Of a stretch of DNA of 64,000 nt, positions 1 to 64,000 are shown piece after piece; within the stretch, counting starts at the first letter, position 1; each line of letters starts with the position of its first letter. The notes below the pieces were generated by a model. It searched no databases, had not been told where the DNA came from, and saw only the letters and a program-made list of their open reading frames with translations. The stretch covers positions 6,746 to 70,745 of the forward strand of contig JAAZYG010000005.1 of NCBI GenBank assembly GCA_014239775.1, in the 5' to 3' direction. The translations under genes and the position numbers were made by a program. The DNA is from Candidatus Uhrbacteria bacterium. Its GTDB lineage: Bacteria > Patescibacteriota > Patescibacteriia > UBA9934 > GWF2-40-263.

Positions 1-297
1 TTTTGGGGAGGTTTTATACAACCATGGGCAGCAAATCTACTTCCAGGACCACTTGAACAAGTAATGATTTCTACTGCAATAATGGAACTTATAATTGGTG
101 TAGCCATGTTGTTTAACATATATACATGGATTGCGGCACTAATTGCATCATTACATCTTTTAGTGATATTGATTACAGTTGGAATCGACAGTATTACAGT
201 TCGTGATATTGGACTACTTGGCGCATCTGTTGCACTATTTTTATCGACTGTGCCAAAACATATAACAGACAAACTTTGTAGAAAAAATAAAAGTTAG
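1..297 (+). CDS. DoxX-like small membrane protein, 5' end truncated by window edge
   Basis: Frame 1 is open from base 1 to the TAG at 295-297 with no upstream stop. The sequence is TM-rich and has an ELIIG motif reminiscent of DoxX. Confidence 0.4.
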   Translation, partial: FWGGFIQPWAANLLPGPLEQVMISTAIMELIIGVAMLFNIYTWIAALIASLHLLVILITVGIDSITVRDIGLLGASVALFLSTVPKHITDKLCRKNKS

Positions 298-325
298 AAA
301 AAAATCGACCAATTGGTCGATTTTA
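298..325. terminator. bidirectional hairpin terminator
   Basis: A perfect palindrome atcgaccaattggtcgat (304-321) lies between convergent genes. It is flanked by an A-run on the left and TTTT on the right. Confidence 0.5.
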
Positions 326-1513
326 TAATTCTGTCAGACTTCTTCCTTGAAACAAATGTATGGTCCAAGAAAACGAAACTCTTAACTTATTAATAATACC
401 CGGTGTCTTAAATAAATATACCGTTCGCCAAACATACCAAGCAAACAATCCTTTGATATGAAAACCAAATATTTGCCCAATTCCATTTCCGTATCCTAGT
501 GAAAGCAAGAAACCAAACGTCCTTAGTTGATACGTGCCCATACTCTTCCCTTTTTCTAATAAAGATATGTTCTTAGCGACCACCTCAGCCTCTCTAACAG
601 CTGTTTGAGCTAATTTTGGTACAGGTTTACCATTTATGGAAATAATGTCTCCTAATGCAAATATATCGACATTCTCGACTGTTTGAAGATACTCATTAAC
701 CTGTACACAACCATGGTCATCTAGCTTAAGTACATTTTCATACAAACCAGTATTTGGCTTAACACCTGCACATAAGATAGTTATATCCGATCCATACTCA
801 CCTTTGTTTGTTATTACACTAGAACACGTAACTTCTTCAGCAATTGTTTCATTCAAAACCTCGATACCATATTTCTCTGTAAGGTTTTTTATATAACCCT
901 GAACCGTAGGATGATCCATGCCACCCATAATATTTCGTGCATTTATAACACGCAACTTATACTTTAACGTTGGATGTTTACTTTTTAACGAAGCAAGTAG
1001 TCTCTCTATGTCGAATATCAACTCTGAACCTGTTGCACCTGCTCCTATTACATTCACCTCTACCGTCTTATTGCATTGTGCAAATGAAACAATCTTATTT
1101 TTTATTGCAACAGCATCCTCTGCAGTTTTTAATTCAAATACATTCTCTGCACCCTTGATGTTATAAGTGTTTGTTGATGCACCAGTTGCAAGTACAAGAT
1201 AACTATAAGTAATTTCTTTATTATTTAAAATTACCTTTTTATTTTTTATATCCATATCAGTCACCTCACACCGATATAATTCAAAATCTTCATTTTTAAA
1301 AAACGTCTCATATTCAAATATTATGTCATGAGTTAAAAGTGAACCAGTTGCAACCTCATGCAATAATGGTGTGAATGTAAAATAATTTGTCTTACTAGCT
1401 AATATAACCGGATAACCAAGCTTAAGTAATGCTTTGGTTGTATAAACACCACCAAAACCACCACCTATCACAACAACTGGATCTTTTATCATATAAATAG
1501 AAGTATAAAACAA
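323..1513 (-). CDS. ndh: type II NADH dehydrogenase / FAD-dependent pyridine nucleotide-disulfide oxidoreductase
   Basis: VVVIGGGFGG dinucleotide-binding motif near the N-terminus and a second VIGAGATG motif. Size and layout are typical of Ndh-2. The likely true start is the internal MIKDP. Confidence 0.7.
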   Translation of the reverse strand: MFYTSIYMIKDPVVVIGGGFGGVYTTKALLKLGYPVILASKTNYFTFTPLLHEVATGSLLTHDIIFEYETFFKNEDFELYRCEVTDMDIKNKKVILNNKEITYSYLVLATGASTNTYNIKGAENVFELKTAEDAVAIKNKIVSFAQCNKTVEVNVIGAGATGSELIFDIERLLASLKSKHPTLKYKLRVINARNIMGGMDHPTVQGYIKNLTEKYGIEVLNETIAEEVTCSSVITNKGEYGSDITILCAGVKPNTGLYENVLKLDDHGCVQVNEYLQTVENVDIFALGDIISINGKPVPKLAQTAVREAEVVAKNISLLEKGKSMGTYQLRTFGFLLSLGYGNGIGQIFGFHIKGLFAWYVWRTVYLFKTPGIINKLRVSFSWTIHLFQGRSLTEL

Positions 1514-1541
1514 AAAAACCTCTGCAGCAAAGGCAGTGGTT
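1514..1541 (-). terminator. intrinsic terminator downstream of rpmG and the tRNA pair
   Basis: Minus-strand hairpin ccactgcc...gcagagg followed by TTTTTTT (the plus-strand A-run at 1512-1518). Confidence 0.5.
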
Positions 1542-1697
1542 TTATTTAGTTTCTTTGTGAAGCTTATGTGTCTTACAGCGTTTACAAAACTTTTTTAGCT
1601 CAAGTCTTTCTTTAAGCTTTTTCTTGTTTTTAAAACTTCTATAACCAAGCATTTTACACTCAGAACATTCAAATTTAATCAGATTATCTTGTGACAT
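1542..1697 (-). CDS. rpmG: 50S ribosomal protein L33 (51 aa, absent from the ORF track because it is under 60 aa)
   Basis: Manual minus-strand translation gives MSQDNLIKFECSECKMLGYRSFKNKKKLKERLELKKFCKRCKTHKLHKETK. It has the CxxC...CxxC zinc ribbon and the KLELKKF...H.L.KETK C-terminus typical of L33. It sits directly downstream of the tRNAs. Confidence 0.75.
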   Translation of the reverse strand: MSQDNLIKFECSECKMLGYRSFKNKKKLKERLELKKFCKRCKTHKLHKETK

Positions 1698-1745
1698 ATA
1701 TATCTATTACTGCGAAACCTTAGTAGATTTTACTAAAATTGTCAA

Positions 1746-1822
1746 TGGAGCCACCTGTGAGATTCGAACTCACGACCTACGGTTTACAAAACCGTTGCTC
1801 TGACCAGCTGAGCTAAGGTGGC
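1746..1822 (-). tRNA. tRNA-Thr (anticodon TGT)
   Basis: The reverse complement folds as a cloverleaf: GCCACCT acceptor, GCTC/GAGC D-stem, anticodon loop TTTGTAA, TTCGAAT T-loop and CCA end. Confidence 0.85.
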
Positions 1823-1847
1823 TTAATAACTTACTAAGGAGACAAAC

Positions 1848-1932
1848 TGGTGGGCCGGGAGGGATTTGAACCCCCGAAGGCGATGCCAGCAGATTTACAG
1901 TCTGCTCTCGTTGACCACTTGAGTACCGACCC
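1848..1932 (-). tRNA. tRNA-Tyr (anticodon GTA), long variable arm
   Basis: Reverse complement is GGGTCGG...CAGACTGTAAATCTG...GGTTCAAATCC...CCGGCCCACCA. The 85-nt length with a long variable arm is typical of bacterial tRNA-Tyr. Confidence 0.85.
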
Positions 1933-2012
1933 AGAAGCGAAATAATTCTACACAATATTAAAATTCAAGTCAATTACTAAATCAGTCAAGTTAATGCCAT
2001 CATTAATTTCAA

Positions 2013-3470
2013 TTAATGCACAATTTCCCAGTGTTTTTTCTTTGCGATACTAAGTAAATTACGGGAATGAGGCTTGACCACAATCGGATGACCAACAACC
2101 TTAAATATTGGTAAATCAGAATATGCATCTGCATAAGCATAACTGTCTTTTAAATTAAGACCGTGTTTTTTTGCATATGACTTAGCCTGTTTACTTTTTT
2201 CACTTCCATAAACAAGTTTCTTTATTTTTCCTGTATATACTCCATTTTTTATCTCCAACTTTGTAGCTATCAAACCTTTAGCACCAATCAAATCCTTAAA
2301 ATGCTTTGCAAGTGGTTCTATAACTTGACTCAAAGAAACAACATGATGCCCTGCCTTATGATGATCTTTAATATATGCAAGTAAGTCATGATCAAATTTA
2401 TCTGTCTCAACAATCTTAAAAAACTCATGAGCTAATATATCCAACTTTTCCTTATTCCACCCAGCTATACATTTAGCAGACTGTGCAGATAAATCTTGCA
2501 TTGAAATAATTTTTAAATTATACAAAAATAACGCAAAATAAACCCTCCAAATACTTAATCGTGATAAAAATCCTTCTTTTTGTAACCAATGAAAAAAATC
2601 ATGCATGCAATACCCTTTGTATATAGTATGATCTATATCAAAAAATACACCTACATCCTTACGTTTTTTCTCAGATAAAAAATCTCTATGATACCTATGG
2701 GGCAACTGCTTCATCATTTGATCACGAACGTCCTTTGTAAAGTCAACAACTGCTTTTCTAAATGGATACGCACGTGTAACTTTTGGTGGCATCATTGGCT
2801 TTCCAAAGATGACTTTAATTTTTCCAGGACACATCCTTGTACGATCAACAACCTTCTCCTCTCCAATAAATGTCATTGGGACTATTGAACGCTTTGAACG
2901 TAAAGAAACACGTGCAGCGCCTGTATGTAAATAGTGGAACTTGTGCGAATGCTCAACATGACCTTCACCAAAAATTAAAACATTCCTACCCTCTTTTAAT
3001 GAATTCATCATCTTCTTAATAGCAGCTTTTTTTGTGTGTGCTTTTTTAAAATGTTTCTCATCATAACCATCACGCAATACATCAATAGCACCGGCTTTAA
3101 AACAAAAAATATTAAAAGGATATTTAAACATTCCACGAGGACCAACCAAACAATCTACATTTGGACCCAAAAGGCCAAAACAAAAAAAACCATCTAACAC
3201 AGACCCGTGATTAGATACATATATAAACGGACCTTCTATATTCCCTGTATTATCTTCTACATCAAATTCAATGCCAGATAACTTTTTTAACAAGGCCGAA
3301 TTTATCATTGACGCTTTACGCCACAACCCATCTCTTTTATTCTTTGGAATAAGCTTTTCTACCACTAAAAACACAGGTGCTTCTACACAACCTATTATAT
3401 AAAATAATAATTGTACTGATATTCCGTAAACAGTTTTTAATTTTAATTTATCCCCCAATAATGTTGCCAT
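2013..3470 (-). CDS. fusion protein: PlsC-type acyltransferase (N-terminal) plus HAD-IB phosphatase-like domain (C-terminal)
   Basis: NHGSVLDG is the H(x)4D acyltransferase motif and FGEGHVEH is the second acyltransferase block. VFFDIDHTIY is the HAD DxDxT motif, and the C-terminus has a conserved K...D pattern. Confidence 0.6.
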   Translation of the reverse strand: MATLLGDKLKLKTVYGISVQLLFYIIGCVEAPVFLVVEKLIPKNKRDGLWRKASMINSALLKKLSGIEFDVEDNTGNIEGPFIYVSNHGSVLDGFFCFGLLGPNVDCLVGPRGMFKYPFNIFCFKAGAIDVLRDGYDEKHFKKAHTKKAAIKKMMNSLKEGRNVLIFGEGHVEHSHKFHYLHTGAARVSLRSKRSIVPMTFIGEEKVVDRTRMCPGKIKVIFGKPMMPPKVTRAYPFRKAVVDFTKDVRDQMMKQLPHRYHRDFLSEKKRKDVGVFFDIDHTIYKGYCMHDFFHWLQKEGFLSRLSIWRVYFALFLYNLKIISMQDLSAQSAKCIAGWNKEKLDILAHEFFKIVETDKFDHDLLAYIKDHHKAGHHVVSLSQVIEPLAKHFKDLIGAKGLIATKLEIKNGVYTGKIKKLVYGSEKSKQAKSYAKKHGLNLKDSYAYADAYSDLPIFKVVGHPIVVKPHSRNLLSIAKKKHWEIVH

Positions 3471-3560
3471 ATTGACAATAACGATTTATAAGGCTATTTT
3501 ATCATGAATATAGGAGGATAACTAAGTTCTTTAACAATTAAATATACTTAAACCACTTTT

Positions 3561-5405
3561 TTGGGGAAAACCATGACTCTTGAACCGAGGTCATTGTCGC
3601 CAGTTAGAACCTGGGCAAGCATTAACGCGCCTCGCAACATATTACTTCTACTTGTTGGGTGCGAGCATTTAGGTGTACCTAAAAAGGTCATCTTCAATAG
3701 TTTACCTGATAGACTAAAAGGTAAATCGATATCATTAATGAGAAAAGATGAAGATCAAATTACTCTTGCAGAGTATGATGATGTTCTAAGACCTTTAATA
3801 GATCACTTAGGTCACGTGAGTCTACTGAGCGAAATTGGTCATGCATCACCAAAGATTGACTTTGGTTTTGAAACCGTCAAACGTATCGCAGGCACACTTC
3901 CTGGACTCGGTCATTTTGTTAGTCCATGGGTTGCATACAAACAACTCAATGAAGCTGCAAGAGCTTGGAATAATAACAAAATCTGGAAGGCTGATTTAAT
4001 AGATCACAACATGGTTAGGCTTATGTGTACATATAATCCTGCTAGTCCAACCGGACAAACCATCGATCGAATTAAAGACGCAGTTTCACTTTTGTATTTA
4101 ATCAGAGGGATGAATGAAGCTCTTCCAGGAATTTTTCCAGGAAGATACTTGTTGTCTGAAGTTAATTACAGACTAGTCAATCTACCACTAGAACAACTAC
4201 TGCGGACATTGTGTCCAAAAAGTAATATTGAATTTAGTGGAAATGTCTTATACTTCAACAATGAACTCGTTGCAACAAAGGTTTGGCTAAAACCAGACCA
4301 CAGAGGATGGTTCATGGGTGACTACTCACGAACTGAGATTGATGGTGTAATGACAACACCAGCAATCTTAATCTTAAAAGATGTGTGTACACAAGCGACA
4401 GGAAATGTATGTCCTGGTCAAATATTGCCACTAGTTCGTCTAGGTGAAATTTATCAAATCAACGAAGATGTGAGTCAATTTTCACACACAATACTGGACA
4501 TTCGGTGGAACACAACTTGGGCAGATAAAGTAAAAAGTTATCTACCGTTCGTTGGTGGTCATAAAAACTTCCAAAATGAGTTCATTACTGAAAACAGGGC
4601 GGTTGCAGCAACTCAACAAGTTTCGCTTGAAAAACGTAAGACTCAAATTTATACAGCACTTATTTCAGCGATTTATCCTGATAAATCAATGTTTCAATCT
4701 GTTCTTGAAGGTAAAAATCTTACAGTAATAGATGACACTACAGTGTCTTTGTTTGTTGACATTGCAAACTTCTCAAAATGGGCAAACTCCTGTGGAGCCA
4801 ATGAAGTATACAATTTTATGCAGCCCTTTATGACTGGTGTGAATAAAATTGCCTTACGTTGTCATGGTAAGCTGTGTAATTTTACCGGTGATGGATGTGC
4901 AATTAATTGGTTTGGTAAAATAGGACCCAGCAAACAATATTCAGTAAAACGAAGATTGCAATTTGCCATAGATGCATCTCTCTACATTTTGAAACTTGCA
5001 GATAATGCTGGATGTTCTGTACGTGTAGGAATTTCTGTTGGTCAAACAATCACATACACTATTCCTGTAGACAAAAGTGGTATTCAAGCAATGCCTGTCA
5101 CAAATGGAGTAGCAATGAATATGGCCGCAAGAGTGCAGGCTGCAATGAAACCAACACAACAAAAAATGAAATGTTCTGTTGCAGCAATGGATGATAGTGC
5201 AGAAAAAGTTCTTACAGCTGATGGAATCTTAAATATTGCACCATTAAACATAAGGATCATTGGTGTAGTCGAAGAAAAGTCTGATACATTTAGTTTATTC
5301 CAAATCATGCCAACAACAATGACTGAAAAGGACCAAAACTGGATCACACGGACTGGCGCAGACACGTCTATGAATATGCCCACAATCAACTCAAATGAGG
5401 ATTAA
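3561..5405 (+). CDS. class III nucleotidyl cyclase (adenylate/guanylate-cyclase-type catalytic domain) with a roughly 385-aa N-terminal domain of unknown function
   Basis: The C-terminal domain has the metal-binding Asp in VDIANFS and in FTGDG, plus VRVGISVGQ...TNGVAMNMAARV, which is the N/R transition-state motif. The true start is probably the ATG at 3573 (MTLEPRS), since 3561 is a TTG. The 5' part of the gene is clearly more G+C-rich than its neighbours. Confidence 0.7.
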   Translation: MGKTMTLEPRSLSPVRTWASINAPRNILLLLVGCEHLGVPKKVIFNSLPDRLKGKSISLMRKDEDQITLAEYDDVLRPLIDHLGHVSLLSEIGHASPKIDFGFETVKRIAGTLPGLGHFVSPWVAYKQLNEAARAWNNNKIWKADLIDHNMVRLMCTYNPASPTGQTIDRIKDAVSLLYLIRGMNEALPGIFPGRYLLSEVNYRLVNLPLEQLLRTLCPKSNIEFSGNVLYFNNELVATKVWLKPDHRGWFMGDYSRTEIDGVMTTPAILILKDVCTQATGNVCPGQILPLVRLGEIYQINEDVSQFSHTILDIRWNTTWADKVKSYLPFVGGHKNFQNEFITENRAVAATQQVSLEKRKTQIYTALISAIYPDKSMFQSVLEGKNLTVIDDTTVSLFVDIANFSKWANSCGANEVYNFMQPFMTGVNKIALRCHGKLCNFTGDGCAINWFGKIGPSKQYSVKRRLQFAIDASLYILKLADNAGCSVRVGISVGQTITYTIPVDKSGIQAMPVTNGVAMNMAARVQAAMKPTQQKMKCSVAAMDDSAEKVLTADGILNIAPLNIRIIGVVEEKSDTFSLFQIMPTTMTEKDQNWITRTGADTSMNMPTINSNED

Positions 5406-5417
5406 TAAAGCATTACT

Positions 5418-5446
5418 AACACCTGTTTATACAGGTGTTTTTTTAT
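5418..5446 (+). terminator. intrinsic terminator after the cyclase gene
   Basis: aacacctgt-ttat-acaggtgtt hairpin followed by TTTTTTT. Confidence 0.6.
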
Positions 5447-5477
5447 TAAGAAAACATAAACACACAACTTATATCTG

Positions 5478-5506
5478 TTGACAACCAGCATGTTTATATA
5501 TAAACT
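5478..5506 (+). promoter_or_regulatory. possible sigma70-like promoter for the 108-aa ORF
   Basis: TTGACA, then 17 nt, then TAAACT. The -10 is weak. Confidence 0.3.
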
Positions 5507-5560
5507 CTCAAGTCAACTTTGACAATCTGTTTTAAATAAAGTTTTTACAAGGAACAGTAA

Positions 5561-5887
5561 GTGATTTTTTCTGAAGTTTTTTATGTTGATTATGACCGAT
5601 CTGTTAAATTCAACCCAACCTTGCACAGTCAATTTGTAAAAAAATTTCTTGCATGGTCAAACCTTATAATTGTCGGTCCGCAGTATGAGCACAAACATCT
5701 GTACAATCACTTCTGTACAGATCATACAGCCCCACCAACATCACAGCTTATAGCTGCTGGTGATTGTACGGGCGATGGACATGTGTGGAGTTGGACAAGT
5801 GTTGGCTTTGGTTTTAAAACACCAAAAGACATCAAACCTCACATACTCAAGGCAATTCAAATGAAGGATGAAGCTTTAGGCTTCTAA
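5561..5887 (+). CDS. hypothetical protein (GTG start), His/Cys/Trp-containing orphan
   Basis: ORF of 108 aa downstream of the cyclase, with a weak AAGGAA SD. I recognise no motif. Confidence 0.35.
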   Translation: MIFSEVFYVDYDRSVKFNPTLHSQFVKKFLAWSNLIIVGPQYEHKHLYNHFCTDHTAPPTSQLIAAGDCTGDGHVWSWTSVGFGFKTPKDIKPHILKAIQMKDEALGF

Positions 5888-5981
5888 CACTAAAGCTATG
5901 CTTTACTAAACATACAAACTTTTTGTGTGTTTTTTTATTTACACAATCAAAAAAACTACTAATACGTAGTTTTTAAGTAAA

Positions 5982-6057
5982 TGGAGCCGTCACGCGGATT
6001 CGAACCGCGGACCTCATCCTTACCATGGATGCGCTCTACCTACTGAGCTATGACGGC
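5982..6057 (-). tRNA. tRNA-Thr (anticodon GGT)
   Basis: Reverse complement is GCCGTCATAGCTCAGTAGGTAGAGC...anticodon loop ATGGTAA...GGTTCGAATCC...TGACGGCTCCA. Confidence 0.85.
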
Positions 6058-6067
6058 AATAATAATA

Positions 6068-6877
6068 TTATTCCTCACTTGTTTTTTGAATATATTCATC
6101 CTTTAATTTATAAAACCTACCCTCAAACTCATCAAGTTTTTTATTTTCTGGATTGACCTCCTGCAACAAGGTGATTCCTTTTCTAGCATCTTTTAATGAA
6201 CCAGCTCTAAGAGAAGTTTCAATATAAAAATCTAAATATTTTGGATTTTTAGACCTATTATCGATTGCCTTTTTTAGATAATCTAATGCAGATTTGTAAT
6301 TTAAAGAATCCATCTCCATCTCTGCAAGAGACACCAAAACACTAGCATCATTTGGTGAAATTTTTAATGTAAATTTATAAGTCTCTTTTGCCTGGTCATA
6401 TTTAGAACTCTTTTTATAAAGATCACCCAATCCTTCATATGCATCAACACTTTTTGGATTATGACTAATAATATCTATATAGATTTTTTCTGCATGTACA
6501 ACCTCATCTTTTTTGACTAAATCCTTAGCTTGATCAATTAATCGTCTTATTTCATCTTTATTGTAAGAGTGAACACCTTCTTCAGCTGTACGTTTTAATT
6601 TCTGATAATATTGCTCTAAAGAATATAATTTTTGTACAGCACGTCTACCGTATTTAGACGCAACACGAACAGCTCCAGAAGATGCTTTTACTACATTTCT
6701 AGCAACACCGCTCTTACGTTGTAATTTTTGTAATATAATCTTCTCTTTTACTTTTCGCGCCTTTTCTTTTGGTACTGATTCAATGTTAATAACACGTAAT
6801 TTTGGGATATTACGAACCAAAATAATAGAAATTGTAAACAAACAGAAAATAATTATAGAAACTAATATCCAAACCAT
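6068..6877 (-). CDS. TPR-repeat protein with an N-terminal transmembrane anchor
   Basis: Hydrophobic N-terminus, then repeated A..Y..LG..Y / A...Y...L helical-hairpin patterns characteristic of tetratricopeptide repeats. Confidence 0.55.
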   Translation of the reverse strand: MVWILVSIIIFCLFTISIILVRNIPKLRVINIESVPKEKARKVKEKIILQKLQRKSGVARNVVKASSGAVRVASKYGRRAVQKLYSLEQYYQKLKRTAEEGVHSYNKDEIRRLIDQAKDLVKKDEVVHAEKIYIDIISHNPKSVDAYEGLGDLYKKSSKYDQAKETYKFTLKISPNDASVLVSLAEMEMDSLNYKSALDYLKKAIDNRSKNPKYLDFYIETSLRAGSLKDARKGITLLQEVNPENKKLDEFEGRFYKLKDEYIQKTSEE

Positions 6878-6880
6878 ACT

Positions 6881-7654
6881 TTACTCTTGTGCTTCAAGGA
6901 CTTCACTTGCAGCCTCAATCACATCCTTGAATTGATTAATTTTAACACTTGCACCACCAACCAAAACTCCATCAATACTTTTCTCTCTTAATAAAGCATA
7001 TGCATTATCACCATTTACACTACCTCCATACAAAACATTTAATTGATCTTCCTTTATACCAGGAAAGATATCTGACAAAACAGTTTTAATAAACTCATGC
7101 ACCTCTATAACCTGTGCAACATCTGCATTTTTACCAGTACCGATTGCCCAAATGGGTTCATATGCTATAAACAATTTAGCTGAAGATCGTAATCTAATCC
7201 CACCTAATGCACTGGCTATTTGATTTTTTATAATCTCCAAATAACCACCCTCCTCTCTATGTTCAACACTCTCACCAATACACACTATTGGGGTTAAATT
7301 ATTCTCTAAAGCCTTTTTTAATTTCCTATTAACAATTTCATCCGTTTCAGAAAACAAACCCCTTCTTTCTGAATGCCCAATTAATACATGTGTTACACCG
7401 ACCTCATCTAACATTCTTGAAGAAATCTCACCAGTAAATGCACCCTTATCTTCCCATGACATGTTTTGTGCACATAAAGAAACAGATGACCTTGCGATCA
7501 CTTTTCTAACTTCCGACAAAGCAATAAATGAAGGACAAATGATTAAATTAGGAACAACTTTCCTACCCCTCAATGTCAAAAGCGTACCACGAGCCAACGC
7601 AATACTTTCTCTAACTCCCACATTCATCTTCCAATTTCCTATAACTGTTTTCAT
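6881..7654 (-). CDS. tpiA: triosephosphate isomerase
   Basis: NWKMN near the N-terminus, the active-site His in LIGHSERR, and the IAYEPIWAIGTGK motif. Confidence 0.85.
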   Translation of the reverse strand: MKTVIGNWKMNVGVRESIALARGTLLTLRGRKVVPNLIICPSFIALSEVRKVIARSSVSLCAQNMSWEDKGAFTGEISSRMLDEVGVTHVLIGHSERRGLFSETDEIVNRKLKKALENNLTPIVCIGESVEHREEGGYLEIIKNQIASALGGIRLRSSAKLFIAYEPIWAIGTGKNADVAQVIEVHEFIKTVLSDIFPGIKEDQLNVLYGGSVNGDNAYALLREKSIDGVLVGGASVKINQFKDVIEAASEVLEAQE

Positions 7655-8919
7655 ATTTTTGCCTTCCTTATGAACTCCTCCTTAGACTTATAAGGACCTA
7701 TAACAGCAACTGTCATTTGATCTAAATCAAGAATTTCTTTTGCCACATCTTGAATTTCTTCCAAAGTTACTCCATCTATTTTTTTCAAATATGCAGCTGG
7801 TGTTTTAACATCATCTTTAAACAGTGCTTGTGTTGCATACCACGAAGCACGTTGATACGTATCTTCAAGCTGTATTGAAAACTGTCCTTGTATATATGTT
7901 TTCGCATCTACCAATTCTTGCTTTGTAACACCCTTTTTTATAATAGATTTTACCTCTTTTAAAATAGTCTTAACAGCAAGTGGTAACCGCTTTTTGTCCA
8001 AACCAGCCCTAATCATAAAAGTACCAATATCATCATATTGATGACTGTATGCACGTACAAAATATGCTAAGCCCAGTCTTTCTCGTACCTCAATAAAAAG
8101 CCGTGAACTCATGTTGCCACCTAATATCACAGAAAGCAAGGATACAATATGATTCTTTTTTGAATCAATACCATATGTATAAAATCCTAATGCTAATTGA
8201 ATTTGTTCTGTTTTTTTGTATTCAACACAAATTCTTGGTGATTTTTTTGGTTTTGTGATCTTAAACTCTTCAAAATCTTTATCTGACTTTCCTTTTCGAA
8301 CAACTGAAAATTTATTTTCAACCCAAACCTTAGCTTTTTTATTAATATTTCCAGAAACAACAACAACCATATTTGAAGCGCTATAATGCTTCTTATAATA
8401 TTCTAAAATTTCATCTCTTGGCATTTCTTTCATTGTCTTTGGTGTACCTGCTATATTTCGTCCCAACGTATTACCTTTATACATCTCGTCTTCAACAATA
8501 TCCTCAACATGACGCATAGGATTATCCCTATACATGTTAATTTCCTCAATCACCACACCACGCTCACGATCCAATTCTGTTTTATCAAAAACAGAATTAA
8601 ACAACATATCACTTAGAATATCTAAAGCTAATTTTAGGTGAGTCTTGCTAACTTTTACGTAATAACCTGTAACATGCTTATCTGTAAATGCATTAAAATC
8701 AGCACCAATTGAATCTAATTCTCTAGTAATGTCCTGAGTTGTTGGGCGACGTTTTGTGCCTTTAAACAATAAGTGCTCAATAAAATGTGACGCACCGTTT
8801 AGTTTTTTATATTCATACCTTGAACCAACTCCAACCAAAATCATGACCGTTACCGTGTCTGTGCCTTTTGAAGGAGCAAATAAAACTGGTAATGAATTTT
8901 TTAATGTAAATTTTTGCAT
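7651..8919 (-). CDS. M16 family zinc peptidase (pitrilysin/insulinase-like)
   Basis: HFIEHLLFKGT is the inverted HxxEH zinc-binding motif. Length and layout fit M16. Confidence 0.75.
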   Translation of the reverse strand: MQKFTLKNSLPVLFAPSKGTDTVTVMILVGVGSRYEYKKLNGASHFIEHLLFKGTKRRPTTQDITRELDSIGADFNAFTDKHVTGYYVKVSKTHLKLALDILSDMLFNSVFDKTELDRERGVVIEEINMYRDNPMRHVEDIVEDEMYKGNTLGRNIAGTPKTMKEMPRDEILEYYKKHYSASNMVVVVSGNINKKAKVWVENKFSVVRKGKSDKDFEEFKITKPKKSPRICVEYKKTEQIQLALGFYTYGIDSKKNHIVSLLSVILGGNMSSRLFIEVRERLGLAYFVRAYSHQYDDIGTFMIRAGLDKKRLPLAVKTILKEVKSIIKKGVTKQELVDAKTYIQGQFSIQLEDTYQRASWYATQALFKDDVKTPAAYLKKIDGVTLEEIQDVAKEILDLDQMTVAVIGPYKSKEEFIRKAKI

Positions 8920-8929
8920 CTTGATAAAA

Positions 8930-10318
8930 TTAAATATTTAATATCGAACCAAACCAATCTTGTAAATCAGTTATCTTAACTCTATTTTGTTTCATGGTAT
9001 CTCTGTCTCTAATGGTTACAGATTTATCATCCAACGTATCAAAATCAACAGTTATACAATAAGGTGTGCCGATCTCATCCTGTCGTCTATACCTCTTTCC
9101 TATAGACTGAGTTTCATCATAATCAACAACCCACTTTTCAGAAACCAAATCTAAGACCTCTTTACTAACACTCTGTAATTCTGGTTTTTTTGACAATGGC
9201 AAAACCGCAATATGAAATGGTGCTATGTGGTTTGGAAACCTCATTAAAACACGCACTTCTCCATTAACTTCCTCCTCATCATAACAACTCAACATCACTG
9301 CAAGCAAGGTTCTATCAACCCCCATTGATGGCTCTATAACATGAGGTACTATCTTTCGTGTGTTGTCATTTGGGTCAGTATAAACCAACTGCTGTCCTGA
9401 ATGTTTTGTGTGATTTTTTAAATCAAAATCGGTCCTATAAGCCAACCCCCAAAGTTCCTTACATCCAAATGGAAAATCAAATTCAAAATCAATTGTTTTA
9501 TTAGAATAATGAGCCAACTTATCTTTTGGAATATCCTTAGCATGAAATCGATCCATATCAATCCCTATACTTTTTGCCCACTCACTCATCCAATCACTCC
9601 AATCCTTAAAATGTTTTTCCCATTCATCTGATTCTACAAAATATTCAATCTCCATCTGTTCAAACTCCAAGGTCCTGAAAATAAAATTTCCAGGTGTAAT
9701 CTCATTACGAAATGCTTTACCGATTTGTGCAATTCCAAACGGAATACGTTTACGAGATGAATCTAGAACCTGCTTAAAATTCACAAATATTGCTTGAGCT
9801 GTTTCAGGTCGTAAATATACACTTGATTTTTCACCTTCTGTAATACCAATACCTGTCTCAAACATTAAATTAAAAGTCTTGACCTTTGTTAGATCATTTC
9901 CATCTGGACTCTTTATTTTATTATCTGTAATTAGCTTATTCAATTCCTTAATACTCATTCCATCCGCATTAACACCTTCAACATTCTCCTCAATTAAATG
10001 ATCGGCACGATACCTTTTATGTGTAACCTTATCTTCAACCAAAGGATCATTAAAAGAATCTACATGCCCTGATGCAACCCATATTTTTGGATTCATTAAA
10101 ATAGAGCCATCTAATCCAACCATGTCCTGACGAGACTCTACTACCCTATGCCACCAATCAGATTTTATATTTTTCCTTAATTGTGCACCAAGAGGACCAT
10201 AATCCCAAGAATTCGCGAGTCCACCATAAATTTCTGAACCAGCAAAGACAAACCCTCGCTTCTTAGCGAGGTTTGATATTTTTTCAATTGTAACAATATT
10301 TTTCATAGCACTACACAA
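8930..10318 (-). CDS. glyQS: glycine--tRNA ligase (class II, dimeric GlyRS type)
   Basis: The N-terminus KRGFVFAGSEIYGGLANSWDYGPLG and the class II motifs match GlyRS. The likely true start is the internal MKNIV. Confidence 0.85.
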   Translation of the reverse strand: MCSAMKNIVTIEKISNLAKKRGFVFAGSEIYGGLANSWDYGPLGAQLRKNIKSDWWHRVVESRQDMVGLDGSILMNPKIWVASGHVDSFNDPLVEDKVTHKRYRADHLIEENVEGVNADGMSIKELNKLITDNKIKSPDGNDLTKVKTFNLMFETGIGITEGEKSSVYLRPETAQAIFVNFKQVLDSSRKRIPFGIAQIGKAFRNEITPGNFIFRTLEFEQMEIEYFVESDEWEKHFKDWSDWMSEWAKSIGIDMDRFHAKDIPKDKLAHYSNKTIDFEFDFPFGCKELWGLAYRTDFDLKNHTKHSGQQLVYTDPNDNTRKIVPHVIEPSMGVDRTLLAVMLSCYDEEEVNGEVRVLMRFPNHIAPFHIAVLPLSKKPELQSVSKEVLDLVSEKWVVDYDETQSIGKRYRRQDEIGTPYCITVDFDTLDDKSVTIRDRDTMKQNRVKITDLQDWFGSILNI

Positions 10319-10331
10319 AGCCTTTTTATGG

Positions 10332-10886
10332 TTACACTGTCATTATTTCTTTTTCTTTATTTACGGCAATATTAGAAATCTGTTCTGTATACTCATTTGT
10401 AAATTTATCTAATTCGTCAAGCATTTTAAATTTCTCATCTTCACTTATGTCCTTGTCTTTTTCTTGTTTCATTATTTGATCTCGTAATTCCTCTCGTACG
10501 TGACGAACCTTAATTCTTGCGTCCTCTATTCTGTCTTTCATGAGCTTGACCATGTTTTTTCTATTATCCTCTGTCATCATTGGCATTACTATCCTAATAA
10601 CATCCCCATCAACCACTGGACTTAATCCTATTCCAGAATCTCTAATAGCCTTTTCCATACTTTGTAACAAGGCTTTATCCCAAGGATCAATAGTAATTGT
10701 CTTTGCATCAGGTATTGTAATAGAAGAAAGGCCTTTCATTTCCATTATAGAGTCATATGCATTCACTGGAATATCCTCTACTAATGCAGGTGTTGCTCTG
10801 CCTGTACGCAAGGATGCCAAATCACCTTGCAAATACTCAATTACTGATTCAAATTTTGGTTTTTGTTGAACTAAAAATGTATGCAT
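10332..10886 (-). CDS. frr: ribosome recycling factor
   Basis: Length 184 aa, and LRTGRATPALVE..V.AYDS is typical of RRF. Confidence 0.85.
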   Translation of the reverse strand: MHTFLVQQKPKFESVIEYLQGDLASLRTGRATPALVEDIPVNAYDSIMEMKGLSSITIPDAKTITIDPWDKALLQSMEKAIRDSGIGLSPVVDGDVIRIVMPMMTEDNRKNMVKLMKDRIEDARIKVRHVREELRDQIMKQEKDKDISEDEKFKMLDELDKFTNEYTEQISNIAVNKEKEIMTV

Positions 10887-10898
10887 AGTTTTTTATTG

Positions 10899-11951
10899 TT
10901 ATTCTACAGGTGCAGCTACTCCGACATATAACACCGAACTGTCTTTTGGGTCAACTACTAATACCCTAGGTATTCTATTTGAAGGAAATCTTTCTGTCTT
11001 CCATGTCACACCAGCATCAGCACTTCTATAAAAAATTGAATTAGCTGCAAAGTAAATACGTTTTGGATCTATAGGATCAATTGCAAGTGCTTTTATCTTC
11101 AATTGGCCTGGTGAAGTAAGAAGTTCCAGCGGTTCCCAATTAAGACCAAAATCTTTTGATCGAAGCAATCCGTAAGTTGTTGCAGCTAGTACAACACTAG
11201 AATTTTTATTTTGTGTCATTGTAAAAACCTCTTTAGCACGCTGCAATTTTTCTATATTACTCTCTACAACCTCCCAATTCTGGCCACCATCTGTAGTTCG
11301 TCTTATACCGCTGTTAAAAGTTGATACTATGACATTACGAGTGTCTACATTGCTTATTAAAATTTCTGAAACCTCGCCACCAGATTTAAGCACAGTTTGC
11401 CACGTATCTCCCTTATCATCACTCCTTAAAACATCTCCGTTAGATAATCCTATCCAAATAGTATTACTGTTATACCAATCAATTGAAATACGATTCACTT
11501 TTACACCATCTCGTGTTTCAAGATATGTCTCTGAACTAAAAGTTCTCATACAATCTTTTGTACTGTATACCCTTGATCCTTTTGCAACATAAACATTACA
11601 AACATTTTTTGGATCAACCTTAATATCTAAAACCAAACCTTCTCTGAATGCCTTGTGACGAACCTGGCGCCATGAATTTCCTGCATCCTCACTATAAAGC
11701 ATCCCATTTTTTCGTGTAGCAATGTATGTAAAATTATTATCTTGTGGATCCATTTCCATATTTATAACATTGGTTGTAGCCAAAGTACCTATACCTTGTG
11801 CTGTTGGAACTAAAACAATCTGCCCCCATTCCTCACCAACATTAACTGTTTTAAATACACCACCATCATTAGTTTTTGGACCACTTGAGCCACCAAAACA
11901 ACCTGCTCCAGCAAGAATGATTGGCAATAAAAGTATTAAAAATCTTTTCAT
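10899..11951 (-). CDS. BNR/Asp-box repeat lipoprotein (sialidase/Ycf48-like beta-propeller)
   Basis: Signal peptide with an LAGAGC lipobox. It has five SxDxGxTW Asp-box repeats: SEDAGNSW, SDDKGDTW, TTDGGQNW, SKDFGLNW and SADAGVTW. Confidence 0.6.
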   Translation of the reverse strand: MKRFLILLLPIILAGAGCFGGSSGPKTNDGGVFKTVNVGEEWGQIVLVPTAQGIGTLATTNVINMEMDPQDNNFTYIATRKNGMLYSEDAGNSWRQVRHKAFREGLVLDIKVDPKNVCNVYVAKGSRVYSTKDCMRTFSSETYLETRDGVKVNRISIDWYNSNTIWIGLSNGDVLRSDDKGDTWQTVLKSGGEVSEILISNVDTRNVIVSTFNSGIRRTTDGGQNWEVVESNIEKLQRAKEVFTMTQNKNSSVVLAATTYGLLRSKDFGLNWEPLELLTSPGQLKIKALAIDPIDPKRIYFAANSIFYRSADAGVTWKTERFPSNRIPRVLVVDPKDSSVLYVGVAAPVE

Positions 11952-11956
11952 ATATA

Positions 11957-12940
11957 TTAAGTTAATAAAATATTTTCAAGAATCAAATGTGTGTTTACAT
12001 TGCTTTTTGCAACAATGCGAGCACGTCTAATTTCTTGAAGTAGGTTATATAAATCAATTATTTTAAATTTATTTGTTAATTTGTTAATATCGTCTTTATT
12101 ATTTTTATAAACACACAAATCATTGCAACCAATCTTATTCAACAACACATCTCTTAACACAGACTCCCACCTATCAAGAACTTCATGTAATTTTTTATTT
12201 TTATCAGTCTCTTGCTTTGTAATAATTTCTGTAACAGATTTAAACTTACGCGCTACCGAAGATTGAAACAAATGAGATACAGAAGAAACAACTATATCTA
12301 AATTTGCACGAAAAGATCCGTCCTTAATATATGATATTGCTAAACCTGGTCTGCCAAATGCTAAATCTGAAAATAAATCTGCTTGTTTTTTTCCAATACC
12401 ACTTTTTATAAGAGAGCTACTAATAAGATCACTTGATACTGTATACAAATTAATAACCTGACAACGAGAAACTATTGTTGCAGGCAAATCACTTATTGAA
12501 GTTGCACGTAAAATTAATAATGCTTTTCCATTAGGTTCTTCTAAGGTTTTCAACAAAGCATTCGAAGCACTCACAGATAATTTATCAGCCTCCTTTATAA
12601 AACCTACTTTATAACTACTTGCAAGAGGACTCATTGCCATCTTTTTATTAAACTCACGTATCTGCTCTACTGATATGTTTTGCTTTAACTTATCTTTGTC
12701 AGAAACTGTAGGTAATCTTTTAACAATAGAAACATCTGGTAATGATTCTAGACGATTTTGTGTATTTAATACATTGCGAATCAATTGCGTAATAACAGTT
12801 GTTTTTCCAGTATTTTTAGGACCAACAAAAAGCATACTATGTGGTAACTGATCGTTTTGAACCAATCTTGTAATGATCTCTTGAGCTGTTTTGTGTCCAA
12901 TTATTCCTGAAAATACGCTCATACTAGCATAGTATATCAC
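11957..12940 (-). CDS. holB: DNA polymerase III delta-prime subunit
   Basis: AAA+ Walker A LFVGPKNTGKTT, then the sensor and arm regions typical of the clamp-loader delta-prime subunit. Its size fits. Confidence 0.7.
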   Translation of the reverse strand: MIYYASMSVFSGIIGHKTAQEIITRLVQNDQLPHSMLFVGPKNTGKTTVITQLIRNVLNTQNRLESLPDVSIVKRLPTVSDKDKLKQNISVEQIREFNKKMAMSPLASSYKVGFIKEADKLSVSASNALLKTLEEPNGKALLILRATSISDLPATIVSRCQVINLYTVSSDLISSSLIKSGIGKKQADLFSDLAFGRPGLAISYIKDGSFRANLDIVVSSVSHLFQSSVARKFKSVTEIITKQETDKNKKLHEVLDRWESVLRDVLLNKIGCNDLCVYKNNKDDINKLTNKFKIIDLYNLLQEIRRARIVAKSNVNTHLILENILLT

Positions 12941-13038
12941 ACTTTATAATCTAAAACATTCATTACTTCTTGGTTATAATACATATGTATATATTACGAT
13001 TCGATCTTATTTGTCATAAATAACCAACAATTCTAATC

Positions 13039-13072
13039 ATCTTTATTTAGCTGAACTTAGCTAAATAAAGAT
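13039..13072. promoter_or_regulatory. perfect 14-bp-stem palindrome (operator or bidirectional terminator)
   Basis: atctttatttagct-gaactt-agctaaataaagat. It lies about 100 bp upstream of the holB start and 19 bp upstream of a plus-strand -35 box. Confidence 0.4.
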
Positions 13073-13090
13073 ATTTCTAAATTGTAGGTC

Positions 13091-13119
13091 TTGACAAAAC
13101 TGACAAAAACTGTTATTAT
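13091..13119 (+). promoter_or_regulatory. sigma70-like promoter pointing into the 13.1-15.1 kb island
   Basis: TTGACA (13091-13096), 17-nt spacer, TATTAT (13114-13119). Confidence 0.45.
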
Positions 13120-13599
13120 TGTCATGTTGATAATCGGCATGTAAATCATTTATTTGAAAATGCCATACAATTGAATACTGGGGAGAGACCAGTGCTATCT
13201 GTGATTGTACAGATGCTCAATCATATAAAATCGATTTTTGTATGTGTCTTTACCTTGATACATTCAACAATCGGTTTTTTATTAATTAAGATTACGGAGG
13301 AGAGAGTGTACCCGTCCCTTCAAATCCGAAAGGAAGAGATGGGCGGTGGATACCAAATGGAATAACTGGGTTTACTCACTTAATCCATACGCAAGGAATC
13401 CGTTATTCATACCAACTCTTGAGTAGGTCACTGAATTTTTTCCCTCCGTGTTCTGAGTTAATAAAACCAAAAAAACTCTATTTATCTACTGTAGATAAAT
13501 ACTTTAACAAGGCAAGCGAACCAATTGAGATGCTTTGAGCTCTTGGTGACCGCATTGATGTGCATATTGACACATCTAGTCTTTTTCTCAGAGCGCTCC

Positions 13600-13826
13600 C
13601 CCTGATGGATGGGTATTTATATACCCATCCATCAGGGCCATTATTAATTTAACACAACCCCTTGCCCGATCGTAATCTTATTTACAAATAAGACATCTAC
13701 GATCGGGTTTCTGTCATAATACGCAATTTATTTGTGTGTTATGAAGGAAATCACATAAAAATAATCTGATCTGGAATGAAGTAAATTATCAACTACTTCC
13801 TTCCAGATCAGATCCCCATGGTGGGG
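13600..13826 (+). repeat. array of four long perfect inverted repeats (hairpins) in the leader of the foreign ORF
   Basis: 13600-13637 has a 17-bp stem ccctgatggatgggtat / atacccatccatcaggg. 13665-13707 has a 10-bp stem cccgatcgta / tacgatcggg with a nested 8-bp stem tcttattt / aaataaga, followed by TTTCTGT. 13764-13813 has a 13-bp stem atctgatctggaa / ttccagatcagat with inner gaagta / tacttc pairing. 13814-13826 is cccca-tgg-tgggg. Confidence 0.6.
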
Positions 13827-13845
13827 CTTTGAAAAGGACAGCACT

Positions 13846-15123
13846 GTGCAAATAAGCACAACACCATCTCAGAAAAGGAGAATTTTAATGCTGCAAAACA
13901 TTTTTGAACCCCCCACCCTCATGGGAATGCAATTTTGTATTCCTGAAAACGACTCGCGTCCGGGCCTGCCGGGCAAGATCGAGGTTCTAGGTCGCAAGGC
14001 CCAGAAGTACTTCACAGGAAAGATAAACTTCCAAGAAAGCCATTTCAACAAAGGTGTTGCCGTCAGTCTGTGCATTCAGGCTGGTCAGGACTGGACCAAG
14101 TTGGGAAGCATTTCTGCGCTGAAAAAGCGTGGTAATGAGCTCCGGCTGATCTCTGAAGCCAGCGTGATTGCTGCTTCTACTGGTCTTCCGGTTGAATGGC
14201 TCGTTAAAGGAACTGAGTCTGTCGAAGGACTGCGAATGATCAAAAAGGCGGTTGAACTCGCTCGAAAGGTCAATCGTAATCACATGTTCTGGAGCAGTGT
14301 AATGACTCCCAGTCAAGTGATTGACCAGGAAATGAACGTCCTTTTGGCTCTGGAAGATGCCCTTATCACCGCACTCAAGACTAACCCCAAGAGTGATGAT
14401 GAGAAGGAAGATCTCAAGCAGAGTACAACGACTGTTGATCTGCGTGACATGGATATGGAGGCTTTCATCGAAGGTCTAGTTCCTGTACCTTCAGAACTTC
14501 CGAAGTTGCCTAGTACCAGGTCTGAATCCGACACCAAAGTCAAGGCAAAAACCTGTACTGACAACAATTGTGTGATCGTGAAGCGGATTGAACTGCATGA
14601 ACCTGGAACCTTGGTGGTTATTAATAACGAACTTCGTTATGTTTGCTGCGGCAAGCATGGCAAATGCCGTTCTTTGATGACACCTGAGGTCGCAAGAGTG
14701 ACTGCAGATGAAAGTAGGCTTCGACGTCAGTACCGGATCCCTGCTTGGAAGCAGATTGTGACTGAAGACTTTCAGTCTGATCGCCACACGGTCTACTGTC
14801 CGAGTTGTTCAAAATTCATCCTCAAGGATGGGTCAAAGACACTCGCACAATGGATCACTTCTGCTGAAGAGACTGAGAGAGATCTTTCTCGAAATGGTAG
14901 GCAAATCGCACGTAGCTTGGGATACAACAATCCCTTGAACAACGACGCCTACCTTGAGCTGGCATTGGCAGAGCCAGGACTGCGTGCTAACGGAATCGTT
15001 GGCCCCAATAAGACCCGAAAAGGTCCAATGGGAATTCGCGCAGCCTTGGCAATCTCCAAGACCAACCCGAATCGTCGTAACGGCAAAAACCGTAGCAACA
15101 ATCGGAATGCTCAACGCTCCTAA
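13846..15123 (+). CDS. hypothetical Cys-rich protein with a zinc-ribbon-like C-terminal half and a basic Arg/Asn-rich tail, in a compositionally foreign ORF (probable start 13888, 411 aa)
   Basis: Long ORF whose G+C is visibly far above the flanks (about half by eye, against roughly 30%). An AAGGAG SD sits 7 nt before the ATG at 13888. Cys pairs CTDNNC, CCGKHGKC and CPSC are present, and the C-terminal tail is KTNPNRRNGKNRSNNRNAQRS. It lacks the Lys/Asn/Ile bias of the host proteins. Confidence 0.5.
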   Translation: MQISTTPSQKRRILMLQNIFEPPTLMGMQFCIPENDSRPGLPGKIEVLGRKAQKYFTGKINFQESHFNKGVAVSLCIQAGQDWTKLGSISALKKRGNELRLISEASVIAASTGLPVEWLVKGTESVEGLRMIKKAVELARKVNRNHMFWSSVMTPSQVIDQEMNVLLALEDALITALKTNPKSDDEKEDLKQSTTTVDLRDMDMEAFIEGLVPVPSELPKLPSTRSESDTKVKAKTCTDNNCVIVKRIELHEPGTLVVINNELRYVCCGKHGKCRSLMTPEVARVTADESRLRRQYRIPAWKQIVTEDFQSDRHTVYCPSCSKFILKDGSKTLAQWITSAEETERDLSRNGRQIARSLGYNNPLNNDAYLELALAEPGLRANGIVGPNKTRKGPMGIRAALAISKTNPNRRNGKNRSNNRNAQRS

Positions 15124-15228
15124 AAAGAGCACTTGTTAATCAATAAAACGATTAACACTTGGGGAACGTAGAAACACTCTTTCTGCGTTCCCCACTCATT
15201 AAAGGTCATAAGACAACTTGTGCTCTTT
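15124..15228 (+). ncRNA. structured 3' element immediately after the foreign ORF (nested stems)
   Basis: An outer pairing aaagagcac (15124-15132) with gtgctcttt (15220-15228) encloses the hairpins gttaatc-aataaaac-gattaac and ggggaacg-(17 nt)-cgttcccc. Confidence 0.3.
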
Positions 15229-15476
15229 AATGGGTATAGAATTCTCTCCCCAAGAGACCAAAATAACATCCTAATAAGGATGTTATTTTGATATAAAAAG
15301 AACCCGGAAAAAACCGAGTTCTTCTACTGGCACGACAAACGCACCCTCTCTCTTCATATCTACTTATGTAGACAAAAAACATTAACACATACACAAACTT
15401 TGTCAAGTATCTTAAACAAAGACAATAAAGATAACTAATAATCTCTATAAAAAAAGGCTTTTTATGTTTAAATTAC

Positions 15477-15505
15477 TTGACAAATATCATATTTTTTGTT
15501 AATCT
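15477..15505 (+). promoter_or_regulatory. sigma70-like promoter
   Basis: TTGACA (15477-15482), 17-nt spacer, TAATCT (15500-15505). Confidence 0.5.
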
Positions 15506-15609
15506 AATCTTACAATTCAATCATGTCTATAAAAATAGATATACTACAACTGACTAGAGTGTGTGTTATGTAAATACAAAACCTCACTCTTTAGTATAGA
15601 GGAGGCAAA

Positions 15610-15762
15610 ATGCCTGGAAAGATAGAGGGAAATAAAGCAAACACGCTTAAACAGACGTGTATTACTAGAACTGCACTAAACTTCTGTAATTTTCGTCAAA
15701 CTGACATAAGTCGTAATCCACGACGTTTTCAACCTTGTTACATTTGTCCAGGCGGTGGTTAG
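15610..15762 (+). CDS. 50-aa basic Cys4 small protein or peptide (absent from the ORF track)
   Basis: GGAGG SD 4 nt before the ATG. The ORF is MPGKIEGNKANTLKQTCITRTALNFCNFRQTDISRNPRRFQPCYICPGGG with a C-x8-C...C-x2-C pattern. It has its own promoter upstream and a terminator right after. Confidence 0.35.
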   Translation: MPGKIEGNKANTLKQTCITRTALNFCNFRQTDISRNPRRFQPCYICPGGG

Positions 15763-15803
15763 CTACTTTAACCAAACCTGTCGACTAAAAGTCATCTTAT
15801 CTA

Positions 15804-15827
15804 CGGCCACTAACTCACGGCCGTTTT
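15804..15827 (+). terminator. intrinsic terminator of the small-peptide unit
   Basis: cggcc-actaactcac-ggccg followed by TTTT. It is oriented for plus-strand transcripts and abuts the stop of the convergent trmB-like gene. Confidence 0.55.
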
Positions 15828-15830
15828 ATG

Positions 15831-16607
15831 TTACTCAAATTTTTGTTTCTTATAATTTTCAGCACCTCTCCATGCTAATTCAAACAAAGCTTTTACAGTA
15901 TCTGCAATTTCCTTACTGGTAATGACCACTGACAAAATAGCTGATTTATATGAAAATAAAAATATATGATTATCTCTCACAACAATACTTCCATGAATCG
16001 GAAACTCACTTGCAGGTATAATTCGTATCTCCCCTTTTCCCATGTGAGGTAATGATACATCTGATTCATCTTCAACAATTGCAAGAACCCTGTGTTCAGT
16101 ATCGCTAGTTCTTAAAGTTGCATGGTGAGCATCTCTGTCGTGCATTACTTCAATTGTATTTTGAACATCCTCAAAAGGAAATATTTCAAAAAATTCACCA
16201 TCTAATTTTTCAAACATTGAACGAACTGTCTTAATCCCTTCAATTCCTTCAAGATATCTGATTTGCGGCTTTGTACCTTCTGCATTAAAAAGAGCCATTA
16301 ACATTGGTAATGTTTTATCTAACTCTGCTCTTTTTTCTGCTATCGCCCTATTTTGAGTATCTAAAATTGCACCAAGTCTTTCTGGAGACTCAGCTGCATA
16401 AAAACGCTTCTTACCTTTTACAAAAGTTGACATAAGACCACGTCCTGACAAAGATTCTATCATGACGTAAGTAGTTGCTCTGTTTACTTTTGATTTATGT
16501 GATATGTCTTGAACAGGTGAAGGACCCAACTCTAAAGCCGCCAGGTACACTGACGCCTCTTTATCAGAGAGTCCTAAATGTTTTAATTCATTGATTAGCT
16601 CATCCAT
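15831..16607 (-). CDS. TrmB-family transcriptional regulator
   Basis: The N-terminal wHTH LGLSDKEASVYLAALELGPSPVQDIS is typical of TrmB, followed by a C-terminal effector domain. Confidence 0.65.
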   Translation of the reverse strand: MDELINELKHLGLSDKEASVYLAALELGPSPVQDISHKSKVNRATTYVMIESLSGRGLMSTFVKGKKRFYAAESPERLGAILDTQNRAIAEKRAELDKTLPMLMALFNAEGTKPQIRYLEGIEGIKTVRSMFEKLDGEFFEIFPFEDVQNTIEVMHDRDAHHATLRTSDTEHRVLAIVEDESDVSLPHMGKGEIRIIPASEFPIHGSIVVRDNHIFLFSYKSAILSVVITSKEIADTVKALFELAWRGAENYKKQKFE

Positions 16608-16639
16608 AAATATATTTCTATCTTTTTATTTCAAAAACA

Positions 16640-17773
16640 TTATACCAAACTACGCAAAACCTCCCAGGTCTTAAGTGCTGTTTTATCCCATGTGTAATTT
16701 TTTACATGCTCCAATCCTTTTTCAATTAACATTTTTCTTAAACCAGAATCCTCAACTACACTACTCATTGCATTTGACCATGCTTCGGGTTTTTCAGGTG
16801 CAACATACAAAGCAGCATCTCCACAAACCTCCTTATGTACTTGAATTTTCGAAGTTATTAATGCTGTGCCACTTGCCATGGCCTCAAGATTAGGTATTCC
16901 AAATCCTTCATACCATGAAGGAAACAAATAAGCAGTTGCCACACTCATTATGTGCGATAAATCATCGCCATCCACAAATCCGAGTAGCCTAATTTGATTT
17001 TTAAACATCGATCTTTTTATATACACATTAATCTCATCAAAACCAAAACCTTTATCACCTATCAACACAAGCTCAACAGGATCACCTTTACCGCGCTTTT
17101 GTTTAAATAATTCAAAAGCTCGAATAATTGTTTTAAGATTCTTTTTATTTTCAATACGGCCAACAGATAAAAAAAAGTTCTGACCAAGTCTGTACTTATT
17201 TAACACAGATGCACTTTCATTTATTGGCATGCTTTTGTATACACCAGCTTCAGCTGCTAAATGTGTTGTGGTTATATGTTCAGGATTTATTTTTAATAAA
17301 TCCACCAACTCTTGTTTTGTAAAATTAGAAACAGAAATTAACTCATCAGACTTTTTTATTGCACGCTTTGTTGCAGATTTTAATCTTTTAATATCAGATG
17401 ATCTATAAAACGATTTATAAGTAATAAATCCAATATCATGAATTGTAGATACAATTTTTGTGTTCCCTTTATAACGCACAGGACCTTGTGATGGTAAGAA
17501 CAAAACACTTGGTTGAGTCTTGTAAACCTCCCAACTAACACGACCTTGCATCCACATACTACTAATTGGCCAGTTTAGGACCTTAGATTCCCATCCTGTA
17601 GGCATATCTGCTAGATCATCGTTTAATTTACTTGGTGAATATAAAAATACTCTCTCCCCTTCATTAAGAGAATGTTTCTTCATGGCTTGAATCAAATGAA
17701 AAGAATAATTCTCTACACCTGTCCTTTTTGTTTTATTTGCGGATGAAACATCTATACCGTAAGTGACAGACAT
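16640..17773 (-). CDS. GT4 family glycosyltransferase
   Basis: EGFGIPNLEAMASGTALITS is the E-x7-E GT4 motif, in a GT-B fold layout. Confidence 0.7.
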   Translation of the reverse strand: MSVTYGIDVSSANKTKRTGVENYSFHLIQAMKKHSLNEGERVFLYSPSKLNDDLADMPTGWESKVLNWPISSMWMQGRVSWEVYKTQPSVLFLPSQGPVRYKGNTKIVSTIHDIGFITYKSFYRSSDIKRLKSATKRAIKKSDELISVSNFTKQELVDLLKINPEHITTTHLAAEAGVYKSMPINESASVLNKYRLGQNFFLSVGRIENKKNLKTIIRAFELFKQKRGKGDPVELVLIGDKGFGFDEINVYIKRSMFKNQIRLLGFVDGDDLSHIMSVATAYLFPSWYEGFGIPNLEAMASGTALITSKIQVHKEVCGDAALYVAPEKPEAWSNAMSSVVEDSGLRKMLIEKGLEHVKNYTWDKTALKTWEVLRSLV

Positions 17774-17779
17774 ATTATT

Positions 17780-18802
17780 TTAACTTGTAAATACACTTCT
17801 TTTATAAGCATCTAAATTTTCCAAGGCTATACCTGTACCCTTTGCAACACACTGCTGTGGATCTTCAGCCATAAATGTTGGAACTCCTGTAGCTTCAGCA
17901 ATTAATGTATCTAAATTTCTTAACTGAGAAGAACCACCCGATAAAACTATACCTTTATCCATAACATCAGCGGAAAGCTCTGGTGGTGTCTTATGCAAAA
18001 CCTCTTTTACTGTATGTATAATCCCCTCCAACTCATTTTGTATAGCTGCAGTTACATCATCAGATGTAACATCAATAGTCTTTGGCAAACCATTTATCAT
18101 ATCTCTTCCCTTAACCTCCATAGATAATTTATCTGGCAAATACATTGCAGCGCCTATCTGAATCTTTATATCTTCTGCTGTTCTCTCGCCAATTGCTAAA
18201 CCATACTTACGCCTAATATATTCTGAAATTGCCAAATCAAACTTTACACCTCCTATTCTAACAGATTCTGAAGCAACTATTCCACCAAGAGATATAACAG
18301 CCATTTCTGATGTTCCGCCACCGATATCAATAATCATATGACCAGATGGTGAACCAATAGGAATATTTGCACCAATTGCAGCAACAATAGGTTCCTTTAT
18401 TATATATGCAGCCTTGGCACCAGCAGCCAATGTAGCATCTATAACAGCACGTCTTTCTGTTGATGTTATTCCTCCAGGAACTGCAACCATTACCTCTGGC
18501 CTAAACAAACGAACACCACCCAAAGCTTTATTTATAAAATATCTAAGCATGGCCTCTGTTGTTCTATAATCTGCTATAACACCATCTTTTAATGGTCGTC
18601 TTGCAACAATCGTGTCAGGTGTGCGACCAAGCATGTCTTTAGCCTCTTTACCAACTGCTAATACTTTTTTATCAACATAAGACACAGCAACCACTGAAGG
18701 CTCTTGTATGATTATCCCTCTCTTTGGTAGATACACCAACACCGTAGCAGTACCAAGATCAATTCCGATTTTTTTTTGAAACATACTTAATTTTTTATCC
18801 AA
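17780..18802 (-). CDS. mreB: rod-shape-determining actin homolog MreB
   Basis: IGIDLGTATVLVY phosphate-1 motif, DIGGGTSEMAV phosphate-2 motif, and IVLSGGSS adenosine motif. Confidence 0.85.
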   Translation of the reverse strand: MDKKLSMFQKKIGIDLGTATVLVYLPKRGIIIQEPSVVAVSYVDKKVLAVGKEAKDMLGRTPDTIVARRPLKDGVIADYRTTEAMLRYFINKALGGVRLFRPEVMVAVPGGITSTERRAVIDATLAAGAKAAYIIKEPIVAAIGANIPIGSPSGHMIIDIGGGTSEMAVISLGGIVASESVRIGGVKFDLAISEYIRRKYGLAIGERTAEDIKIQIGAAMYLPDKLSMEVKGRDMINGLPKTIDVTSDDVTAAIQNELEGIIHTVKEVLHKTPPELSADVMDKGIVLSGGSSQLRNLDTLIAEATGVPTFMAEDPQQCVAKGTGIALENLDAYKRSVFTS

Positions 18803-18815
18803 TAAACCACCTACT

Positions 18816-19523
18816 CTATAAACTTACTCTGAATGTTAAATCTTGATCTAAAATTGTATTCAAATCATACACATCATCACCCCATTGATACTTAGCTTCA
18901 TGAGGTATGGCATTTGAAACATTTTTATCAAAATCAATACTCATAGTCAATGGATAGTCTCTTGCACCATTTTGTTTATAATAATCCAATGTATAATCTC
19001 CATTATTAATTGATTCCACAACCATTGGAGATAATTCATATTCAAATATCAACTCCTTACTTTCACCAGGCTCAATAGATATAAAGGTACCAAATGAAGA
19101 CAATCCTAACTCATCAACCACATCAACAGCACCTTCTAATAATGTTGGATTTTTTAGCTTATCATCAAGCAATGACCCATGTACCTTTATAAACTTACTT
19201 CCCATAGGTACGTAAACTCTTGTATATGTTCTATACCTTGTTGTACGCCAATCAAATGATCCTGTATGCTCATATCTTATTTTTGTTCGTCCTATCATTC
19301 TACCATCAGGGCTTTTAAAAATTTCATAAAACAGAAATCTGTTTACTTTTGGATCAGTTTTTAAACTAGCAAGATTGGCATCTACAACTAATTGAAAATC
19401 ATCTGCTCCTGAAATAACCCTTCCTCCAAAACCAGATTTAGTAATTACCTCCTCTAAATTAGTATCCGAGCTATATACAAACAACTGTTTATCTACAAAC
19501 CCACGCCGTAAAGCATCAAGCAC
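18816..19523 (-). CDS. hypothetical protein (GTG start), possibly the C-terminal part of the upstream ORF
   Basis: It is in the same frame as ORF 19527-20840, separated from it only by TAA plus one codon. Confidence 0.4.
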   Translation of the reverse strand: MLDALRRGFVDKQLFVYSSDTNLEEVITKSGFGGRVISGADDFQLVVDANLASLKTDPKVNRFLFYEIFKSPDGRMIGRTKIRYEHTGSFDWRTTRYRTYTRVYVPMGSKFIKVHGSLLDDKLKNPTLLEGAVDVVDELGLSSFGTFISIEPGESKELIFEYELSPMVVESINNGDYTLDYYKQNGARDYPLTMSIDFDKNVSNAIPHEAKYQWGDDVYDLNTILDQDLTFRVSL

Positions 19524-19526
19524 CTC

Positions 19527-20840
19527 TTACCATCTATATACCGGTAAGTCATATAAACTATTCTGAACTTCCAGAACCAAATCTGCTAATATTTCTTTTC
19601 TCTGACTGTATGGTATTCCATTTTTTTGAAATCCCTTTTCTACTTCATATTCAATTTTTGTTGCTATATTATCAGATTGAAAAATTTGTCCTGAAATATT
19701 TTGTGACCCAACAATTTCCAAAATGCTTGCTGCAAAAATTGGTGTAAATCCAATCACACTATCAACATATCTAGCATGCGGAACATTTTTTTTCTGCTCA
19801 GCAGACAAAACATTTGATTGTGCAATAAACTGATCAATTACATTTAGTGAACTTACAGCAAAATCCGGTGACCAATTCCCATCACGCATATACCACTTTG
19901 ATTCACCAATATACCTTTTAATTGGCTCTGGGGAATCTCTAAGATTATATTTTTCTGATGGTTTATCTATTGCATACACATCCTCAACTTGAAACGATAA
20001 AATCTCAGTATCCTTTATTTTCAACAATCCATATGTTCCAATAAAACCACCACCGGGACGTAATTCATCATTATTTAAAAACAAAACCAAATGATTTTGC
20101 TCCTCATCTAGACCAACCATACCAGGCAAAACACGAGATGCAATTGAAAGTAAATACAACTGCTCCTCCGCTTTTTTAATATGATCAATAAATGGCTCTA
20201 CTGCATCGAATAAAAAACCGGAATTCTGTTGTTTTTGAATCGTGTCTAATTCTGAAAGAACAAGACCAATCCTTGTAGACATAAGCTCTAATTCACTAGA
20301 AGAAGAATTTAAACGAGCAATAATTGTCTTCTTTGTATCTGTTGGTAAATCACCAAAAGCAACATCTGGTTGCAATCCCAAATTAATCTGTTCAAAATAA
20401 TAATCAGACATTCCTGATAACTTAATTATTTCATCAGATAAATCTAAAAGGCCCTTTACAGAATCAATGACACGACCTCCGGCAATTACAATCTTATTTA
20501 TATGCTCAATTTGGGAATCTATGTATGGTATGAAACTTACAGACTTTATAAATATCAAACTATTTTGAGCAGCACTAAGTGAATCCTTAGATTGATTAAT
20601 AGCTTCGATTGCTTTTTCAAAATGCATTTCAGACGCATTTAATTTTGCTTCCTTAAAATAATCACGAACATCAAAAATATTTACAGTAAACTGACCAACA
20701 GCAATTAATAATATAATGAGCCACAGAATAAACACCCCTGATGCTGTATACAAAAAAGATCGCAACTTAATAATACGTCTGTGTTTTTTATGAACACTCT
20801 CATCTTCTGTTTTATGAATATAAAATGGATCGTGAGACAC
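19527..20840 (-). CDS. hypothetical membrane-anchored protein (cell-envelope cluster, DUF4012-like architecture is a guess)
   Basis: One N-terminal TM helix, then a long extracytoplasmic region. It is located inside the glycosyltransferase cluster. Confidence 0.4.
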   Translation of the reverse strand: MSHDPFYIHKTEDESVHKKHRRIIKLRSFLYTASGVFILWLIILLIAVGQFTVNIFDVRDYFKEAKLNASEMHFEKAIEAINQSKDSLSAAQNSLIFIKSVSFIPYIDSQIEHINKIVIAGGRVIDSVKGLLDLSDEIIKLSGMSDYYFEQINLGLQPDVAFGDLPTDTKKTIIARLNSSSSELELMSTRIGLVLSELDTIQKQQNSGFLFDAVEPFIDHIKKAEEQLYLLSIASRVLPGMVGLDEEQNHLVLFLNNDELRPGGGFIGTYGLLKIKDTEILSFQVEDVYAIDKPSEKYNLRDSPEPIKRYIGESKWYMRDGNWSPDFAVSSLNVIDQFIAQSNVLSAEQKKNVPHARYVDSVIGFTPIFAASILEIVGSQNISGQIFQSDNIATKIEYEVEKGFQKNGIPYSQRKEILADLVLEVQNSLYDLPVYRW

Positions 20841-20868
20841 AATACATGACTTAATTTAATTATATTAA

Positions 20869-21684
20869 CTATCTTGGTTTTTTTTTACCCTTATACTTTC
20901 TATAATAGTACATTGCGCTCTTTATCTGAACCCTAGTAAGTGGATTAAATAATTGCTTTATAAAACCACCCTCAGCAGTCTCTCTTCTGTGATAATGAAT
21001 TAACTCCACTTTTGGATAATAAGTAACACGCCATTTCTTATCCCAAAATCTTCTACACAAATCTTGATCCTCAAAATACACAAAAAAATTTGGATCAAAT
21101 CCACCAACTTCATCTAAAGCCTTCCTTCTAACAAATAAAGCGGCACCTAATAAATAATCAACATCCTTTGTTTCTATATGATTATAATCCTTCATTAAAT
21201 AATTATCTACAGATTTTTTTGCAAATGATAAATTTTTTAAAATAGGAATCCTTCTATAAAAAATCATTGATGGTTGCATGAATCTATAACAGCTATATTG
21301 AGTCGTACGATCTGGATTAAGAAGCTTTGGACCCACAATTCCTATGTCTGTATTATTATCCATAAATTCCACCAACTTCTCAAGCACGCCAGATAACATT
21401 ACAATATCAGGATTAAAAATAAAACAATATTTAGAATTTGATTTTTTAATTGCCAAATTCATTCCACAACCAAAACCAACATTTTCCTCATTAAATACAT
21501 ACAAAACATCTGGAAATTCTTTTTTAATTTTATGTAAAAGTGAATTATCTAAATTATTATCAACCACAATTATTTCATAAGAAATAGTCGGTGCACTTTT
21601 ATATATACCTTTTAATGTTTGCCTTAATAAACCAGGTGTATTGTAGTGAACAATCAATATTGAAACTTCCTTCATATAAACCAC
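20869..21684 (-). CDS. GT2 family glycosyltransferase
   Basis: IVHYNTPGLL...IIVVDNN, then a DxD-like FEDQDL and an acceptor-binding region typical of GT-A enzymes. Confidence 0.7.
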   Translation of the reverse strand: MVYMKEVSILIVHYNTPGLLRQTLKGIYKSAPTISYEIIVVDNNLDNSLLHKIKKEFPDVLYVFNEENVGFGCGMNLAIKKSNSKYCFIFNPDIVMLSGVLEKLVEFMDNNTDIGIVGPKLLNPDRTTQYSCYRFMQPSMIFYRRIPILKNLSFAKKSVDNYLMKDYNHIETKDVDYLLGAALFVRRKALDEVGGFDPNFFVYFEDQDLCRRFWDKKWRVTYYPKVELIHYHRRETAEGGFIKQLFNPLTRVQIKSAMYYYRKYKGKKKPR

Positions 21685-22721
21685 TTGTGCAGATCTTTTA
21701 TTGTGATCCTTTTTTTCTTCATTAAATCCATTCGCTTTAAAATAATTTTTGGTGTAAGTAAAATACTTTCAATATATGCACCTATATTTTTTGTTTCAAA
21801 AATCAGAACATAAACAAACCTCAATAATTCATTTAATATGATTCTTGGTGCAAAAAGTAAAAATGTAGTAAATCTTAAATTTTTAATAAGTAACAATAAA
21901 TGATTTCTTGTTGAATATTTACTTCTTACTTTTGATTTTTTTAATCTATTTAAAAATTTTTCAAATAAACTCATCTTTTCTTTTCCAAACATCCCTCTAA
22001 AATGATACGCAACTGCATTTGAATTATACATAGCATTCCATCCCAAGGTTTTTAACCTCCATGCCAAATCAACATCCTCCTTGTAAGAAAAAAAATCATT
22101 GTCAAAAAACTCATCCTTATATCTTGCATCATGAAGTGCACTTGCCCTATACAAAACCAGAGCACCAGAAATACCAAAAACTTGTTCGTTTCTATTAAAC
22201 TGCCCTTCATCTAATTCACCTGCGCCTCGATCTATAAAAGTCATATTTTTATATGCATTTATGCCAGTAGAATCAATCATGTCTGATCTAACTGTATTAT
22301 CAAAAACCCCATCCGATTGATTAGAACCGAATGCTCTTAATATTTTTCCACCAAATGATCCAATCTTTTTTTCAACACCAATACCAGAAACTAATTCTTC
22401 TAAAAAAGTAGGTGTGAGAATCACGTCAGGATTTGTAATTAAAATAAAATTATCATTATAGGATTCCTCTCTACAATGATCTAATACAAATCTTATACCT
22501 TGATTATGAGCATAAGAAAATCCTCTATTACGTGCATTTCTTAAAAATTTACAATTAGGATATTCTGTTTTTACAAATGTCTCAACACCATCTGTTGAAC
22601 CGTTGTCTATAACCAATACACTAAAATTTTCAAATGTTTGTTCTGATATGGAATTGAGTAATTTTGGTAAAAATCTCATCGAATTCCATGTAACAATATT
22701 AATAGATACAGATGGCTTCAT
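21672..22721 (-). CDS. GT2 family glycosyltransferase
   Basis: SINIVTWNS...VLVIDNGSTDG, then a DxD-like KEDVDLAWR, in a GT-A layout. Confidence 0.7.
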   Translation of the reverse strand: MKPSVSINIVTWNSMRFLPKLLNSISEQTFENFSVLVIDNGSTDGVETFVKTEYPNCKFLRNARNRGFSYAHNQGIRFVLDHCREESYNDNFILITNPDVILTPTFLEELVSGIGVEKKIGSFGGKILRAFGSNQSDGVFDNTVRSDMIDSTGINAYKNMTFIDRGAGELDEGQFNRNEQVFGISGALVLYRASALHDARYKDEFFDNDFFSYKEDVDLAWRLKTLGWNAMYNSNAVAYHFRGMFGKEKMSLFEKFLNRLKKSKVRSKYSTRNHLLLLIKNLRFTTFLLFAPRIILNELLRFVYVLIFETKNIGAYIESILLTPKIILKRMDLMKKKRITIKDLHKWFI

Positions 22722-22726
22722 ATATC

Positions 22727-24217
22727 TTATTTACTTCTGTGTTTCTTTGTGACATTAAAACCTAAATACCTACCAAGCATTAAACGCGACTGTGCATCAA
22801 TTGCAGGAAATGACCCAAATACTATAAACGTTATTGGCAAAAGAAGCCACTGAAATACCATTACTATCCATGTATGTCTACGTACCTTACTTGGACGTTT
22901 TGGAAGCAATGTAAGTGCCATAACAGAGGAAACCAAAATACCTACCATTGCAAATTGCATTAACTGCTCTAGAGTAAAAGGAGCTGCTTGAACTATTGCA
23001 TTAGTTTGTCCTTTTGCAACCCATAAAGGCAACCAACCTAATACAAACATTAATATTGGGGCTGTAGCCCATGTAAACATTCCCTCTATATGATTAAACA
23101 AATATTTTAATTTTATACCTAAACCAATTGTTTTATTTCTCTGAAAACCATCCACTAAAAAAGGAAGGTGCTCTACACCCCATGCCCAACGTCTCATTTG
23201 TACATATAAAGCCTGTAATGATTCTCTGTAAGTTTTACCTGTAACAGTATCCATTGATACAGGCAAAAACATTGGCTCCACCCTATAGTCACCTTCATAA
23301 TGAAAAAATGCTTGCATGAAAATACGCGAATCTTCACTAACAATATCTTTTTGCCAAAAACCAACATCCTTTAACATTTTCCATGGCATAGAATGAGATG
23401 AAAATGTCCACAATCTATCTGGTCTTGCAAGCTCTCCAAACAACCAGAAAGTTGTACCAAATGCACCAACTCTCACTGGTGCTGATGCGGTCCATATATT
23501 GTTCGAAAATAAAGCAATTGGTTGATATGAAACATGGGTTGGATTTTCTATAGTGCAGTACAAATATGTTAAATATGAAAAATACTGCTCATGCGCAATG
23601 GTATCAACATCAAACGCAGAAACTATAATATTTTCATCTTTAATTTCATAAAAATGCTTACTAAGCACATCTACCATTGCATTACCCATCCAATTTAGGT
23701 TTGAGCCTTTACCAGATATCTCACCATCCAATCCACTTGGATGCTCTGTTATAAACAACCCCCTAAACACGCCATCAAACTGCTTCTGTATATTTTTTGA
23801 AACCTGTGTAAAATTATCATGATCCGACTCTTCTCCACCCAAAATAATAATCATTCTATTGTTTGGAAACGAATTTTTTTTTAAAGAATTAATTGTTGCT
23901 TTAATAATTTCAAAATCTTCTTTATACGTAGGCAAGAAAATTAAATGATATTTATTTTTTGTTTCAGGAAGATCATCAATGATTAACTGCCAGTTTATTT
24001 TTTTTACTTTATTATATTTCCACCATGATAAAAACATAAAAACATTAAAATAAACCACCCTAAACAACCAAAGCAAATCAAAAACAATTATAAAAATTAT
24101 TACCCATAAAGGTTTTACAAAAGACAAGCCAATAGACAAAGCAAAAGTTCCCCAAACCAATAGGCCGGGGAACATTTCCCAAAATCTTTTTTTTCCGTAA
24201 CTGTACTTTTCTGACAT
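22727..24217 (-). CDS. membrane-embedded processive GT2 glycosyltransferase (cellulose/chitin-synthase-like)
   Basis: QMRRW (QxxRW) motif, SAFDVDT (D,D), and multiple TM helices at both ends. Confidence 0.65.
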   Translation of the reverse strand: MSEKYSYGKKRFWEMFPGLLVWGTFALSIGLSFVKPLWVIIFIIVFDLLWLFRVVYFNVFMFLSWWKYNKVKKINWQLIIDDLPETKNKYHLIFLPTYKEDFEIIKATINSLKKNSFPNNRMIIILGGEESDHDNFTQVSKNIQKQFDGVFRGLFITEHPSGLDGEISGKGSNLNWMGNAMVDVLSKHFYEIKDENIIVSAFDVDTIAHEQYFSYLTYLYCTIENPTHVSYQPIALFSNNIWTASAPVRVGAFGTTFWLFGELARPDRLWTFSSHSMPWKMLKDVGFWQKDIVSEDSRIFMQAFFHYEGDYRVEPMFLPVSMDTVTGKTYRESLQALYVQMRRWAWGVEHLPFLVDGFQRNKTIGLGIKLKYLFNHIEGMFTWATAPILMFVLGWLPLWVAKGQTNAIVQAAPFTLEQLMQFAMVGILVSSVMALTLLPKRPSKVRRHTWIVMVFQWLLLPITFIVFGSFPAIDAQSRLMLGRYLGFNVTKKHRSK

Positions 24218-24894
24218 TAGTGATCAGACGAAATGTCTTTTTTTAAACGAGTTAACAACTGCGACGCATGATCCTTGCCTCCTAGACCAAAAGCCAATCC
24301 ACCAGCAAGCGACAACATAAATACCAAACCGGTAAACAAAACCCTTATTAAGTCTGGTGCAATTTGCAACTGAACCAAAGCCGCCATAAAGCTGAATACT
24401 AAAATTGCCCATTTAGCCATTCCAGACAAAAAATTTGCTGAAGCAAGTTGAGCTGCCTCAACAGCAGACTTAACTACATTTTGAACAAAATTTCCCAATA
24501 AAATTCCTGCTAATAAAACAATTACTGCAACAATAACATTCGGGATAAATAGTACTACTTGTTTTAAGTAATCTGTGACTTCCAACCAACCAAGTATCTC
24601 TGTAGCCGCAATAAGTGCAACAATAATAAAAAACCATTTTACAATCCACCCCATTAAATTACCTATGTGTAATCTAATTCCCATTCTATCAAACTGAGAT
24701 CTGATCTCTAATTTTTGTGCCAGATCATCAATTCTCATTAATTTTATCAACTGCTCAACAACTGTACGAAGAACATGAGCAATTATCATACCCAAAATAA
24801 AAACAACAATTGCACCTATTACATTTGGCAAGTATGCAATTATTGTATCCCACAACTGTAACAGCGGCCCCTGTAACACATCTGATAAATTCAT
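24217..24894 (-). CDS. small multi-TM protein of the MscS-like conserved-TM-helix repeat type
   Basis: Repeated amphipathic TM segments and Gly-rich LAGGLAFGLGG. It resembles the mechanosensitive channel TM-helix repeat family. Confidence 0.45.
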   Translation of the reverse strand: MNLSDVLQGPLLQLWDTIIAYLPNVIGAIVVFILGMIIAHVLRTVVEQLIKLMRIDDLAQKLEIRSQFDRMGIRLHIGNLMGWIVKWFFIIVALIAATEILGWLEVTDYLKQVVLFIPNVIVAVIVLLAGILLGNFVQNVVKSAVEAAQLASANFLSGMAKWAILVFSFMAALVQLQIAPDLIRVLFTGLVFMLSLAGGLAFGLGGKDHASQLLTRLKKDISSDH

Positions 24895-25001
24895 ATATAA
24901 ATTTAATTTATTAATTATTAAGACTCAAATACTTTTACCAAACGTTACCATCAATTACATCACAATCCAACCCTTAAACCAAAAATACACACTATTTACA
25001 A

Positions 25002-25397
25002 CTATTCACCAAAACCCTTCACAGCTGGTCTGTCATATACCGGATTTACATATTGTACTTCACTAGACAACTTGGAAAAATCAACTTCATTTAATAAATC
25101 TACCGGGTTAAGAAATTTATAATTATCAATAGAATATACTGGAATGTTTTGAGTAAATCCAAAAGTATTTGCGATTGCAGTACTGGTTCTTGTTGAAGTA
25201 AAAGAACCCGGTCCACTCACACACATAACAGCATCTATTTCTGATGCAGATAGATTCCATTTGTCTAATTGCTCAGAAATAACTTTTAAAAGCTGTTCTG
25301 GAGACAAATCATACCTATTTATATGCTCAAAAACCCCATCCTTTACAATACCTATCCATGCAAATTTAATATCTTGTGCTGATAGAAATAAAATCAT
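25002..25397 (-). CDS. tsaB: short TsaB/YeaZ-like t6A biosynthesis protein (N-terminal domain only)
   Basis: MCVSGPGSFTSTRTSTAIANTF matches the GPGSFTGLRIG region of TsaB. Confidence 0.5.
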   Translation of the reverse strand: MILFLSAQDIKFAWIGIVKDGVFEHINRYDLSPEQLLKVISEQLDKWNLSASEIDAVMCVSGPGSFTSTRTSTAIANTFGFTQNIPVYSIDNYKFLNPVDLLNEVDFSKLSSEVQYVNPVYDRPAVKGFGE

Positions 25398-26023
25398 ACC
25401 TTTGTCATTTTATCTATCATTACAATTTTGTCAGAATTTAATATCTCAAGCAAAAATTTATCAGCCATTTGCCTTCTATCCAAAAATTCATCTTTTGGCA
25501 TTAAAGTATAATTTATCTCATAAGGAACCTCGAACTCGAATTTGTTAATAATTTTTTCTAAAATAGACTGCTTAATATCGCCAACTATTAATATATCCGT
25601 AGGAACAGATGGACTATCAACAAAACGACCTGTGAACACCATATAATGTATACTGCCTTTTTCATTAATCTCCTGTACAAGATTTTGTTTTAATAATATT
25701 TGAATCTTTTGAAATAATGAACGTAGATCGCTATATAATATAAAATCCGTATTTACCTGATAATACTTCTTTTTATCAGCAAGTGCCGTTGTTTTTTTGA
25801 TGTTCTTTACATGTTTTTCCCTAATTAGGCCCATTTCTAATAAATTCTTCAATTCACGTCTTACAGAATTAAGCTGTGCATCTATTTTTCTGGTAAGTTG
25901 TCTAACATAAAAAGCCTCCTGCGAGCACTGCAAGAACAAACTCATCAAACGAGCACGTGTCTTTGAACCAAACATCTGCTCAAGTTTAAAATTATTTTTT
26001 GTCATAAATCCTATTGCACACAA
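25394..26023 (-). CDS. hypothetical protein with a probable N-terminal winged-helix domain
   Basis: ARLMSLFLQ...FYVRQLTRKI...SVRRELKNLLEMGLI is helix-turn-helix-like. The C-terminal domain is unknown. Confidence 0.35.
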   Translation of the reverse strand: MCAIGFMTKNNFKLEQMFGSKTRARLMSLFLQCSQEAFYVRQLTRKIDAQLNSVRRELKNLLEMGLIREKHVKNIKKTTALADKKKYYQVNTDFILYSDLRSLFQKIQILLKQNLVQEINEKGSIHYMVFTGRFVDSPSVPTDILIVGDIKQSILEKIINKFEFEVPYEINYTLMPKDEFLDRRQMADKFLLEILNSDKIVMIDKMTKV

Positions 26024-26039
26024 TGATTATCCAGGTATA

Positions 26040-28274
26040 ATGTACACAAAGCTACAAAAGAGATCAAATTTTATGAATCCAACACTACAGGCAGCAAACT
26101 ATCAACCCTCCAGTCCTCAGGAAAAAATAGATGGAATATCTCTATTACTACCAGTAAAATCACGTAATGGTTTTGTGTTTTTAGTAGCAAATATCAAAAA
26201 AAGATCAACAGATTCAGAATTACTTCTACAGTTTTTAAATGATCAAATACACAGATTGGCAGATTCTTTTGGAAAAGAAGCAAATGCACAACATAGATTT
26301 GAACAATTTCTTGGTGCATTAAATGAAAACATCTCACAACAAGTCAGAGATGGTAAATGGAAAGTACAAATAGATGAATTTGATGCAATGATTGGAATAG
26401 CCTGTGAAACACAAATGTATTTATCTGGCACAGGTGAATTGACCGCACTTTTTCTTCATAAGAAACCCTCTCAAAGATATCAAATATTTAATTTATTTAG
26501 AGGGATACAAACAGAACAAAATCTACCAACCTGGGAAAAGACATTTGCTGTAATACTGGACGGTGACCTGCATGGTGGTGATGTGTTTTGTATATCAAAT
26601 AAAAATCTTCAACAAGAGATCCAAAACGAAGAACTTAATAGTATTTTAACAACACTTCCACCAAAAGGTGCGGCAGAAAAAATAAGACAGTACTTTTCAG
26701 AAAAAGAAAATGTTCTTATTCTTATTATAAAATCTGAAACAGATAAATCTGTAGAAAAAAATAAACAAGCAAAAATCTTATCTGACGTATCAATTGACAA
26801 ATTAACCAAATCTGAAGAAAAAACCACAGAGCTATTATCAGAAAAAAAACCAAAAATTGGCAAAATTATTATTTGGATACTAGAAAAAATATTTAGCAAA
26901 CAACCAGCATCAAGAATATTGAAGGATCTTAGAAAAGGTGAATCAAAATGGAAAATTGCGCTACACGCAACACAAATATTAGGACGAACTGGTATTAAAT
27001 ACACTAAAAATATATCCAAAAAAACTCTTAAAAAAGGAGGTCAACTAGCAAAAAAAGAAAACAGAAAAGTTGCTATAAATAAAGTCATGAAAGAAGGCTC
27101 TAATATATCTAATCGAATATTTAATCTAAAAAATAAATTATTTGGTTTACCAAAATCAACAAAATACTTAACAATTGGAGTAATTATAATTGTAATAACA
27201 TTAGCTTTTAGTGTATCCCTTCTATCAAAAGCTCAAGTAAAAAATAAAGAACAAAAAGCTTATGATGATGCACTTAATAAAGTTGAAGATGTTATAGAAA
27301 GAGCGGCTGGTGCAATTATTTATAAAGATGAAAATCAGGCAAGAACACTCTACATTAACGCTCTTAGCCTTATTGATAAGCTGCCAAGCGATTCAGTAGA
27401 GCGTAGTAAAAAAATAAGTGATCTAAAAATTGATATAAGAAATGCCACAGATGAAATTCGACACATGGTTACAATACCAAATCCAGCACTGATAACAGAT
27501 CTTGCATTACTAAACGACGGCTTGTTTGTAAATTCATTCACAAATCTAGAAAAAGAATTATACGTACACGCATCAGATGGTAAATTATATAAATTTAATA
27601 GAACACAAAAGTTATTCAAAGCAGTAAGTCTAAAATTAGAAAAAATAGATACACAAATTATATCATCATCATCTAACAATAATTTTGTATATGCAATAGA
27701 TGAAAATGGAGACATGTATTCACATGATATAGAATCCTTGGCTCAAGAAAAAATAAACCTTGAAACAATTATAAAAGGTACTGATATTGTAGCCTATGCA
27801 AATAGACTTTATTTACTTAGTCCAGCAGAAAATGAAGAAGGACAAATTTATCGATATTCTGCATCTGGCTCAATTTTTAGTAAACCACAACCATGGATTA
27901 AGGCCAAAACAACAAACCTAAATAATGCAACATCCTTAGCTATAGATGGAACAATATTTGTTCTAAAGAAAAGTGGTCAAATTATAAGATACATAAGCGG
28001 AAGCGAAGTTGGTTGGAGTGCCGGAATCGTTGATCCACCAATTACAAGTGCGACTAACATATGGACTGACACCGAGAGTAATTATGTGTATGTAATGGAA
28101 CCTTCAACAAAACGTATTATTATTTTTGAAAAGGAGACAGGAAATTTCGTTGTTCAATATAAATCAACTGCTTTTTCTGAAATGGTGAATTTTGTAGTGG
28201 ATGAATCAAATTATACAATTTATATCATGTCTGGATCTAAGTTATACTCAATAGCAGCGAGTCACCTTAAATAA
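26040..28274 (+). CDS. large hypothetical protein: cytoplasmic N-domain, central TM helix, roughly 350-aa C-terminal domain
   Basis: 744-aa ORF. The TM helix is YLTIGVIIIVITLAFSVSLL, around residues 375-395. I recognise no catalytic motif. Confidence 0.4.
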   Translation: MYTKLQKRSNFMNPTLQAANYQPSSPQEKIDGISLLLPVKSRNGFVFLVANIKKRSTDSELLLQFLNDQIHRLADSFGKEANAQHRFEQFLGALNENISQQVRDGKWKVQIDEFDAMIGIACETQMYLSGTGELTALFLHKKPSQRYQIFNLFRGIQTEQNLPTWEKTFAVILDGDLHGGDVFCISNKNLQQEIQNEELNSILTTLPPKGAAEKIRQYFSEKENVLILIIKSETDKSVEKNKQAKILSDVSIDKLTKSEEKTTELLSEKKPKIGKIIIWILEKIFSKQPASRILKDLRKGESKWKIALHATQILGRTGIKYTKNISKKTLKKGGQLAKKENRKVAINKVMKEGSNISNRIFNLKNKLFGLPKSTKYLTIGVIIIVITLAFSVSLLSKAQVKNKEQKAYDDALNKVEDVIERAAGAIIYKDENQARTLYINALSLIDKLPSDSVERSKKISDLKIDIRNATDEIRHMVTIPNPALITDLALLNDGLFVNSFTNLEKELYVHASDGKLYKFNRTQKLFKAVSLKLEKIDTQIISSSSNNNFVYAIDENGDMYSHDIESLAQEKINLETIIKGTDIVAYANRLYLLSPAENEEGQIYRYSASGSIFSKPQPWIKAKTTNLNNATSLAIDGTIFVLKKSGQIIRYISGSEVGWSAGIVDPPITSATNIWTDTESNYVYVMEPSTKRIIIFEKETGNFVVQYKSTAFSEMVNFVVDESNYTIYIMSGSKLYSIAASHLK

Positions 28275-28285
28275 AAATTTAAACT

Positions 28286-28315
28286 AAAAAGAACGGATCC
28301 AGTCCGTTCTTTTTA
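28286..28315. terminator. bidirectional terminator between the 744-aa gene and rplL
   Basis: agaacgga-tccag-tccgttct hairpin with an A-run on the left and TTTTT on the right. Confidence 0.55.
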
Positions 28316-28329
28316 TAAATAATATAAAA

Positions 28330-28746
28330 TTATTTTACTGAAACTGTTCCACCAGCATCTTCTAGTTGTGTCTTTAATTCTGCAGCTTCTTCCTTTGTTA
28401 CACCTTCTTTTACAGCCTTAGGAGCGCTATCAACAATCTCCTTAGCTTCCTTTAATCCAAGACCTGTGATTGCACGTACTGCCTTGATTACACCGATCTT
28501 ATTTTCACCAATACCTGTAAGCTCTACAGTAAACTCGGTCTGCTCATCAGCTGCAGAATCACCTGCACCTGCTGCACCTCCAGCTACAGCCATTGCTGGA
28601 GCAGCTGCACTAACACCAAATTTCTCTTCAAGCACTTTTACTAAATCTGCCAAATCAAGTACTGACATTTCCTCAATCTTTGACACTAAATCCTGAAACT
28701 TTGCAGGAACCTCTACTGCTTCAGTCTTTGTTGCTTCTTCTGACAT
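28330..28746 (-). CDS. rplL: 50S ribosomal protein L7/L12
   Basis: Ala/Gly-rich hinge [16 protein letters not shown] and a conserved C-terminal domain [12 protein letters not shown]...EAAELK. Confidence 0.9.
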
Positions 28747-28763
28747 AATTTTTATTTTTATTA

Positions 28764-29285
28764 TTAAGCTTTTGCTTCTTTTATAGAATTAAGTACGTAA
28801 ACCAAATTACGCAAGTTACCAGCAAGCACATTAACAAACCCTGAAACAGGCGCGTTAATTGAACCGACAACTTTAGCAAGTAATTCTTCTCTGCTTGGTA
28901 ATGTAGCAAGTTGCTTAATAGCATCTGCTCCTACCAACTGACCTTCCAAAACTCCGCCAACTACTTTAATTTCATCGCGACCTTTTGAAAACTCAGATAT
29001 TATTTTTGCTGCTGAAACCTCATCGTCATATCCAAATGTTGAAAGAATGCTTCCTTCAAACTCGTCTCTATTAACCTTGAAACCATTTTTTTCAAGAGCT
29101 AAAAGAAGAAGAGATTTTTTTGTTATAAGAATTTCAACACCATTCTCTGCACCCTTTTGTCTAAGACCGTTTGCATCTTCCATTGTATATCCAGAAACAG
29201 ATGTAAATACTGCTGCCTTCATATTAGAAAGTTTATCTGCGATCTCTGACACTAGTTCTTCTTTTTCTTTTCGTGTTTTTGCCAT
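28764..29285 (-). CDS. rplJ: 50S ribosomal protein L10
   Basis: It sits immediately upstream of rplL, and the size and N-terminal [15 protein letters not shown] pattern are typical. Confidence 0.85.
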
Positions 29286-29500
29286 AGTATTTTGTATATT
29301 TATCGACCTTTAAATAAAAAACTGCCGATTACATACCGCAGTGTTCTAAGAAAACTTTTCAGAATCTCATTTACCTCGACAGGACTTATTTCATTAATGA
29401 AAACCTGTTGTCTACGGCGGATATGTTCATTACTAATAGCAATGTAGCATCTCCAATCTTTAGTTCAAAAAGAGTATATATAAAACATATATGATTGTCA

Positions 29501-29528
29501 ATAAAAAAAGCGACTAGTTTAGTCGCTT
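29501..29528 (-). terminator. intrinsic terminator overlapping the stop of the zinc-ribbon repeat gene
   Basis: The minus strand reads aagcgacta-aac-tagtcgctt followed by TTTTTTT. Confidence 0.5.
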
Positions 29529-30100
29529 AGAGTCCAATTGTCTGGTCTACCGCATCTCCTCCACTGCCGGTAATGTTTAAGACAATAACCTTTTGAGTCG
29601 TGTATGTTTTTACATCCAGCAACCTTGCAACCAACATGCTTTATGCGTGGTGGTGGTGTCCAGTTGTCTGGTCTTCCGTGATCCCGCCAATTATCGAAAT
29701 GCTTCCTGCAACAACCTTTTGTTCTATGAGGATTTATACATCCATCTATCTTACAACCAACATGCTTTATGCATGGTGGTGGTGGCGTCCAGTTGTCTGG
29801 TCTTCCGTGATCCCGCCACTGCTGGTAATGCTTCCTGCAATAACCTTTTGATTGGTGAGGATTAATGCATCCAGCAACCTTGCAACCAACATGCTTTATG
29901 CGTGGTGGTGGTGGTGGCGTCCAGTTGTCTGGTCTACCACTTTTCAACCACTGCTGGTAATGCTTATTGCAATAACCTTTTGCACTACGCACTTGATCAC
30001 ACACACCAACCTTACAAAATCGAATCATTAAATAAAACCTTGTTGCACAAAAGTAACATATACAACGAAAAATATTAGAATAAAAAACCAACATTGTCAA
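29519..30100 (-). CDS. tandem-repeat zinc-ribbon protein (4 copies of a ~42-aa C-x4-C-x8-C-x2-H module with PPPP linkers); likely true start at the internal MIRF (30028)
   Basis: Four repeats CK[VI].GC......KGYC.KHY.QWR..GRPDNWTPPPP. The module resembles the zinc-binding GxCxxHYxRWxRxG motif found N-terminal in some phage and actinobacterial HNH proteins (from memory, not verified). Confidence 0.55.
   Translation of the reverse strand: MTMLVFYSNIFRCICYFCATRFYLMIRFCKVGVCDQVRSAKGYCNKHYQQWLKSGRPDNWTPPPPPRIKHVGCKVAGCINPHQSKGYCRKHYQQWRDHGRPDNWTPPPPCIKHVGCKIDGCINPHRTKGCCRKHFDNWRDHGRPDNWTPPPRIKHVGCKVAGCKNIHDSKGYCLKHYRQWRRCGRPDNWTLSD
29590..29960. repeat. imperfect tandem DNA repeats of roughly 126-129 bp encoding the protein repeats
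   Basis: Recurrent blocks aaccaacatgctttatgcgtggtggtgg...ccagttgtctggtcttccgtgatcccgcca. The region is more G+C-rich than its surroundings. Confidence 0.7.
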
Positions 30101-30124
30101 TCCAACAATGTTAGTCTTTGTATA

Positions 30125-30835
30125 CTACACACCTATAATAGTACCTATAAAACCCTTACCTCTTAATAAATTATCTAAATTTTCAATATTTTTACCATTC
30201 AATAAGGCCACCTTAATCTTTGATGTACTTGCCAGGCGTGATGCTACTGGATCAAATGGTACATTCATACCAGGATCCCACTTATTACCAACCATCTTTC
30301 TAAAATCCTTCCACGATATATCACAAATTATTTTTGCGTCCTTATGTTTGTTTGGATCCTTATCATAAACATAATCTATGTTAGACAAATTAACCAGAAC
30401 TTCTGCTTTTAATCTTTTTGCAAGTCTTGTTGCAACATAATCTGTTGACCATCCTGGTTTCCACCCAGCTGCAATAAGTACTGGCTTCTTCCATTTTGTT
30501 AATGGCCTTGTTGGATCTTTAAGCATTACAGGATGTGCAATGTCACGAAATACAGTTCGCAGCAAATGTCCATTTAACCTTGTAGAGTGAATTCCTAACC
30601 AATCAAGATCATCACGAGTAAGCTTACCAACTTTTCGTGCACTCTCTTGATAATGACGAGCAGTTCCACCACCACCCACAACAATAACAAATCTCCAATC
30701 TCGTTTTGTATGCTCACTTATAAGTACATGTAAATCTTTCAAAAACTTATGATCGATTCCGCCATTTGGCACAACCAATGATCCTCCAACTGAAATAACT
30801 AATGTAGACGGCTCAAGTGAATTTGAATGTGTCAT
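30125..30835 (-). CDS. pyrH: uridylate (UMP) kinase, amino-acid-kinase family
   Basis: VISVGGSLV...VIVVGGGG..R glycine-rich motifs and the size are typical of PyrH. Confidence 0.7.
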   Translation of the reverse strand: MTHSNSLEPSTLVISVGGSLVVPNGGIDHKFLKDLHVLISEHTKRDWRFVIVVGGGGTARHYQESARKVGKLTRDDLDWLGIHSTRLNGHLLRTVFRDIAHPVMLKDPTRPLTKWKKPVLIAAGWKPGWSTDYVATRLAKRLKAEVLVNLSNIDYVYDKDPNKHKDAKIICDISWKDFRKMVGNKWDPGMNVPFDPVASRLASTSKIKVALLNGKNIENLDNLLRGKGFIGTIIGV

Positions 30836-30868
30836 AAAAAAAATCGCCCTTATTGGACGATGAAATGA

Positions 30869-31222
30869 TTAAGATTCTTCGGCTTGATTAATTAACCAAT
30901 TAGTAAACATTGAAATTACCCACAATATTAATGCAGCAAAAAATGCTGGAACAAAGCCTGTAATAATAAAGCCTTCAACAATCGTTGAGGCCAACCATAT
31001 CATGAGCGCATTAATTACAAAAGTAAATAATCCTAATGTTAAAATTGTAACCGGTAAAGTTAATATAAATAACAACGGTCTCACTAGTGCATTTACTAAT
31101 CCCAAAATCAAAGCAGCAATAAGTGCATTATAAAAAGACTCAATCCCAAAACCAGGAACAATATTTGCAACTATTAACAATGCAACAGCATTTATTATCC
31201 AACGAAAAATTAAATAACTCAT
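30869..31222 (-). CDS. DUF360 / phage-holin-family 4-TM membrane protein
   Basis: 117 aa with four hydrophobic helices. IVPGFGIES...ALILGLVNALVRPLL is the signature of the mycobacterial 4-TMS holin superfamily. Confidence 0.55.
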   Translation of the reverse strand: MSYLIFRWIINAVALLIVANIVPGFGIESFYNALIAALILGLVNALVRPLLFILTLPVTILTLGLFTFVINALMIWLASTIVEGFIITGFVPAFFAALILWVISMFTNWLINQAEES

Positions 31223-31225
31223 AAT

Positions 31226-31432
31226 TTATTCATCAAATTTAGCTTTAATTTTTTCAACCTTATTCTCAATTTCTGATAATCTAGCTTTTAAATCATTTGC
31301 GAGTTCAAGTCCTTTTTCAAATTTCTTTAAACCTTGTTCTAAATCAAGATTTTCCTCTGAATCAAACCATTCTGTTATATCTTCTAAATCTTTAAACGAC
31401 TTAGCGAAATTTTCCTTTTTCTTTGGAGGCAT
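31226..31432 (-). CDS. xseB: exodeoxyribonuclease VII small subunit
   Basis: 68-aa helical protein, FEKGLELANDLKARLSEIENKV, located immediately downstream of xseA. Confidence 0.75.
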   Translation of the reverse strand: MPPKKKENFAKSFKDLEDITEWFDSEENLDLEQGLKKFEKGLELANDLKARLSEIENKVEKIKAKFDE

Positions 31433-31433
31433 A

Positions 31434-32645
31434 TTAAATTAATTTTTGTTGTGACTTCTTCTTAACACTGACAACTTTTGCCACAAACGATCCTGACGCC
31501 AATTGTACACCTACTTGTGCATCAATTTCAAGATCAGACATATTTTTTACAATGTGAGCACCTTTAGTAATAATACCATAACCTCGTGCTAATACCCTTT
31601 TTGGATCAAGCTGTCTAAGAACTTTGGTAAAAAAATTAATATTTTCACCTATTGCAGACAACCAATTTCCATTTTTTTGAATTAAATTAGAACGTAATAT
31701 ACCCAACCTGTCTTTTTCTCTTTCTAAAATATACCCAACCAAACTGATTGCACGTTCAATAATATTATAAGATGCCGATATCTGATCAGTAACCCTATCT
31801 TCCATATGAGATTTCATATTCTCTATTTCATACAGAACATCTTGCCTATTTGGAACTATTAATTCTGCTGCATTAGAAGGTGTAGATGCACGTACATCAG
31901 CAATAAAATCACATAACGACTCATCGCGCTCATGACCCACACCACAAACAACAGGTATCTTTGATTGAAATAATGCACGAGCAACAGACTCATCATTAAA
32001 CGCATGCAGATCTTCCAAACCACCACCTCCTCTTGTTAAAACAATCACATCGGGTCGTTCTGATTCTGATAATAAATTTAAGTACTGAAATGCTTGAACA
32101 ATATCATTTACAGCCTCCCTGCCCTGAACATGAACATGAGTATGAATAACAGACACACCTCCCCATCTATTATTTAGAATTCGAACAAAGTCACCATATG
32201 CAGCTGCATCCCTTGATGTAATCAAACCTATTTTTTCTGGAAAACGTACAAGACCTCTTTTTCTAGAAACATCAAACAAACCTTCATCCTCAAGTTTTTT
32301 CTTTAATAATTCGTACGCTCTACGCAATGCACCCTCACCAACAGGAATTACAGATTGAACGTTCATTTTAAAACTGCCAAATCTCTCATACACTTTTGGT
32401 TGACCTTGCACATGAACACGCATCCCATCTTCAAGTGGAACTTTCAATTGCCACACTGTCATAAAACATTTTAAAACAGATTTATTTTCTTCATCCTTTA
32501 AATCAAAACTAATCCATTTTTGCTGAGCAATCCTAAAATCTGAGACCTCACCTTCAACAACAAAATCTTGAGAAGGAATCATTCTTAGTGTCTCATTAAC
32601 TAACTCTAGGTATTCTGAAACAGAAACTGAATTTACTTCTGTCAT
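31434..32645 (-). CDS. xseA: exodeoxyribonuclease VII large subunit
   Basis: N-terminal OB fold VVEGEVSDFR and a central catalytic region GVGHERDESLCDFIADVRASTPSNAAE. Confidence 0.8.
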   Translation of the reverse strand: MTEVNSVSVSEYLELVNETLRMIPSQDFVVEGEVSDFRIAQQKWISFDLKDEENKSVLKCFMTVWQLKVPLEDGMRVHVQGQPKVYERFGSFKMNVQSVIPVGEGALRRAYELLKKKLEDEGLFDVSRKRGLVRFPEKIGLITSRDAAAYGDFVRILNNRWGGVSVIHTHVHVQGREAVNDIVQAFQYLNLLSESERPDVIVLTRGGGGLEDLHAFNDESVARALFQSKIPVVCGVGHERDESLCDFIADVRASTPSNAAELIVPNRQDVLYEIENMKSHMEDRVTDQISASYNIIERAISLVGYILEREKDRLGILRSNLIQKNGNWLSAIGENINFFTKVLRQLDPKRVLARGYGIITKGAHIVKNMSDLEIDAQVGVQLASGSFVAKVVSVKKKSQQKLI

Positions 32646-32646
32646 A

Positions 32647-33114
32647 TCAATTAAAGAAAAAAGGTTGATAGTGCTTAATTAATAACCACAGCGCAACACC
32701 TAATAATAAGTGAGTTACCAATGTCTCCATCCATACGTGGCTGCCTTCTTTTTTTGCAAACACACCCATTCCTATCAATGGATATAAAATAAGATTTACA
32801 ACAAACCAGCTAAAAAATGAATATGTTAAAAGTGAAACTATTCCATATGACAAACCAACAATATTACCAATTGTACTTTGTATAAATACTATATAAAAAA
32901 ATCCAAATAAAAAACCAACAACTATATGCAGAAGTAACCCAACCCAAAAAACTTCCATTTGCTTCAATTGTTTACCAAAAATAGTTTTTACTGAAATTAC
33001 CAAAGGAACCTCTTTTGCCTGTCCTCTTGTCTTAATCTCTAAAATTATTGCTGGAACAGAAAAAATAAAAGCCAAAATTCCACCTAAAAACCCACTAAGT
33101 ATGTAATCTGTCAT
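32647..33114 (-). CDS. hypothetical 4-TM membrane protein
   Basis: Hydrophobic helices only. Confidence 0.4.
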   Translation of the reverse strand: MTDYILSGFLGGILAFIFSVPAIILEIKTRGQAKEVPLVISVKTIFGKQLKQMEVFWVGLLLHIVVGFLFGFFYIVFIQSTIGNIVGLSYGIVSLLTYSFFSWFVVNLILYPLIGMGVFAKKEGSHVWMETLVTHLLLGVALWLLIKHYQPFFFN

Positions 33115-33117
33115 AAG

Positions 33118-34107
33118 TTAATTTGGATAAATAATAAGCACAACCCTCTTACCCTCTTTTATATCATTATTTCCATTAAAATCATGCATGGATTGCATTA
33201 TGGTATCAAAACTATACAAAAACTCCTCTCCATTTCTTGTTCCTGGATCATTTGTAATAAACATTCCTGAATCTGTATACCCTCTTAAAACAATCATATG
33301 ATACAAAGGTCCTGGCTGTTGAAAATTTGGATTTCCAAGCAACCTTCCCGCGGATGGAACTATGACCGGCCTACCATGTGCAAGATGAGTTCTTAACTGA
33401 TCTATTGTTGGATTTTCAATTGTTTCAACTTTTGAATATCCATACATCAACTCTGCTAATACACCCGTTTGCTCTGCTGTAGTATCTTCATATGAACCAA
33501 ATAGTCCGTTCTCGAAATCAATGATTTTTAAAATTTCCTTATCAGCGACATCTGCATCAATCTTACCTGGCTTAATACCATTATAAAAACCATGAACCAT
33601 ATAGACAGACGCTTCCTCGCAAGCTTCTTTATAAGGATAATCCCAATTTGCATGTGGAGCTTGTGATGTAAAAGGTACAGCTAGATTAATTGATGCCGGT
33701 AAAATAAATTCTTCTTTTTTTAACACATACTCCTCTAACAAAACTTCTTCTGTTTCAAAACCAACACCCTCAACCTCTTCATCATGAAAGATTTGTTCTG
33801 TATTAGTAACCTCCTCAATAAATTTGTCTTCAACTATATCCTTATTTATTGTTTCTTGCTCTAATATGACTTCATTTACAACTTCATCTTGCTTATTGTT
33901 TTCTTTTTGTATTTTTTCAATAACATCAACGTACTCAACAGCTTCTGGCACACTTGGTTTTGTAATATTTTGATACCAATCTAAAATGGGAACACGCTGA
34001 AGATATATCGCAGCACCTAATGCGATTAATACTATAATAAATTCTACAAACCTACGAATTGCTCTCATGTGTACTTCGTTTAAGTTTAAAAACACCACTA
34101 CCATCAA
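33118..34107 (-). CDS. secreted or anchored protein with an acidic linker and a C-terminal C39-like papain-fold peptidase domain
   Basis: N-terminal TM helix and a Glu-rich linker. The C-terminal domain has the candidate catalytic Cys in YKEACEEAS and His in YHMIVLRGY, ending with NDPGT. Confidence 0.45.
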   Translation of the reverse strand: MMVVVFLNLNEVHMRAIRRFVEFIIVLIALGAAIYLQRVPILDWYQNITKPSVPEAVEYVDVIEKIQKENNKQDEVVNEVILEQETINKDIVEDKFIEEVTNTEQIFHDEEVEGVGFETEEVLLEEYVLKKEEFILPASINLAVPFTSQAPHANWDYPYKEACEEASVYMVHGFYNGIKPGKIDADVADKEILKIIDFENGLFGSYEDTTAEQTGVLAELMYGYSKVETIENPTIDQLRTHLAHGRPVIVPSAGRLLGNPNFQQPGPLYHMIVLRGYTDSGMFITNDPGTRNGEEFLYSFDTIMQSMHDFNGNNDIKEGKRVVLIIYPN

Positions 34108-34157
34108 CCTCAGAAAAAACTTTTTCTGATTTCATATTTCTATATTAACAATTATTT

Positions 34158-35567
34158 TTACAAACTAGCATTCTCTCGCAACCACCTTTGAAGCTTATAA
34201 GTTGCTATAACATCATCCTCATTATATTCATAAATTTTTTGTAGAAGGTCTTTTTTGCTTTTATCCTCAAACCATTCCTCAAACCAGAGCACAGAATTTG
34301 CACCAGACGCATCATCTGATCTCCATTTAAAACCTATATAACTAGCTATATCTTTTAGTGAATAAAAAGATAATGGAAATATAACAGATGGACGAAGTAA
34401 TTCAAGTAAGTCAATCATGTTTCTATCAAGAGCTTCTCTGGCAATTTCAGAAATTCCATATTTTGCCGCAAATCTATTTATAACAACTTTCTCGAACCAT
34501 CCATAATGATAAATAGGAGAATCTATGTGACGCTCTATATACATTATAAATTCATTCCACATCTCAGCTTCTTGAGATGGGTCCTGAGCAAAGAATGCAT
34601 CATATTTCTCTTGACCATCCTCAACAGCCAAAATACCAAATAAATAATCAAAATCACGCAAAGGATCACTCTCAATATCAAAATATAAATCTACTTTTGC
34701 CTCTGGCATCTCAACATTTGCTCTTATCATGTGTCTACCATCTTTTATGGCAATTGCTTGGTCACGCATTGTCTCCAACCTATGCAAACTTAAATTTGGA
34801 GCTAAGCGCTCTAAGTCTGTAACAGATTTTAAAGACAGTTCTGTTATGGTCTTAACACCTGCATCATTTAGTACACTTACTTCATTGCGCCATACACGAT
34901 TTAATAACGATAAATCTTCACAAATCTCAGACTCTTCCCTACATTCCTTAAACCACGGAGACTGCTTACATCCTGAAGTAACAAAATGTGTAGGCTTGTC
35001 ACCAGTAACAATTTTCTCAATTTCTGACAAAGTTAAACCAAACTCTGCCTCAAACTCATCAATAACAAAGGGCATTACTTCTTTTGTAGAATTTACCACA
35101 TACCCCTGAACCGGCTTTACACCTTGCACTTTCTCTAGTAGCTCCGCATAAAAACAACCCTGAAACTTATAATCATCTTTTATGCTGCTTGAACGTTTTA
35201 TGTCAGCTGCAACATAATAATAATTACCAAGTTTTGATTTACCTTCTACTTTTTCAAGTAAATCAGGATTGCCAACCCAATGCTTATCAACCAACACCCC
35301 TCTAAAAATTGTTTGTCTCCCCTCAGCCATAAAAGCTAAAGTTTGAGAAAATGCTTCATCTGGATCTTCAGCTGTTACTTCACATAAATCCTGTCTGTCT
35401 GTAACAACCTCCATTTGCTTTTCACGCAATAAACCGTCTTCTATTAACTTCTCCATTAACGGCTCATGCAACTTATCTTCATCTTTGTGAACATCAAAAT
35501 AAACCCAATTTGGGCACTTAATATATTTATAAAATGTTTTCTCAGTAATTCTTGATAACATAAACAC
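34158..35567 (-). CDS. RecB-family nuclease-like protein (TM0106-type)
   Basis: C-terminal RNase-H-like block with YEYNEDDVIATYKL, and the central Cys cluster SGCKQSPWFKEC. Confidence 0.5.
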   Translation of the reverse strand: MFMLSRITEKTFYKYIKCPNWVYFDVHKDEDKLHEPLMEKLIEDGLLREKQMEVVTDRQDLCEVTAEDPDEAFSQTLAFMAEGRQTIFRGVLVDKHWVGNPDLLEKVEGKSKLGNYYYVAADIKRSSSIKDDYKFQGCFYAELLEKVQGVKPVQGYVVNSTKEVMPFVIDEFEAEFGLTLSEIEKIVTGDKPTHFVTSGCKQSPWFKECREESEICEDLSLLNRVWRNEVSVLNDAGVKTITELSLKSVTDLERLAPNLSLHRLETMRDQAIAIKDGRHMIRANVEMPEAKVDLYFDIESDPLRDFDYLFGILAVEDGQEKYDAFFAQDPSQEAEMWNEFIMYIERHIDSPIYHYGWFEKVVINRFAAKYGISEIAREALDRNMIDLLELLRPSVIFPLSFYSLKDIASYIGFKWRSDDASGANSVLWFEEWFEDKSKKDLLQKIYEYNEDDVIATYKLQRWLRENASL

Positions 35568-35585
35568 ATTATAACATGTTGCTAC

Positions 35586-35867
35586 TTAATTATTTATACT
35601 ATTTAAAATAATATTTTCATATTCTGGAAAATAGTTATTTATAACAGAAAGTTCGAAAGAACTTAAAATAGAAGTATTAGACTCTCGTTTAAGTAGAAAT
35701 TCAAAAGATCTTTTTATAAGTTCTTCTGTAGTAATCTTTTCTGAAGTTAATTGTTTGTAATATACTTCACTTAATTCAACAATATGTTCGGTGGTTTCAT
35801 CTGATATCACACCAACATTAAATACACCCTTAGGAAACTGGCTAATCTGTTTAATATTTATTTCCAT
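35586..35867 (-). CDS. hypothetical protein
   Basis: ORF only. Confidence 0.3.
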   Translation of the reverse strand: MEINIKQISQFPKGVFNVGVISDETTEHIVELSEVYYKQLTSEKITTEELIKRSFEFLLKRESNTSILSSFELSVINNYFPEYENIILNSINN

Positions 35868-35878
35868 AAAAATTACTT

Positions 35879-37117
35879 CTATTGTGTCACATCAGTTTCT
35901 TTCTCTCTGAGCAAATAATCAGATGGCTCATAAACATTACGTGCGTTCCACAGAATCCAACCAGATGCACCTGCGTCACGTGCAGCCCTAATCTGATCTT
36001 CTATAAGCACTGACGTATAAACTGCGCCTATATCAAAATCCTGTAGCCAGGGTCTAAATGACCTACGAACCTCTTTCTCTGTACCTGCATAAATACCTAA
36101 CACCCTTTTAACACCTTCATCAATTGACATCTTTACTATTGGATACGGAGTTTGTGCGGGATTTGAATATCCCTCAAAACCATTAGGGAAATGTGATGGA
36201 TAAACCATGGCAGAAGTCCAATCTGAATATGGAAATACATCAACCAAACGTTGACCTATATTAAAATCATCATATGACCAATACGTCATTCCAAACAGGT
36301 CAAAAGATACTGGTATACCCTCTTTTTTCATTGCACCACCAACTTTTTTAAAAAACTCTTGCATTATAGATACTTTTGTTTGTATACGATCATAAACAGG
36401 ATAAATAATTGCACTTATGGCTCCATCTGATGCAAAACGTACATAATCAAACTGCACCTCATCAAAACCTCTTGAATAAGCCTCTTTAGCTAGTGCAATC
36501 GCATAATCAGACACTTCACCAGCTGCTGGGTCTATCCAAACAGAACCAATATTGTCATACCAAAATCGTCCACTTGCAGATTTCAACGCAATCTCTGGAT
36601 GCACCTTTGCAAAAGCAGCATCACGCATAACTGGAATCCTGGCGATTCTATAAATATTTTTTTCATGCAATTCCTTAAGCAACCCATCCAAATCAGTGAT
36701 TGCTAATTTTTTTTGTGTATAAACCCTTAATTCCTCATCACTTGGTTCAAACGCAAGCTCTCCATTATCCATTTTTAAATCAATGACAGCAGTATTTAAA
36801 CCTGATTCAATCATGTAATCCAATAACTGTTTACCTTGTTGTGAACCAGCAGAATATGCAGTCCAATAAATACCCCGAACCTCATCTGGTAAATCAACTC
36901 TATTAATCTGAATATCAAGGCTTTCTTCTGATGTAGTATCTTTAGCCACATCAACCACTGCTTTTAGTCTTGGTTCTGATGATGTGTTCACATTATTTCT
37001 ATTACCAACTGAGAAAGCCCCTAATACAAATGGAATAAGAACCGTTACAACTAAAAACACGGGCACAAAATATATGTACCCATGTTTATCTTTTTTTTCT
37101 TTTGGGGACTCATCCAT
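35879..37117 (-). CDS. putative glycoside-hydrolase-like TIM-barrel protein with an N-terminal TM anchor
   Basis: N-terminal anchor followed by alternating beta/alpha patterning. I recognise no catalytic motif with confidence. Confidence 0.4.
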   Translation of the reverse strand: MDESPKEKKDKHGYIYFVPVFLVVTVLIPFVLGAFSVGNRNNVNTSSEPRLKAVVDVAKDTTSEESLDIQINRVDLPDEVRGIYWTAYSAGSQQGKQLLDYMIESGLNTAVIDLKMDNGELAFEPSDEELRVYTQKKLAITDLDGLLKELHEKNIYRIARIPVMRDAAFAKVHPEIALKSASGRFWYDNIGSVWIDPAAGEVSDYAIALAKEAYSRGFDEVQFDYVRFASDGAISAIIYPVYDRIQTKVSIMQEFFKKVGGAMKKEGIPVSFDLFGMTYWSYDDFNIGQRLVDVFPYSDWTSAMVYPSHFPNGFEGYSNPAQTPYPIVKMSIDEGVKRVLGIYAGTEKEVRRSFRPWLQDFDIGAVYTSVLIEDQIRAARDAGASGWILWNARNVYEPSDYLLREKETDVTQ

Positions 37118-37137
37118 ACCCCGTCATCCTATCACTA

Positions 37138-37779
37138 CTACTTATCTTCTACCAATACAGTGCTCATTATGTCACCAACCTGAATTTGATCAACAACATC
37201 CATACCTTCTAACACCTTACCAAAAATTGAATATGCCTTAGGTAACGGTGTGTCTCCTAACATTATAAAAAACTGTGAACCGTTTGTATTTGGACCACTA
37301 TTTGCCATTGCAACTATTCCACGATCATATCCATATTGATCATCTAGCTCATCTGCAAATGCATATCCTGGACCACCTGTTCCATTACCTGAAGGGTCAC
37401 CTCCTTGAATAACAAATCCCTCCTCTCTTCTGTGAAATGTTAAACTATTATAATAACCACCATTTGTTAAATATACGAAATTTGAAACAGTATTCGGTGC
37501 AGTTTCAGAAAACAACTCAAATACTATATCACCCTTGTTTGTTGTAATCTTTACTTTTTTATTAATAATTTCACTTTCATCTAACACTCCTTGAAATGTC
37601 CAATTTTCCATAACTTCTTCTTTTTCGGCATCGTTAAATTTATATGTTATCTCTTTTTCACCCTCCGAATCAGTAACAGCTGAATCCTTTGTTTCATCAA
37701 CTTCGTTATTCATTACAGAACATCCTGCACCTGTTAATACTAACCCTGTAACAAATAAACCTAAATAAAATCTTTTCAT
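37138..37779 (-). CDS. cyclophilin-type peptidyl-prolyl cis-trans isomerase lipoprotein
   Basis: LTGAGC lipobox and the cyclophilin core FHRREEGFVIQGGDP...GGPGY...MAN.GPNTNGSQFFI. Confidence 0.8.
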   Translation of the reverse strand: MKRFYLGLFVTGLVLTGAGCSVMNNEVDETKDSAVTDSEGEKEITYKFNDAEKEEVMENWTFQGVLDESEIINKKVKITTNKGDIVFELFSETAPNTVSNFVYLTNGGYYNSLTFHRREEGFVIQGGDPSGNGTGGPGYAFADELDDQYGYDRGIVAMANSGPNTNGSQFFIMLGDTPLPKAYSIFGKVLEGMDVVDQIQVGDIMSTVLVEDK

Positions 37780-37805
37780 ACGCTGCCATTATTGTAATTA
37801 AATAA

Positions 37806-38174
37806 TTAAATGTACAATAATGAATTAACAAATAAATTAGATAAAAGCAAGCCTGATAATACAGCAGCTGATATACCGAGTACAGCAACAACTCTTTTTG
37901 CTTTAAATGGAAGGTGTTCGCAATTAGAACATCCAGCCATATAAACAACCCTACAAGATACCTCAGGATCTTTTGAGTTTGATTTGATGTCCTTTAATAT
38001 TACCTCTACGTTTGGTTCTACAATAACCTGAGACATAATTTTCTTCGCAGCAGGCTTCTTACGTGCGACTTTTTTTGTTGCTACTTTCTTAGCAGCTACT
38101 TTCTTCGCAGCAGGCTTCTTACGTGCGACTTTTTTTGTTGCTTTTTTGATTGATGTTTTCTTTTTTGTTGGCAT
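37806..38174 (-). CDS. Lys/Ala-rich histone-H1-like N-terminal tail fused to a Cys-containing tail-anchored C-terminal region
   Basis: KKxAxKK 20-aa repeats in KKVARKKPAAKKVAAKKVATKKVARKKPAAKK. The C-terminus has CRVVYMAGCSNCEH and a hydrophobic helix. Confidence 0.5.
   Translation of the reverse strand: MPTKKKTSIKKATKKVARKKPAAKKVAAKKVATKKVARKKPAAKKIMSQVIVEPNVEVILKDIKSNSKDPEVSCRVVYMAGCSNCEHLPFKAKRVVAVLGISAAVLSGLLLSNLFVNSLLYI
38041..38141. repeat. perfect 41-bp direct duplication at a 60-bp period inside the Lys-rich gene
   Basis: ttcttcgcagcaggcttcttacgtgcgactttttttgttgc occurs at 38041-38081 and again at 38101-38141. Confidence 0.85.
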
Positions 38175-38248
38175 AACTCTCCTCTTAATTAATGAGCATT
38201 AAAACTTTTTTATATTATAACAAAATATTCTATTTCAGAAAAATATAA

Positions 38249-38698
38249 TTATTTAGACTTATACCCAATAGAAAATATTTTATTTTTTAACACACTTAGA
38301 TGTATAGAAATCACAGAACTATTAATTCCAAACACAGATGGTTGTACAATCCAACTCTTTAGATCTTCATCGAATGTATAAATAGCTAAATTTGAAATAC
38401 TAAATCCATCTAATATTAAATACTTCACATCAAACAACACATCTGCATTATAAGTTTCACCACCACCATCAACGTAAATATTATATATTGGTGAAATTAA
38501 TTTATCATCAACATATTTATCATCATAAATTTTTGATATTAAAACTTTACTTAAAATACTATTTACCTCAACATTATAATCTTCAGAAACTGATACATTA
38601 CGCTCCGGGACATGACTAGTTACGAAAATTATAGACCCAATAAAAATAAAAGCGACTATTGCCGCAATTATAATGTTATTAACCCCCCTACGCTTCAT
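38249..38698 (-). CDS. hypothetical secreted or anchored protein
   Basis: N-terminal TM or signal helix. ORF only. Confidence 0.35.
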   Translation of the reverse strand: MKRRGVNNIIIAAIVAFIFIGSIIFVTSHVPERNVSVSEDYNVEVNSILSKVLISKIYDDKYVDDKLISPIYNIYVDGGGETYNADVLFDVKYLILDGFSISNLAIYTFDEDLKSWIVQPSVFGINSSVISIHLSVLKNKIFSIGYKSK

Positions 38699-38712
38699 AT
38701 ACTAAAATTGTA

Positions 38713-39759
38713 TCACACCTGAGACACTTCCCACGGAAAACCCTCTCTGCCAAAATGACCGTAAACAGCAGTTTGTCTGTAAATAGATTGTCTTAATCCT
38801 AAACGTTCAACTATGGCCTCTGGTCGAAAATCAAACTTATCTTTTATTAAATTTGTTAAATCTGTTTTTGCACCTCGTGACTTTTCTGACATGCCTATAG
38901 CATGTATGTGAACTGGATCAGCTTGACCCATTGCGTACACAAGATTGATCATTGCACTCTTGCATAACTCTTGCTCAACTAGATATCTAGCGACATAACG
39001 AGCCATATATGCACCAGCCCTATCAACTCTCATAGGATCTTTACCGGATAAAGAAAAATCACCATGTGGAATTAAGCCGCCATACGTATCAACAGCAACT
39101 TTTGATCCACTAACACCGGAATCGGCTCTAAATCCAATAATTGTAAATGGCCCTAATGGATTAATTATAATTTTTAAACCATTATCACCTACAAGCGGCT
39201 CAATTAACCGCTCAAGAAGTGCTGTTTGTACATTTTTTTCAGTTACATTTAAATGATGTGAGGCCAATATTGTAATTGACTTTACTTCATTTTTTTCCAT
39301 TACAATCTGAACCTTTCCATCAGGTCTCAACCATGAAAAAGATGGGTCTATTTTTCTAAGATCATCAATTCTTCGTACAAAATTATGAGCAAATACAACC
39401 GGATGTGGCAACATTTCTCTTGTCTGTGATGTAGCATATCCATTTATAACTACATTATCTGTAACACCATTTTTAACACGCTTCATTTCTTCAGACTGAT
39501 CATCTACATTTACAAAAACCTCTATTTCATCTGTATAACCTATATCTCTATATACATTTTTTGCAAGCTCTCCAATATCAAAATCTGCGTCAGAATTAAC
39601 CTCACCGCCTATCATTAACATACCGTGACTGCCTAGTACATTAATATCTATACTTGCAGTTTTATCACGCTTTATGTATTCATCCACGATCGCATCAGCA
39701 ATTTGATCGCATACCTTGTCTGGATTACCAGACATGACTGATTCAAAAGATTTTCTCAT
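38713..39759 (-). CDS. metK: S-adenosylmethionine synthetase (short form)
   Basis: N-terminal FESVMSGNPDKVCDQIADAIVD and the GDFSLSGKDPMRVDRAGAY motif, which corresponds to GGGAFSGKDxTKVDRS. Confidence 0.75.
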   Translation of the reverse strand: MRKSFESVMSGNPDKVCDQIADAIVDEYIKRDKTASIDINVLGSHGMLMIGGEVNSDADFDIGELAKNVYRDIGYTDEIEVFVNVDDQSEEMKRVKNGVTDNVVINGYATSQTREMLPHPVVFAHNFVRRIDDLRKIDPSFSWLRPDGKVQIVMEKNEVKSITILASHHLNVTEKNVQTALLERLIEPLVGDNGLKIIINPLGPFTIIGFRADSGVSGSKVAVDTYGGLIPHGDFSLSGKDPMRVDRAGAYMARYVARYLVEQELCKSAMINLVYAMGQADPVHIHAIGMSEKSRGAKTDLTNLIKDKFDFRPEAIVERLGLRQSIYRQTAVYGHFGREGFPWEVSQV

Positions 39760-39850
39760 ATGTGTTAACGAATTTTATCACACTTACATATACACCAAAT
39801 TATTAAGTACACACTTAGTATATACAGTGTTATCCACACTGATATATTGC

Positions 39851-39892
39851 GTTCGTTTTTTGTTCGGTCTATAATACGAACATAATACGAAC
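39851..39892. promoter_or_regulatory. candidate LexA operator overlapping a -10 element
   Basis: GTTC-gtttttt-GTTC (39851-39865), then TATAAT (39870-39875), then GAAC-ataatac-GAAC (39878-39892). It lies 11 bp upstream of the lexA ATG in the metK/lexA divergent region. Confidence 0.4.
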
Positions 39893-39902
39893 ACATAAAC
39901 AT

Positions 39903-40517
39903 ATGCCTTATCTAACAAAGAAACAGACAGAGATACTTCGATACATAAAATCTCATCTGCAAGACAATGGATACGCTCCTTCCTACAGAGAAATCGGTGA
40001 GTATTTTGGTCTTTCTTCCCCAGCCACAATACACTCACACATTCAAACACTTGTTGAAAAAGGAGAAATTCAAATAGGTGAAGAAGGAGAGGCTAGATCA
40101 ATAGAATTGGTTCAATCAGAGCCATTTGCAATGGCTGTAATGCTTCCAATGGCAGGGCTTATTACCGCTGGAACACCAATAGAAGCTGTTGAACAAAATG
40201 AAGCGATGGCTGTACCTGCACAATTTGTAGTAGATGGAGCAAATTCCTATGTCCTACAAGTAAAAGGCAGGTCCATGATTGAAGATGGGATATTAGATGG
40301 AGATTTTGTTGTAATAGAAAGAAACCCATCTCCAAAAAATGGAGAAGTTGTTGTGGCATTATTAGATAATGCATACGCAACACTCAAACGATTCTACAGA
40401 GAAAAAAACCAAATTAGATTACAACCAGCAAATAGCTCAATGGATCCAATCTATGTACAAGATTGCATAATACAAGGAGTTGTACGTGCTGTAATAAGAA
40501 AATTTCAACCTGTGTAG
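39903..40517 (+). CDS. lexA: LexA repressor (S24 peptidase)
   Basis: N-terminal wHTH LTKKQTEILRYI...GYAPSYREIG. The Ser nucleophile is in VKGRSMIEDGI and the Lys is in ATLKRFY. Confidence 0.85.
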   Translation: MPYLTKKQTEILRYIKSHLQDNGYAPSYREIGEYFGLSSPATIHSHIQTLVEKGEIQIGEEGEARSIELVQSEPFAMAVMLPMAGLITAGTPIEAVEQNEAMAVPAQFVVDGANSYVLQVKGRSMIEDGILDGDFVVIERNPSPKNGEVVVALLDNAYATLKRFYREKNQIRLQPANSSMDPIYVQDCIIQGVVRAVIRKFQPV

Positions 40518-40789
40518 CATTAAATAAAAAATGAACTGTCGTCCGGCAAGACAATAACAGTTCATTTAACAAAACCACATACTATAAATAAAAATATGTA
40601 TACTAGCGGCTTTTAAATTATAAATAAAAAAAAATTAAATTTCAAATATGTCTACCCTATCAATAAAGTACTATCCAGCCACATTGTCATACCTAACACA
40701 CAGACGTGACAGACAGTTCTCAAAATCAATGAAACTTATAAAAATACGAGCTAGTAGAAGACAAATAAAAAAAATAATCCGAAGTATAT

Positions 40790-41038
40790 ATGCATGAAGT
40801 AATAAATGACCCAATTGATGTAATGGTTTCTTTTACTGAAAATAAAGTTATACCAAAACTATTTAAATGGAATAAACGAAATTATAAAATAGAAACTATT
40901 AATCTTGTGCACACAAAAATGGAAGGAAAGAAAAAAATATTCTACTTTTCCGTTTCTGACTTAACAAATTATTTTAAATTAAAACTAGATACAGATTGCC
41001 TAGAATGGCACTTAATCGAATTATACACAGATGGATAA
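40790..41038 (+). CDS. hypothetical 82-aa protein between lexA and dinB
   Basis: ORF only. Its position upstream of the Y-family polymerase gene is reminiscent of the small accessory proteins of UmuC-like polymerases, but this is speculative. Confidence 0.3.
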   Translation: MHEVINDPIDVMVSFTENKVIPKLFKWNKRNYKIETINLVHTKMEGKKKIFYFSVSDLTNYFKLKLDTDCLEWHLIELYTDG

Positions 41039-41065
41039 ACAAATAAACCTAGACTAAAAGCATTT

Positions 41066-42271
41066 ATGAATAAAATTATCATGCACATTGATATGAATGC
41101 ATATTTTGCATCAGTAGAACAACAAGCTAATCCTTTTTTAAGAAATAAACCAATTGGTATTATTGGTAAAAATGAAAAAAGGTCCGTAATATCAGCAGCA
41201 TCATATCAAGCCAAACAACTTGGTGTTAAAACAGCAATGTCTACTTGGCAAGCAAAAAACATTTGCCCATCAATAATCTTATATCCGGGAGATCCTGATA
41301 AATATAAATACGTAATGAATAAATTTAATAATATCTTTAGTGAGTTTACAGATAAAATAGAGATATTTAGCATTGATGAAAGTTTTTTAGATATTACAGA
41401 TACTGCAGAAGATTATTTTGGGGCAATATTCCTAGCACAAACAATCAGAGAGCGCCTAAAAGAAGAATTAGGTGATTACATAACAGCATCTATAGGAATA
41501 AGCTCAAATAAACTAATGTCAAAATTATCATCAGAAAAAGTTAAACCAAATGGAATAACAGTTACAAGACCAAAAAATATAAAAAAAGTACTATTTAGCT
41601 CTGAACTTGAAGATTTGTGTGGATTAGGTAAAAACACAAAGCATAAATTAAATGAAATGGGTATATATAATTTTGAACAACTTAGCAAAACACCACTTTG
41701 GACCTTAAAAAAAGAATTTAAAAGCAAAGGATTATGGCTTTATAATTCCTCAAATGGAATAAAAAATGATGCTGATATAGAACCTGAAAATAATTCTGAA
41801 CAAAAATCAATAAGTAACACCAACACAATGCAGATAGATACACTTGATGAAAAAATATTAAAACAAAATTTATCTAAATTATCTGAAAAAACTGCATACA
41901 AATTAAGATCTATCAATGCAACATCTAAAACTCTAGTGCTAAAAATTAGGTTTGATGATTTTTCTAATTTTACACATCAAATAACCCTAAACAAAGGGAC
42001 TAATGATGGAATTATTATATTTAAAAATACATGGAACATGCTTTCTAAAAAAATAAATAATTCAAAAAAAATACGCCAAATAGGCATATCTGCAAAATCT
42101 CTACTTACGGGACAATGCCAACAATCAATATTTAAAAAGGATAGAAAAAATGAATCCGCACTTAATGCACTAGACAGTCTTCAAAAAAAATATGGAAAAA
42201 ACACATGGAAACGTGCATTAATTAATTCTACACAACTAAGTACAGTATCTAGTGGTTTCTATCATAAATAA
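41066..42271 (+). CDS. dinB: Y-family DNA polymerase IV
   Basis: IMHIDMNAYFASVEQ (catalytic Asp), SIDESFLDIT (D/E pair), and little-finger-length C-terminus. Confidence 0.8.
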   Translation: MNKIIMHIDMNAYFASVEQQANPFLRNKPIGIIGKNEKRSVISAASYQAKQLGVKTAMSTWQAKNICPSIILYPGDPDKYKYVMNKFNNIFSEFTDKIEIFSIDESFLDITDTAEDYFGAIFLAQTIRERLKEELGDYITASIGISSNKLMSKLSSEKVKPNGITVTRPKNIKKVLFSSELEDLCGLGKNTKHKLNEMGIYNFEQLSKTPLWTLKKEFKSKGLWLYNSSNGIKNDADIEPENNSEQKSISNTNTMQIDTLDEKILKQNLSKLSEKTAYKLRSINATSKTLVLKIRFDDFSNFTHQITLNKGTNDGIIIFKNTWNMLSKKINNSKKIRQIGISAKSLLTGQCQQSIFKKDRKNESALNALDSLQKKYGKNTWKRALINSTQLSTVSSGFYHK

Positions 42272-42823
42272 TTATTTACCAAATTCACCCACTACAATAT
42301 GATTTTGTGGATCTGTGCTTCCATTGTATTTCTGTAACGTAATAACAACCTTTGCATAAGTAGAATAATTATCATCAACATCCTCTGCACCCCATTCAAT
42401 AACAAATTCCCCATCGTCATTGGTAACCATTTCACCAATTGAAATATACTTATATGGAAGCTGGCTTAATAACCAAACTTCATAAAAATATTCTTCTCTA
42501 TTAATTTCAGGTAATACAGACTTTATTTCCAAAAAATATTTTTTATCCTTTGTTCCACGCTTTGCCAATCCAATATCAGATCCATCCATATATAAAATTG
42601 CCTCAGATGATTCTGTGTCGATTGCACCACTAATTACGGCCTGAGAAATTGGATCAGGTTTTAGTATATTTATAATTGAATCAACATTAGATTCTTTTAT
42701 TGACTTAGACCCCCTAAACCACCTTACAGAAAAAATAAATATTATAAATAATACCAATACTATCAGCAATATAAATGTACTAGATTTAATTTTATTTTTA
42801 TTATTTCTATAATTTCTAGCCAT
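42272..42823 (-). CDS. hypothetical membrane-anchored protein
   Basis: N-terminal TM helix followed by a beta-rich domain. Confidence 0.35.
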   Translation of the reverse strand: MARNYRNNKNKIKSSTFILLIVLVLFIIFIFSVRWFRGSKSIKESNVDSIINILKPDPISQAVISGAIDTESSEAILYMDGSDIGLAKRGTKDKKYFLEIKSVLPEINREEYFYEVWLLSQLPYKYISIGEMVTNDDGEFVIEWGAEDVDDNYSTYAKVVITLQKYNGSTDPQNHIVVGEFGK

Positions 42824-42829
42824 ATTTTA

Positions 42830-43969
42830 CTAATCAATAACCACAGCACGAGCCACAGTTTCTACAACAGCATTGTTTAACAATGAAGGAATTATCATGT
42901 TAGAATTTGGATTTTTTACCATAGCTGCCAAATTAAATGCTGCTGAAAGTCTTACGTCAGATGTTATTTTCTTGTGTTTTGAACCCATAACCCCCTTAAA
43001 TACACCAGGAAATACAAGTGCGTTGTTAATTTGATTAGGTAAATCCGAACGTCCAGTTGCAACAACAGCAGCCCCAGCTTCTTTTGCTGCTTGTGGATCA
43101 ATTTCAGGAACAGGGTTTGATAACGCAAATATAACAGGATCCACGTTCATACTTAAAACCATTTCCTTTGTAAGAATACTTGGCTTACTTACACCAATAA
43201 ATACATCTGAATTTTTAATTGCATCAATAAGTTTAACGGAAGGTTTTTTAGAATTTATTAAAATTGCAGTATCCTTCTTATATTTATTAAGGTCGCTTCT
43301 ATTAGTAGTTAATGTGCCGCGTGAATCAAGAATCTTTATTTTCTTGACACCGGCATTTAACAAAAGATTAGACACCCCAAGACCAGCAGCCCCAGCACCA
43401 GAAATTACCACAGAAATCTTATCTAGCTTTTTATCAACAACTTTTAAGGCATTAATCAAACCGGCCAATACAACTATGGCGGTTCCATGCTGATCATCGT
43501 GCATAACAGGTATATCAAGCTCTTCGATAAGCCTTTCTTCTATTTCAAAACATCTTGGAGCAGATATATCTTCAAGATTTATACCTCCAAATCCTGGAGA
43601 AATGTTCTTAATTGTAAGAATAATTTCTTCAACATCTTGCGTATCTAAGCAGATTGGATACGCATCTATGTTTGCAAAATGTTTAAATAAGATAGCTTTA
43701 CCTTCCATAACAGGCAAAGCAGCTTCTGGCCCAATATTTCCAAGACCCAAAACTGACGAACCATCAGTTATAACGGCCACTGATCTATTTTTAATCGTTA
43801 ACTCATTCACCTTACTGGGATCAGAGGCAATAACTCTACAAGGCTCTGCCACACCTGGTGTATAGGCAACAGAAAGATCATCAAGATTACTTAATGGAAA
43901 TATAGATTTTATTTCCAATTTTCCTTTATGTTTCTGGTGTAGATCTAAAGACATCTTATCAAAATTCAT
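42830..43969 (-). CDS. malic enzyme (NAD(P)-dependent malate dehydrogenase, decarboxylating; short prokaryotic form)
   Basis: N-terminus LSVAYTPGVAEPC and the Rossmann motif VVISGAGAAG. Confidence 0.8.
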   Translation of the reverse strand: MNFDKMSLDLHQKHKGKLEIKSIFPLSNLDDLSVAYTPGVAEPCRVIASDPSKVNELTIKNRSVAVITDGSSVLGLGNIGPEAALPVMEGKAILFKHFANIDAYPICLDTQDVEEIILTIKNISPGFGGINLEDISAPRCFEIEERLIEELDIPVMHDDQHGTAIVVLAGLINALKVVDKKLDKISVVISGAGAAGLGVSNLLLNAGVKKIKILDSRGTLTTNRSDLNKYKKDTAILINSKKPSVKLIDAIKNSDVFIGVSKPSILTKEMVLSMNVDPVIFALSNPVPEIDPQAAKEAGAAVVATGRSDLPNQINNALVFPGVFKGVMGSKHKKITSDVRLSAAFNLAAMVKNPNSNMIIPSLLNNAVVETVARAVVID

Positions 43970-46065
43970 AATTCATCTATATCTCTTAAAAAACTAAGAT
44001 CGTTTATTTTTTTTTCTTCAATTGCATCACCCAATTTATTAAAAATAATTGTGGGCTCATCATGAAAATCACCACCAAATCCATTAACATGACTCTTTAC
44101 TTTCTTTAGTTTAACACTATTAAATAAACAATCTGGCAATTCTTGTAAAAACATAGATGGTTGTGACATAACCATCGAATCATACCCTGATGTAAGTGAA
44201 TATGTATAATATAGTCTATTACGCGCTCTTGTGGTTGCAACATAAAATAATCTTCTTTCTTCTTCGAGACCACCTTCCTCATCAAGTGCTCTTTGATTTG
44301 GAAACTTACCGTCCACAAGACTCATAACAAAAACAGCATCCCATTCCAGACCCTTTGATTGATGTATTGTAGATAAAACAATCTTATCCTTATAAAAAAG
44401 TGAATCCTTTGTATCAACACTGTCGTAATCAGAAACAAGTGATATTTCATCCAAAAACAACCTCAAATCTGAGTACCCCTCGGAAAAAATTGCAAATTGC
44501 TCTACGTCATCAATACGATCTAAATAATCTGCATATTCATTCTCTAAATAATCTCTATAATCACCAACAACAACAGCTCTAATTAAATCCGAAGGTAGTT
44601 GTTGAATGTTTATTTTATTTAACGTTCTACACAACGTATCCCAGCCAGACTGTGCCCTTTTTGAAAGTTTAATAGATGAATTTATAACCTCATCTATGTT
44701 TTTGCACGATCTAACTTCATTAATAATTTTCTGTGCCGTAACAAGACCTATACCAGTCTGCAATCCTAATACTCGCATCCATGCAGATTCATCTTTTATA
44801 TTTAATTTTATTCTTAAATGACAAATAATATCCTTGACATGTGCTCTTTCAAAAAACTTTAACCCACCCCTATACTCATAAGGTATGTCTCTTTTCATAA
44901 GCTCAAACTCGAGAGCTTGTGAATGAAAAGCTGCGCGAAACAATACTGCGATATTATTCAAACTCATTCCATCATTATTTAATTTTAAAATTTCTTTACA
45001 TATAAACTCTGCTTCTTGTTTTGCTGTAGATGCAGGGACAATGCTTGGCAGGTTATCTGACTCACACACTGCAGATAAATCCTTTTTAAACTGATCCGCA
45101 TTGTTTTCAATAGATGTATTTGCAATTTCTAATATTTCTGGAGTCGAACGATAGTTAGTTGTTAATTTATATGTATTTGATGGAGAATATGTGTTTGAAA
45201 AATCTAAAATATTTTTAATTTGTGCTGCACGAAATGAATAAATAGACTGAGCATCATCACCAACAACAATCAAATTACCATGCACAGACGACAACTCTTT
45301 GACAATCTGAGCTTGTATTATATTAGTATCTTGAAATTCATCAACAAGAACATGATGAAACTTATTAGCCAAACTAAATCTAATACTTTTGTTGTTTTGC
45401 AATAAATCTCTTAATCCAATCAATAAATCATCGAAATCAACAGAATCAGCCTGCTTCTTTCGTGCTGTATAAATCTCCTCAATACGCTCAAAAGAAGGAA
45501 TTAAATCAAAAAAACTTGAGTACTTCTTCTCAACCACTTCCTTTATTGATAATCCTGAATTACGAGAATAACTAATAATAGAGTTAATCTTTGAAGGTGA
45601 AGGAAACTTACGACCAGAAGTGTCAATATTCAAATCCTTGATACACACCCTAATTAAAGTTTTCACATCATCTTGATCTATTATAGTAAAGTTTGGAGAC
45701 AAACCAATTACAGATGAATGAGTCCTTAAAATCCTATTTGCAACAGAGTGAAAAGTACCTCCCCACAATCCAACTGGATGTGCACCTAGTAAAGTTTCTA
45801 CTCTATTCAACATCTCCTTTGCTGCCTTATTTGTAAAAGTTAAAAGTAAAATATTAGTAGGCAGCACCCCTTGATCAATTAAATATGCCACTCTGTAAGT
45901 TATGGTTCTTGTTTTTCCAGACCCAGCACCAGCCAACACCAAACCAGCACCATCACCGCTCAATACTACAGCTAACTGTTCTGAATTTAGCTCAGTCTTA
46001 TAGTTAATTGAGGAGTTTTTGATTGTTTTACTATTCATACCCATATTAATCATAACAAGTTGCAT
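43966..46065 (-). CDS. UvrD/PcrA/Rep-family superfamily-1 DNA helicase
   Basis: Walker A VLAGAGSGKTRT, motif II VLVDEFQDTN, and motifs V/VI VATTRARNRLY. The true start is probably the internal MNSKT. Confidence 0.8.
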   Translation of the reverse strand: MQLVMINMGMNSKTIKNSSINYKTELNSEQLAVVLSGDGAGLVLAGAGSGKTRTITYRVAYLIDQGVLPTNILLLTFTNKAAKEMLNRVETLLGAHPVGLWGGTFHSVANRILRTHSSVIGLSPNFTIIDQDDVKTLIRVCIKDLNIDTSGRKFPSPSKINSIISYSRNSGLSIKEVVEKKYSSFFDLIPSFERIEEIYTARKKQADSVDFDDLLIGLRDLLQNNKSIRFSLANKFHHVLVDEFQDTNIIQAQIVKELSSVHGNLIVVGDDAQSIYSFRAAQIKNILDFSNTYSPSNTYKLTTNYRSTPEILEIANTSIENNADQFKKDLSAVCESDNLPSIVPASTAKQEAEFICKEILKLNNDGMSLNNIAVLFRAAFHSQALEFELMKRDIPYEYRGGLKFFERAHVKDIICHLRIKLNIKDESAWMRVLGLQTGIGLVTAQKIINEVRSCKNIDEVINSSIKLSKRAQSGWDTLCRTLNKINIQQLPSDLIRAVVVGDYRDYLENEYADYLDRIDDVEQFAIFSEGYSDLRLFLDEISLVSDYDSVDTKDSLFYKDKIVLSTIHQSKGLEWDAVFVMSLVDGKFPNQRALDEEGGLEEERRLFYVATTRARNRLYYTYSLTSGYDSMVMSQPSMFLQELPDCLFNSVKLKKVKSHVNGFGGDFHDEPTIIFNKLGDAIEEKKINDLSFLRDIDEL

Positions 46066-46072
46066 TCTACCA

Positions 46073-46098
46073 CAAAATAAAAAAAGCCCGTTTGGGCT
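46073..46098 (-). terminator. intrinsic terminator after the 405-aa ORF
   Basis: The minus strand reads agccc-aaac-gggct followed by a T-run (the plus-strand A-run at 46075-46085). Confidence 0.45.
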
Positions 46099-47314
46099 AA
46101 AAGATTGAACAAGCGTATTTTAATTGCTTATATAACTCCTTAAGATTAAGTGAACTTTTACAAAACTCTGACTTAACAAGCACCAAACGCCCAATCACAG
46201 ACTCAAGGATTTGATGTCTGAAACCCTCATCAAGACGCTGTCCTGTAAACACATCTGCTCGAGTCAATACATCATACACACCAACAAGACGTTTATGTAT
46301 AAATTCAATTCTTTGACTTGAAATAACTTGTTTTTGATTTTGATACCATGCAACAATCAATAAAATTTCCTCAAGAACCCAATGTTGTTGAAGTAAAATC
46401 ATAGATCTATATACTCGCCTCAAAGCATCGCCAGCAGACGTCATCATTGATGCGTTCAATTGATCAGCAGCACTCGACATTAAATGCGATGCTTCCTGCA
46501 AATCCAACACAACATAACTCAAAGAACGTTTAAATGGTCGTATAGAAATCTGATGCACCTCATTAGAATAACAATCAATATTTTCTACAGCCTTGCGCAC
46601 CAAACTATTAGTTCTTGAGTGACCAAATAGTTCATTCGAGTTCAATAATTCCATGACATATGAGCGTATACTAATGCATTTTTCATGTAATTGAGCAAGA
46701 TAAACCTCCAAAACGACTGCCCTGTGCTCCATTATTCTTCCAACACCACGCAGACTATGAATGGCCTGTAAATATTCACGTGATCTTTTTAAAATTTTAG
46801 GACCAATCTCTCTACCAGATACTGAGCTGTTATGTACAACTAAATCTAAATCTAGTTGTACTGGATACCAAATAAAACCCACACCATCTTCGGAACACAC
46901 ATTAGATAAAATCCAGGACATATTTTCTAAATCAAAATTAGATCCTGATAAATGCTTTACTTCATGATGAGACAACAAATGATATTTCGGATTAATACGA
47001 CTATATGCTCGTCTTAAATCATTTATTGATCTAAACTGTTGAAAAACATGATCTTGCCTTAATGCTAAATTCTGTTTAACCCTTGCGGTTAGCCCCATGT
47101 TCCTACTTAAAATATGACCAACAAACACACCACCAACATTCTCTCTTGCAACATACAAAGTGTTATTAACGAGAATTTCAAGTTTAATATTTTCTATTAA
47201 AGCAGGTTCTTTTTTATTAGAACCTTTAGCTGATGCCATTATCGTTAAATCACGACGTATAATTACCGGATTGCTTAAATTAGGCCAAACAACCCTAGGT
47301 TCACTTTTTGTCAA
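46097..47314 (-). CDS. hypothetical protein with atypical composition (TTG start, strong SD)
   Basis: GGAAGGAGG SD 9 nt upstream of the TTG. The protein is Leu/Arg/Ser/Val/His-rich and the gene is visibly more G+C-rich than the host genes. I recognise no motif. Confidence 0.45.
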   Translation of the reverse strand: MTKSEPRVVWPNLSNPVIIRRDLTIMASAKGSNKKEPALIENIKLEILVNNTLYVARENVGGVFVGHILSRNMGLTARVKQNLALRQDHVFQQFRSINDLRRAYSRINPKYHLLSHHEVKHLSGSNFDLENMSWILSNVCSEDGVGFIWYPVQLDLDLVVHNSSVSGREIGPKILKRSREYLQAIHSLRGVGRIMEHRAVVLEVYLAQLHEKCISIRSYVMELLNSNELFGHSRTNSLVRKAVENIDCYSNEVHQISIRPFKRSLSYVVLDLQEASHLMSSAADQLNASMMTSAGDALRRVYRSMILLQQHWVLEEILLIVAWYQNQKQVISSQRIEFIHKRLVGVYDVLTRADVFTGQRLDEGFRHQILESVIGRLVLVKSEFCKSSLNLKELYKQLKYACSIF

Positions 47315-47407
47315 TGTACCACACCTCCTTCCACCTCATCACTAAACAACTGATGAGAGAAACGATTTAATCACCTAAAATACATATTGTCAATAAATAA
47401 TTATTGT

Positions 47408-48436
47408 TTATTTTAGATATTTATATTTATTATCAATATGTTCACTAAATGTTTTTGAATATATAACTTCCCCTTCTTTTGTGGTTAAAAAGTATAAATA
47501 ATCTGAATCAATAGGATTTAATACTGCAATTACTGCATTCATGCCTGGATTGCTAATTGGCCCAATAGGTAACCCTAAATTTTTATAAGTATTATAAGGT
47601 GAATCAATCTTACTATCAGTTAATAATATTGATGCGTCTTTTTTTCCAGTAACGTAATTTACAGTTGAATCAGCCTGTAAAGCCATTCCTATTTTTAATC
47701 TAGTCAAAAATATACCAGCAACAATCTTCATATCTTCTGCGCCACGCACCTCTCTTTCAATAATCGATGCAAGTATTATCAAATCATGTAAAGACATTTT
47801 ATTTTCCATGATTAAATCTTCAGGTATGACTATATTATTTTCTAAAAATCTATTTTTTAAATTCTTTATCATTGTATCAACAATGACAGAAGAACTTGCA
47901 TCTTCTCTAAATCTATATGTATCTGGAAATAAATACCCTTCCAGAGTTTGCCCTACTGGAATTGACGACAATAAATTACCTTCTGCAGCAACAGTTCTTC
48001 CATTAACACCTGTTACAGTAGACCAATCTTTCTCTTTAATATGCCCAAATTTTTCGGTAATAAGTAATCCAATTTGTGCAATTGTATATCCTTCTGGAAT
48101 TGTAATTGAAACATCCTTAGATTGAGCATGAAGTAATTTTGAAACCAATGTTTGATAATTAGTATTTTTTTGAAGTGTAAAATTACCAGCCTGCAATGAC
48201 CCACCTGACTTTAAAAACCATATGTACGTTTTAAATAAAAACGAACTACTAATTACACCAACTTCTTTAAGGTCATTACTAATATCATCTACTGATGCAC
48301 CTGGTTCTACTATAAACTGTATATCTTCTGCATCCTTGTCTGGTTCAATAATAAAAGCATCCCAAAACATAGAACCTCCAAGAGCTAATACAACAAAGAA
48401 TAAAATACCAATTAAAATTCCTATAAAACGCAACAT
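47408..48436 (-). CDS. mltG: endolytic murein transglycosylase MltG (YceG-like)
   Basis: N-terminal TM helix, FIVEPGAS...I...L...GVI (LysM-like), and the C-terminal YceG catalytic region ...EREVR.... Confidence 0.7.
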   Translation of the reverse strand: MLRFIGILIGILFFVVLALGGSMFWDAFIIEPDKDAEDIQFIVEPGASVDDISNDLKEVGVISSSFLFKTYIWFLKSGGSLQAGNFTLQKNTNYQTLVSKLLHAQSKDVSITIPEGYTIAQIGLLITEKFGHIKEKDWSTVTGVNGRTVAAEGNLLSSIPVGQTLEGYLFPDTYRFREDASSSVIVDTMIKNLKNRFLENNIVIPEDLIMENKMSLHDLIILASIIEREVRGAEDMKIVAGIFLTRLKIGMALQADSTVNYVTGKKDASILLTDSKIDSPYNTYKNLGLPIGPISNPGMNAVIAVLNPIDSDYLYFLTTKEGEVIYSKTFSEHIDNKYKYLK

Positions 48437-48439
48437 AAA

Positions 48440-49510
48440 TTACAACAAACTATCAAGATTATTTTTCTTTAAATGACTAATTAACCCCTTAAGATTTTGT
48501 GAAGAGTTTTTACTGCAAACAAGTAAAGCATCCTCTGAATCAACAATTACGACATCCTCCATTCCTACCACAGCAATAAGTTTATTTTTATTAAAACCAT
48601 AAATCAGCGAACTGTTCGTATCAACCAAAGCACACTCACCTTTTGTCACATTATTTGAATCAACTGATAATCTATCATGCAAAGTATCCCACGCTCCTAT
48701 ATCACTCCAACCAAAGCTTCCTTTAATAATCAAAACATCTTCTGGATTCATATTTTCTGTAACAGCATAATCAAATGAAATTTTGGTAAGTTGTGAATAC
48801 AGACCAGAAATATCACCACCTTTTTTATATTCCTTCTGAATTTCTCTTAAGACACTGCCCATTTCTGGAGAATACTTGTCATATGCTTCTAAAAACTTTT
48901 GCGGTGTCCACATGTAATAACTAGCATGCCATAAATATGACCCATCATCTAAATATTTTTTTGCGGTTTCATAATCAGGTTTTTCATGATGTGATTTAAA
49001 ACCATATATTTCAATATCATCAATTTCATTATGTTTATCTGAAATTTTTGTATAACCCAAAACCGTACTAGGAAATGTAGGTGTAATAGCAATATCTAAT
49101 AACTTACCTGTTGATAAAATCAAAGAATTACCAACACTAAGTGACCGTAAAAAAATTTCTTCATCTCCAATGTAATGATCTGATGGAATAAAAACTATTG
49201 GCTCTTCTGGATCATCAACACCAAGAACAGCAGCAACAAAACCCATTGCAGGACCAGTATCTCGTTTTTCTGGTTCAATCAAAATATTCTTATCATCTAC
49301 ATCAGGGAAAATATCTTTTATAAAACACTCATATGATGGTGAAATAGAAAAATAAATTTTTTCTGATGGAAACATTCTTAATAAGCGTCTATAGGTATCC
49401 TTAATAAGTGGCTCATCGCCCACAAGATCAACAAACTGCTTTGGTCTTGAAACTCTGGATATTGGCCACAACCTTGTACCTGCTCCACCTGCTAAAATTA
49501 CAGCTTTCAT
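48440..49510 (-). CDS. mannose-1-phosphate guanylyltransferase / NDP-sugar pyrophosphorylase
   Basis: MKAVILAGGAGTRLWPISR...PKQF nucleotidyl-transferase signature. Confidence 0.7.
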   Translation of the reverse strand: MKAVILAGGAGTRLWPISRVSRPKQFVDLVGDEPLIKDTYRRLLRMFPSEKIYFSISPSYECFIKDIFPDVDDKNILIEPEKRDTGPAMGFVAAVLGVDDPEEPIVFIPSDHYIGDEEIFLRSLSVGNSLILSTGKLLDIAITPTFPSTVLGYTKISDKHNEIDDIEIYGFKSHHEKPDYETAKKYLDDGSYLWHASYYMWTPQKFLEAYDKYSPEMGSVLREIQKEYKKGGDISGLYSQLTKISFDYAVTENMNPEDVLIIKGSFGWSDIGAWDTLHDRLSVDSNNVTKGECALVDTNSSLIYGFNKNKLIAVVGMEDVVIVDSEDALLVCSKNSSQNLKGLISHLKKNNLDSLL

Positions 49511-49516
49511 AAACTA

Positions 49517-49999
49517 TTAAAATATTATGGTTCCAATTTGTAATGCTAAACCTAAGAAAAAACCAATAAGCGCTCCAGCAAAAATATCACTTAAATAATG
49601 AACTCCAACAGCAACTCTTCCCAGTGCAACAAGTGCTGCACATATCAAAAACGGAACAAATAAATTTACATCAGAAACAAAATATGACAAAAGAGTAAAC
49701 GCAATTGTTGAATGTGCAGACGGAAAACTAGGAGTATTAACAAAAGGCACGACCAACGGTTTAAACTCATGTAATTCGTAGGGTCTTTTACGTCTTACAG
49801 TCTCTGATATTAATACTGATATACCCCACGGTACAAATACAAGTAGGATCAATATTAATTGTTTATTGTAATAATATGCGATAGTAAAACCAAACATTAT
49901 CCACACTAAATGAGCAGCACAAAATACTGCCACATGTTTTAAAAACCATGATGATTTTGCAATATCATAAATTTTCTTTGATACTAAATATCCTGACAT
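49517..49999 (-). CDS. PAP2-family membrane phosphatase
   Basis: KR....PSFPSAHS...GVHYLSDIFAG matches the KxxxxxxRP / PSGH / SRxxxxxHxxxD acid phosphatase motifs. Confidence 0.6.
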   Translation of the reverse strand: MSGYLVSKKIYDIAKSSWFLKHVAVFCAAHLVWIMFGFTIAYYYNKQLILILLVFVPWGISVLISETVRRKRPYELHEFKPLVVPFVNTPSFPSAHSTIAFTLLSYFVSDVNLFVPFLICAALVALGRVAVGVHYLSDIFAGALIGFFLGLALQIGTIIF

Positions 50000-50721
50000 A
50001 TATATAAAACTTCTTTTCTTAAAACCTCCAACTCCTCCTCTCGTCTTATAATATCACTTTCAATCAAATTCGCATCTTTTGGTCTTATTGTATTTTTATC
50101 ACCAAACCCACAATACTGCTTTACAGGACACATCCAACATCTGGGTTTTGATGGTATACATATATACCGACCAAATTTTACAAATACTCTATTAATTAAA
50201 TCATGTGACTTCTTTGGGACTAATTTCAACAAACTACTTTCTGTGTGCAAAGGTATTTTTGTATTCACCCAGCCCATACGATTTGTAACACGATGAACGT
50301 GTGTGTCAACAGCAATTGCTGGTTTGTTGAAACATGCAACCAGTACAACACTTGCAGTTTTTCTACCAACACCAGCAAGTAACACTAAATCATCTATATT
50401 ATCTGGGATTTTACCATTAAAATCCTTCACCACAGTATCAGCCATTTTTTTTAGATTTTTTGCTTTCTGTTTATACATCCCTATTGTGTTTATCATGGAC
50501 TGTATTTCTGAAACTGATGCATCTGCCATTACCTCAACATTAGGATACACCTTAAAAAGATTTGGAAGTAACTTTAACACTTGCTCATCACGAGTTCTGG
50601 CAGATAAAATCACGCCAACTAAAGTTTTATACGGACCCCCAACAACCATCCCGCCAGGATTTTTAAATTGTTCACTTAATTTTTTTAAAACCTTTTCTAT
50701 CTCTAGTTTTGTAACCGACAT
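49984..50721 (-). CDS. nth: endonuclease III (HhH-GPD DNA glycosylase with 4Fe-4S cluster)
   Basis: HhH LAGVGRKTASVV, catalytic AVDTHVHRV, and the Cys cluster CIPSKPRCWMCPVKQYC. Confidence 0.8.
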   Translation of the reverse strand: MSVTKLEIEKVLKKLSEQFKNPGGMVVGGPYKTLVGVILSARTRDEQVLKLLPNLFKVYPNVEVMADASVSEIQSMINTIGMYKQKAKNLKKMADTVVKDFNGKIPDNIDDLVLLAGVGRKTASVVLVACFNKPAIAVDTHVHRVTNRMGWVNTKIPLHTESSLLKLVPKKSHDLINRVFVKFGRYICIPSKPRCWMCPVKQYCGFGDKNTIRPKDANLIESDIIRREEELEVLRKEVLYICQDI

Positions 50722-50726
50722 AAAAA

Positions 50727-52313
50727 TTAAAGTAATGGTTGCCCCGTCATGTCTGCTGGCTGATCTATTCCCATAATAACAAGAATGGTGGGTGCAACAT
50801 CTGCCAGCATTCCTATTGTTGGCATCAATGAAAGATCACCATCTGGAACCTCACCAGCAATTGATGGCTGTCCCTCGTACTTGTTAGAAATAATGATTAA
50901 CGGAACAGGATTTGTTGCATGCTCCTTCAAGGACTCACCTGTTCGTAAGTTTTTAAGTTCTTCTGAATTTCCATGATCTGCAGTAATAAGAACAGAACCG
51001 TCACGTCCAAGTACCTCTGTAACTATTTTTCCGATGCACTCATCTACAACCTCTATTCCCTTTTTTGCTGCATCAAAATTTCCAGTATGCCCAACCATGT
51101 CTGGATTGGCAAAGTTTAAAACTATAAAATCATACTTATTTTCTTGTAACTCTTTTATTGTTTTTTCTGCCAAAACTCTGGCACTCATTTCTGGTTTTAA
51201 ATCATAAGTTGCAACTTTTGGAGAAGGTACAAGAACTCTATCTTCACCCTCAAAAGGATCTTCGTGTGTGCCATTTAAAAAGAAAGTTACATGAGCATAT
51301 TTTTCTGTTTCTGCAATATGCAACTGAGAAAGTCCATTTTTTGATATAACTTCCGCTAAACAATTATTTATTACCACTGGTTCAAACGCAACCTCAACTG
51401 GCAAATCTTTTTCATATTCTGCCATAGTAACAAAAAATAAATTTTCTTTCTTAACACGCTCAAACCCATCAAAATCATCTGACACAAAAGCACTTGTTAT
51501 TTGACGCGCTCGATCTGGTCTAAAATTAAAAAATATAACCGCATCATTATCATCAATTGTAGCAACAGGTTTTGATCCTTTTTTTAATACAGTAGGCAAA
51601 AACCCCTCATCATACACCTCATTTGTGTATGATTCTTTTAATGCTTCCATTGAATCTGTTGCTTCTTTACCAACACCAGACACCATTGCATCATATGCTT
51701 TTTTAACTCTATCCCACCTATTGTCTCTGTCCATTGTAAAATACCTACCAACCAATGTTGCAATACTACCAAGCTTTAGCTCTTCAATTTTTTCTTGTAG
51801 ACCACCAATAAAATCGGGTGCGGAATTATAAACTGTATCTCTGCCATCTAATATTGCATGTATAAATACTTTTTTTAATTTATGCTTCTTTGCAAGCTCT
51901 AATAATGCAAATGCATGTGCATCCACTCCATGAACACCACCAGAACTAATTAGTCCCAATATGTGTAATTTACTTTTGTTTTTCTTTACATGCTCTATCG
52001 CTCCTAAAAAGGATTCATTCTCAAAAAATTCACCGCTTGATATTGAACGATTTATTCTTGGAAATGTTTGATAATAAACACGACCAGCACCAATTGATAA
52101 ATGACCGACCTCTGAATTCCCCATCTCACCCCATGACAAACCAACCTCCTCACCAGACGCCTTCAGTGTCATTGCAGGGTACTTCTGAATATAACTATCA
52201 AAATTTGGTGTATTAGCTTGCTGAATTGCATTACCATCTCCACCAGGTGCAACACCAAAACCGTCTATTACAATTAAAACGGTTGGTTTTTTTATAGAAT
52301 CTGGTTGCTCCAT
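50727..52313 (-). CDS. gpmI: 2,3-bisphosphoglycerate-independent phosphoglycerate mutase
   Basis: N-terminal LIVIDGFG, central SGGVHG, and C-terminal ITADHGN. Confidence 0.85.
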   Translation of the reverse strand: MEQPDSIKKPTVLIVIDGFGVAPGGDGNAIQQANTPNFDSYIQKYPAMTLKASGEEVGLSWGEMGNSEVGHLSIGAGRVYYQTFPRINRSISSGEFFENESFLGAIEHVKKNKSKLHILGLISSGGVHGVDAHAFALLELAKKHKLKKVFIHAILDGRDTVYNSAPDFIGGLQEKIEELKLGSIATLVGRYFTMDRDNRWDRVKKAYDAMVSGVGKEATDSMEALKESYTNEVYDEGFLPTVLKKGSKPVATIDDNDAVIFFNFRPDRARQITSAFVSDDFDGFERVKKENLFFVTMAEYEKDLPVEVAFEPVVINNCLAEVISKNGLSQLHIAETEKYAHVTFFLNGTHEDPFEGEDRVLVPSPKVATYDLKPEMSARVLAEKTIKELQENKYDFIVLNFANPDMVGHTGNFDAAKKGIEVVDECIGKIVTEVLGRDGSVLITADHGNSEELKNLRTGESLKEHATNPVPLIIISNKYEGQPSIAGEVPDGDLSLMPTIGMLADVAPTILVIMGIDQPADMTGQPLL

Positions 52314-52315
52314 AC

Positions 52316-53575
52316 CTACCTTACTTCTTCTTCAATTTCTAATAATCGATTATATTTTGCCAACCTTTCTGATCTGGATAAAGATCCTGTTTTTATAAAT
52401 TCTGCATTAACCGCAACTGCTAAATCCGCAATTGTTGTATCGCTTGTCTCTCCGGATCTATGTGATACAGAAATTTTATATTTAAATTGTTGAGCTAAAA
52501 CTATTGCATCAATTGCTTCTGACAAACTTCCGATCTGATTCACTTTAATTAATACTGCATTTGCTGCACCCATATCAATTCCTTTCCTGATCCTGGCTGA
52601 ATTTGTAACAAATAAATCATCGCCAACAATTGCTATATCTTTACCTAATTTTTTTGTCATATCAACCCAACCTTCAAAGTCATCTTGATCAAGCCCATCC
52701 TCAATTGAAATAATAGGATACTTCTTAATCCAAGACTCCCACAACTTTATCATTTGTTGAGCAGACATATATTTTCCATCTACCTTTAATCTATACTTAT
52801 TATCCTTCTTAACATACACCTCGGAAACAGCTGGATCCAATGCCAAAAAAACATCTTTACCTGCTGTATAACCAGCTTTTTTAATAGCTAGCATTATCAA
52901 CTTAATTGCATCTTCATTTTTTTTCAAAGCAGCAGAATAACCACCTTCATCTCCTTTAAGTGTTGAATGTCCTTTTTTCCTTAATATATCACCTAATGCA
53001 TGAAATACTTCTGCACCACACCTAACACGCTCTTTAAATAATCGTTGCTGTGGAACTATCATAAATTCTTGAAAATCCAAACTCCACCCAGCATGTGCGC
53101 CACCATTTAATACATTCATTGTTGCAATTGGAAGTTTGTATTTTTTATATTGTAAATCAAATGCCAATCGTAAATAAGAATAAAGTGGCATCTTTTTTGC
53201 CTTTGCTGCTGTATGTGCACACGCCAACGAAACTCCCAAAATAGCATTAGCACCTAATTTTCTTTTATTAATAGTCCCATCCAATAATAACATTTTCTCA
53301 TCAATACCTCGTTGGTCCGTCACATCCATTCCACGCAATGCTTTTGCTATTTTTGTATTTACATTTTTAACAGCCTTCAAAACACCTTTTCCACGATATC
53401 TACTTTTATCTCCATCACGTAATTCTAATGCCTCATGAATTCCAGTCGAAGCACCACTGGGAACAGACGCACTACTAACAGTTCCGTCTTTAAGCATTAT
53501 GGATACATTTAGGGTTGGATTACCTCTTGAGTCTAAAATTTCATGAGCATGAATTGTTTCTATTTTATATGACAT
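52316..53575 (-). CDS. eno: enolase
   Basis: ILDSRGNPT, SGASTGIHEA, and IKVNQIGSLSEA. Confidence 0.9.
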   Translation of the reverse strand: MSYKIETIHAHEILDSRGNPTLNVSIMLKDGTVSSASVPSGASTGIHEALELRDGDKSRYRGKGVLKAVKNVNTKIAKALRGMDVTDQRGIDEKMLLLDGTINKRKLGANAILGVSLACAHTAAKAKKMPLYSYLRLAFDLQYKKYKLPIATMNVLNGGAHAGWSLDFQEFMIVPQQRLFKERVRCGAEVFHALGDILRKKGHSTLKGDEGGYSAALKKNEDAIKLIMLAIKKAGYTAGKDVFLALDPAVSEVYVKKDNKYRLKVDGKYMSAQQMIKLWESWIKKYPIISIEDGLDQDDFEGWVDMTKKLGKDIAIVGDDLFVTNSARIRKGIDMGAANAVLIKVNQIGSLSEAIDAIVLAQQFKYKISVSHRSGETSDTTIADLAVAVNAEFIKTGSLSRSERLAKYNRLLEIEEEVR

Positions 53576-53578
53576 AGA

Positions 53579-54796
53579 CTAGTTTTTTATTTTTAATACC
53601 TCTAAACCTGGAAGTTTCTTTCCAGCTAAAAATTTTAACATCGCGGAACCACCTGTGGATAATAACGTAAACTTATCGGCAATTTTTAATCTTTCAAGCA
53701 CGGGAACGGTATCACCACCACCAACTATCGTAACTGCTGAAGACGTCTTATTTGCAATGGCTTTTGCAATAAATTTAGTTCCAGCACAAAACGTATTTAT
53801 TTCACAATACCCCATAGGTCCGTTATAAACAATTACTTTTGCATGTTCAATAATAGACTTATACAGAACTCTTGTTTTTGGGCCAATGTCAACAATTCTA
53901 TCTGTCTTATTTAGACTATCAGGTGCCTTAACCTCTAATTTTGCATCTTTTCTCAATGATCTAACAACCACAACATCTATTGGAAGAATTAACTTTTTAC
54001 CTAAATGACTTATTGCATTTTTAGCCTCATCAATACCCAACTCATCAAACACAGATCTGCCAATCTCTAATCCCTCTGCTGCAAAGAAAGTATTAGCAAG
54101 TGCACCACCAATCAACACATTACTCGCTTGCTTTTCAAAATTTTTAATAACAGGCATTTTTGTTTGAACTTTTAAACCACCCATTATGACAACAAAAGGT
54201 TCCTTGGTATTTTTATTCAACTTACTTAATACAGAGACTTCATTAGAAAGAAGAGGTCCTGCATATGCTGGAATCTCTTTTGTAATGCCAGACACAGAAG
54301 CATGTTCTCTGTGAGATACAGAAAAAGCATCATTTACATACATATCAGCAAGTACTGACAATTCCTTTGTAAAATCAGACGAATTTTGTTTTTCTCTTAA
54401 ATCAAATCTTATGTTTTCTAATAAAATAATTTCACCTTCGTTCATTTTTTCAACAATATTTTCAACATCAGATCCTGTAATTGATTTAGATAATTTGATC
54501 TTTACACCTATTAAATTAGATAACCTTTTAGCAACAGGCTTTAAAGAATAAGATGCTGTACGACGCCCATTTGGTCTTCCTAAATGAGACATTATTATTA
54601 CTTTTGCACCTCTTTGTGACAACCAGTTTATACCAACAGCTGCTTTTGCAATTCTGCCGTTTGGACCATCTACAGCCTTACCTTTTTTAATGGGTACATT
54701 AGCATCAATTCTAACCAAAACACGCTTGCCTTTTAAATTCATGTCTGACCTAATTTTTTTAAGCTGCATAGATTGACATAATATCACGTAACACAA
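53579..54796 (-). CDS. pgk: phosphoglycerate kinase
   Basis: RVDANVP, IMSHLGRP, and GGGDT. The true start is probably the internal MNLKGKR. Confidence 0.9.
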   Translation of the reverse strand: MCYVILCQSMQLKKIRSDMNLKGKRVLVRIDANVPIKKGKAVDGPNGRIAKAAVGINWLSQRGAKVIIMSHLGRPNGRRTASYSLKPVAKRLSNLIGVKIKLSKSITGSDVENIVEKMNEGEIILLENIRFDLREKQNSSDFTKELSVLADMYVNDAFSVSHREHASVSGITKEIPAYAGPLLSNEVSVLSKLNKNTKEPFVVIMGGLKVQTKMPVIKNFEKQASNVLIGGALANTFFAAEGLEIGRSVFDELGIDEAKNAISHLGKKLILPIDVVVVRSLRKDAKLEVKAPDSLNKTDRIVDIGPKTRVLYKSIIEHAKVIVYNGPMGYCEINTFCAGTKFIAKAIANKTSSAVTIVGGGDTVPVLERLKIADKFTLLSTGGSAMLKFLAGKKLPGLEVLKIKN

Positions 54797-54815
54797 ACTA
54801 CGTACTATTTAAAAC

Positions 54816-55739
54816 TTAATAATGAATGTTTAAATTAACAATCTCTGGAGGAACAAACAACCTAGCCCTGGGACCAGTTTCACTTATCCCTGAAGTTATA
54901 AATAACTGCTGATCATTGTACCTAAACAATCCCCTGTCGTATTTTTTGCCTAAGTCAGTTGGAATTTTTGGTACTGCCCCTAAAAATGGTAAACGTATCT
55001 GACCACCGTGTGTATGTCCTGCGATTACCAAATCTGCCATTTTAGAATCAGAAAATAAAATAATATCTGGATTGTGAGTTAACAAAATAACATTCTGATC
55101 CTCCGACACACCCTCCATTGCAACACCTGGTGATGCTCCATACCAAACATCAGAGACGCCAGCAACTACAATCTCTTTATTATTTATATCTATTATCTCA
55201 GATCTGTTATTTAAAATTTTGAAGCCTATTTCATGAAGTTTATCCTCAACAATTCCAATACTACCATCGAGATTATCATGATTGCCTGTAACAACATAAA
55301 CACCCATTGGAGCAACTATACCAGCCAATGGATTTAACATATCTACCTCTGATGAAGAATTAGAAATAAAATCGCCAACAATAAAAACAATATCCGGTTT
55401 TTGTTTGTTTATATTTTTTACAACGTAATCAACCCATCTTTCATCTTTATATGGACCAACATGAATATCAGATAAAACAACTGCCTGTATGATTTCCGTT
55501 ACTTCATTAGACAAATATACTTCCTTTTCATTAACAACCAAGAGTCTTGGCTCAATGTAGCTGCCGTAAAAAATCACTAACCAACTAAAAATAAGTACCC
55601 ATAATGATATAGACACTAACCATTGCTGTTTATAACTTTGTTTATGTAGTAATAAATGAAGAAATAATACAGCAACAAAAAAAAGAAAAGAAACAATTAT
55701 AAACTCAAAACCGAACCACATACTATAGTTTGCCAACAT
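54816..55739 (-). CDS. membrane-anchored calcineurin-like metallophosphoesterase
   Basis: N-terminal TM helices, with DIHVG, GDF, GNHD and GHTHGGQ motifs. Confidence 0.6.
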   Translation of the reverse strand: MLANYSMWFGFEFIIVSFLFFVAVLFLHLLLHKQSYKQQWLVSISLWVLIFSWLVIFYGSYIEPRLLVVNEKEVYLSNEVTEIIQAVVLSDIHVGPYKDERWVDYVVKNINKQKPDIVFIVGDFISNSSSEVDMLNPLAGIVAPMGVYVVTGNHDNLDGSIGIVEDKLHEIGFKILNNRSEIIDINNKEIVVAGVSDVWYGASPGVAMEGVSEDQNVILLTHNPDIILFSDSKMADLVIAGHTHGGQIRLPFLGAVPKIPTDLGKKYDRGLFRYNDQQLFITSGISETGPRARLFVPPEIVNLNIHY

Positions 55740-56730
55740 GCTCTGTCATATCAAGCAGCATTGTAGAGTACCCCCATTCATTGTCATACCATGCAAGTAC
55801 TTTAACCAAGTCTCCATCAACAACACGTATCATGTCTAAATCTACAACAGAAGCAAAAGGTGATTGAATAAAATCTGTAGAAACAAGAGGTAAGTTAGTA
55901 ACACCAACAACCTTTTTCCATCGTGCACTTTTAGACGCTTTTTTAAACGCACTCTGAACATCCACAAGAGTGGTCTTCTTTTTTGTAACAAAAGTAAAAT
56001 CAGTCAATGAAACATCAAGTGATGGAACACGGACAGATATACCATCAAACTTATTTTTCAATGACTTTACAACCTTAGTAGTTGCATTTGCTGCTCCAGT
56101 AGACGTTGGTACAATATTAGAAAAACCAGCACGTGCACGTCTCAAATCCGGTTTATGCCTTGGTGGTATGCCATCAACCATATTTTGTTGCGCAGTTACT
56201 GAATGAATAGTTGTAAGCATAGCCTTCTTAACACCAAAAGACTCATGCATAATCTGTGCAATTGGTGCAACTGAGTTTGTAGTACAAGAAGCATTGTTTA
56301 CAATTGTATTTCCTTTTTTACATTTTTTATGATTAACACCCATTAAAAATGCAGGAGTTGTTTTTGAAGGTGCACTAATTACAACTTTTTTTGCACCAGC
56401 TTTTTGATGCTTGGCCGCATCCTTTTTGTCAGTAAAAATACCAGTTGATTCTATTACAACATCTATCTTATGTTCCCCCCAAGGTAATTGTGCTGGATCT
56501 TTTTCTGAATAAACAGGGATCTTTTTCCCATCAATTATAATGTTATTTTTATCCGCCTGAACATCATGATTCCATGTACGAAAAACTGTATCGTACTTTA
56601 ATAAATGAGCTAAAATATGCGGATCAGTAAGATCGTTTACTGCAACGAATTTTATATTCTTTCTATCCCAGCCTGCACGTAAAGTCGTACGACCAATACG
56701 CCCAAAACCATTTATGGCAACTCTTAACAT
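55723..56730 (-). CDS. gap: glyceraldehyde-3-phosphate dehydrogenase
   Basis: INGFGRIGR and the catalytic ASCTTN. Confidence 0.9.
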   Translation of the reverse strand: MLRVAINGFGRIGRTTLRAGWDRKNIKFVAVNDLTDPHILAHLLKYDTVFRTWNHDVQADKNNIIIDGKKIPVYSEKDPAQLPWGEHKIDVVIESTGIFTDKKDAAKHQKAGAKKVVISAPSKTTPAFLMGVNHKKCKKGNTIVNNASCTTNSVAPIAQIMHESFGVKKAMLTTIHSVTAQQNMVDGIPPRHKPDLRRARAGFSNIVPTSTGAANATTKVVKSLKNKFDGISVRVPSLDVSLTDFTFVTKKKTTLVDVQSAFKKASKSARWKKVVGVTNLPLVSTDFIQSPFASVVDLDMIRVVDGDLVKVLAWYDNEWGYSTMLLDMTEHVGKL

Positions 56731-56770
56731 AATTGTTTATAAATATAGATAAATAATATTTACATTTTAA

Positions 56771-56797
56771 CATAAAAACGCCCCATTAGGGACGCTT
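56771..56797 (-). terminator. intrinsic terminator after tsf
   Basis: The minus strand reads gcgtccc-taat-ggggcgt followed by TTTTTAT. Confidence 0.45.
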
Positions 56798-56808
56798 TGT
56801 GTATCTAT

Positions 56809-57396
56809 TTAAATATTGAATCTGGTAAATCCTCTTATGTGCATATTTTCACCTAGGGCCACAATTTGCTCCTTTAAATATACGTCTATTGTTTTACTGT
56901 CATCTTTTATATATTTTTGCTCCATCAGAACGATTTCGCCATACCATTTATTCATCTTACCCTCTATTATCTTTCCGATAACTTCTTCTGGTTTGTTCTC
57001 ATGCTTCATCTCATCTCTGAATAATTGCATTTCCTTTTCAACCATATCTTTAGGCACATCCTCGCGCTTTAAATAAGATGGATCTTCTGCACTCACATGC
57101 ATTGCTATGTCATTACAAAATGATATAAACGTTTCATTTCTTGCTACAAAATCTGTCTCACATAACATTTCTATTAAAGCACCCAACTTACCGTTTGAAT
57201 GAATGTATGCATGTACACGACCCTCACTTGTTTCACGACCGGCTTTTTTTGCTGCTTTAGCAATACCTTTTGTACGGAGCTCTTCAGAAGCTTTTTCAAG
57301 ATCACCACCTGTAGACTCAAGTGCTTTTTTTGCATCCATCATTCCAGCACCTGTCTGAGCACGTAATTGAGCAACTAATTTTGCATCAATAGACAT
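56809..57396 (-). CDS. tsf: elongation factor Ts (short form)
   Basis: N-terminal UBA-like LVAQLRAQTGAGMMDAKKAL and the ...E.ETDFVARNE. dimerisation motif. Confidence 0.8.
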   Translation of the reverse strand: MSIDAKLVAQLRAQTGAGMMDAKKALESTGGDLEKASEELRTKGIAKAAKKAGRETSEGRVHAYIHSNGKLGALIEMLCETDFVARNETFISFCNDIAMHVSAEDPSYLKREDVPKDMVEKEMQLFRDEMKHENKPEEVIGKIIEGKMNKWYGEIVLMEQKYIKDDSKTIDVYLKEQIVALGENMHIRGFTRFNI

Positions 57397-57425
57397 AATA
57401 AAAAACTTTTATTTATAATTTAAAT

Positions 57426-58172
57426 TTATTTTGTTTTTACTGTATTGACCACAATCTTTTCCTTCTTTTCTGTAACTATTTTTGCAGCATTTGCTTTTCC
57501 TACCTTAATTGCATCACAAACTAATTTAGATAAAATCTCAATTGACTTTACAGCATCATCATTTGCAGGAATAACTTTATCAATTTTAATTGGATTGATA
57601 TTGGTATCACACACAGCAACAACCTGTGTTCCGGTTACCTTAGCTTCTAAAATTGCTGTTTTTTCATTTTTTACATCTATAACAAACATAGCTTCAGGAA
57701 CACGTGTCATATCTTGTATTCCACCCACTTTAATCTCCAATTCATCGATTTCACGACTCATCAATAACTGCTCTTTTTTTGTATACTTTTTCAATTCTCC
57801 TTTATCTCTTTTGTCTTTTAAAGACTTAAGTCTTTTAATAGAATCCTTGATTTGCTTAAAGTTTGTAAGAGTACCACCCAACCAACGCTCAGTTACGTAT
57901 GGCATTCCACTTTCCTCAGCATACTTTTTTACAATATCTTTAGCTTGTATTTTTGTACCTACAAACAAAACAACACCACCACGTGATGTAATCTCAGTTA
58001 TTGTATTTAATGCATCCTGCAAAAGACCTGTTGTCTTTTCAAGATTAATAATGTGTACACCTGAACGAACACCAAAAATAAAAGGATCCATTTTAGGATG
58101 CCATCTAGACGTTTTGTGTCCGAAATGCATTCCTGCCTCAAGCATTTCAGTCAATGACGGAAGTTTTAACAT
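57426..58172 (-). CDS. rpsB: 30S ribosomal protein S2
   Basis: MLEAGMHFGHKTSRWHPKM N-terminus. The tsf-rpsB pairing supports the call. Confidence 0.9.
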   Translation of the reverse strand: MLKLPSLTEMLEAGMHFGHKTSRWHPKMDPFIFGVRSGVHIINLEKTTGLLQDALNTITEITSRGGVVLFVGTKIQAKDIVKKYAEESGMPYVTERWLGGTLTNFKQIKDSIKRLKSLKDKRDKGELKKYTKKEQLLMSREIDELEIKVGGIQDMTRVPEAMFVIDVKNEKTAILEAKVTGTQVVAVCDTNINPIKIDKVIPANDDAVKSIEILSKLVCDAIKVGKANAAKIVTEKKEKIVVNTVKTK

Positions 58173-58308
58173 ATTTTTTCCTTTTTAGACTTCAGTGGCA
58201 ACTTTTGGCCCATAAATCATGGGAGGATCAAAAGAGGTTGTATCCACTTGTGAAATTAATTACGCGAAAAGTATAAGAAAAAACCTAAAATAAGTCAATA
58301 TTACCAAC

Positions 58309-58333
58309 AAAAAAACAGCGATTTCTCGCTGTT
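58309..58333 (-). terminator. intrinsic terminator after the M20 peptidase gene
   Basis: The minus strand reads acagcga-gaaa-tcgctgt followed by TTTTTTT. Confidence 0.5.
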
Positions 58334-58339
58334 TGACGA

Positions 58340-59794
58340 TTAAACATCGTCAGCAATGTGAATATAATGATCTCTCAATACCTTTGCAATGCAAGCTGTA
58401 AGCTTTTTTGCATAAGGAATATGAAGAAATTCATTAGGCCCGTGTGCATTTGCACCTGGCCCTAACACACCAGTAATCACAAACTGTGATTGAGGGAACT
58501 TATCATGAAGCATTTTCATAAATGGAATTGTTCCACCTTCACCCATATACAAAGCTTTTTCTTCAAAAAAAGCCATTGAAGCACCCTGAATAGATGATTC
58601 GAGCCAAGAAGCAAGCGTTGGAGCATGCCACCCAGGCCTTGCAGTACCAGTAAAGGTCACTTTTGCATGAATGAGTTCATGGTTTTCAAGCATGAACTTC
58701 ACTTCCCTATATGCAACTTCTGGATCCAAAGTTGGTGGGATTCGAATAGACAACTTTAACTCTGTAAATGGTCTTAATACATTTCCAGCATCCTTAATTG
58801 CTGGAATACCACCAACACCAGTTACCGACATGGCCGGACCCCATGTTCTTGCAAGAACAAGATCCGTAAGTTCATCTGACTCGATGTCAGGTGAATTATG
58901 TGCCCATTGAAACCGCTCATACAAAGCATGTCCAATTGTCTGTGCTGCATCTTGTGCTTGCTCGCGACGCTCTTCAGGAATATCAACACACAAAAAATCA
59001 CTCATGTGTTTTTCAAATACACAACCATTTGTGCTTTCAATCCTATCCAATGCACTCCTAATGATTCGGAAGCTGGATTCAACAATGCCACTTGCATCAC
59101 CCGAATGAACACCTTCCTCGAGCACATCAACACGCAATGTACCTATAACCAAACCTCGCAATGAGCTTGTAAGCCACAACTGATCATAATTACCTGCCCC
59201 AGAATCAAGACAAATAACCAAATCTGGTTCGCCAATGCGATCAGACAAGTGATCAAGATAAAAAGGAAGGTCTGGACTACCAGACTCTTCACCTGTTTCA
59301 ATGAGTATAACGCAACGAGCATGCGATATGTTTTGTTTTTGAAGTGCCAAAACAGCTGTCAAACTTGCAAAAACAGAATAACCATCATCTGCCCCACCGC
59401 GTCCATATAACCGCTCATCACCTTTATCATCAACGATGATCTTTGGTGTCCACGGGCCAAGACCGCGCTCTGCGTCCCAACCAACCATTTCTGGTTGCTT
59501 GTCTAGATGTCCGTACATCAGCACGGTTGCATCAGAATCACCTGGAATCTCCAACAACAAAATAGGTGTACGACCATCAATGTCAATAACCTCAACACTA
59601 ACATGCTTGGGCGCATGCGCACGACACCAATTTTCTGCTAATTCTACAACCTTATGCACATGACCATTTGACCTCCATTGAGCATCAAAAGCCTTGCTTT
59701 TTGCTGGAATTGCAATATATTCCTTAAGTGTTTTTAAAATTTTCTCATCCCAGAATTTATTCACCCAATCTAATAACAATACAGTGTTCATCAC
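58340..59794 (-). CDS. M20-family metallopeptidase (dipeptidase/ArgE/DapE-like)
   Basis: HLDKQP, GRGGADDGY, IETGEESG, and a C-terminal His in a GPGANAHGPNE context. Confidence 0.65.
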   Translation of the reverse strand: MMNTVLLLDWVNKFWDEKILKTLKEYIAIPAKSKAFDAQWRSNGHVHKVVELAENWCRAHAPKHVSVEVIDIDGRTPILLLEIPGDSDATVLMYGHLDKQPEMVGWDAERGLGPWTPKIIVDDKGDERLYGRGGADDGYSVFASLTAVLALQKQNISHARCVILIETGEESGSPDLPFYLDHLSDRIGEPDLVICLDSGAGNYDQLWLTSSLRGLVIGTLRVDVLEEGVHSGDASGIVESSFRIIRSALDRIESTNGCVFEKHMSDFLCVDIPEERREQAQDAAQTIGHALYERFQWAHNSPDIESDELTDLVLARTWGPAMSVTGVGGIPAIKDAGNVLRPFTELKLSIRIPPTLDPEVAYREVKFMLENHELIHAKVTFTGTARPGWHAPTLASWLESSIQGASMAFFEEKALYMGEGGTIPFMKMLHDKFPQSQFVITGVLGPGANAHGPNEFLHIPYAKKLTACIAKVLRDHYIHIADDV

Positions 59795-59895
59795 AACTCT
59801 CCTTTAATACTGACAAAAAATAGGTTAATCCCTCCTTTTTTTTAATGTACTGTTCAAACAACTTGGCAAAAAAAAGTCAAAAAGTCAATACTAAA

Positions 59896-61053
59896 CTATT
59901 TTATAAACATGGCATCTCCAAATGAAAAAAAACGATATTTTTTATCTATTGCATGATTGTATGCATTTAAAATGCTTTCTCTTCCAGCAAAAGCAGATAC
60001 CAATACAAGTAGTGTTGATTTTGGTAAATGAAAATTTGTAATTAAAGCATCAACAATATTAAATTTAAATCCTGGCTTTATAAACACATCTACATCACCA
60101 GAGTATCCACGCAATCCAATCTTTTGATCTACACCCTCTAAAGCACGCACAACCGTAGTACCAACAGCAATGACTCTCCTACCTTCTTTCTTTGCTAATA
60201 AAATCCTTTCTACGACTTCTTGCTTTATTGTGACATATTCTGCGTGCATTTTATGCTCACTAACAGTTTTAAATTTCATTGGCATAAACGTACCCATCCC
60301 AACATGCAAAGTAATATATTCCAATTGAACACCTTTCTCCTTTAATGTATCCAATAATGATTCTGTGAAATGGAAACCTGCTGTTGGTGCAGCAACAGAA
60401 CCGGTATTAACTGCATATATTGTTTGATACTCATCTAAATTTATAATGTCATTTTCTATGTATGGTGGTACTGGTATGTGCCCATTTTCATTAACAAAAT
60501 CAATCACATCACCTTGTGTCATATCAAATACAACAGTAGCAACCCCATCTTCCTGCACAGCTTTTAAAACACCACTCATCCCAGCAAAAGACATAACTGA
60601 ACCAACAGAAAGTTTTCTTAGAGGCTGAATTAATACATCCCATTCAGATTCATGCTCACCAGAACGTCTGGGTCGTAATAAAAATACCTCAAATTCTCTA
60701 TTTTTTGCAGCAGCATACATTCTTGCTCTAAATACCTTTGTATTATTCAAAACTAAAACATCACCCCTATTTAATTCATCTGATAAATTAAAAAACTGTT
60801 TTTCATCTATCGACCCGGTTTTCTTATCTAAAACCATCAACCTAGACGAGTCTCTTGGTCTAACAGAACATTGTGCAATTAGCTCCTCTGGAAATGTGAA
60901 ATCAAATAAATCTGTTAAATCATTCATAATAGCGACATGATGCTCTATAATTAGACTATTGACAAGTTGATGTTTCATTGCTAAAATTCGCACAAAATTT
61001 ATGAACGTACGTATACTAGCGTGCAAAGAATATGAAAAAAGAAATACACCCAC
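59896..61053 (-). CDS. queA: S-adenosylmethionine:tRNA ribosyltransferase-isomerase
   Basis: DFTFPEELIAQ...RDSSRLMVL and the C-terminal YRFFSFGDAM. The true start is probably internal, at MKHQLV or MNDLT. Confidence 0.8.
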   Translation of the reverse strand: MGVFLFSYSLHASIRTFINFVRILAMKHQLVNSLIIEHHVAIMNDLTDLFDFTFPEELIAQCSVRPRDSSRLMVLDKKTGSIDEKQFFNLSDELNRGDVLVLNNTKVFRARMYAAAKNREFEVFLLRPRRSGEHESEWDVLIQPLRKLSVGSVMSFAGMSGVLKAVQEDGVATVVFDMTQGDVIDFVNENGHIPVPPYIENDIINLDEYQTIYAVNTGSVAAPTAGFHFTESLLDTLKEKGVQLEYITLHVGMGTFMPMKFKTVSEHKMHAEYVTIKQEVVERILLAKKEGRRVIAVGTTVVRALEGVDQKIGLRGYSGDVDVFIKPGFKFNIVDALITNFHLPKSTLLVLVSAFAGRESILNAYNHAIDKKYRFFSFGDAMFIK

Positions 61054-61319
61054 AATACTTCAATAAATCAACAATATCCTGTGCTTGTGGAGCAAACTAT
61101 CAAACAGGTTCAACTATTGAGAATATTCAAGTAGAACTTTGTTCTAAATGTCACCCTTTCTACACTGGTAAACAAAAAATCATTGATACTGCACGTAGAG
61201 TTGAGAAATTCCAGACTCGTCTTGCTCAAAAATCAACTGATGTTGTTAAGAAAAAAACCAAGCATGCAAAGCGTGATGAGCAAAAGAAAGAAAAACAAGC
61301 GAAAAAACAAGAGGCTTAA
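61032..61319 (+). CDS. rpmE: 50S ribosomal protein L31 with Lys-rich C-terminal extension
   Basis: MKKEIHPQY...C.CG......CSKCHPFYTG zinc-ribbon L31 signature. Confidence 0.85.
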   Translation: MKKEIHPQYFNKSTISCACGANYQTGSTIENIQVELCSKCHPFYTGKQKIIDTARRVEKFQTRLAQKSTDVVKKKTKHAKRDEQKKEKQAKKQEA

Positions 61320-61331
61320 ATATAAACTAAA

Positions 61332-61366
61332 AATACCTTTGACTATTGTACCAAAGGTATTTTTTA
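61332..61366 (+). terminator. intrinsic terminator after rpmE
   Basis: aatacctttg / caaaggtatt 10-bp stem followed by TTTTT. Confidence 0.6.
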
Positions 61367-61388
61367 TTTAAGATTCTTATACAAACAT

Positions 61389-62453
61389 ATGGATCTACAA
61401 AAACAAATCGAAAATTATCAAAATAAAGTAAAGGAGCTTGAATCTAAACTTACAGATGCAAGCGTTCTTTCTGATACAAAAAAATTAAGGGAAATTACCG
61501 CAGAATACAATAATGGAAAAATAATTTTAGAAATCGGTAACAGATACACAAAGACAGTGTCGGATCTTAAAAGTGCAGAATCTGCCCTTGCTGAAACAAT
61601 GGATGAGGAAATGAAGGAACTGGCACATGAAGAAATAAATGAATTAAGTACAAACTTACCCATAATAGAGAAAGAGCTACTTCTTGCACTTATACCAGCA
61701 GATCCAATGGATAAGAAAAATATTATTATAGAAATTCGTGCAGGTGCCGGTGGAGATGAGGCTTCGTTGTTCGCAGGAGAACTAATGAGAATGTACACAC
61801 GTTATGCTGAAGTTAATAATTGGAAGACAGAGCTTATTTCAGCAAACAGAAACGAAATAGGAGGTTTTAAAGAAACAAGCTTTTCAATTAAAGGAAGTAA
61901 CGTGTTTAGTAAACTAAAGTATGAAAGTGGTGTACACAGAGTGCAGCGTGTACCTGAAACCGAAAAACAAGGACGAGTACATACATCAACAGCAACTGTG
62001 GCAGTATTACCAGAAGCAGAAGAGGTAGATGTAAAAATAAGCCCTGGTGATCTAAAAATTGAGGCAACAACATCCACTGGAGCAGGTGGTCAAAGTGTAA
62101 ACACAACATACTCAGCCGTAAGAATAACCCATTTACCAACAGGTCTTATGGTGTACTGCCAAGAAGAACGATCTCAAAAACAAAACAAAGAAAGAGCGTT
62201 ATCAATAATACGTGCACGTGTATATGCGATGGAACAAGAAAAAGCTCAAAAAGAAAGAGCAGATGCAAGACGTGGTCAGATAGGAACAGGTGATAGATCA
62301 GAAAAAATAAGAACTTATAATTTTCCACAAGACAGAATCACAGACCACAGAATCAAACAAAACTTTCATGACATTCCATCTGTCATGGATGGTGGTATGG
62401 ATACGATAATTAAATCCATGAAAGAAGCTGAATTAGTTAAACAATTATCTTAA
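61389..62453 (+). CDS. prfA: peptide chain release factor 1
   Basis: GAGGQSVN is the GGQ motif, and RVPETE is the PxT tripeptide that recognises UAA/UAG. Confidence 0.85.
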   Translation: MDLQKQIENYQNKVKELESKLTDASVLSDTKKLREITAEYNNGKIILEIGNRYTKTVSDLKSAESALAETMDEEMKELAHEEINELSTNLPIIEKELLLALIPADPMDKKNIIIEIRAGAGGDEASLFAGELMRMYTRYAEVNNWKTELISANRNEIGGFKETSFSIKGSNVFSKLKYESGVHRVQRVPETEKQGRVHTSTATVAVLPEAEEVDVKISPGDLKIEATTSTGAGGQSVNTTYSAVRITHLPTGLMVYCQEERSQKQNKERALSIIRARVYAMEQEKAQKERADARRGQIGTGDRSEKIRTYNFPQDRITDHRIKQNFHDIPSVMDGGMDTIIKSMKEAELVKQLS

Positions 62454-62477
62454 ATACTCAATATATAATCATTGACA

Positions 62478-62507
62478 AAAAACCATACAAACTGTATGGT
62501 TTTTTTA
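62478..62507 (+). terminator. intrinsic terminator after prfA
   Basis: aaccatac-aaact-gtatggtt followed by TTTTTT. Confidence 0.55.
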
Positions 62508-62538
62508 CTCCTAGTAATACTTAATACTAGAAGCTTTT

Positions 62539-62687
62539 GCCTGAGTGAGGGTTGTATTATTAGCCTGGAACAATTAACACACCTCCCTCCTTCTATGCAT
62601 GCTCGTATGAACATGTGTAGTGTTAAATGTTTTAATGATACAACCCTCGCTAGGCCTTTAAAGAATCTGACAAGGTTCTTTTTTTTT
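62539..62687 (+). ncRNA. candidate small structured RNA with its own terminator
   Basis: Long-range pairing of gcctgagtgagggttgtat (62539-62557) with atacaaccctcgctaggc (62638-62655), enclosing CACCUCCCUCC. A second hairpin gaatc-tgacaa-ggttc plus T9 is at 62663-62687. Confidence 0.3.
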
Positions 62688-62764
62688 AAAGTTATGCACA
62701 AATTTAGTGTACACATCTGTGGACAACCTAAAGAAAATAACAAAAATCCAAGTAATATGTACTG

Positions 62765-62793
62765 TTGACATGTATGTATGATACTGATATTCT
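62765..62793 (+). promoter_or_regulatory. sigma70-like promoter with no downstream ORF
   Basis: TTGACA (62765-62770), 17-nt spacer, TATTCT (62788-62793). Confidence 0.4.
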
Positions 62794-62799
62794 AGTTTT

Positions 62800-63965
62800 T
62801 ACCCAGTCGTGAAATAAACAACCAACCTACAATGCCTTGGCAAAGTAATTAGGGAGTAAATTAATCGACAGTTAGAAGATAATCAAAATATTTAATGTGC
62901 TCGCTTGCGGGTCATAAAATAAAAATTTTCTTCTAATGGTAGATACGGTTATTTAAAATGATCAACTAAAACCACAATTTAAGGATTGGTTTAACAACTT
63001 TCATCCATAAATTGAAAAGTATTTTCGTCATTAAATGTTTGTGTGCGATCTCAGGATTACATCCAACGATCTGTGGCATAATGAAAATACGGTAAGTCAT
63101 TGAGATTTTTAAATAATTGAATCAAAATCAACTGAAGGTTTAGGTATGAAGCTTGTTGCTTTCTAGGATTGATAAACAACTCACGAAGTTTTTCTCCCCT
63201 ACAGCACAGCCATTGCCACTAGATTGTAAAGTACTCTGAATGGTTCCATGGAATCACAAAGACCGCTTCAACAGCTAGTTAGTTATTAGTAATCAAAACT
63301 CTTAGGCAACTAGGAGACTACTGAAACTGAATCCACGGACGTTTAAAGGTCACCATACCCTCAAACAACCAATGATTTAGCGGAACTATTAATTTGAATA
63401 CTAATGACTTTGAGTGGACCATGGTGGAACACTTTAAACTGAAAGTTGATTTGTGAAATTGGTGGCAACACTTATTTCACACGTTCCTCCTATGTAAACT
63501 TTAGCAATTAAGAATCAATCTGAATTGAGTATTATCCATTTTCAACATCTGGAAACATACAAAAGACAGATAGGTAAATTGATTTGCTTTGCACACATCA
63601 GTGGCAACACTTGATAATACAACGCTTTTTAAGCAGTATGTGCATATAAAAGTTTGCGGGTTTTCAAACAACTGAAGAGTTTGTGTGGAAATGACATGAA
63701 ATACTGTCACTTCCCTAGATTACGCATTCGCGTTTTGTCATCATTGCAACTTGAGTGTCACAACAAAAGTAGCAAGACTGCACAAAGTAAAAAATGAGCA
63801 ATCAAGAAAACACAAGCTTAACAGTGAGAGGATGGATTTCACTCCTGAATCTCGTGTGATGAAAAAATGAAGGCAGTTGGATGAAGATCTGATAGTAAAG
63901 AATTTATTCTAGGATAAATCCTAACTAACAGATCTGATTCCTCTGCTGACATTGGAACAACTCTT
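62800..63965 (+). ncRNA. ORF-free candidate long non-coding transcript, bounded by the promoter at 62765 and the terminator at 63966
   Basis: No ORF of 60 aa or more in five of six frames over roughly 1.2 kb. Base composition is more balanced than in typical intergenic DNA here. The transcript is bounded by the promoter and terminator annotated as separate features. Confidence 0.25.
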
Positions 63966-64000
63966 AGAGCTCTCAGCTTGCTGTGAGCTCTTTTTCTTTT
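63966..64000 (+). terminator. intrinsic terminator at the window edge
   Basis: agagctctcag-cttg-ctgtgagctct with one mismatch, followed by TTTTTCTTTT. Confidence 0.4.

Follow-up and report, generated by a model that had tools for sequence, protein, structure and literature searches.

A putative sensor-cyclase of Parcubacteria-group bacteria with a modelled H-NOX-like domain and a conserved acyltransferase-HAD neighbour

The locus and its features

The window, the whole 64-kb stretch of DNA analysed here, carries a gene for a class III nucleotidyl cyclase with a large N-terminal domain, referred to below as the sensor-cyclase. An acyltransferase-HAD gene (the partner) lies on one side of it, and a 108-aa ORF (orf108) and a tRNA gene on the other. 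The features are, in window coordinates:

2013..3470, minus strand: partner acyltransferase-HAD gene, divergent from the cyclase gene
3471..3560: divergent intergenic region of 90 bp, common to the cyclase and partner genes
3472-3500, plus strand: promoter-like site TTGACA-17-TATTTT in the 90-bp divergent region
3561..5405, plus strand: sensor-cyclase gene, 614 aa from the TTG at 3561; the public call, P0001, starts at the ATG at 3573 and has 610 aa
3618..4211, plus strand: predicted H-NOX-like ligand-binding subdomain, about aa 20-217, with limits taken from secondary-structure order and not from residue-level superposition
4227..4541, plus strand: beta-rich subdomain, about aa 223-327, with conserved G238, P290, G295 and W316
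4560..4715, plus strand: long signalling helix (aa 334-371) and CTE-like handle (about aa 366-385, conserved P373), the sensor-to-catalytic connector
4722..5306, plus strand: class III nucleotidyl cyclase catalytic domain, aa 388-582
4758-4760, 4890-4892, 5118-5120 and 5130-5132, plus strand: in the catalytic domain, the metal aspartates D400 and D444, Asn520 and Arg524, respectively
4878-4880 and 5097-5099, plus strand: N440 and V513, the non-canonical base-specifying pair of the catalytic domain
5418..5449, plus strand: intrinsic-terminator-like hairpin and T-run directly 3' of the cyclase stop; 9-bp stem with 4 G-C pairs, the hairpin itself at 5418-5439
5478-5506: promoter-like site between the cyclase terminator and the 108-aa ORF
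5561..5887, plus strand: 108-aa ORF (orf108), in a variable slot between the cyclase gene and tRNA-Thr(GGT)
5982..6057, minus strand: tRNA-Thr(GGT), its 3' end facing the cyclase block

A preliminary description of this DNA had placed a terminator after the cyclase gene, followed by a 108-aa ORF with its own promoter, and had the whole block abut the 3' end of tRNA-Thr(GGT); each of these features is present as listed. The intergenic regions of the locus, including the 90-bp divergent one, contained no operator-like palindrome and no riboswitch or other Rfam match.

The 108-aa ORF is absent from all homologous loci, matches no family and has a single homologue, 94% identical and located on short contigs, from which it differs by nine synonymous and six non-synonymous changes (pN/pS 0.18, binomial p = 0.001). 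It is probably a real, species-restricted gene that stands outside the conserved module. In relatives, the same slot holds a gene for a membrane protein of 426 or 441 aa. We considered the possibility that orf108 is a remnant of that gene and rejected it, as tblastn found nothing.

Descent of the cyclase gene and its conserved neighbour

The sensor-cyclase family is rare: 51 of 1.84 billion cluster representatives belong to it. The domain was N-terminal in 51 of 51 matches to the N-domain profile, nearly all of these proteins being 550-740 aa long, and Guanylate_cyc was the only recurring C-terminal domain in the 52 aligned sequences (the window protein and 51 database proteins). The three named members come from Ca. 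Uhrbacteria, Kerfeldbacteria and Magasanikbacteria, all of the Parcubacteria group.

The gene belongs to a synteny block conserved in L002, L003-6, L007 and L009, in the order NDH-2, tRNA-Thr-Tyr, acyltransferase-HAD, cyclase, variable slot, tRNA-Thr(GGT), TPR, TIM, M16, GlyRS and RRF. Among the relatives that keep this order, with a genomic GC of 0.45-0.52, cyclase identity is as low as 37-41%; at the loci just named, the cyclase is 39-41% and the flanking genes are 35-71% identical to those of the window. The cyclase is present in all relatives examined, and only the slot of about 570 bp that contains orf108 varies. The position of tRNA-Thr(GGT) beside the TPR gene is kept in L003, L007 and L009, while in L002 the tRNA has moved to the Thr/Tyr tRNA cluster. 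This tRNA is part of the conserved block itself and does not mark the boundary of an island. Since block order and tRNA are conserved at 37-41% cyclase identity, horizontal acquisition beside the tRNA, as proposed in the preliminary description, is unsupported: the fusion is vertically conserved within a syntenic block, which is the finding that the description itself had named as speaking against its proposal.

That description had also called the gene, and especially its 5' half, clearly richer in G+C than its surroundings. The composition is indeed elevated, with the first 60 codons alone standing out (GC3 0.40), but the excess is modest: the GC content of the cyclase gene is 0.383, as compared with a mean of 0.344 (SD 0.038) for 56 ORFs of the window (z = +1.03, rank 5 of 56), and its GC3 is 0.286, as compared with 0.231 in the window (rank 5). 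The ORF whose composition truly departs from the rest of the window is another one, at 13846..15123, with a GC content of 0.484.

In most other lineages, the cyclase orthologues are strong, gene-bounded GC3 outliers. Taken alone, this looks like repeated transfer. The case against such transfer consists of synteny, co-divergence and the persistence of the GC3 trait across 65%-identical orthologues. Two other causes of the high GC3 were considered and rejected. An overlapping antisense gene does not explain it, as the long antisense ORF of L009, a by-product to be expected where A-ending codons are rare, is missing in the AT-rich copy of the window. Nor does strand, as the L013 cyclase remains an outlier although it runs in the same direction as its neighbours.

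The partner gene encodes a membrane-anchored LPLAT/PlsC-type acyltransferase (HX4D motif HGSVLD, aa 88) joined to a HAD-IB phosphatase (DxDxT motif DIDHT, aa 278), with a TM-like segment at aa 19-37. It matches Pfam PF01553 and PF12710 as well as TIGR01490 (125 bits, above the cut-off). In a census of nine lineages, an acyltransferase(-HAD) gene was adjacent to the cyclase gene, or at most four genes away, in all nine, and all other flanks of the pair differed between these lineages; in L019, for instance, the pair sits between secY and adk. The two genes are co-directional in L013, and two cNMP_binding genes stand between them in L015. The pair has thus stayed together while both flanks were rearranged at least six times independently, its relative orientation changed and cNMP-binding genes were inserted between the two. 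The partner proteins are orthologous (33-47% identity), their catalytic motifs are intact, and the pairwise identity matrices of cyclase and partner are congruent (Mantel r = 0.84, p = 0.0008). A word-indexed search for acyltransferase-HAD homologues gave three matches and missed known 47%-identical orthologues, so that it is no measure of the breadth of this family. Because of this conserved partner the cyclase is not an orphan; the preliminary description, which had offered an orphan signalling enzyme as its fallback, came nearer the mark with the signalling enzyme than with the orphan.

We considered the possibility that the cyclase is a general second-messenger enzyme with a ligand unrelated to lipids, its adjacency to the partner gene reflecting inherited order or shared promoter use with no mechanistic link. 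In line with this, the partner has no recognisable cNMP-binding domain, its composition resembles that of the genomic backbone whereas that of the cyclase does not, and the sample comprises nine lineages only. Yet inherited order alone would have to survive the rearrangements, reorientation and insertion listed above, and the two proteins co-diverge. Inherited gene order, and not functional coupling, could explain part of the adjacency, and an account entirely devoid of such coupling appears rather unlikely to us.

Sensor domain, catalytic domain and the defence question

The N-terminal region of about 385 aa matched no Pfam, NCBIfam or PDB sequence and contains no TM segment (maximum KD19 1.53), in agreement with its earlier description as a candidate novel sensor devoid of TM segments and of known motifs. 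The N-domain profile, run against PDB sequences, hit only a spurious, repeated adiponectin. Structure prediction was more informative. A model built from a 46-sequence alignment had a pLDDT of 91 and a pTM of 0.88, and when it was compared with the PDB by Foldseek, H-NOX chains came first, with a probability of up to 0.97. Two methods placed H-NOX domains, among them the one of human sGC beta1, at the top of the structural neighbours, and the modelled N-terminal subdomain has the H-NOX fold. The beta-rich subdomain (about aa 223-327) had no convincing structural neighbour. Proteins of the H-NOX/V4R/Bet3 fold group take up small ligands, mostly hydrophobic ones, in an internal cavity (PMC10933270).

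These findings raise the possibility that the protein is a bacterial analogue of sGC, the H-NOX-like domain of which would bind heme and sense a gas (NO, O2 or CO) or redox state. The order of domains (H-NOX-like, middle, long helix, class III cyclase) parallels that of sGC, and His85 is found in 45 of 46 sequences. Yet columns 85 and 88, the only His-rich ones, lie at an earlier helix junction, and there is no His-rich column in aa 100-140, hence no conserved His at the topological equivalent of the proximal helix, as placed from the order of secondary-structure elements. The N-terminal domain also lacks the YxSxR propionate-binding motif, six close members gave no Pfam HNOB match at E<=1, and hhalign of the N-domain profile with Tt H-NOX and sGC beta1 (sequences checked against the published H102/P115/Y131/S133/R135 numbering) was not significant (probability 0.2%). 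The residues conserved family-wide in this subdomain include N26, G84, H85, G93, P122, N139, K140, D173, S176 and G183; they are mostly polar (N26, N139, K140, D173, S176), unlike those of a heme pocket. Furthermore, VirS, V4R and Bet3, which share the fold but sense without heme, score nearly as high as H-NOX. A heme-based sensor therefore seems very unlikely. As modelled, the subdomain would resemble H-NOX structurally only, and the sensor domain is an undescribed one, fused solely to class III cyclases and confined so far to Parcubacteria-group CPR.

The catalytic domain retains the hallmark residues that had been noted previously. The metal-binding D400 lies in VDIANFS, the second metal ligand, D444, in NFTGDG, and the transition-state residues N520/R524 in GVAMNMAARV; all four align with the catalytic residues of OaPAC, and the beta-alpha-beta-beta-alpha-beta core of the class III fold is present. 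A profile of six close homologues matched OaPAC, CyaB and Rv1264-type enzymes among the solved cyclases (E = 5e-8), and the match to OaPAC includes the helical handle that precedes the cyclase domain. Across the family, both metal aspartates are kept in all 49-50 members with a catalytic domain and Arg524 in 43 of 49. Pfam Guanylate_cyc was matched by 34 of the 52 aligned sequences at E<=0.01 (best score 62.6 bits). The window protein itself scored 18.2 bits, below the gathering cut-off of 21.9, in the PF00211 superfamily test, and should, judging from its sequence, be regarded as a divergent member of the class III cyclases rather than as a non-member.

In class III cyclases, the canonical purine-specifying pairs are Lys with Asp or Thr for ATP, and Glu with Cys for GTP. 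Family-wide, Lys occupies the first of these positions in 33 of 49 sequences and Asp or Glu the second in 34 of 49, so that most members, with this adenylate-cyclase pair, should make cAMP. In the clade of the window protein, the canonical pair is absent and replaced by N440/V513 in all six sequences, which makes the product of this clade uncertain. As the N/V pair is invariant across 37-65% identity, it indicates selection on a defined pocket. Together with the sub-threshold Pfam score, the replacement leaves room for altered or reduced activity.

The catalytic domain of this clade might accordingly have drifted to a nucleotide-binding pseudo-enzyme or to a different reaction, a reading in keeping with the loss of both base-specifying residues, with the low Pfam scores within the clade (22.9 bits for P0003 and no match for P0006, besides the window protein) and with the Thr that replaces the catalytic Asn in P0004. 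It is at odds with the invariance, within the clade, of both metal aspartates and Arg524 (Asn520 being kept in five of six), with the constancy of the N/V pair, and with the modelled domain (pLDDT 80-92), the fold of which resembles that of active cyclases. We consider it highly improbable.

The preliminary description had likened the locus, as a cyclase acquired next to a tRNA, to Pycsar/CBASS-like anti-phage signalling. Spelled out, this would be a tRNA-integrated module in which phage sensing triggers formation of a cyclic (pyrimidine) nucleotide and abortive infection. The best library match of the window protein is indeed PADLOC PycC (E = 7.8e-8), Asn440 and Val513 replace the purine-specifying Lys and its partner, the gene adjoins a tRNA 3' end and a slot that varies between lineages, and the orthologues are GC3 outliers. 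However, the PycC match is generic, because family members with canonical adenylate-cyclase K/D residues score better on the same model (44-49 bits, and 46-63 bits on Pfam Guanylate_cyc), and by fold, ordinary adenylate cyclases come ahead of the solved PycCs, none of which was retrieved by sequence profile. The pyrimidine-selecting residues are F100/R142/Q144 in EaPycC and Y50/D94/R97 in BcPycC (PMC11224242). Their counterparts in the window protein, F398 (which varies in the clade), N440 and T442, fit neither pattern and give no indication of specificity.

The surroundings do not point to defence either. No integrase-like ORF was found within 1..10000, no att-like direct repeat of the tRNA 3' end (5982-6057), and no phage match by tblastn or PHROG match; PADLOC likewise matched nothing in the conserved partner. 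The cyclase is flanked by the acyltransferase-HAD gene on one side and by orf108 and the tRNA on the other, and none of these is a cNMP-binding effector fused to TIR or TM. In agreement with the preliminary description, which saw no cNMP-binding effector in the window, a phmmer search of low sensitivity with the two CNB proteins of L015 and E. coli CRP found no cNMP-binding protein in the 64 kb; in related genomes, linked cNMP_binding genes were seen in one lineage, L015. In view of this housekeeping context and of the conserved position at 37-41% identity, the locus is not Pycsar-like, and the defence-island hypothesis, largely refuted and extremely improbable, can be dropped.

Proposed function and comparison with known systems

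The architecture shown by the model consists of a predicted H-NOX-like small-molecule-binding fold, a beta-rich subdomain, a long helix with a CTE-like handle and an intact class III catalytic domain. We propose that the gene is, with fair probability, a vertically inherited, lineage-specific signalling gene encoding a soluble, ligand-regulated class III nucleotidyl cyclase of Parcubacteria-group CPR. By analogy with sGC, BLUF-cyclases such as OaPAC and class IIIa/b adenylate cyclases, it would act as a head-to-tail homodimer, and occupancy of the sensor by its ligand would change how the two helices are tilted or in which register they pair.

The gene neighbourhood suggests that the cyclase may cooperate with the membrane acyltransferase-HAD phosphatase encoded divergently at 2013..3470, in which case the sensor would most likely read a lipid or phospho-metabolite connected with this enzyme. 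The cNMP would report to cNMP-binding proteins encoded elsewhere, such as those found between cyclase and partner in L015. CPR bacteria are thought to depend on host lipids. A more specific version, which we offer tentatively and consider unlikely in all its parts together, is that the family is a lipid- or phospho-metabolite-gated switch of CPR bacteria: the heme-free H-NOX-fold sensor would read the substrate or product of the acyltransferase-HAD enzyme, the messenger of the window clade would be neither cAMP nor cGMP, and the high GC3 would reflect selection on expression of the regulator.

The undescribed sensor domain, with its confident H-NOX-like model, is now defined, and a modest follow-up appears worthwhile. 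A bacterial protein with the module order of sGC, devoid of heme ligands, is relevant to the question of how cyclases acquired sensors of the H-NOX/V4R fold. The pairing with a lipid acyltransferase-phosphatase connects cyclic-nucleotide signalling, in a testable way, with the handling of membrane lipids in organisms whose physiology is largely unknown and which are not yet cultured alone, and the clade-specific swap of both base-specifying residues poses a simple biochemical question on product identity.

Among known systems, soluble guanylate cyclase shares with the present family the succession of an N-terminal H-NOX-type fold, a middle domain, a long signalling helix and a class III catalytic domain. 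Unlike sGC, the family has neither a heme-ligating His nor YxSxR and no detectable sequence-level homology to H-NOX; its middle domain is beta-rich and not identified as PAS, and the protein is presumably a homodimer, whereas sGC is an alpha/beta heterodimer. In place of the E/C pair of guanylate cyclases, most of the family has K with D/E, and the window clade N/V.

The N-terminal domain of VirS (M. tuberculosis), the V4R phenol sensors DmpR/PoxR and TRAPP Bet3 with palmitate belong to the same, non-heme H-NOX/V4R/Bet3 fold group. Some remote family members have conserved Cys/His at positions 22, 34, 88 and 279 that are reminiscent of the V4R zinc site, but this Cys set is absent from the window clade. 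VirS, V4R and Bet3 proteins are joined to DNA-binding or AAA+ outputs or occur on their own, whereas here the output is a cyclase.

As compared with the Pycsar PycCs, the class III fold is common to both, and the PADLOC PycC models match weakly. Like EaPycC, which has R142 at this place, the window protein has a residue other than Lys four positions before the second metal Asp; this is Asn instead of the Arg of EaPycC, and the pattern also differs from Y50/D94/R97 of BcPycC (PMC11224242). Furthermore, the cyclase here has neither a cNMP-binding effector beside it nor the context of a defence island, it is inherited vertically, as indicated by synteny and co-divergence with neighbours, and it carries a large sensor domain at its N-terminus.

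The best profile match is with the soluble class III sensor-adenylate cyclases of bacteria, such as the BLUF-cyclases OaPAC/bPAC, P. aeruginosa CyaB and Spirulina CyaC, and the catalytic residues are the same. In contrast to these enzymes, the window clade lacks the adenine-specifying Lys and its Asp/Thr partner, and instead of BLUF, MASE or GAF, its sensor would be an undescribed H-NOX-like module.

The cyclase gene, its surroundings and its descent

Features around the sensor-cyclase gene (positions in the window)
2013..3470, minus strand: acyltransferase-HAD gene (LPLAT/PlsC-type acyltransferase fused to a HAD-IB phosphatase), the partner
3561..5405, plus strand: sensor-cyclase gene, a real ORF
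5418-5439: terminator (hairpin and T-run) 3' of the cyclase stop codon
5478-5506: promoter-like site between the terminator and orf108
5561..5887: orf108 (108 aa)
5982..6057, minus strand: tRNA-Thr(GGT), 3' end toward the cyclase/orf108 block

The public call of the cyclase, P0001, is 100% identical to the window ORF and starts at the ATG at 3573, giving 610 aa. The class III signature residues claimed in the preliminary description are present, namely D400 (VDIANFS), D444 (NFTGDG), and N520 and R524 (GVAMNMAARV), and no TM segment was found in the cyclase protein, as had been said of its N-terminal part. The gene's own terminator, the 108-aa ORF with a separate weak promoter, and the contact of the block with the 3' end of tRNA-Thr(GGT) had also been described and were all recovered. 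That description was largely correct as an observation, but not in its interpretation of the locus as a defence island.

The island was proposed to have been acquired horizontally beside the tRNA. We found that the window and its relatives (loci L002, L003, L007 and L009 among them) share one gene order: NDH-2, tRNA-Thr(TGT) and tRNA-Tyr, acyltransferase-HAD (minus strand), cyclase (plus strand), a variable slot, tRNA-Thr(GGT), TPR, TIM, peptidase M16, GlyRS, RRF, a BNR protein and holB; in L002, tRNA-Thr(GGT) has moved to the tRNA-Thr/Tyr cluster. These relatives differ in genomic GC (0.45-0.52, versus 0.34 in the window), and identity to the window is 35-71% for the flanking proteins and 39-41% for the cyclase. 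No integrase was found among the window ORFs near the cyclase, the end of tRNA-Thr(GGT) is not repeated, and the locus had no phage or PHROG match. Gene order kept at such divergence, together with these negative results, argues against a tRNA-side island. A word-indexed search of 5.8 billion proteins matched only six, all of them full-length homologues (39-44% identity), indicating joint conservation of the N-terminal domain and the cyclase. The sole match among GTDB species representatives was a Candidatus Uhrbacteria MAG. We read the locus as a sensor-cyclase that has descended vertically and belongs to a rare family restricted to CPR bacteria.

Within the shared block, only the slot that separates the cyclase from tRNA-Thr(GGT) varies. 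It contains orf108 in the window and a 426/441-aa polytopic membrane protein in three relatives (L002:11961-13241, L003:11960-13285 and L009:9889-11214; L002 versus L003, 44% identity), and is empty in L007. The membrane protein had no match in Pfam or NCBIfam, and no remnant of it was found in the window. Apart from a 94%-identical copy, present on two short contigs of other samples, orf108 has no homologue. Of the codons that differ between the copies, 9 do so synonymously and 6 non-synonymously (pN/pS 0.18, binomial p=0.001 versus neutrality), and orf108 is probably a real, species-restricted gene, unrelated to the conserved module. It is bracketed by an imperfect 20-nt direct repeat (5435-5454 and 5927-5946; GTGTTTTTTTATT..., 85% identical). 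Because both copies are the T-tails of terminator-like sites, this repeat may be due to chance rather than being an insertion scar.

Base composition

The cyclase had been described as clearly richer in G+C than its flanks. The elevation is measurable (GC 0.383 versus a mean of 0.344, SD 0.038, z=+1.03; GC3 0.286 versus 0.231), yet the gene is no outlier, ranking fifth for both values among the 56 long ORFs of the window. The true compositional outlier is the ORF at 13846..15123 (GC 0.484, GC3 0.50). This plus-strand ORF encodes 425 aa with a Cys-rich C-terminal half, had no match in Pfam, NCBIfam or PHROG, and sits between holB and a 258-aa gene (15831-16607), flanked by about 900 bp and 700 bp devoid of long ORFs. 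Elsewhere in the window, genes for a LexA repressor (39903-40517) and a DinB/IMS-family translesion polymerase (41066-42271) stand close together in a low-G+C region, both on the plus (minority) strand. Apart from the tRNAs, Rfam matched the window only at a ribosomal protein L10 leader (29306-29435, minus strand; RF00557, 48.3 bits).

Faint in the window, the G+C elevation is strong in cyclase orthologues elsewhere.

GC3 of cyclase orthologues at the loci of relatives
L002: cyclase 0.77, neighbours ~0.47
L003: cyclase 0.85, neighbours ~0.52
L007: cyclase 0.56, neighbours ~0.30
L010: cyclase 0.79, neighbours ~0.55
L011: cyclase 0.82, neighbours ~0.41
L013: cyclase 0.57, neighbours ~0.23
L019: cyclase 0.69, neighbours ~0.32

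The shift is even along the whole gene, with sharp limits at its ends, and the acyltransferase-HAD partner is never enriched alongside. At L015 the cyclase has an ordinary GC3 and the three adjoining small genes, including both cNMP-binding genes, reach 0.59-0.86; the loci and genomes of the relatives contain further high-GC3 genes. We considered the possibility that the high GC3 is the relic of a single ancient transfer. This is unlikely, since the L002 and L003 orthologues are both GC3-rich though only 65% identical, and since the GC3-rich orthologues, which keep their conserved position, diverge in step with the partner, a gene richer in AT. The enrichment may stem from persistent selection, from biased gene conversion or from repeated replacement in place.

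A predicted H-NOX-like sensor domain and the catalytic residues

An exhaustive search of 1.84 billion cluster representatives with a profile of aa 1-345 yielded 51 proteins at E<=1e-3. The domain is N-terminal in all 51, and nearly all of these proteins are 550-740 aa long. Pfam Guanylate_cyc matched 34 of the 52 aligned sequences (the window protein and the 51 database proteins), among which no other C-terminal domain recurred. The named members belong to Ca. Kerfeldbacteria and Ca. Magasanikbacteria, which, like Uhrbacteria, rank at NCBI as candidate phyla within the Parcubacteria group.

An AF2 model built from a 46-sequence alignment was confident (pLDDT 91, pTM 0.88), and H-NOX chains occupied ranks 1-18 in an independent Foldseek search (probability up to 0.97, target-normalised TM about 0.5). 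The N-terminal 385 aa had been put forward as a candidate novel sensor domain, and the model supports this, predicting that the family has a new, H-NOX-like one. From the order of secondary-structure elements, the H-NOX-like part would span about aa 20-217. It is followed by a beta-rich subdomain (aa ~223-327), for which no convincing structural neighbour was found. Proteins of H-NOX-like fold are a recognised structural group whose internal cavities take up small ligands; TRAPPC3, for example, binds palmitate and PoxR binds phenols (PMC10933270).

Despite the likeness of fold, heme binding in the manner of H-NOX is unlikely. Unlike H-NOX, the domain lacks both the YxSxR motif and, in the 46 sequences, a conserved His in the stretch before the sheet; its only conserved His residues, H85 (45/46) and position 88 (25/46), are both at an early helix junction. 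Furthermore, Pfam HNOB matched none of the six close members, and profile-sequence comparison with H-NOX was not significant. The best-conserved residues are polar (N26, H85, N139, K140, D173 and S176), which would suit a pocket that accommodates a polar or anionic ligand head group. Of note, many remote members in the family alignment have Cys at 22, 34 and 279 and His at 88 (window-protein numbering), reminiscent of the V4R/TRAPPC3 zinc site; the window clade, comprising six close sequences, does not (N22, L88, A279).

Upstream of the catalytic domain, a long helix (aa 334-371) precedes a segment with a conserved P373. Profile alignment places this segment on the handle of OaPAC, and we take it to resemble the cyclase-transducer element known from guanylate cyclases and from class IIIa/b cyclases. 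If it works as in these enzymes, the protein would form a homodimer, in which a ligand bound in the sensor would shift the position of the paired helices and thereby tune the two active sites at the interface.

The base-specifying positions lie 4 residues before the second metal Asp and 11 before the catalytic Arg. The first is Lys in 33 of 49 family members and the second Asp/Glu in 34 of 49, which together read as the adenylate-cyclase pair. All six sequences of the window clade have Asn440 and Val513, a change of the base-specifying residues that is specific to this clade; a few other members have Asn/His. In EaPycC, which forms cCMP, Arg142 is at the equivalent of the first position (PMC11224242). 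The residues of the window protein fit neither of the described PycC pyrimidine patterns.

The acyltransferase-HAD partner and comparison with Pycsar

An acyltransferase(-HAD) gene is adjacent to the cyclase or <=4 genes away in every lineage inspected; the other flanks vary.

Arrangement of the cyclase and acyltransferase-HAD genes
Window clade: divergent pair
L010: divergent pair; flanks DUF4383 and radical-SAM
L011/L012 (Kerfeldbacteria): divergent pair; flanks PHO4 and DUF378
L013/L014: co-directional, cyclase first
L015/L016: cyclase, cNMP_binding protein, 157-aa ORF, second cNMP_binding protein, acyltransferase-HAD
L017, L018: partial acyltransferase genes, cut by contig ends
L019 (Magasanikbacteria; L019:6360-9851): pair inserted into the ribosomal-protein operon, with secY on one side and adk on the other

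The partners are orthologues of one another (33-47% identity, full length). They retain the HX4D and DxDxT motifs and have an N-terminal TM-like segment as well as a HAD-IB domain that passes the TIGR01490 cut-off. Their pairwise identity matrix is congruent with that of the cyclases (Mantel r=0.84, p=0.0008). Congruence of this kind usually marks functionally coupled genes, and the two are probably coupled here, perhaps through a lipid or phospho-metabolite that the sensor would read.

In the two loci where cNMP_binding genes separate a remote cyclase homologue from its partner (L015:7802-9887 and L016:6043-8128), the two stand-alone proteins are of 200 and 199 aa (27 and 29 bits). Both are candidate messenger receptors, and the L015 arrangement implies that the module of at least one lineage includes genes for cNMP receptors.

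A Pycsar system consists, by definition, of a PycC cyclase and an adjacent cNMP-binding TIR or TM effector (PMC11224242). The preliminary description likened the window locus to Pycsar/CBASS, but no such effector adjoins the cyclase or was found in the 64-kb window. The window protein did match the PADLOC PycC model (E=7.8e-8). This match is generic, since members of the family that have the canonical adenylate-cyclase residues obtain higher scores with this model (44-49 bits); these members also reach 46-63 bits on Pfam Guanylate_cyc. We do not regard the locus as Pycsar-like; it combines a new sensor domain, H-NOX-like as modelled, with a conserved lipid-enzyme partner and a clade-specific change of the base-specifying residues.

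Follow-up and report, generated by a model that had tools for sequence, protein, structure and literature searches.

A vertically inherited, G+C-rich locus between holB and trmB in Uhrbacteria-like bacteria: a candidate RNA-centred operon with an orphan, predicted zinc-finger protein

Results

The open reading frame (ORF) studied here encodes a 411-aa orphan protein and lies between holB and trmB in the window, which is the whole 64-kb stretch of DNA that was analysed. An earlier note had described it as a compositionally foreign, candidate mobile or RNA-associated module. We find that this region, called the holB-trmB island below, is a vertically inherited locus and that the ORF locus is not recent foreign DNA. 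The reading we put first, with a little less than even confidence, is that the ORF serves as main cistron in a chromosomally fixed, lineage-specific operon of Uhrbacteria-like candidate-phyla-radiation bacteria.

Composition and coding status

The G+C content of the ORF is 0.488 (48.8%) against 0.342 (34%) for the 64-kb window, and in a sliding composition analysis the ORF is the G+C maximum among all 1236-nt windows (z = 5.0). Its GC3 is 0.51, compared with 0.19-0.24 in five neighbouring genes. The earlier description of an ORF of about 50% G+C with an unlike codon pattern in A+T-rich surroundings is thus confirmed. Is it a real gene? Relative to an 81%-identical copy at another locus, L001, the differences number 74, 39 and 125 at codon positions 1, 2 and 3, and the indels between the two copies are multiples of three. 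The ORF is therefore coding.

Then was it acquired recently, as the word "foreign" had implied? In all loci measured, the island exceeds the host genes by 10-25 points in G+C and by 28-55 points in GC3. Island G+C is above host G+C in all lineages and tracks it. Since every lineage shows this excess as a constant trait of the locus, irrespective of the G+C of the host, the reading of a recent transfer is unsupported.

Chromosomal position and descent

The layout BNR-holB / island / TrmB-GT4-MreB is common to at least eight diverged lineages. Scored as BNR-holB / island / TrmB(-GT4-MreB) in the window, L006/L013/L019, L009, L010, L014, L021, L023 and L003, it is identical at every locus with enough flanking sequence. 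Between the window and L006 the identities are 94% for MreB, 60% for TrmB, 54% for BNR, 47% for GT4, 39% for holB and 25% for the ORF. The closest hosts are L021 and L023 (holB 61%), and their ORFs are among the closest (43%). The divergence of the ORF is roughly congruent with that of the host genes. The island is single-copy, with no further copy in the 64-kb window, and the 411-aa family has no match in phage, plasmid and IMG/VR collections. Given the single copy, the negative collections, the fixed synteny and the roughly host-congruent divergence, the locus cannot be called mobile. The coding content of the island turns over between lineages: it varies among the main family, accessory families A and B and small membrane peptides, and all island proteins are orphans in profile and family searches.

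Conserved RNA modules

The features of the window copy are as follows.

13091-13119, + strand: promoter TTGACA-N17-(TG)TATTAT, 11/12 matches, with TG extension
13128-13285, + strand: attenuator-like leader with variable 5' hairpin, purine box, short hairpin and long hairpin with U-run
13178-13189, + strand: purine box CUGGGGAGAGAC, within the leader
~13228-13277, + strand: long leader hairpin with loop UCUUUACC; U-run at 13275-13280
13286-13461, + strand: R1, a 176-nt four-way-junction RNA of 7 helices (covariance model), with conserved elements CGGAGGAGAGAG, CAAAUGG, CCAUACGCA, a UUCG loop, GGUCACUG and CCUCCG
13462-13804, + strand: hairpin-dense spacer, with hairpins and a conserved block at 13505-13560
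13479-13501, + strand: spacer hairpin, 11 bp, perfect
13557-13576, + strand: spacer hairpin with U-run
13600-13637, + strand: spacer hairpin, 17 bp, perfect
13665-13707 and 13764-13813 (20 nt, 95%), + strand: spacer hairpins
13805-13887, + strand: R2, a 5'UTR module of two hairpins, GAAAAGG and the SD
13814-13826, + strand: first R2 hairpin CCCCAUGGUGGGG with extended base, 5/11 pairs with compensatory changes
~13845-13860, + strand: second R2 hairpin, whose sequence changes while pairing stays (read by eye)
13875-13880, + strand: SD AAGGAG, 7 nt ahead of the ATG
13888-15123, + strand: ORF of the 411-aa orphan protein
15124-15257, + strand: 3'UTR module, a row of hairpins and then the pyrimidine box
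15134-15157, + strand: 3'UTR hairpin
15161-15193, + strand: 3'UTR hairpin GGGGAACG...CGUUCCCC, one compensatory change relative to L001
15194-15235, + strand: third 3'UTR hairpin CAUUAAAG/CUUUAAUG, kept in L001 and with counterparts in distant loci
15243-15252, + strand: pyrimidine box UCUCUCCCCA, inside a small hairpin (15243-15257)
15259-15290, + strand: terminal 14-bp hairpin with U-rich 3' arm, presumed operon terminator

The promoter lies about 800 nt upstream of the ORF and is the sole strong match on the + strand in a scan of 12800-15900. With its near-consensus score and a position kept in other loci, where a TCTTGACAA box stands at the same place after holB (L001, L006, L009, L010, L014, L021 and L023), the dedicated promoter proposed earlier is well supported. 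Behind it, the leader elements keep the same order in 8 lineages, their stem sequences changing yet keeping the pairing, and in all 8 the pyrimidine loop of the leader hairpin is complementary to the purine box. For the region 13128-13887 the folding energy is -257.9 kcal/mol, while shuffled controls give -171.9 +/- 8.5 (z = -10.2), a result that agrees with the structured leader of the earlier note.

The covariance model of R1 detects 13 copies, spread over 10 loci, with scores of 65-196 bits; on the opposite strand no score exceeds 35 bits. Over the 13 copies, 96.2% of cells are paired, against 34-49% in slid controls, and compensatory changes are seen in 36 of the 54 pairs. R1 has an invariant G.U pair, its signal is strand-specific, and its asymmetric internal loop (AA / ACGCA) does not vary. 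There are one to three copies per locus, in tandem in L014, and between R1 and the ORF that follows lie about 60 to 420 nt, depending on the locus. Because R1 is present also in islands without the 411-aa family (L009 and L014), it is independent of that protein. Does R1 belong to a described class? None of the 4227 models of Rfam 15 matches it at the gathering threshold, and relaxed cut-offs (E up to 10 and 0.5) gave nothing beyond chance hits below threshold, to miRNA/sRNA hairpins. The candidates tmRNA, RNase P, 6S, SRP, group I/II intron, hammerhead, twister and GIR1 were all rejected, having no Rfam match and lacking their core motifs by eye. An exact R1 DNA pattern, for which we estimated about 8 chance matches in the genome collection, was used to find loci; most of its matches were chance ones that failed the covariance model (L007, L008, L011, L012, L015-L018 and L020).

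Four long hairpins had been reported between promoter and ORF. They are found at 13479-13501, 13600-13637, 13665-13707 and 13764-13813, the first two being perfect. Compared with L001, pairing survives three double changes at 13600-13637 and one at 13764-13813. There is no credible small ORF in the spacer, since a 4-nt indel in L001 disrupts the sole candidate frame, and no small membrane-peptide ORF at 13100-13900 of the window; relatives have hydrophobic (membrane-peptide) ORFs of 38-64 aa in the spacer position (L004, L006 and L009). The R2 module precedes 10 cistrons in 7 loci, and its SD in the window is canonical, as noted earlier.

Downstream of the ORF, the region 15124-15295 folds at -70.8 against -28.2 +/- 3.8 for shuffles (z = -11.3), so a structured 3' region is real. 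The earlier note had drawn it as a nested element closed by AAAGAGCAC and GTGCTCTTT. These two stretches are indeed perfectly complementary, but the minimum-energy fold does not pair them with each other and two pairs of their stem are broken in L001, while the third hairpin is kept; the element is therefore a row of hairpins rather than a nest. A GGGGACG hairpin, a CCAAAG/CUUUGG hairpin and CUCUyyCCC(C)AA are seen again in L003, L004, L021, L023 and L024. The pyrimidine box is found also in L006 and L014, and as a variant, CTCTCCCTCA, in L009. It is followed by a hairpin and a U-run in every locus read that far. It is complementary to the purine box, and the lengths of G-run and C-run are equal in the window, L006 and L014 (4/4) and in L021 (3/3). 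In L003, L004, L021 and L024 it can also pair locally with a 3'UTR stretch, GGAAGGGA, that L023 does not have.

Structure extends into the coding sequences. The 411-aa coding sequence is more structured than its synonymous shuffles (z = -5.0). Mean z is -3.3 for twelve island coding sequences and -0.25 for thirteen host genes (Mann-Whitney p = 9e-5), although one host gene, the holB of L021, also has z = -3.1. In the comparison of the window with L001, conservation of the pairs predicted within the ORF is only weakly above control: pairing survives 9 of 22 double changes, the figure for slid controls being 2 of 17. The RNA side of the earlier reading is strongly supported: the flanking RNA structure is real and conserved, further genomes have it together with the ORF, and "RNA-associated module" was a fair name.

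The protein family

The protein, as read from the alignment and an AlphaFold model, has these parts.

Residues ~20-165: helical N-domain with the motif RPGLPGxxExLGR
Residues 166-235: disordered linker
C253, C260, C304 and C307: predicted 4-Cys zinc finger, with helices
C-terminus: basic Arg/Asn tail

A model from 3 sequences was unusable (pLDDT 38), and 12 sequences made it usable (mean pLDDT 69, domains 75-89, medium confidence). In it C253 and C260 are placed on a beta-hairpin and C304 and C307 at the N-terminus of a helix. Only G35, R36, G56, P239, G240, C253, G258, C260 and C304 are invariant in the family alignment, which holds no invariant Asp, Glu or His. The basic tail is present in most homologues. 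Among the three Cys pairs listed by the earlier note, C253/C260 and C304/C307 are conserved, while CTDNNC is lost already in a 76%-identical homologue.

In a set of 1.84 billion representative proteins the family makes up some twelve clusters. No match to the protein was obtained in Pfam, PHROGs, NCBIfam, PADLOC, the PDB, phages or plasmids, and its predicted structure has no fold match in any library searched, consistent with the first impression of no recognisable family. Scans with a protein pattern gave no relatives in GTDB genomes, IMG/VR and JGI metagenomes, and a profile search through a word-indexed database added no members. A 474-aa protein of L009 is not established as a distant member, its local hhalign match being weak (E 0.023, probability 2%).

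What might such a protein do? As it has no candidate catalytic residues, and a predicted zinc finger is joined in it to a basic tail, we take it as nucleic-acid-binding; it probably binds its own transcript. The same combination would suit a DNA-binding regulator equally well.

Discussion

Proposed mechanism

The best reading, which we hold tentatively, is that of an inherited, RNA-centred operon with conserved RNA modules and a zinc-finger, basic-tailed protein. The conserved sigma-70 promoter would drive a stretch of about 2.2 kb, presumably as one transcript. This stretch is G+C-richer and more structured than its surroundings, and its modules come in a fixed order: the leader with purine box and complementary-loop terminator hairpin, R1, R2 with the cistron, the 3'UTR hairpins, the pyrimidine box with its complementarity to the purine box, and last the terminator. 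In this model the ends of the transcript, the passage through the terminator and the binding of RNA are inferred. Transcription past the leader terminator may be regulated in the manner of an attenuator or riboswitch. The protein would act on the operon's own RNA as a nucleic-acid binder, and could repress translation at R2 or form an RNP with R1. The G+C excess, including that at synonymous sites, might be kept by selection for RNA structure along the transcript. We know of no precedent in bacterial protein genes for such selection causing a GC3 excess of 30-50 points.

Alternative explanations

Could the locus be ordinary cis-regulation? The leader, R1 or both would then be a riboswitch or protein-binding attenuator of a mundane lineage-specific gene, the remaining hairpins would be terminators and stabilisers, and the G+C excess would be incidental. 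We give this perhaps one chance in a handful. A promoter followed by a conserved box and a long terminator hairpin with complementary loop is the typical layout of an attenuator; the invariant asymmetric loop and multi-helix junction of R1 are aptamer-like, and its tandem copies in L014 resemble some tandem riboswitches. However, R1 lies downstream of the terminator and not upstream, no expression platform adjoins it, and its spacing from the following ORF is variable. The downstream genes vary by lineage and have no metabolic annotation, and the GC3 excess and coding-sequence structure are left unexplained.

Somewhat less probable is an integrative element of high G+C, for instance a phage satellite or the remains of a cryptic prophage, that repeatedly entered one site or was exchanged there, e.g. 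by homologous recombination through the conserved flanks, carrying the RNA modules along. This would fit a GC3 far off host values, the orphan proteins, the variable gene content, and a 10-nt inverted repeat, TGGGGAGAGA / TCTCTCCCCA, near both island ends. But the island shows neither an integrase or transposase nor direct repeats or a target duplication, and an integrase-sized ORF is absent from every island examined. The single copy, the negative phage, plasmid and IMG/VR collections and the roughly host-congruent divergence also speak against it, and exchange among hosts would not give an island G+C that is everywhere above that of the host and tracks it. As terminal repeats of a transposon the 10-nt repeats were rejected: they are short, have no target duplication, and leave outside them a promoter and leader that are equally conserved. 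The ends of the 2185-nt L001 contig were rejected as element boundaries, too, because L001 keeps host-like A+T-rich sequence and the promoter; its ends adjoin palindromes that break assemblies.

A third alternative, improbable in our view, makes the RNA itself the product: a large functional, self-packaged or exported RNA whose ORFs encode accessory or nucleoprotein parts. Processing might give it 5'-GGGG...CCCC(A)-3' ends like those of RNA replicons, the processed species starting with GGGGAGAGA (13180) or ending with ...CCCCA (15252). The excess structure does run through 12 island ORFs, UTR or operator hairpins stand ahead of each cistron as in small RNA-virus genomes, and the two boxes are complementary with G-run and C-run of the same length in the four loci named. 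Against this, the island encodes no polymerase of any kind, the boxes are not located at the predicted transcript ends, and the pyrimidine box can also pair locally in L003, L004, L021 and L024. The more specific version, that the island is a DNA-launched, virus-genome-like RNA, in which R1 copies would be scaffolds alongside the complementary GGGG / CCCC(A) boxes and an operator hairpin ahead of every cistron, and that it encodes its own non-enzymatic zinc-finger nucleoprotein and forms an RNP with it, is slightly less probable still. If it were true, the RNP could be a domesticated remnant of an RNA element, or a particle or cargo RNA that is stabilised, packaged or passed to host cells by these episymbiotic bacteria, and selection on RNA structure, not the origin of the DNA, would explain the permanent GC3 excess.

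A reading that follows from the TnpB comparison of the earlier note, a TnpB/IscB-like or novel transposon nuclease with guide-type flanking RNA, is very improbable and, as far as sequence and predicted fold show, refuted: the single ORF, Cys pairs, basic tail and structured flanks give a likeness of layout only, RuvC, HNH and OrfB profiles have no match, there is neither an invariant Asp, Glu or His nor a fold match, the single copy sits at a fixed locus without a tandem array, the RuvC-III-like stretch "ERDLSRNGRQIA" is not conserved in distant homologues, and an ordinary terminator follows the 3' hairpins. His257, which might have pointed to an HNH-type nuclease, is not conserved in the family.

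Comparison with known systems

We could find no described counterpart of R1, of the orphan zinc-finger family, or of a permanently G+C-elevated inherited locus with structured coding sequences, and we found no literature on this locus or its source samples. The third of these three, the permanently G+C-elevated locus, is the most important point. It separates "compositionally foreign" from "horizontally acquired", and it points to RNA-structure selection across a whole operon. That pattern is familiar from RNA viruses, but among chromosomal genes of bacteria we are aware of no example. The candidate-phyla bacteria are very small, few of them have been cultured, and they are thought to live attached to other cells; a conserved RNA-centred system in them would be a concrete target for metatranscriptomics and RNA biochemistry.

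TnpB/IscB systems with omega RNA (IS200/IS605) likewise have a single ORF of about 400 aa, Cys pairs and adjoining structured RNA. Unlike them, the single syntenic island has no RuvC-like D-E-D triad or HNH motif, no OrfB_IS605 or OrfB_Zn_ribbon profile match, no IS ends, no conserved acidic residues and no sign of mobility, and judged by its sequence the protein is not TnpB-like. For a guide array of the TIGR-Tas or CRISPR type there are no tandem repeats or repeat-spacer array at the locus and no match in Pfam, PADLOC or NCBIfam. Unlike integron attC sites, the inter-cistron modules are conserved in sequence.

Leviviricetes and narnavirus replicons share with the island a G+C of about 50% whatever the host, structure that continues through coding regions, hairpins of operator type before cistrons and complementary GGGG / CCCC(A) boxes. 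The island differs in being chromosomal DNA behind a sigma-70 promoter, with the boxes inside the predicted transcript and without an RdRp (no Pfam, PHROG or BFVD match in the island and no conserved acidic motif). The hok/sok type I toxin mRNAs resemble it in the small hydrophobic ORFs after a long structured 5' region in L004, L006 and L009, and in a possible 5'-3' fold-back through the purine and pyrimidine boxes. The island transcript, however, would be 2-4 kb long and carry large ORFs, no hok-like toxin frame occurs at 13100-13900 of the window copy, and no antisense RNA gene was identified at the island by promoter scan.

OLE, GOLLD, ROOL and raiA are likewise G+C-rich, covarying multi-helix RNAs in long "intergenic" stretches of low-G+C genomes, restricted to certain lineages, whereas R1 is embedded in a protein-coding operon and matches none of the Rfam 15 models. 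Autoregulated leaders, such as ribosomal-protein leaders and the MS2 coat protein-operator hairpin, similarly have a hairpin module just upstream of the SD (compare R2), an encoded protein that looks nucleic-acid-binding, and a promoter-proximal terminator hairpin in the leader. The island differs from them by several unrelated modules over 2.2 kb, by an R1 apart from SD and terminator, and by an unrecognised protein family. An example of a ribosomal-protein leader, the L10 leader, is present in the window at 29306-29435.

Results

What is the G+C-rich, plus-strand stretch between holB and trmB? We hold with high confidence to a description of this island as a fixed locus with a conserved promoter, modular covarying RNA, a zinc-finger protein and a persistent excess of G+C and RNA structure. 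As for its mechanism, it is possible, and we propose it tentatively, that the protein binds its own RNA. A leader terminator would gate transcription started at 13091, and the read-through transcript of ~2.2 kb would bear R1 (a 176-nt four-way-junction RNA), R2 (a 5'UTR module at 13805-13887 that includes the SD), the ORF and the 3'UTR. The 411-aa protein would bind this transcript, whether to autoregulate translation at R2 or to form an RNP with R1, and the high G+C would be kept by selection for structure along the transcript. Description and mechanism together are our best overall explanation, at somewhat below an even chance.

The locus and its composition

The window has a G+C of 34%, and its minus strand carries nearly all genes. 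The island interval of 2.9 kb runs from the start of the holB-like gene to the stop of the TrmB-family regulator gene:

11957-12940, minus, DNA polymerase III delta' gene (holB-like)
13286-13461, plus, R1, one copy in the window
13888-15123, plus, single 411-aa ORF of the interval
15831-16607, minus, TrmB-family regulator gene

The raised G+C of the ORF, reported in the earlier note, is confirmed: at 48.8% (z = 5) it is the maximum among all 1236-nt stretches in the window, and its GC3 is 0.51 against 0.19-0.24 in five neighbouring genes. Compared with L001, a copy 81% identical, substitutions at codon positions 1/2/3 number 74/39/125 and indels come in threes, which marks the ORF as a genuine coding sequence. 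The earlier note had also placed the hairpins, the SD and the TTGACA-N17-TATTAT promoter (13091) correctly, and the flanks fold far more stably than dinucleotide shuffles (z = -10.2 for the leader, -11.3 for the 3' region); the 3' element that it took for a nest is actually a series of hairpins with a terminator after them. The window's other G+C peaks, below the ORF value, lie at 29501-30000 (0.45), adjoining the L10 leader and ribosomal genes, and at 58501-59500 (0.42-0.44). In the gap between holB start and promoter, directly upstream of the latter, is a perfect 14-bp palindromic hairpin (13039-13072), kept in L001 and with a similar hairpin in locus L006; the L001 contig begins within it, probably by an assembly break at the palindrome.

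Promoter, leader and untranslated modules

The loci compared were contigs encoding relatives of the protein and loci picked up by the R1 DNA pattern. The promoter TCTTGACAA box with a TG-extended -10 is kept in all of them. The leader then consists of a variable 5' hairpin, a purine box yGGG(G)AGAGAG, a short hairpin and a long hairpin of 17-25 bp between an A-run and a U-run. Between lineages the long hairpin changes its stem sequence and keeps the pairing, and in 8/8 lineages the purine box has its complement in the loop (CUCUUUCC-like). This predicted layout is of the transcription attenuator type. Could the island then be an ordinary riboswitch or attenuator in control of a lineage-specific gene? 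The leader would suit it and structure extends into the other modules and the ORF; we consider this reading unlikely, while giving it some weight.

R2, where the protein might act as a translational autoregulator, stands upstream of the main ORF and several accessory ORFs. It comprises a CCCC-loop-GGGG hairpin with a covarying base, GAAAGG, a second hairpin whose sequence changes with pairing kept, GACUUC and the SD. The 3'UTR has a GGGGACG...CGUCCCC hairpin, a CCAAAG...CUUUGG hairpin, a pyrimidine box CUCUyyCCC(C)AA and a terminator. Leader, R2 and 3'UTR modules recur beside relatives' ORFs, so the hairpins and the ORF noticed in the window do co-occur in other genomes. Pyrimidine box and leader purine box are complementary, with matching lengths of G-run and C-run (four and four in the window, L006 and L014; three and three in L021), which is suggestive of 5'-3' pairing; the pyrimidine box can also pair locally in L003, L004, L021 and L024. 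Between relatives' island cistrons there is a conserved non-coding motif, GAGCCAAGAGGAAGCAGAGCCUCCA..GUCG.GAAGACAAC (L004 1287; L006 9084; L024 1271 and 3070), absent from the window.

Descent and G+C excess

Is the island mobile, as the earlier note thought possible? Wherever the flank suffices, one layout is found: BNR-repeat protein, holB, island (opposite strand), TrmB, GT4 glycosyltransferase and MreB. Loci arranged this way are the window, L006 (= L013, L019), L009 (labelled Candidatus Uhrbacteria), L010, L014, L021, L023 and L003. The hosts have diverged considerably: identities between window and L006 are 94% for MreB, 60% for TrmB, 54% for BNR, 47% for GT4 and 39% for holB, and 25% for the island ORF; L021 and L023 are the closest hosts (holB 61%), and their island ORFs (43%) are among the closest. 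The window has a single copy, and nothing island-like occurs in phage, plasmid and IMG/VR collections. The shared layout, the tracking divergence, the single copy and the absence from these collections contradict mobility and indicate that the island is inherited vertically at a fixed site. A G+C-rich element, site-specific or recombining, would agree with the composition and is improbable beside this descent.

L010 (CAYJVQ010000021.1) is labelled 'uncultured Gammaproteobacteria' yet has the BNR-holB-promoter-R1 layout (identity to the window 42% in holB and 52% in BNR); this contig is probably mis-binned. The short Logan contigs L001, L004, L022 and L024 (2.2-3.9 kb) span little beyond the island; the reason could be abundant RNA, provided that the runs are metatranscriptomes, or an assembly that breaks where the G+C changes.

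In 500-nt blocks, island G+C exceeds its own flanks by 10-25 points in every lineage:

G+C of island and flank
Locus; island; flank
Window; 0.48-0.49; 0.34
L006; 0.63; 0.40
L009; 0.63-0.67; 0.41
L014; 0.60-0.66; 0.50
L021; 0.61-0.69; 0.49
L023; 0.67-0.72; 0.56
L003; 0.73-0.75; 0.55

Across loci, island ORFs have a GC3 of 0.51-0.96 and host genes one of 0.19-0.66. The ORF had been called compositionally foreign; the deviation is real, but with a vertically inherited locus always above its host, recent transfer does not explain it. Selection on RNA structure was therefore put to test. Twelve island coding sequences have a mean local folding energy below that of their synonymous-codon shuffles (z -1.1 to -5.5, mean -3.3), while 13 host genes are around zero (mean -0.25; Mann-Whitney p = 9e-5). 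Taken singly, the pairs predicted inside the ORF are conserved only weakly above control, thus the evidence so far speaks for extra structure rather than for particular conserved helices in the ORF.

R1

A model built from four sequences finds 13 copies of R1 in 10 loci at 65-196 bits (reverse strand <= 35 bits), with no match in Rfam 15. In the 13-copy alignment, which is fitted to the model, 96.2% of cells pair and 36/54 pairs have compensatory changes; slid pairing gives 34-49%, and shuffles never reach the observed values. RNAalifold on an independent MAFFT alignment of the four sequences gives 21/54 compensatory pairs. Invariant features of the four-way junction are the internal loop AA / ACGCA and a G.U pair; it also has a UUCG loop. 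L009 has two copies and L014 three, two in tandem. At L006 7173-7271, an N run is flanked by a duplicate of the R1 5' part, which looks like a scaffolding artefact of the public assembly rather than a second copy. R1 also occurs in islands without the 411-aa family. To an RNA-centred reading, with a replicon-like or packaged RNA, we give a slim chance.

The protein and variable gene content

The 411-aa protein has no match in Pfam, PHROGs, NCBIfam, PADLOC or the PDB sequence set. Among 5.8 billion clustered proteins, two close relatives were found (94% and 76% identity), and an exhaustive HMMER scan of 1.84 billion representatives gave only ten clusters at E <= 0.001: the 94%-identical P0001 and nine others sharing 24-33% identity. 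In a 12-sequence alignment, G35, R36, G56, P239, G240, C253, G258, C260 and C304 are invariant and C307 nearly so. Of the Cys pairs first noticed, the first is not conserved and the latter two essentially are. No Asp, Glu or His is invariant, which argues against a nuclease or polymerase; a recombinase looks unlikely since Ser and Tyr are never invariant either. AlphaFold, given this alignment (mean pLDDT 69), predicts a helical N-domain, a disordered linker, a beta-hairpin bearing C253/C260, a helix N-terminus bearing C304/C307, and then helices and a basic tail. The predicted cysteine arrangement is treble-clef-like, and the protein looks like a non-enzymatic zinc-finger protein. A TnpB-like element is scarcely credible: the 'RuvC-III-like' stretch is not conserved among homologues, and the lack of family match, the lack of invariant Asp/Glu/His and the predicted fold refute such a protein as far as sequence and model go.

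The main family is found in the window, L001-L006, L021, L023 and L024, and is absent from the L009 and L014 islands. Relatives also carry accessory family A (L004, 146 aa; L024, 139 aa), accessory family B (L006, 185 aa; L021, 158 aa; L023, 209 aa) and, after R1, several hydrophobic peptides of 38-64 aa, all without family match. The window/L001 lineage lost these or never possessed them, and its R1-R2 spacer is 420 nt of hairpin-dense, non-coding sequence. The L009 island has a 474-aa ORF (4282-5706) with Cys pairs and an Arg/Asn-rich tail; it shares 'GL/V..EWL....G...L.A' with the 411-aa family (weak hhalign match, E 0.023, probability 2%) and is perhaps an analogue, or else a very remote member.

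What does the island resemble? In how it works, the nearest likeness is an autoregulated structured operon leader; in appearance, the orphan G+C-rich RNAs of A+T-rich genomes. It belongs to none of the kinds tested (Rfam families, TnpB, type I toxin-antitoxin, TIGR/CRISPR arrays, RNA replicons), and no description was found in the literature searched. We rate it as outside known kinds, an assessment computational throughout.

Between island and TrmB lies a separate 50-aa ORF (15610-15762, plus) without family match; TTGACA at 15477 is promoter-like, and a terminator hairpin lies at ~15803-15830. In L006, L009 and L021 (42-88 aa) the C-terminal ...NPRRFQPCYICPGGG recurs as ...P(H/N)MHC(PGGS/GSYGS), and the product could be a small Cys-containing peptide or precursor peptide.

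Follow-up and report, generated by a model that had tools for sequence, protein, structure and literature searches.

A hairpin cluster upstream of an orphan gene as a candidate RNA leader module at the holB–TrmB site

Four hairpins standing back to back at positions 13600–13826 of the window, i.e. of the whole 64-kb stretch of DNA that was analysed, are real and far beyond chance. They are located in the leader (approximately 760 nt) of a single sigma-70 transcription unit of about 2.2 kb (~13126–15295), the sole ORF of which codes for an orphan protein of 411 aa (13888–15123). With moderate confidence, we read them as an RNA-level leader or intercistronic module in which terminator-like hairpins are combined with a clamp hairpin and a switch for translation. 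Judged from sequence, they would form one copy of a modular set, a-b-c-d-e, which precedes most protein-coding cistrons of a genomic island located between holB and a TrmB-like gene. Most likely, the conserved set governs how a highly structured transcript is terminated, stabilised and translated; if this reading is right, the long gap upstream of the 411-aa ORF is functional RNA and not spacer. Features described below are on the + strand, which is also the strand of the ORF, unless stated otherwise.

Hairpin 1 (module position a, 13600–13637) pairs in 17/17 bp and has a 4-nt loop, UUAU. Hairpin 2 (position b, 13665–13707, with a tail to 13715) comprises an outer stem of 10/10 bp and a nested 8-bp stem at 13676–13693. 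It is directly followed by TTTCTGTC, the tail through 13715 being UUUCUGUC with five U in eight nucleotides; given its loop of 23 nt and this weak U-tract, hairpin 2 corresponds only weakly to an intrinsic terminator. Hairpin 3 (position c, the clamp hairpin, 13764–13813) starts at ATG-124 and has 13 perfect bp, its arms reaching 20 nt at 95% complementarity (19/20 bp). Hairpin 4 (position d, 13814–13826), with the sequence CCCCAUGGUGGGG, has 5 bp and its CCCCA arm at 13814–13818. All four inverted repeats reported in a preliminary description of this DNA, with stems of 17, 10 plus 8, 13 and 5 bp, were recovered at the positions given there; its count of four had overlooked a fifth hairpin, b' (13708–13750), with 17 bp, three of them G·U. 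Hairpins 1, 3 and 4 are not followed by a U-tract, and for this reason hairpins 1 and 3 are not terminators.

The RNA fold of 13590–13835 has a free energy of −108.6 kcal/mol, as compared to −50.0 ± 4.5 kcal/mol for 200 dinucleotide shuffles. Folding of both strands against such shuffles, as proposed in the preliminary description, resulted in z = −13.0 for the + strand and −10.8 for the − strand. The window contains 14 perfect stems of at least 10 bp (3.6 ± 1.6 in dinucleotide shuffles) and seven of at least 13 bp (0.04 expected). Six of the 14 fall in 13039–15290, corresponding to 3.7% of the window, and 21 of the 25 most stable 240-nt tiles lie in 13441–15360. The notion that the palindromes arose by chance, or that the hairpins are copies from a REP/MITE family spread through the genome, has nothing in its favour beyond the AT-rich background. 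It conflicts with the z of −13 and the stem counts, with the conservation of the hairpins in the orthologous locus L001, and with a blastn search of the 64-kb window, in which 13590–13830 matched only itself and no second copy of any hairpin was found. Within the 64-kb window this notion is refuted, and we regard it as practically negligible. The hairpins are also mutually unrelated in sequence within the window, as had been observed before. Their strand is left undecided by G·U asymmetry (67 versus 68 G·U pairs over 13 segments); they fold about equally well on the + and − strands, with similar minimum free energies.

The promoter of the unit (13091–13119; TTGACA, 17-nt spacer, TATTAT, TG extension) scores 11/12 plus TG. 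Across seven loci, its −35 box is invariant and the extended −10 box is retained (consensus GGTCTTGACAAAACTGACAAAAAnTGnTATTGT). No other promoter-like site was found on the + strand between 13120 and the ORF. About 20–50 nt upstream of the −35 box there is a perfect 14-bp palindrome of the TTAGCT..AGCTAA type (13039–13072, without strand assignment), which recurs at the same place in most of the seven loci and might be an operator bound by a protein. A purine motif, UGGGGAGAGA (13179–13188), lies close to the leader's 5' end in every locus. It is followed by the leader hairpin T1 (13227–13280), which has a pyrimidine motif in its loop and the stem AAAAUCGAUU/AAUCGGUUUU, succeeded by a U-run. 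T1 is thereby terminator-like, with a G+C-containing stem-loop and a U-tract; its helix exhibits compensatory changes relative to L001, and the element also occurs in L006, L008, L009, L010 and L018.

The adjoining segment of about 175 nt, 13287–13461, is a structured core RNA with ACGGAGG/CCUCCGU as its closing pairing and with one to three copies per island. Compensatory changes were observed for 22 of its 42 predicted pairs across ten copies. With the covariance model, the window copy reached 170 bits for the + strand as compared to 20 bits for the − strand; across the copies, + strand scores were 115–175 bits and − strand scores did not exceed 21 bits. Searching Rfam 15 revealed no match at gathering score in the island, with the whole window scanned, or in seven related loci; at E ≤ 5, the region 12900–14000 yielded only chance-level miRNA and sRNA matches (E ≥ 0.27), and a tRNA/tmRNA scan of the island was negative. 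A retron, a group I or II intron and RNase P were likewise considered and rejected, as there is no reverse transcriptase, Rfam match or conserved motif.

Between the core RNA and the hairpin cluster, two of the smaller palindromes of the preliminary description were found again in corrected form. The one placed at 13483–13497 is an 11-bp hairpin spanning 13479–13501, with arms of 11 nt separated by a 1-nt gap, and in L001 its place is taken by a hairpin that differs in sequence. The gatgtg/cacatc hairpin is located at 13557–13576 rather than at 13553–13572. It has 6 bp, is followed by UAGUCUUUUUCUCAG in a tail extending to 13591, and with the U-tract UAGUCUUUUU is terminator-like; compared with L001, it shows one A-U to G-C compensatory change. 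Leader tiles gave z values of −9.2 and −5.7, as compared to an average of about −0.7 for control genes.

The closest relative, L001, is 81% identical over window positions 13048–15236. Hairpin 1 differs from its L001 counterpart by three A-U to G-C compensatory double substitutions, with no disrupting ones, and hairpin 3 by one compensatory double substitution; further changes in the hairpins pass through G·U, and none of the predicted consensus pairs is broken. The outer stem of hairpin 2 is invariant and its inner stem is not retained, and hairpin b' has 18 bp in L001, 14 of them perfect at the base. Because this hairpin lineage is represented by only two sequences, the window and L001, covariation in hairpins 1–3 rests on these four double substitutions and on positional conservation.

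Series of long hairpins with differing stem sequences precede island ORFs in seven more distant loci (L004, L005, L006, L008, L009, L010 and L018), and L004, L005, L006 and L008 have the full a–e set including its sequence-conserved element. This element at position d, CCCAYGGUGGGG, is located at ATG-71 to -76 in L001 (with A replaced by U), L004, L005, L006 (two copies) and L008. Position b is occupied in relatives by a long hairpin followed by UUUU(U); in L004 and L006, a hairpin of 17–24 bp followed by UUUU starts at about ATG-176 to -193. The relatives with CCCAYGGUGGGG have hairpins of 18–30 bp starting at ATG-121 to -143, and in most relatives a counterpart of the small hairpin e (4–11 bp) starts at ATG-37 to -43. 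In the GC-rich relatives, the apical loop of hairpin a is conserved in sequence (GGGAACUCCC). Modules within one island are paralogous.

The start region of the window contains hairpin e (13845–13860, UGUGC-AAAUAA-GCACA) just upstream of the ribosome-binding site, a Shine-Dalgarno GGAG (13877–13880) 7 nt before the ATG, and a downstream box in codons 5–10 (UUUUGAACCCCCCACC, 13900–13917) which includes a CCCCCCACC box at 13908–13916. The downstream box is the predicted 3' strand of a long-range helix whose 5' strand, 13820–13835, overlaps the 3' arm of hairpin 4, and which encloses hairpin e, the Shine-Dalgarno sequence and the AUG. The calculated duplex energy of the hairpin 4 3' arm with 13900–13917 is −17.4 kcal/mol, versus −6.1 kcal/mol for hairpin 4, and the minimum-energy fold with the long-range helix is 8.2 kcal/mol better than the fold in which hairpin 4 is enforced. 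According to these models, a metastable hairpin and a more stable long-range helix are mutually exclusive, as would be characteristic of a folding-controlled switch.

The same helix appears in the minimum-energy folds of seven of eight modules. A CCCCRCC box occurs at +15 to +42 in 7/8 ORFs carrying element d and elsewhere in these ORFs about once per 1000 nt, C-rich boxes being fairly common in the GC-rich relatives. The start-proximal site is the best duplex partner in the entire ORF in four of the eight modules; in the main module of L006 the helix is weak (rank 56 of 213). Its extension varies by lineage (CUUUGAAAA:UUUUGAA, GUCUCGUGA:UCACGAC and CCUGG:CCAG). These assessments are based on per-locus folding and duplex ranking; alignment with MAFFT/RNAalifold misaligned the variable spacing.

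The preliminary description had left open whether the hairpins reflect selection for structure in single-stranded DNA or in RNA, in the latter case as a large structured leader or as processing or attenuation sites. Support has accumulated for RNA: the hairpins lie downstream of the 13091 promoter and on the ORF strand, they are preserved by compensatory substitutions relative to the closest relative, distant relatives have positional counterparts with unrelated stems at similar distances from the start codon, and hairpin 4 can pair alternatively with the early part of the ORF, a pairing that is conserved. Counting against an RNA leader is that perfect Watson-Crick stems of 13–17 bp are unusual among regulatory RNA hairpins.

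In the RNA leader module that we favour, hairpins 1 and 2 would delimit the upstream RNA segment in the manner of a 3' end or terminator, this segment corresponding to the attenuator and core RNA here and to an upstream cistron in the relatives. Hairpin 3 might act as a long, stable clamp directly 5' of the translation-control element, insulating this element and probably shielding a processed 5' end; processing of the leader by RNase III is conjectural. The 3' arm of hairpin 4, which is small and presumably metastable, could pair instead with the CCCCRCC box in codons 5–10. Since hairpin 4 is transcribed first, the initiation site would be kept open on the nascent RNA, and closure by the long-range helix would follow later, which may create a folding-controlled window for translation.

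The 411-aa protein combines an N-terminal helical domain with a zinc-ribbon-like domain containing four cysteines and a basic tail rich in Arg, Asn and Gly; it matched no entry in Pfam, PDB, PHROG, PADLOC or NCBIfam. The accessory proteins of the relatives also have basic termini. Hydrophobic peptides of 41–42 aa are encoded after the core RNA in L005, L009 and L010 only, and the leader in the window contains no small hydrophobic ORF. The GC3 of the ORF is 0.51, versus 0.19–0.27 in neighbouring genes; for island genes of the relatives, the values are 0.79–0.96 versus 0.29–0.68. The differences at codon positions 1, 2 and 3 (0.19, 0.10 and 0.32) show the pattern of a coding sequence. Inside the ORF, z ranges from −0.3 to −4.7 and is mostly about −2 to −5, as compared to about −0.7 for control genes. 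Relatives differ in which genes the island contains and in the order of these genes, and all related loci whose flanks could be read have the holB–TrmB site occupied. The neighbouring genes have housekeeping functions (holB, BNR, RRF, GlyRS, TrmB, GT4, MreB).

The 3' UTR is similarly structured (z = −13.8 for 15141–15340). It contains three hairpins, at 15135–15156, 15160–15194 (GGGGAACG...CGUUCCCC) and approximately 15192–15236, which occur in the same order in L001, L004, L005, L006 and L008, with a similar series in L009. The subsequent pyrimidine motif UCUCUCCCCA (15243–15252) is the exact complement of UGGGGAGAGA at 13179–13188. It directly precedes the final terminator in L004, L005, L006, L008 and L009, and the relatives retain the 5'–3' pairing with a G-C to U-A swap. 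The unit is concluded by a terminator-like 14-bp hairpin with A-tract and U-tract arms (15259–15290).

Alternatively, the hairpins might be binding or assembly sites for the encoded zinc-ribbon/basic-tail protein, or for another RNA-binding protein, in an autoregulated RNP or packaged RNA, the structure then displaying recognition elements rather than controlling termination or folding kinetics. The four-cysteine domain and basic tail of the ORF product, the basic ends of the accessory proteins of the relatives, the one to three core RNA copies per island and the unusually structured, GC-rich character of the entire transcript are in keeping with this idea, and the sequence-conserved elements (the hairpin a loop of the GC-rich relatives, and hairpin d) would suit recognition by a protein. 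The stem sequences, however, are not conserved, neither homology nor fold comparison linked the protein to an RNA-binding protein, and the fixed start-codon distances together with the pairing to the coding region point to translational control. We consider protein sites unlikely as the main explanation; being compatible with the leader module, they could hold alongside it. Slightly less likely still is a mere stack of terminators or insulators which ends an upstream noncoding RNA, the ORF being expressed separately or only by read-through. Several termination signals do precede the ORF, namely the strong terminator-like element T1, the hairpin at 13557–13576 with its terminator-like UAGUCUUUUU, and hairpin 2 with its tail UUUCUGUC, and position b is followed by UUUU(U) in the relatives. 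Yet the stretch from 13120 to the ORF lacks a promoter-like site, hairpins 1, 3 and 4 are devoid of a U-tract, and the ordinary terminators of this genome have A-tract/U-tract arms, unlike hairpins 1–3. Moreover, the spacing of hairpins c, d and e from the ATG varies little, and d has a pairing partner in the coding region.

A function at the DNA level appears improbable. Here, the hairpins would fold as single strands or cruciforms and serve a cassette-like mobile island in recombination or replication, much as attC sites do in integrons, the terminal hairpins in IS200/IS605 elements or the intergenic region in filamentous phages. Such a function would account for the nearly perfect Watson-Crick stems, the equal folding on both strands, the foreign composition (GC3) of the island genes, the variable gene content and order, and the paralogous modules at gene boundaries within an island. 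The HUH/Y1 transposase or replication origin envisaged in the preliminary description has nevertheless found no counterpart: no integrase, HUH/Rep or transposase gene is located in or beside any island, the sequences are single-copy in the window, and wherever the flanks are readable, the island sits at one and the same chromosomal position, between holB and TrmB. Start-codon spacing and the pairing with codons 5–10 are, in addition, features of RNA. IS200/IS605 ends were rejected since neither TnpA nor TnpB is present, the 411-aa ORF is without a match, the relatives lack such a gene, and convincing terminal direct repeats are missing; for the small similar hairpins at 13483–13497 and 15359–15373, considered as element ends, the direct-repeat search gave only weak matches of 70–80%. 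Integron attC sites were discarded because no locus encodes an IntI integrase and the neighbours are housekeeping genes. The hairpin bases (CCCTGATGG.../...CCATCAGGG, CCCGATCG.../...CGATCGGG and ATCTGATC.../...GATCAGAT) do not carry the GTTRRRY/RYYYAAC cores.

The closest mechanistic parallel to the proposed switch is the 5' UTR of the MS2 maturation gene, where pairing over a long distance shuts the ribosome-binding region at equilibrium, and a small upstream metastable hairpin forms first and delays closure, restricting translation to nascent RNA (PMC4615214). In the modelled fold, hairpin 4 (−6.1 kcal/mol) likewise competes with a helix of −17.4 kcal/mol surrounding both the Shine-Dalgarno sequence and the AUG. 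The partner here is a box in codons 5–10, leaving the Shine-Dalgarno sequence and the AUG in the enclosed loop, whereas the upstream complement of MS2 pairs with the Shine-Dalgarno sequence itself. Unlike MS2 RNA, moreover, the transcript is bacterial and DNA-encoded and not a phage genome, and it has no sequence or protein homology to MS2.

Fold-back inhibition is also a property of hok mRNA of the hok/Sok system of plasmid R1. In the type I toxin mRNA of aapA3/IsoA3 from Helicobacter pylori, the 5' and 3' ends pair, and metastable hairpins control ribosome access both while the RNA is being transcribed and afterwards (PMC6733600). The unit described here resembles such mRNAs in being highly folded, with a 5' UGGGGAGAGA complementary to a 3' UCUCUCCCCA just before the terminator, and in the hydrophobic peptides of 41–42 aa encoded after the core RNA in some relatives. 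It differs in length (~2.2 kb, as compared to ~0.2–0.4 kb) and in its main product, a soluble-looking protein of 411 aa. A type I toxin-antitoxin mRNA was rejected for the window, as its leader has no small hydrophobic toxin ORF and no promoter for an antisense RNA stands out.

Intercistronic hairpins are also known as RNase III sites of the phage T7 early region, which typically have internal loops, and as REP stabilisers of operons. The hairpins of the island are similar in being long, near-perfect, mutually unrelated, intercistronic and repeated before each gene; unlike T7 sites, hairpins 1–3 are without internal loops, and unlike REP elements they do not form a repeated genomic family. The intergenic region of the filamentous phages f1 and M13, with its packaging signal and origin hairpins on single-stranded DNA, likewise has several long, unrelated hairpins back to back within a few hundred nucleotides. 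In contrast to that region, the island contains neither phage genes nor Rep (gene II), it is a chromosomal syntenic locus with promoter, Shine-Dalgarno sequence and terminator, and its hairpins keep their spacing with respect to start codons. Upstream, the leader is reminiscent of cis-acting leader RNAs with terminators (riboswitches and attenuators) and of processive antitermination RNAs such as put of HK022 and EAR, in having a conserved structured RNA right after the promoter and several internal terminator-like hairpins (T1, 13557–13591 and hairpin 2). Unlike riboswitch or antitermination RNAs, the core RNA has no Rfam match and occurs in up to two or three copies per island.

Tentatively, the conserved promoter/operator, attenuator, ~175-nt core RNA, hairpin/switch modules, end complementarity and orphan proteins might belong to an undescribed RNA-centred genetic system, resident at a fixed holB/TrmB site in a small clade whose members are uncultured and probably CPR/Patescibacteria-like. 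Its orphan proteins, with zinc ribbon and basic tail, are fast-evolving, and their genes have a GC3 25–55 points above that of the host genome. Taken together, these features could point to something other than an ordinary operon, whether a resident RNA-protein particle, a module of toxin or defence type or a domesticated element akin to an RNA replicon. If correct, the unit would be a compact natural case of stacked RNA control by attenuation, insulation or processing, a kinetic translation switch and 5'–3' pairing. It would belong to poorly understood uncultured bacteria, with a protein family and an RNA motif found in no curated library, and at ~2.2 kb it is small enough for direct heterologous or in vitro testing. 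The persistent GC3 excess despite conserved synteny suggests either RNA-level selection or an unusual origin. Samples holding relatives include SRR10589503 and JGI 3300048881. Scans of viral contigs detected no relatives; scanning genome contigs yielded one locus, and of 31 matches in the metagenome scan, L017, L018 and L038 were real and the others due to chance.

All four consecutive inverted repeats at 13600–13826 that the preliminary description had proposed were recovered. Hairpin 1 (13600–13637) consists of 17 perfect pairs closed by a UUAU loop, hairpin 2 (13665–13707) has 10 perfect pairs with a nested 8-bp stem (13676–13693) and is followed by TTTCTGTC, hairpin 3 (13764–13813) has 13 perfect pairs and 20-nt arms with one mismatch, and hairpin 4 (13814–13826) reads CCCCA-TGG-TGGGG. 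An additional 17-bp hairpin (b', 13708–13750, +) had been overlooked. The two smaller upstream palindromes also exist, albeit at corrected positions: the first has 11-nt arms at 13479–13501, and gatgtg/cacatc lies at 13557–13576.

The cluster is far beyond chance. The predicted folding energy of the 246-nt hairpin region is –108.6 kcal/mol, as compared to –50.0 ± 4.5 in dinucleotide shuffles (z = –13.0; z = –10.8 for the opposite strand), and the 64-kb window contains 14 perfect stems of at least 10 bp and seven of at least 13 bp, versus 3.6 ± 1.6 and 0.04, respectively, in shuffles. Rather than recurring at comparable density elsewhere in the window, the stems concentrate in 13039–15290 (6 of the 14 of at least 10 bp), and 21 of the 25 most stable 240-nt tiles fall within 13441–15360. 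Membership in a REP/MITE family was ruled out, because none of the hairpin sequences has a second copy in the window. The ordinary terminator-like hairpins of this genome (8573–8598, 28285–28315, 61329–61364, 62477–62505) have complementary A-tract and U-tract arms (bidirectional type), unlike hairpins 1–3.

Judged by gene content and the metagenomic sources, the host is a putative CPR/Patescibacteria-like bacterium. The neighbouring genes, with about 33% G+C, are all on the – strand: peptidase M16, GlyRS, RRF, a BNR-repeat protein and holB on the left, and a TrmB-like regulator, a glycosyltransferase and MreB on the right. Between holB and TrmB lies a + strand island comprising a sigma-70 promoter (13091–13119, +), which is a very good match (11/12 plus TG), a 760-nt non-coding leader downstream of it, an ORF of 411 aa (13888–15123, +) with a Shine-Dalgarno sequence GGAG 7 nt upstream of its ATG, a 3' UTR with three more hairpins, and a terminator-like hairpin at the end of the unit (15259–15290, +). 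No further + strand promoter-like site was found between 13120 and the ORF. About 20–50 nt upstream of the promoter, a perfect palindrome of 14 bp (TTAGCT/AGCTAA type, 13039–13072) looks like an operator, for which the adjoining TrmB-like regulator (15831–16607, – strand) is an obvious candidate binder. Between the island and TrmB lies another promoter-like site (TTGACA at 15478, +), whose promoter region is similar to 9990–10060 of the related locus L009. Downstream of it, a small ORF (15610–15762, +) of 50 aa has a strong GGAGG ribosome-binding site and the C-terminal sequence CYICPGGG.

The closest related locus, the 2185-bp contig L001, aligns to window 13048–15236 at 81% identity. In the loci with readable flanks (L004, L006, L008, L009/L017, L010 and L018), the island site is constant, downstream of holB and/or upstream of TrmB. 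Identities to the window are 92–93% for MreB, 60–64% for TrmB (full-length matches), 59–70% for RRF, 55–63% for GlyRS, 37–39% for holB, and 23–26% for the island protein (full-length matches). Gene content of the island differs among loci. L006, L008 and L009 encode a second orphan family of 158–209 aa, whose gene is upstream of the main one in the first two and downstream in L009. L010 contains a different large ORF, and hydrophobic ORFs of 41–42 aa occur in L005, L009 and L010.

Folding of the non-coding stretches of the relatives revealed a series of long hairpins before each island ORF, and the full ordered set a-b-c-d-e with a sequence-conserved element d is present in L004, L005, L006 and L008. 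Position a is a long hairpin, with the apical loop GGGAACUCCC in GC-rich loci; b is a hairpin of 17–24 bp, starting at about ATG–176 to –193 and followed by UUUU in L004 and L006; c is a hairpin of 18–30 bp starting at about ATG–121 to –143; d is CCCAYGGUGGGG at ATG–71 to –76; and e is a small hairpin starting at ATG–37 to –43, followed by the ribosome-binding site. The counterparts in the window are hairpins 1, 2 (and b'), 3 and 4, plus 13845–13860, with c at ATG–124, d at ATG–74 and e at ATG–43. Between lineages, the stem sequences are wholly different, but order, length class and spacing are largely retained. In the relatives, a and b directly follow the stop codon of the upstream cistron while c, d and e directly precede the next start codon, suggesting that a and b would be 3'-end or terminator-type elements and that c, d and e would form the 5' UTR of the downstream gene.

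The leader shares about 90% mean column identity with L001, as compared to about 80% for the ORF, with an invariant stretch of >100 nt and compensatory changes in its helices. A recurrent 5' order of palindrome, promoter, purine motif, terminator-like hairpin and core RNA is found in distant loci. The TTAGCT/AGCTAA-type palindrome occurs in most loci, the promoter (consensus GGTCTTGACAAAACTGACAAAAAnTGnTATTGT) is conserved across seven, and the purine motif is UGGGGAGAGA(C/G). The terminator-like hairpin T1 (window 13227–13280) carries a U-run and a CUCUUUCC-like motif in its loop. The core RNA (13287–13461, +), about 175 nt long, is closed by ACGGAGG/CCUCCGU and contains the invariant elements GGAGGAGAGAG, AAUG, CCAUAC and UCACU. 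Compensatory changes were seen at 22 of 42 consensus pairs among ten copies; the covariance model yielded 115–175 bits on the + strand but no more than 21 bits on the – strand, and a third copy in L018, on which the model had not been trained, scored 76.6 bits. These comparisons establish the + strand transcript as the functional molecule in the leader part directly upstream of the hairpin cluster.

Islands contain one to three copies of the core RNA (L001 237–411; L005 1–178; L006 2700–2878; L008 8672–8880; L009 7355–7546; L010 2284–2460(–) and 389–589(–); L018 3912–4073, 4091–4275 and 6015–6242), located in three loci directly 5' of the 41–42-aa hydrophobic ORFs. Nowhere in the island was there a match to an Rfam family, and the core RNA may represent a new cis-regulatory or antitermination RNA. 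The small hydrophobic ORFs immediately 3' of core RNA copies (L005 237–365 and 378–494; L009 about 7586–7709; L010 about 2205–2079 and about 330–205 (–)) encode about 40 aa with a single transmembrane helix-like segment and resemble type I toxins or holin-like peptides; none is present in the window or L001. In the L009 scaffold, an N run (7172–7271) flanked by a duplicated core RNA 5' end reflects either a gap in the assembly or a core RNA duplicated in tandem; L017 covers this locus gap-free.

The 3' arm of hairpin 4 together with the following nine bases (13820–13835, GGUGGGGCUUUGAAAA) is complementary to codons 5–10 of the ORF (13900–13917, UUUUGAACCCCCCACC). The predicted energy of this long-range duplex is –17.4 kcal/mol, as compared to –6.1 for hairpin 4, and in a 201-nt context the long-range fold is better by 8.2 kcal/mol than the best one constrained to form hairpin 4; the predicted helix encloses hairpin e, the Shine-Dalgarno sequence and the AUG. 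Seven of the eight modules with element d have the long-range alternative in their minimum-energy folds. A CCCCRCC box occurs at +15 to +42 in 7/8 ORFs with element d, in which its frequency elsewhere is about 1 per 1000 nt, and is missing from the start of most island ORFs without element d. In a per-ORF scan, the start-proximal site was the best arm partner of the whole ORF in the window, L001, L005-main and L005-accessory; L004, L006-accessory and L008-accessory gave a weaker signal, and that of L006-main did not reach significance. The sequence of the helix extension varies by lineage, with complementarity retained. Because its transcription precedes that of the box by about 75 nt, hairpin 4 would form first on the nascent RNA and later be displaced by the long-range helix. 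Hairpin 4 is thus probably half of a switch, for which the direction of the translational effect and any trigger are inferred. A form-first-then-displaced hairpin is documented for the MS2 maturation gene (PMC4615214), whose folding logic hairpin 4 would share, and the arrangement is also similar to the metastable hairpins of a type I toxin mRNA (PMC6733600).

We read the hairpin cluster as a putative RNA leader and intercistronic control module. A structured leader, one of the possibilities raised in the preliminary description, accounts for the promoter/Shine-Dalgarno/terminator frame, the similar distances to start codons, the codon pairing and the strand specificity of the core RNA. The hairpins themselves leave the strand undecided by G·U asymmetry, as the long stems are almost purely Watson-Crick and both strands fold equally well. 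Within the window lineage, represented by two sequences, hairpin 1 differs from that of L001 by three double substitutions, all A-U to G-C, with zero disrupting changes, hairpin 3 by one double substitution, and hairpin 2 has an invariant outer stem but an inner one that is not retained. Recognition as single-stranded DNA, by a HUH/Y1 transposase or at a replication origin, had been suggested as well, and an ssDNA or mobile-cassette element draws some support from the foreign composition of the island, its variable gene content and its paralogous modules. However, a recombinase or Rep gene is absent from every locus, the chromosomal site is fixed, and a search for element ends found none. An interpretation as nothing but stacked terminators does not hold for hairpins 1, 3 and 4. 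The hairpins could also bind a protein or be part of an RNP, which is compatible with the RNA leader.

Structured leaders are a known kind of element, as are terminator hairpins and folding switches. Rfam 15, Pfam, NCBIfam, PADLOC, PHROGs and PDB have no entry for the hairpin module, the core RNA or either of the two protein families, and a literature search found no published description of them, so that the module would be a new form of RNA leader and intercistronic control. The chance that the island in its entirety represents an RNA-centred system of a new type is appreciable.

The 411-aa protein has no match in Pfam, PHROGs, PADLOC, NCBIfam or PDB. Its close homologues P0001 and P0002, the latter encoded on L001, are 94% and 76% identical, respectively, and an exhaustive profile search yielded nine distant homologues (21–25% identity). 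Common to the homologues are an N-terminal RPGLPG..E.LGR motif and a helical domain; C253, C260, C304 and C307 are invariant or nearly so, and most have a basic tail. An AlphaFold model based on a 12-sequence alignment is confident for residues 20–165 and 240–340, with no fold match in PDB or BFVD. Differences at codon positions 1/2/3 amount to 0.19/0.10/0.32, and the ORF evolves as a coding sequence. Its G+C content is 49%, with a GC3 of 0.51 versus 0.19–0.27 in the neighbours. Island genes of L009 (0.79–0.83 versus 0.29–0.30 in the host) and L008 (0.92–0.96 versus 0.66–0.68) likewise far exceed their hosts in GC3, as do those in every genome checked, although the syntenic site is constant where flanks are readable. 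The excess could be due to selection on RNA structure or stability, or to a separate gene pool.

The order of the three 3' UTR hairpins, one of which has the conserved base GGGGA(A)CG/CG(U)UCCCC, is repeated in most relatives, and the region has z = –13.8. Directly before the final terminator, UCUCUCCCCA (15243–15252) is the exact complement of the 5' UGGGGAGAGA (13179–13188); this complementarity is retained in L006, L008 and L009 by a G-C to U-A exchange and G·U pairs. The purine motif also matches the T1 loop and GUCUUUUUCUCAG at 13579–13591. Inside the ORF, structure moderately exceeds the level of shuffles, most tiles having z of –2 to –5 (range –0.3 to –4.7) versus a mean of about –0.7 in control genes.
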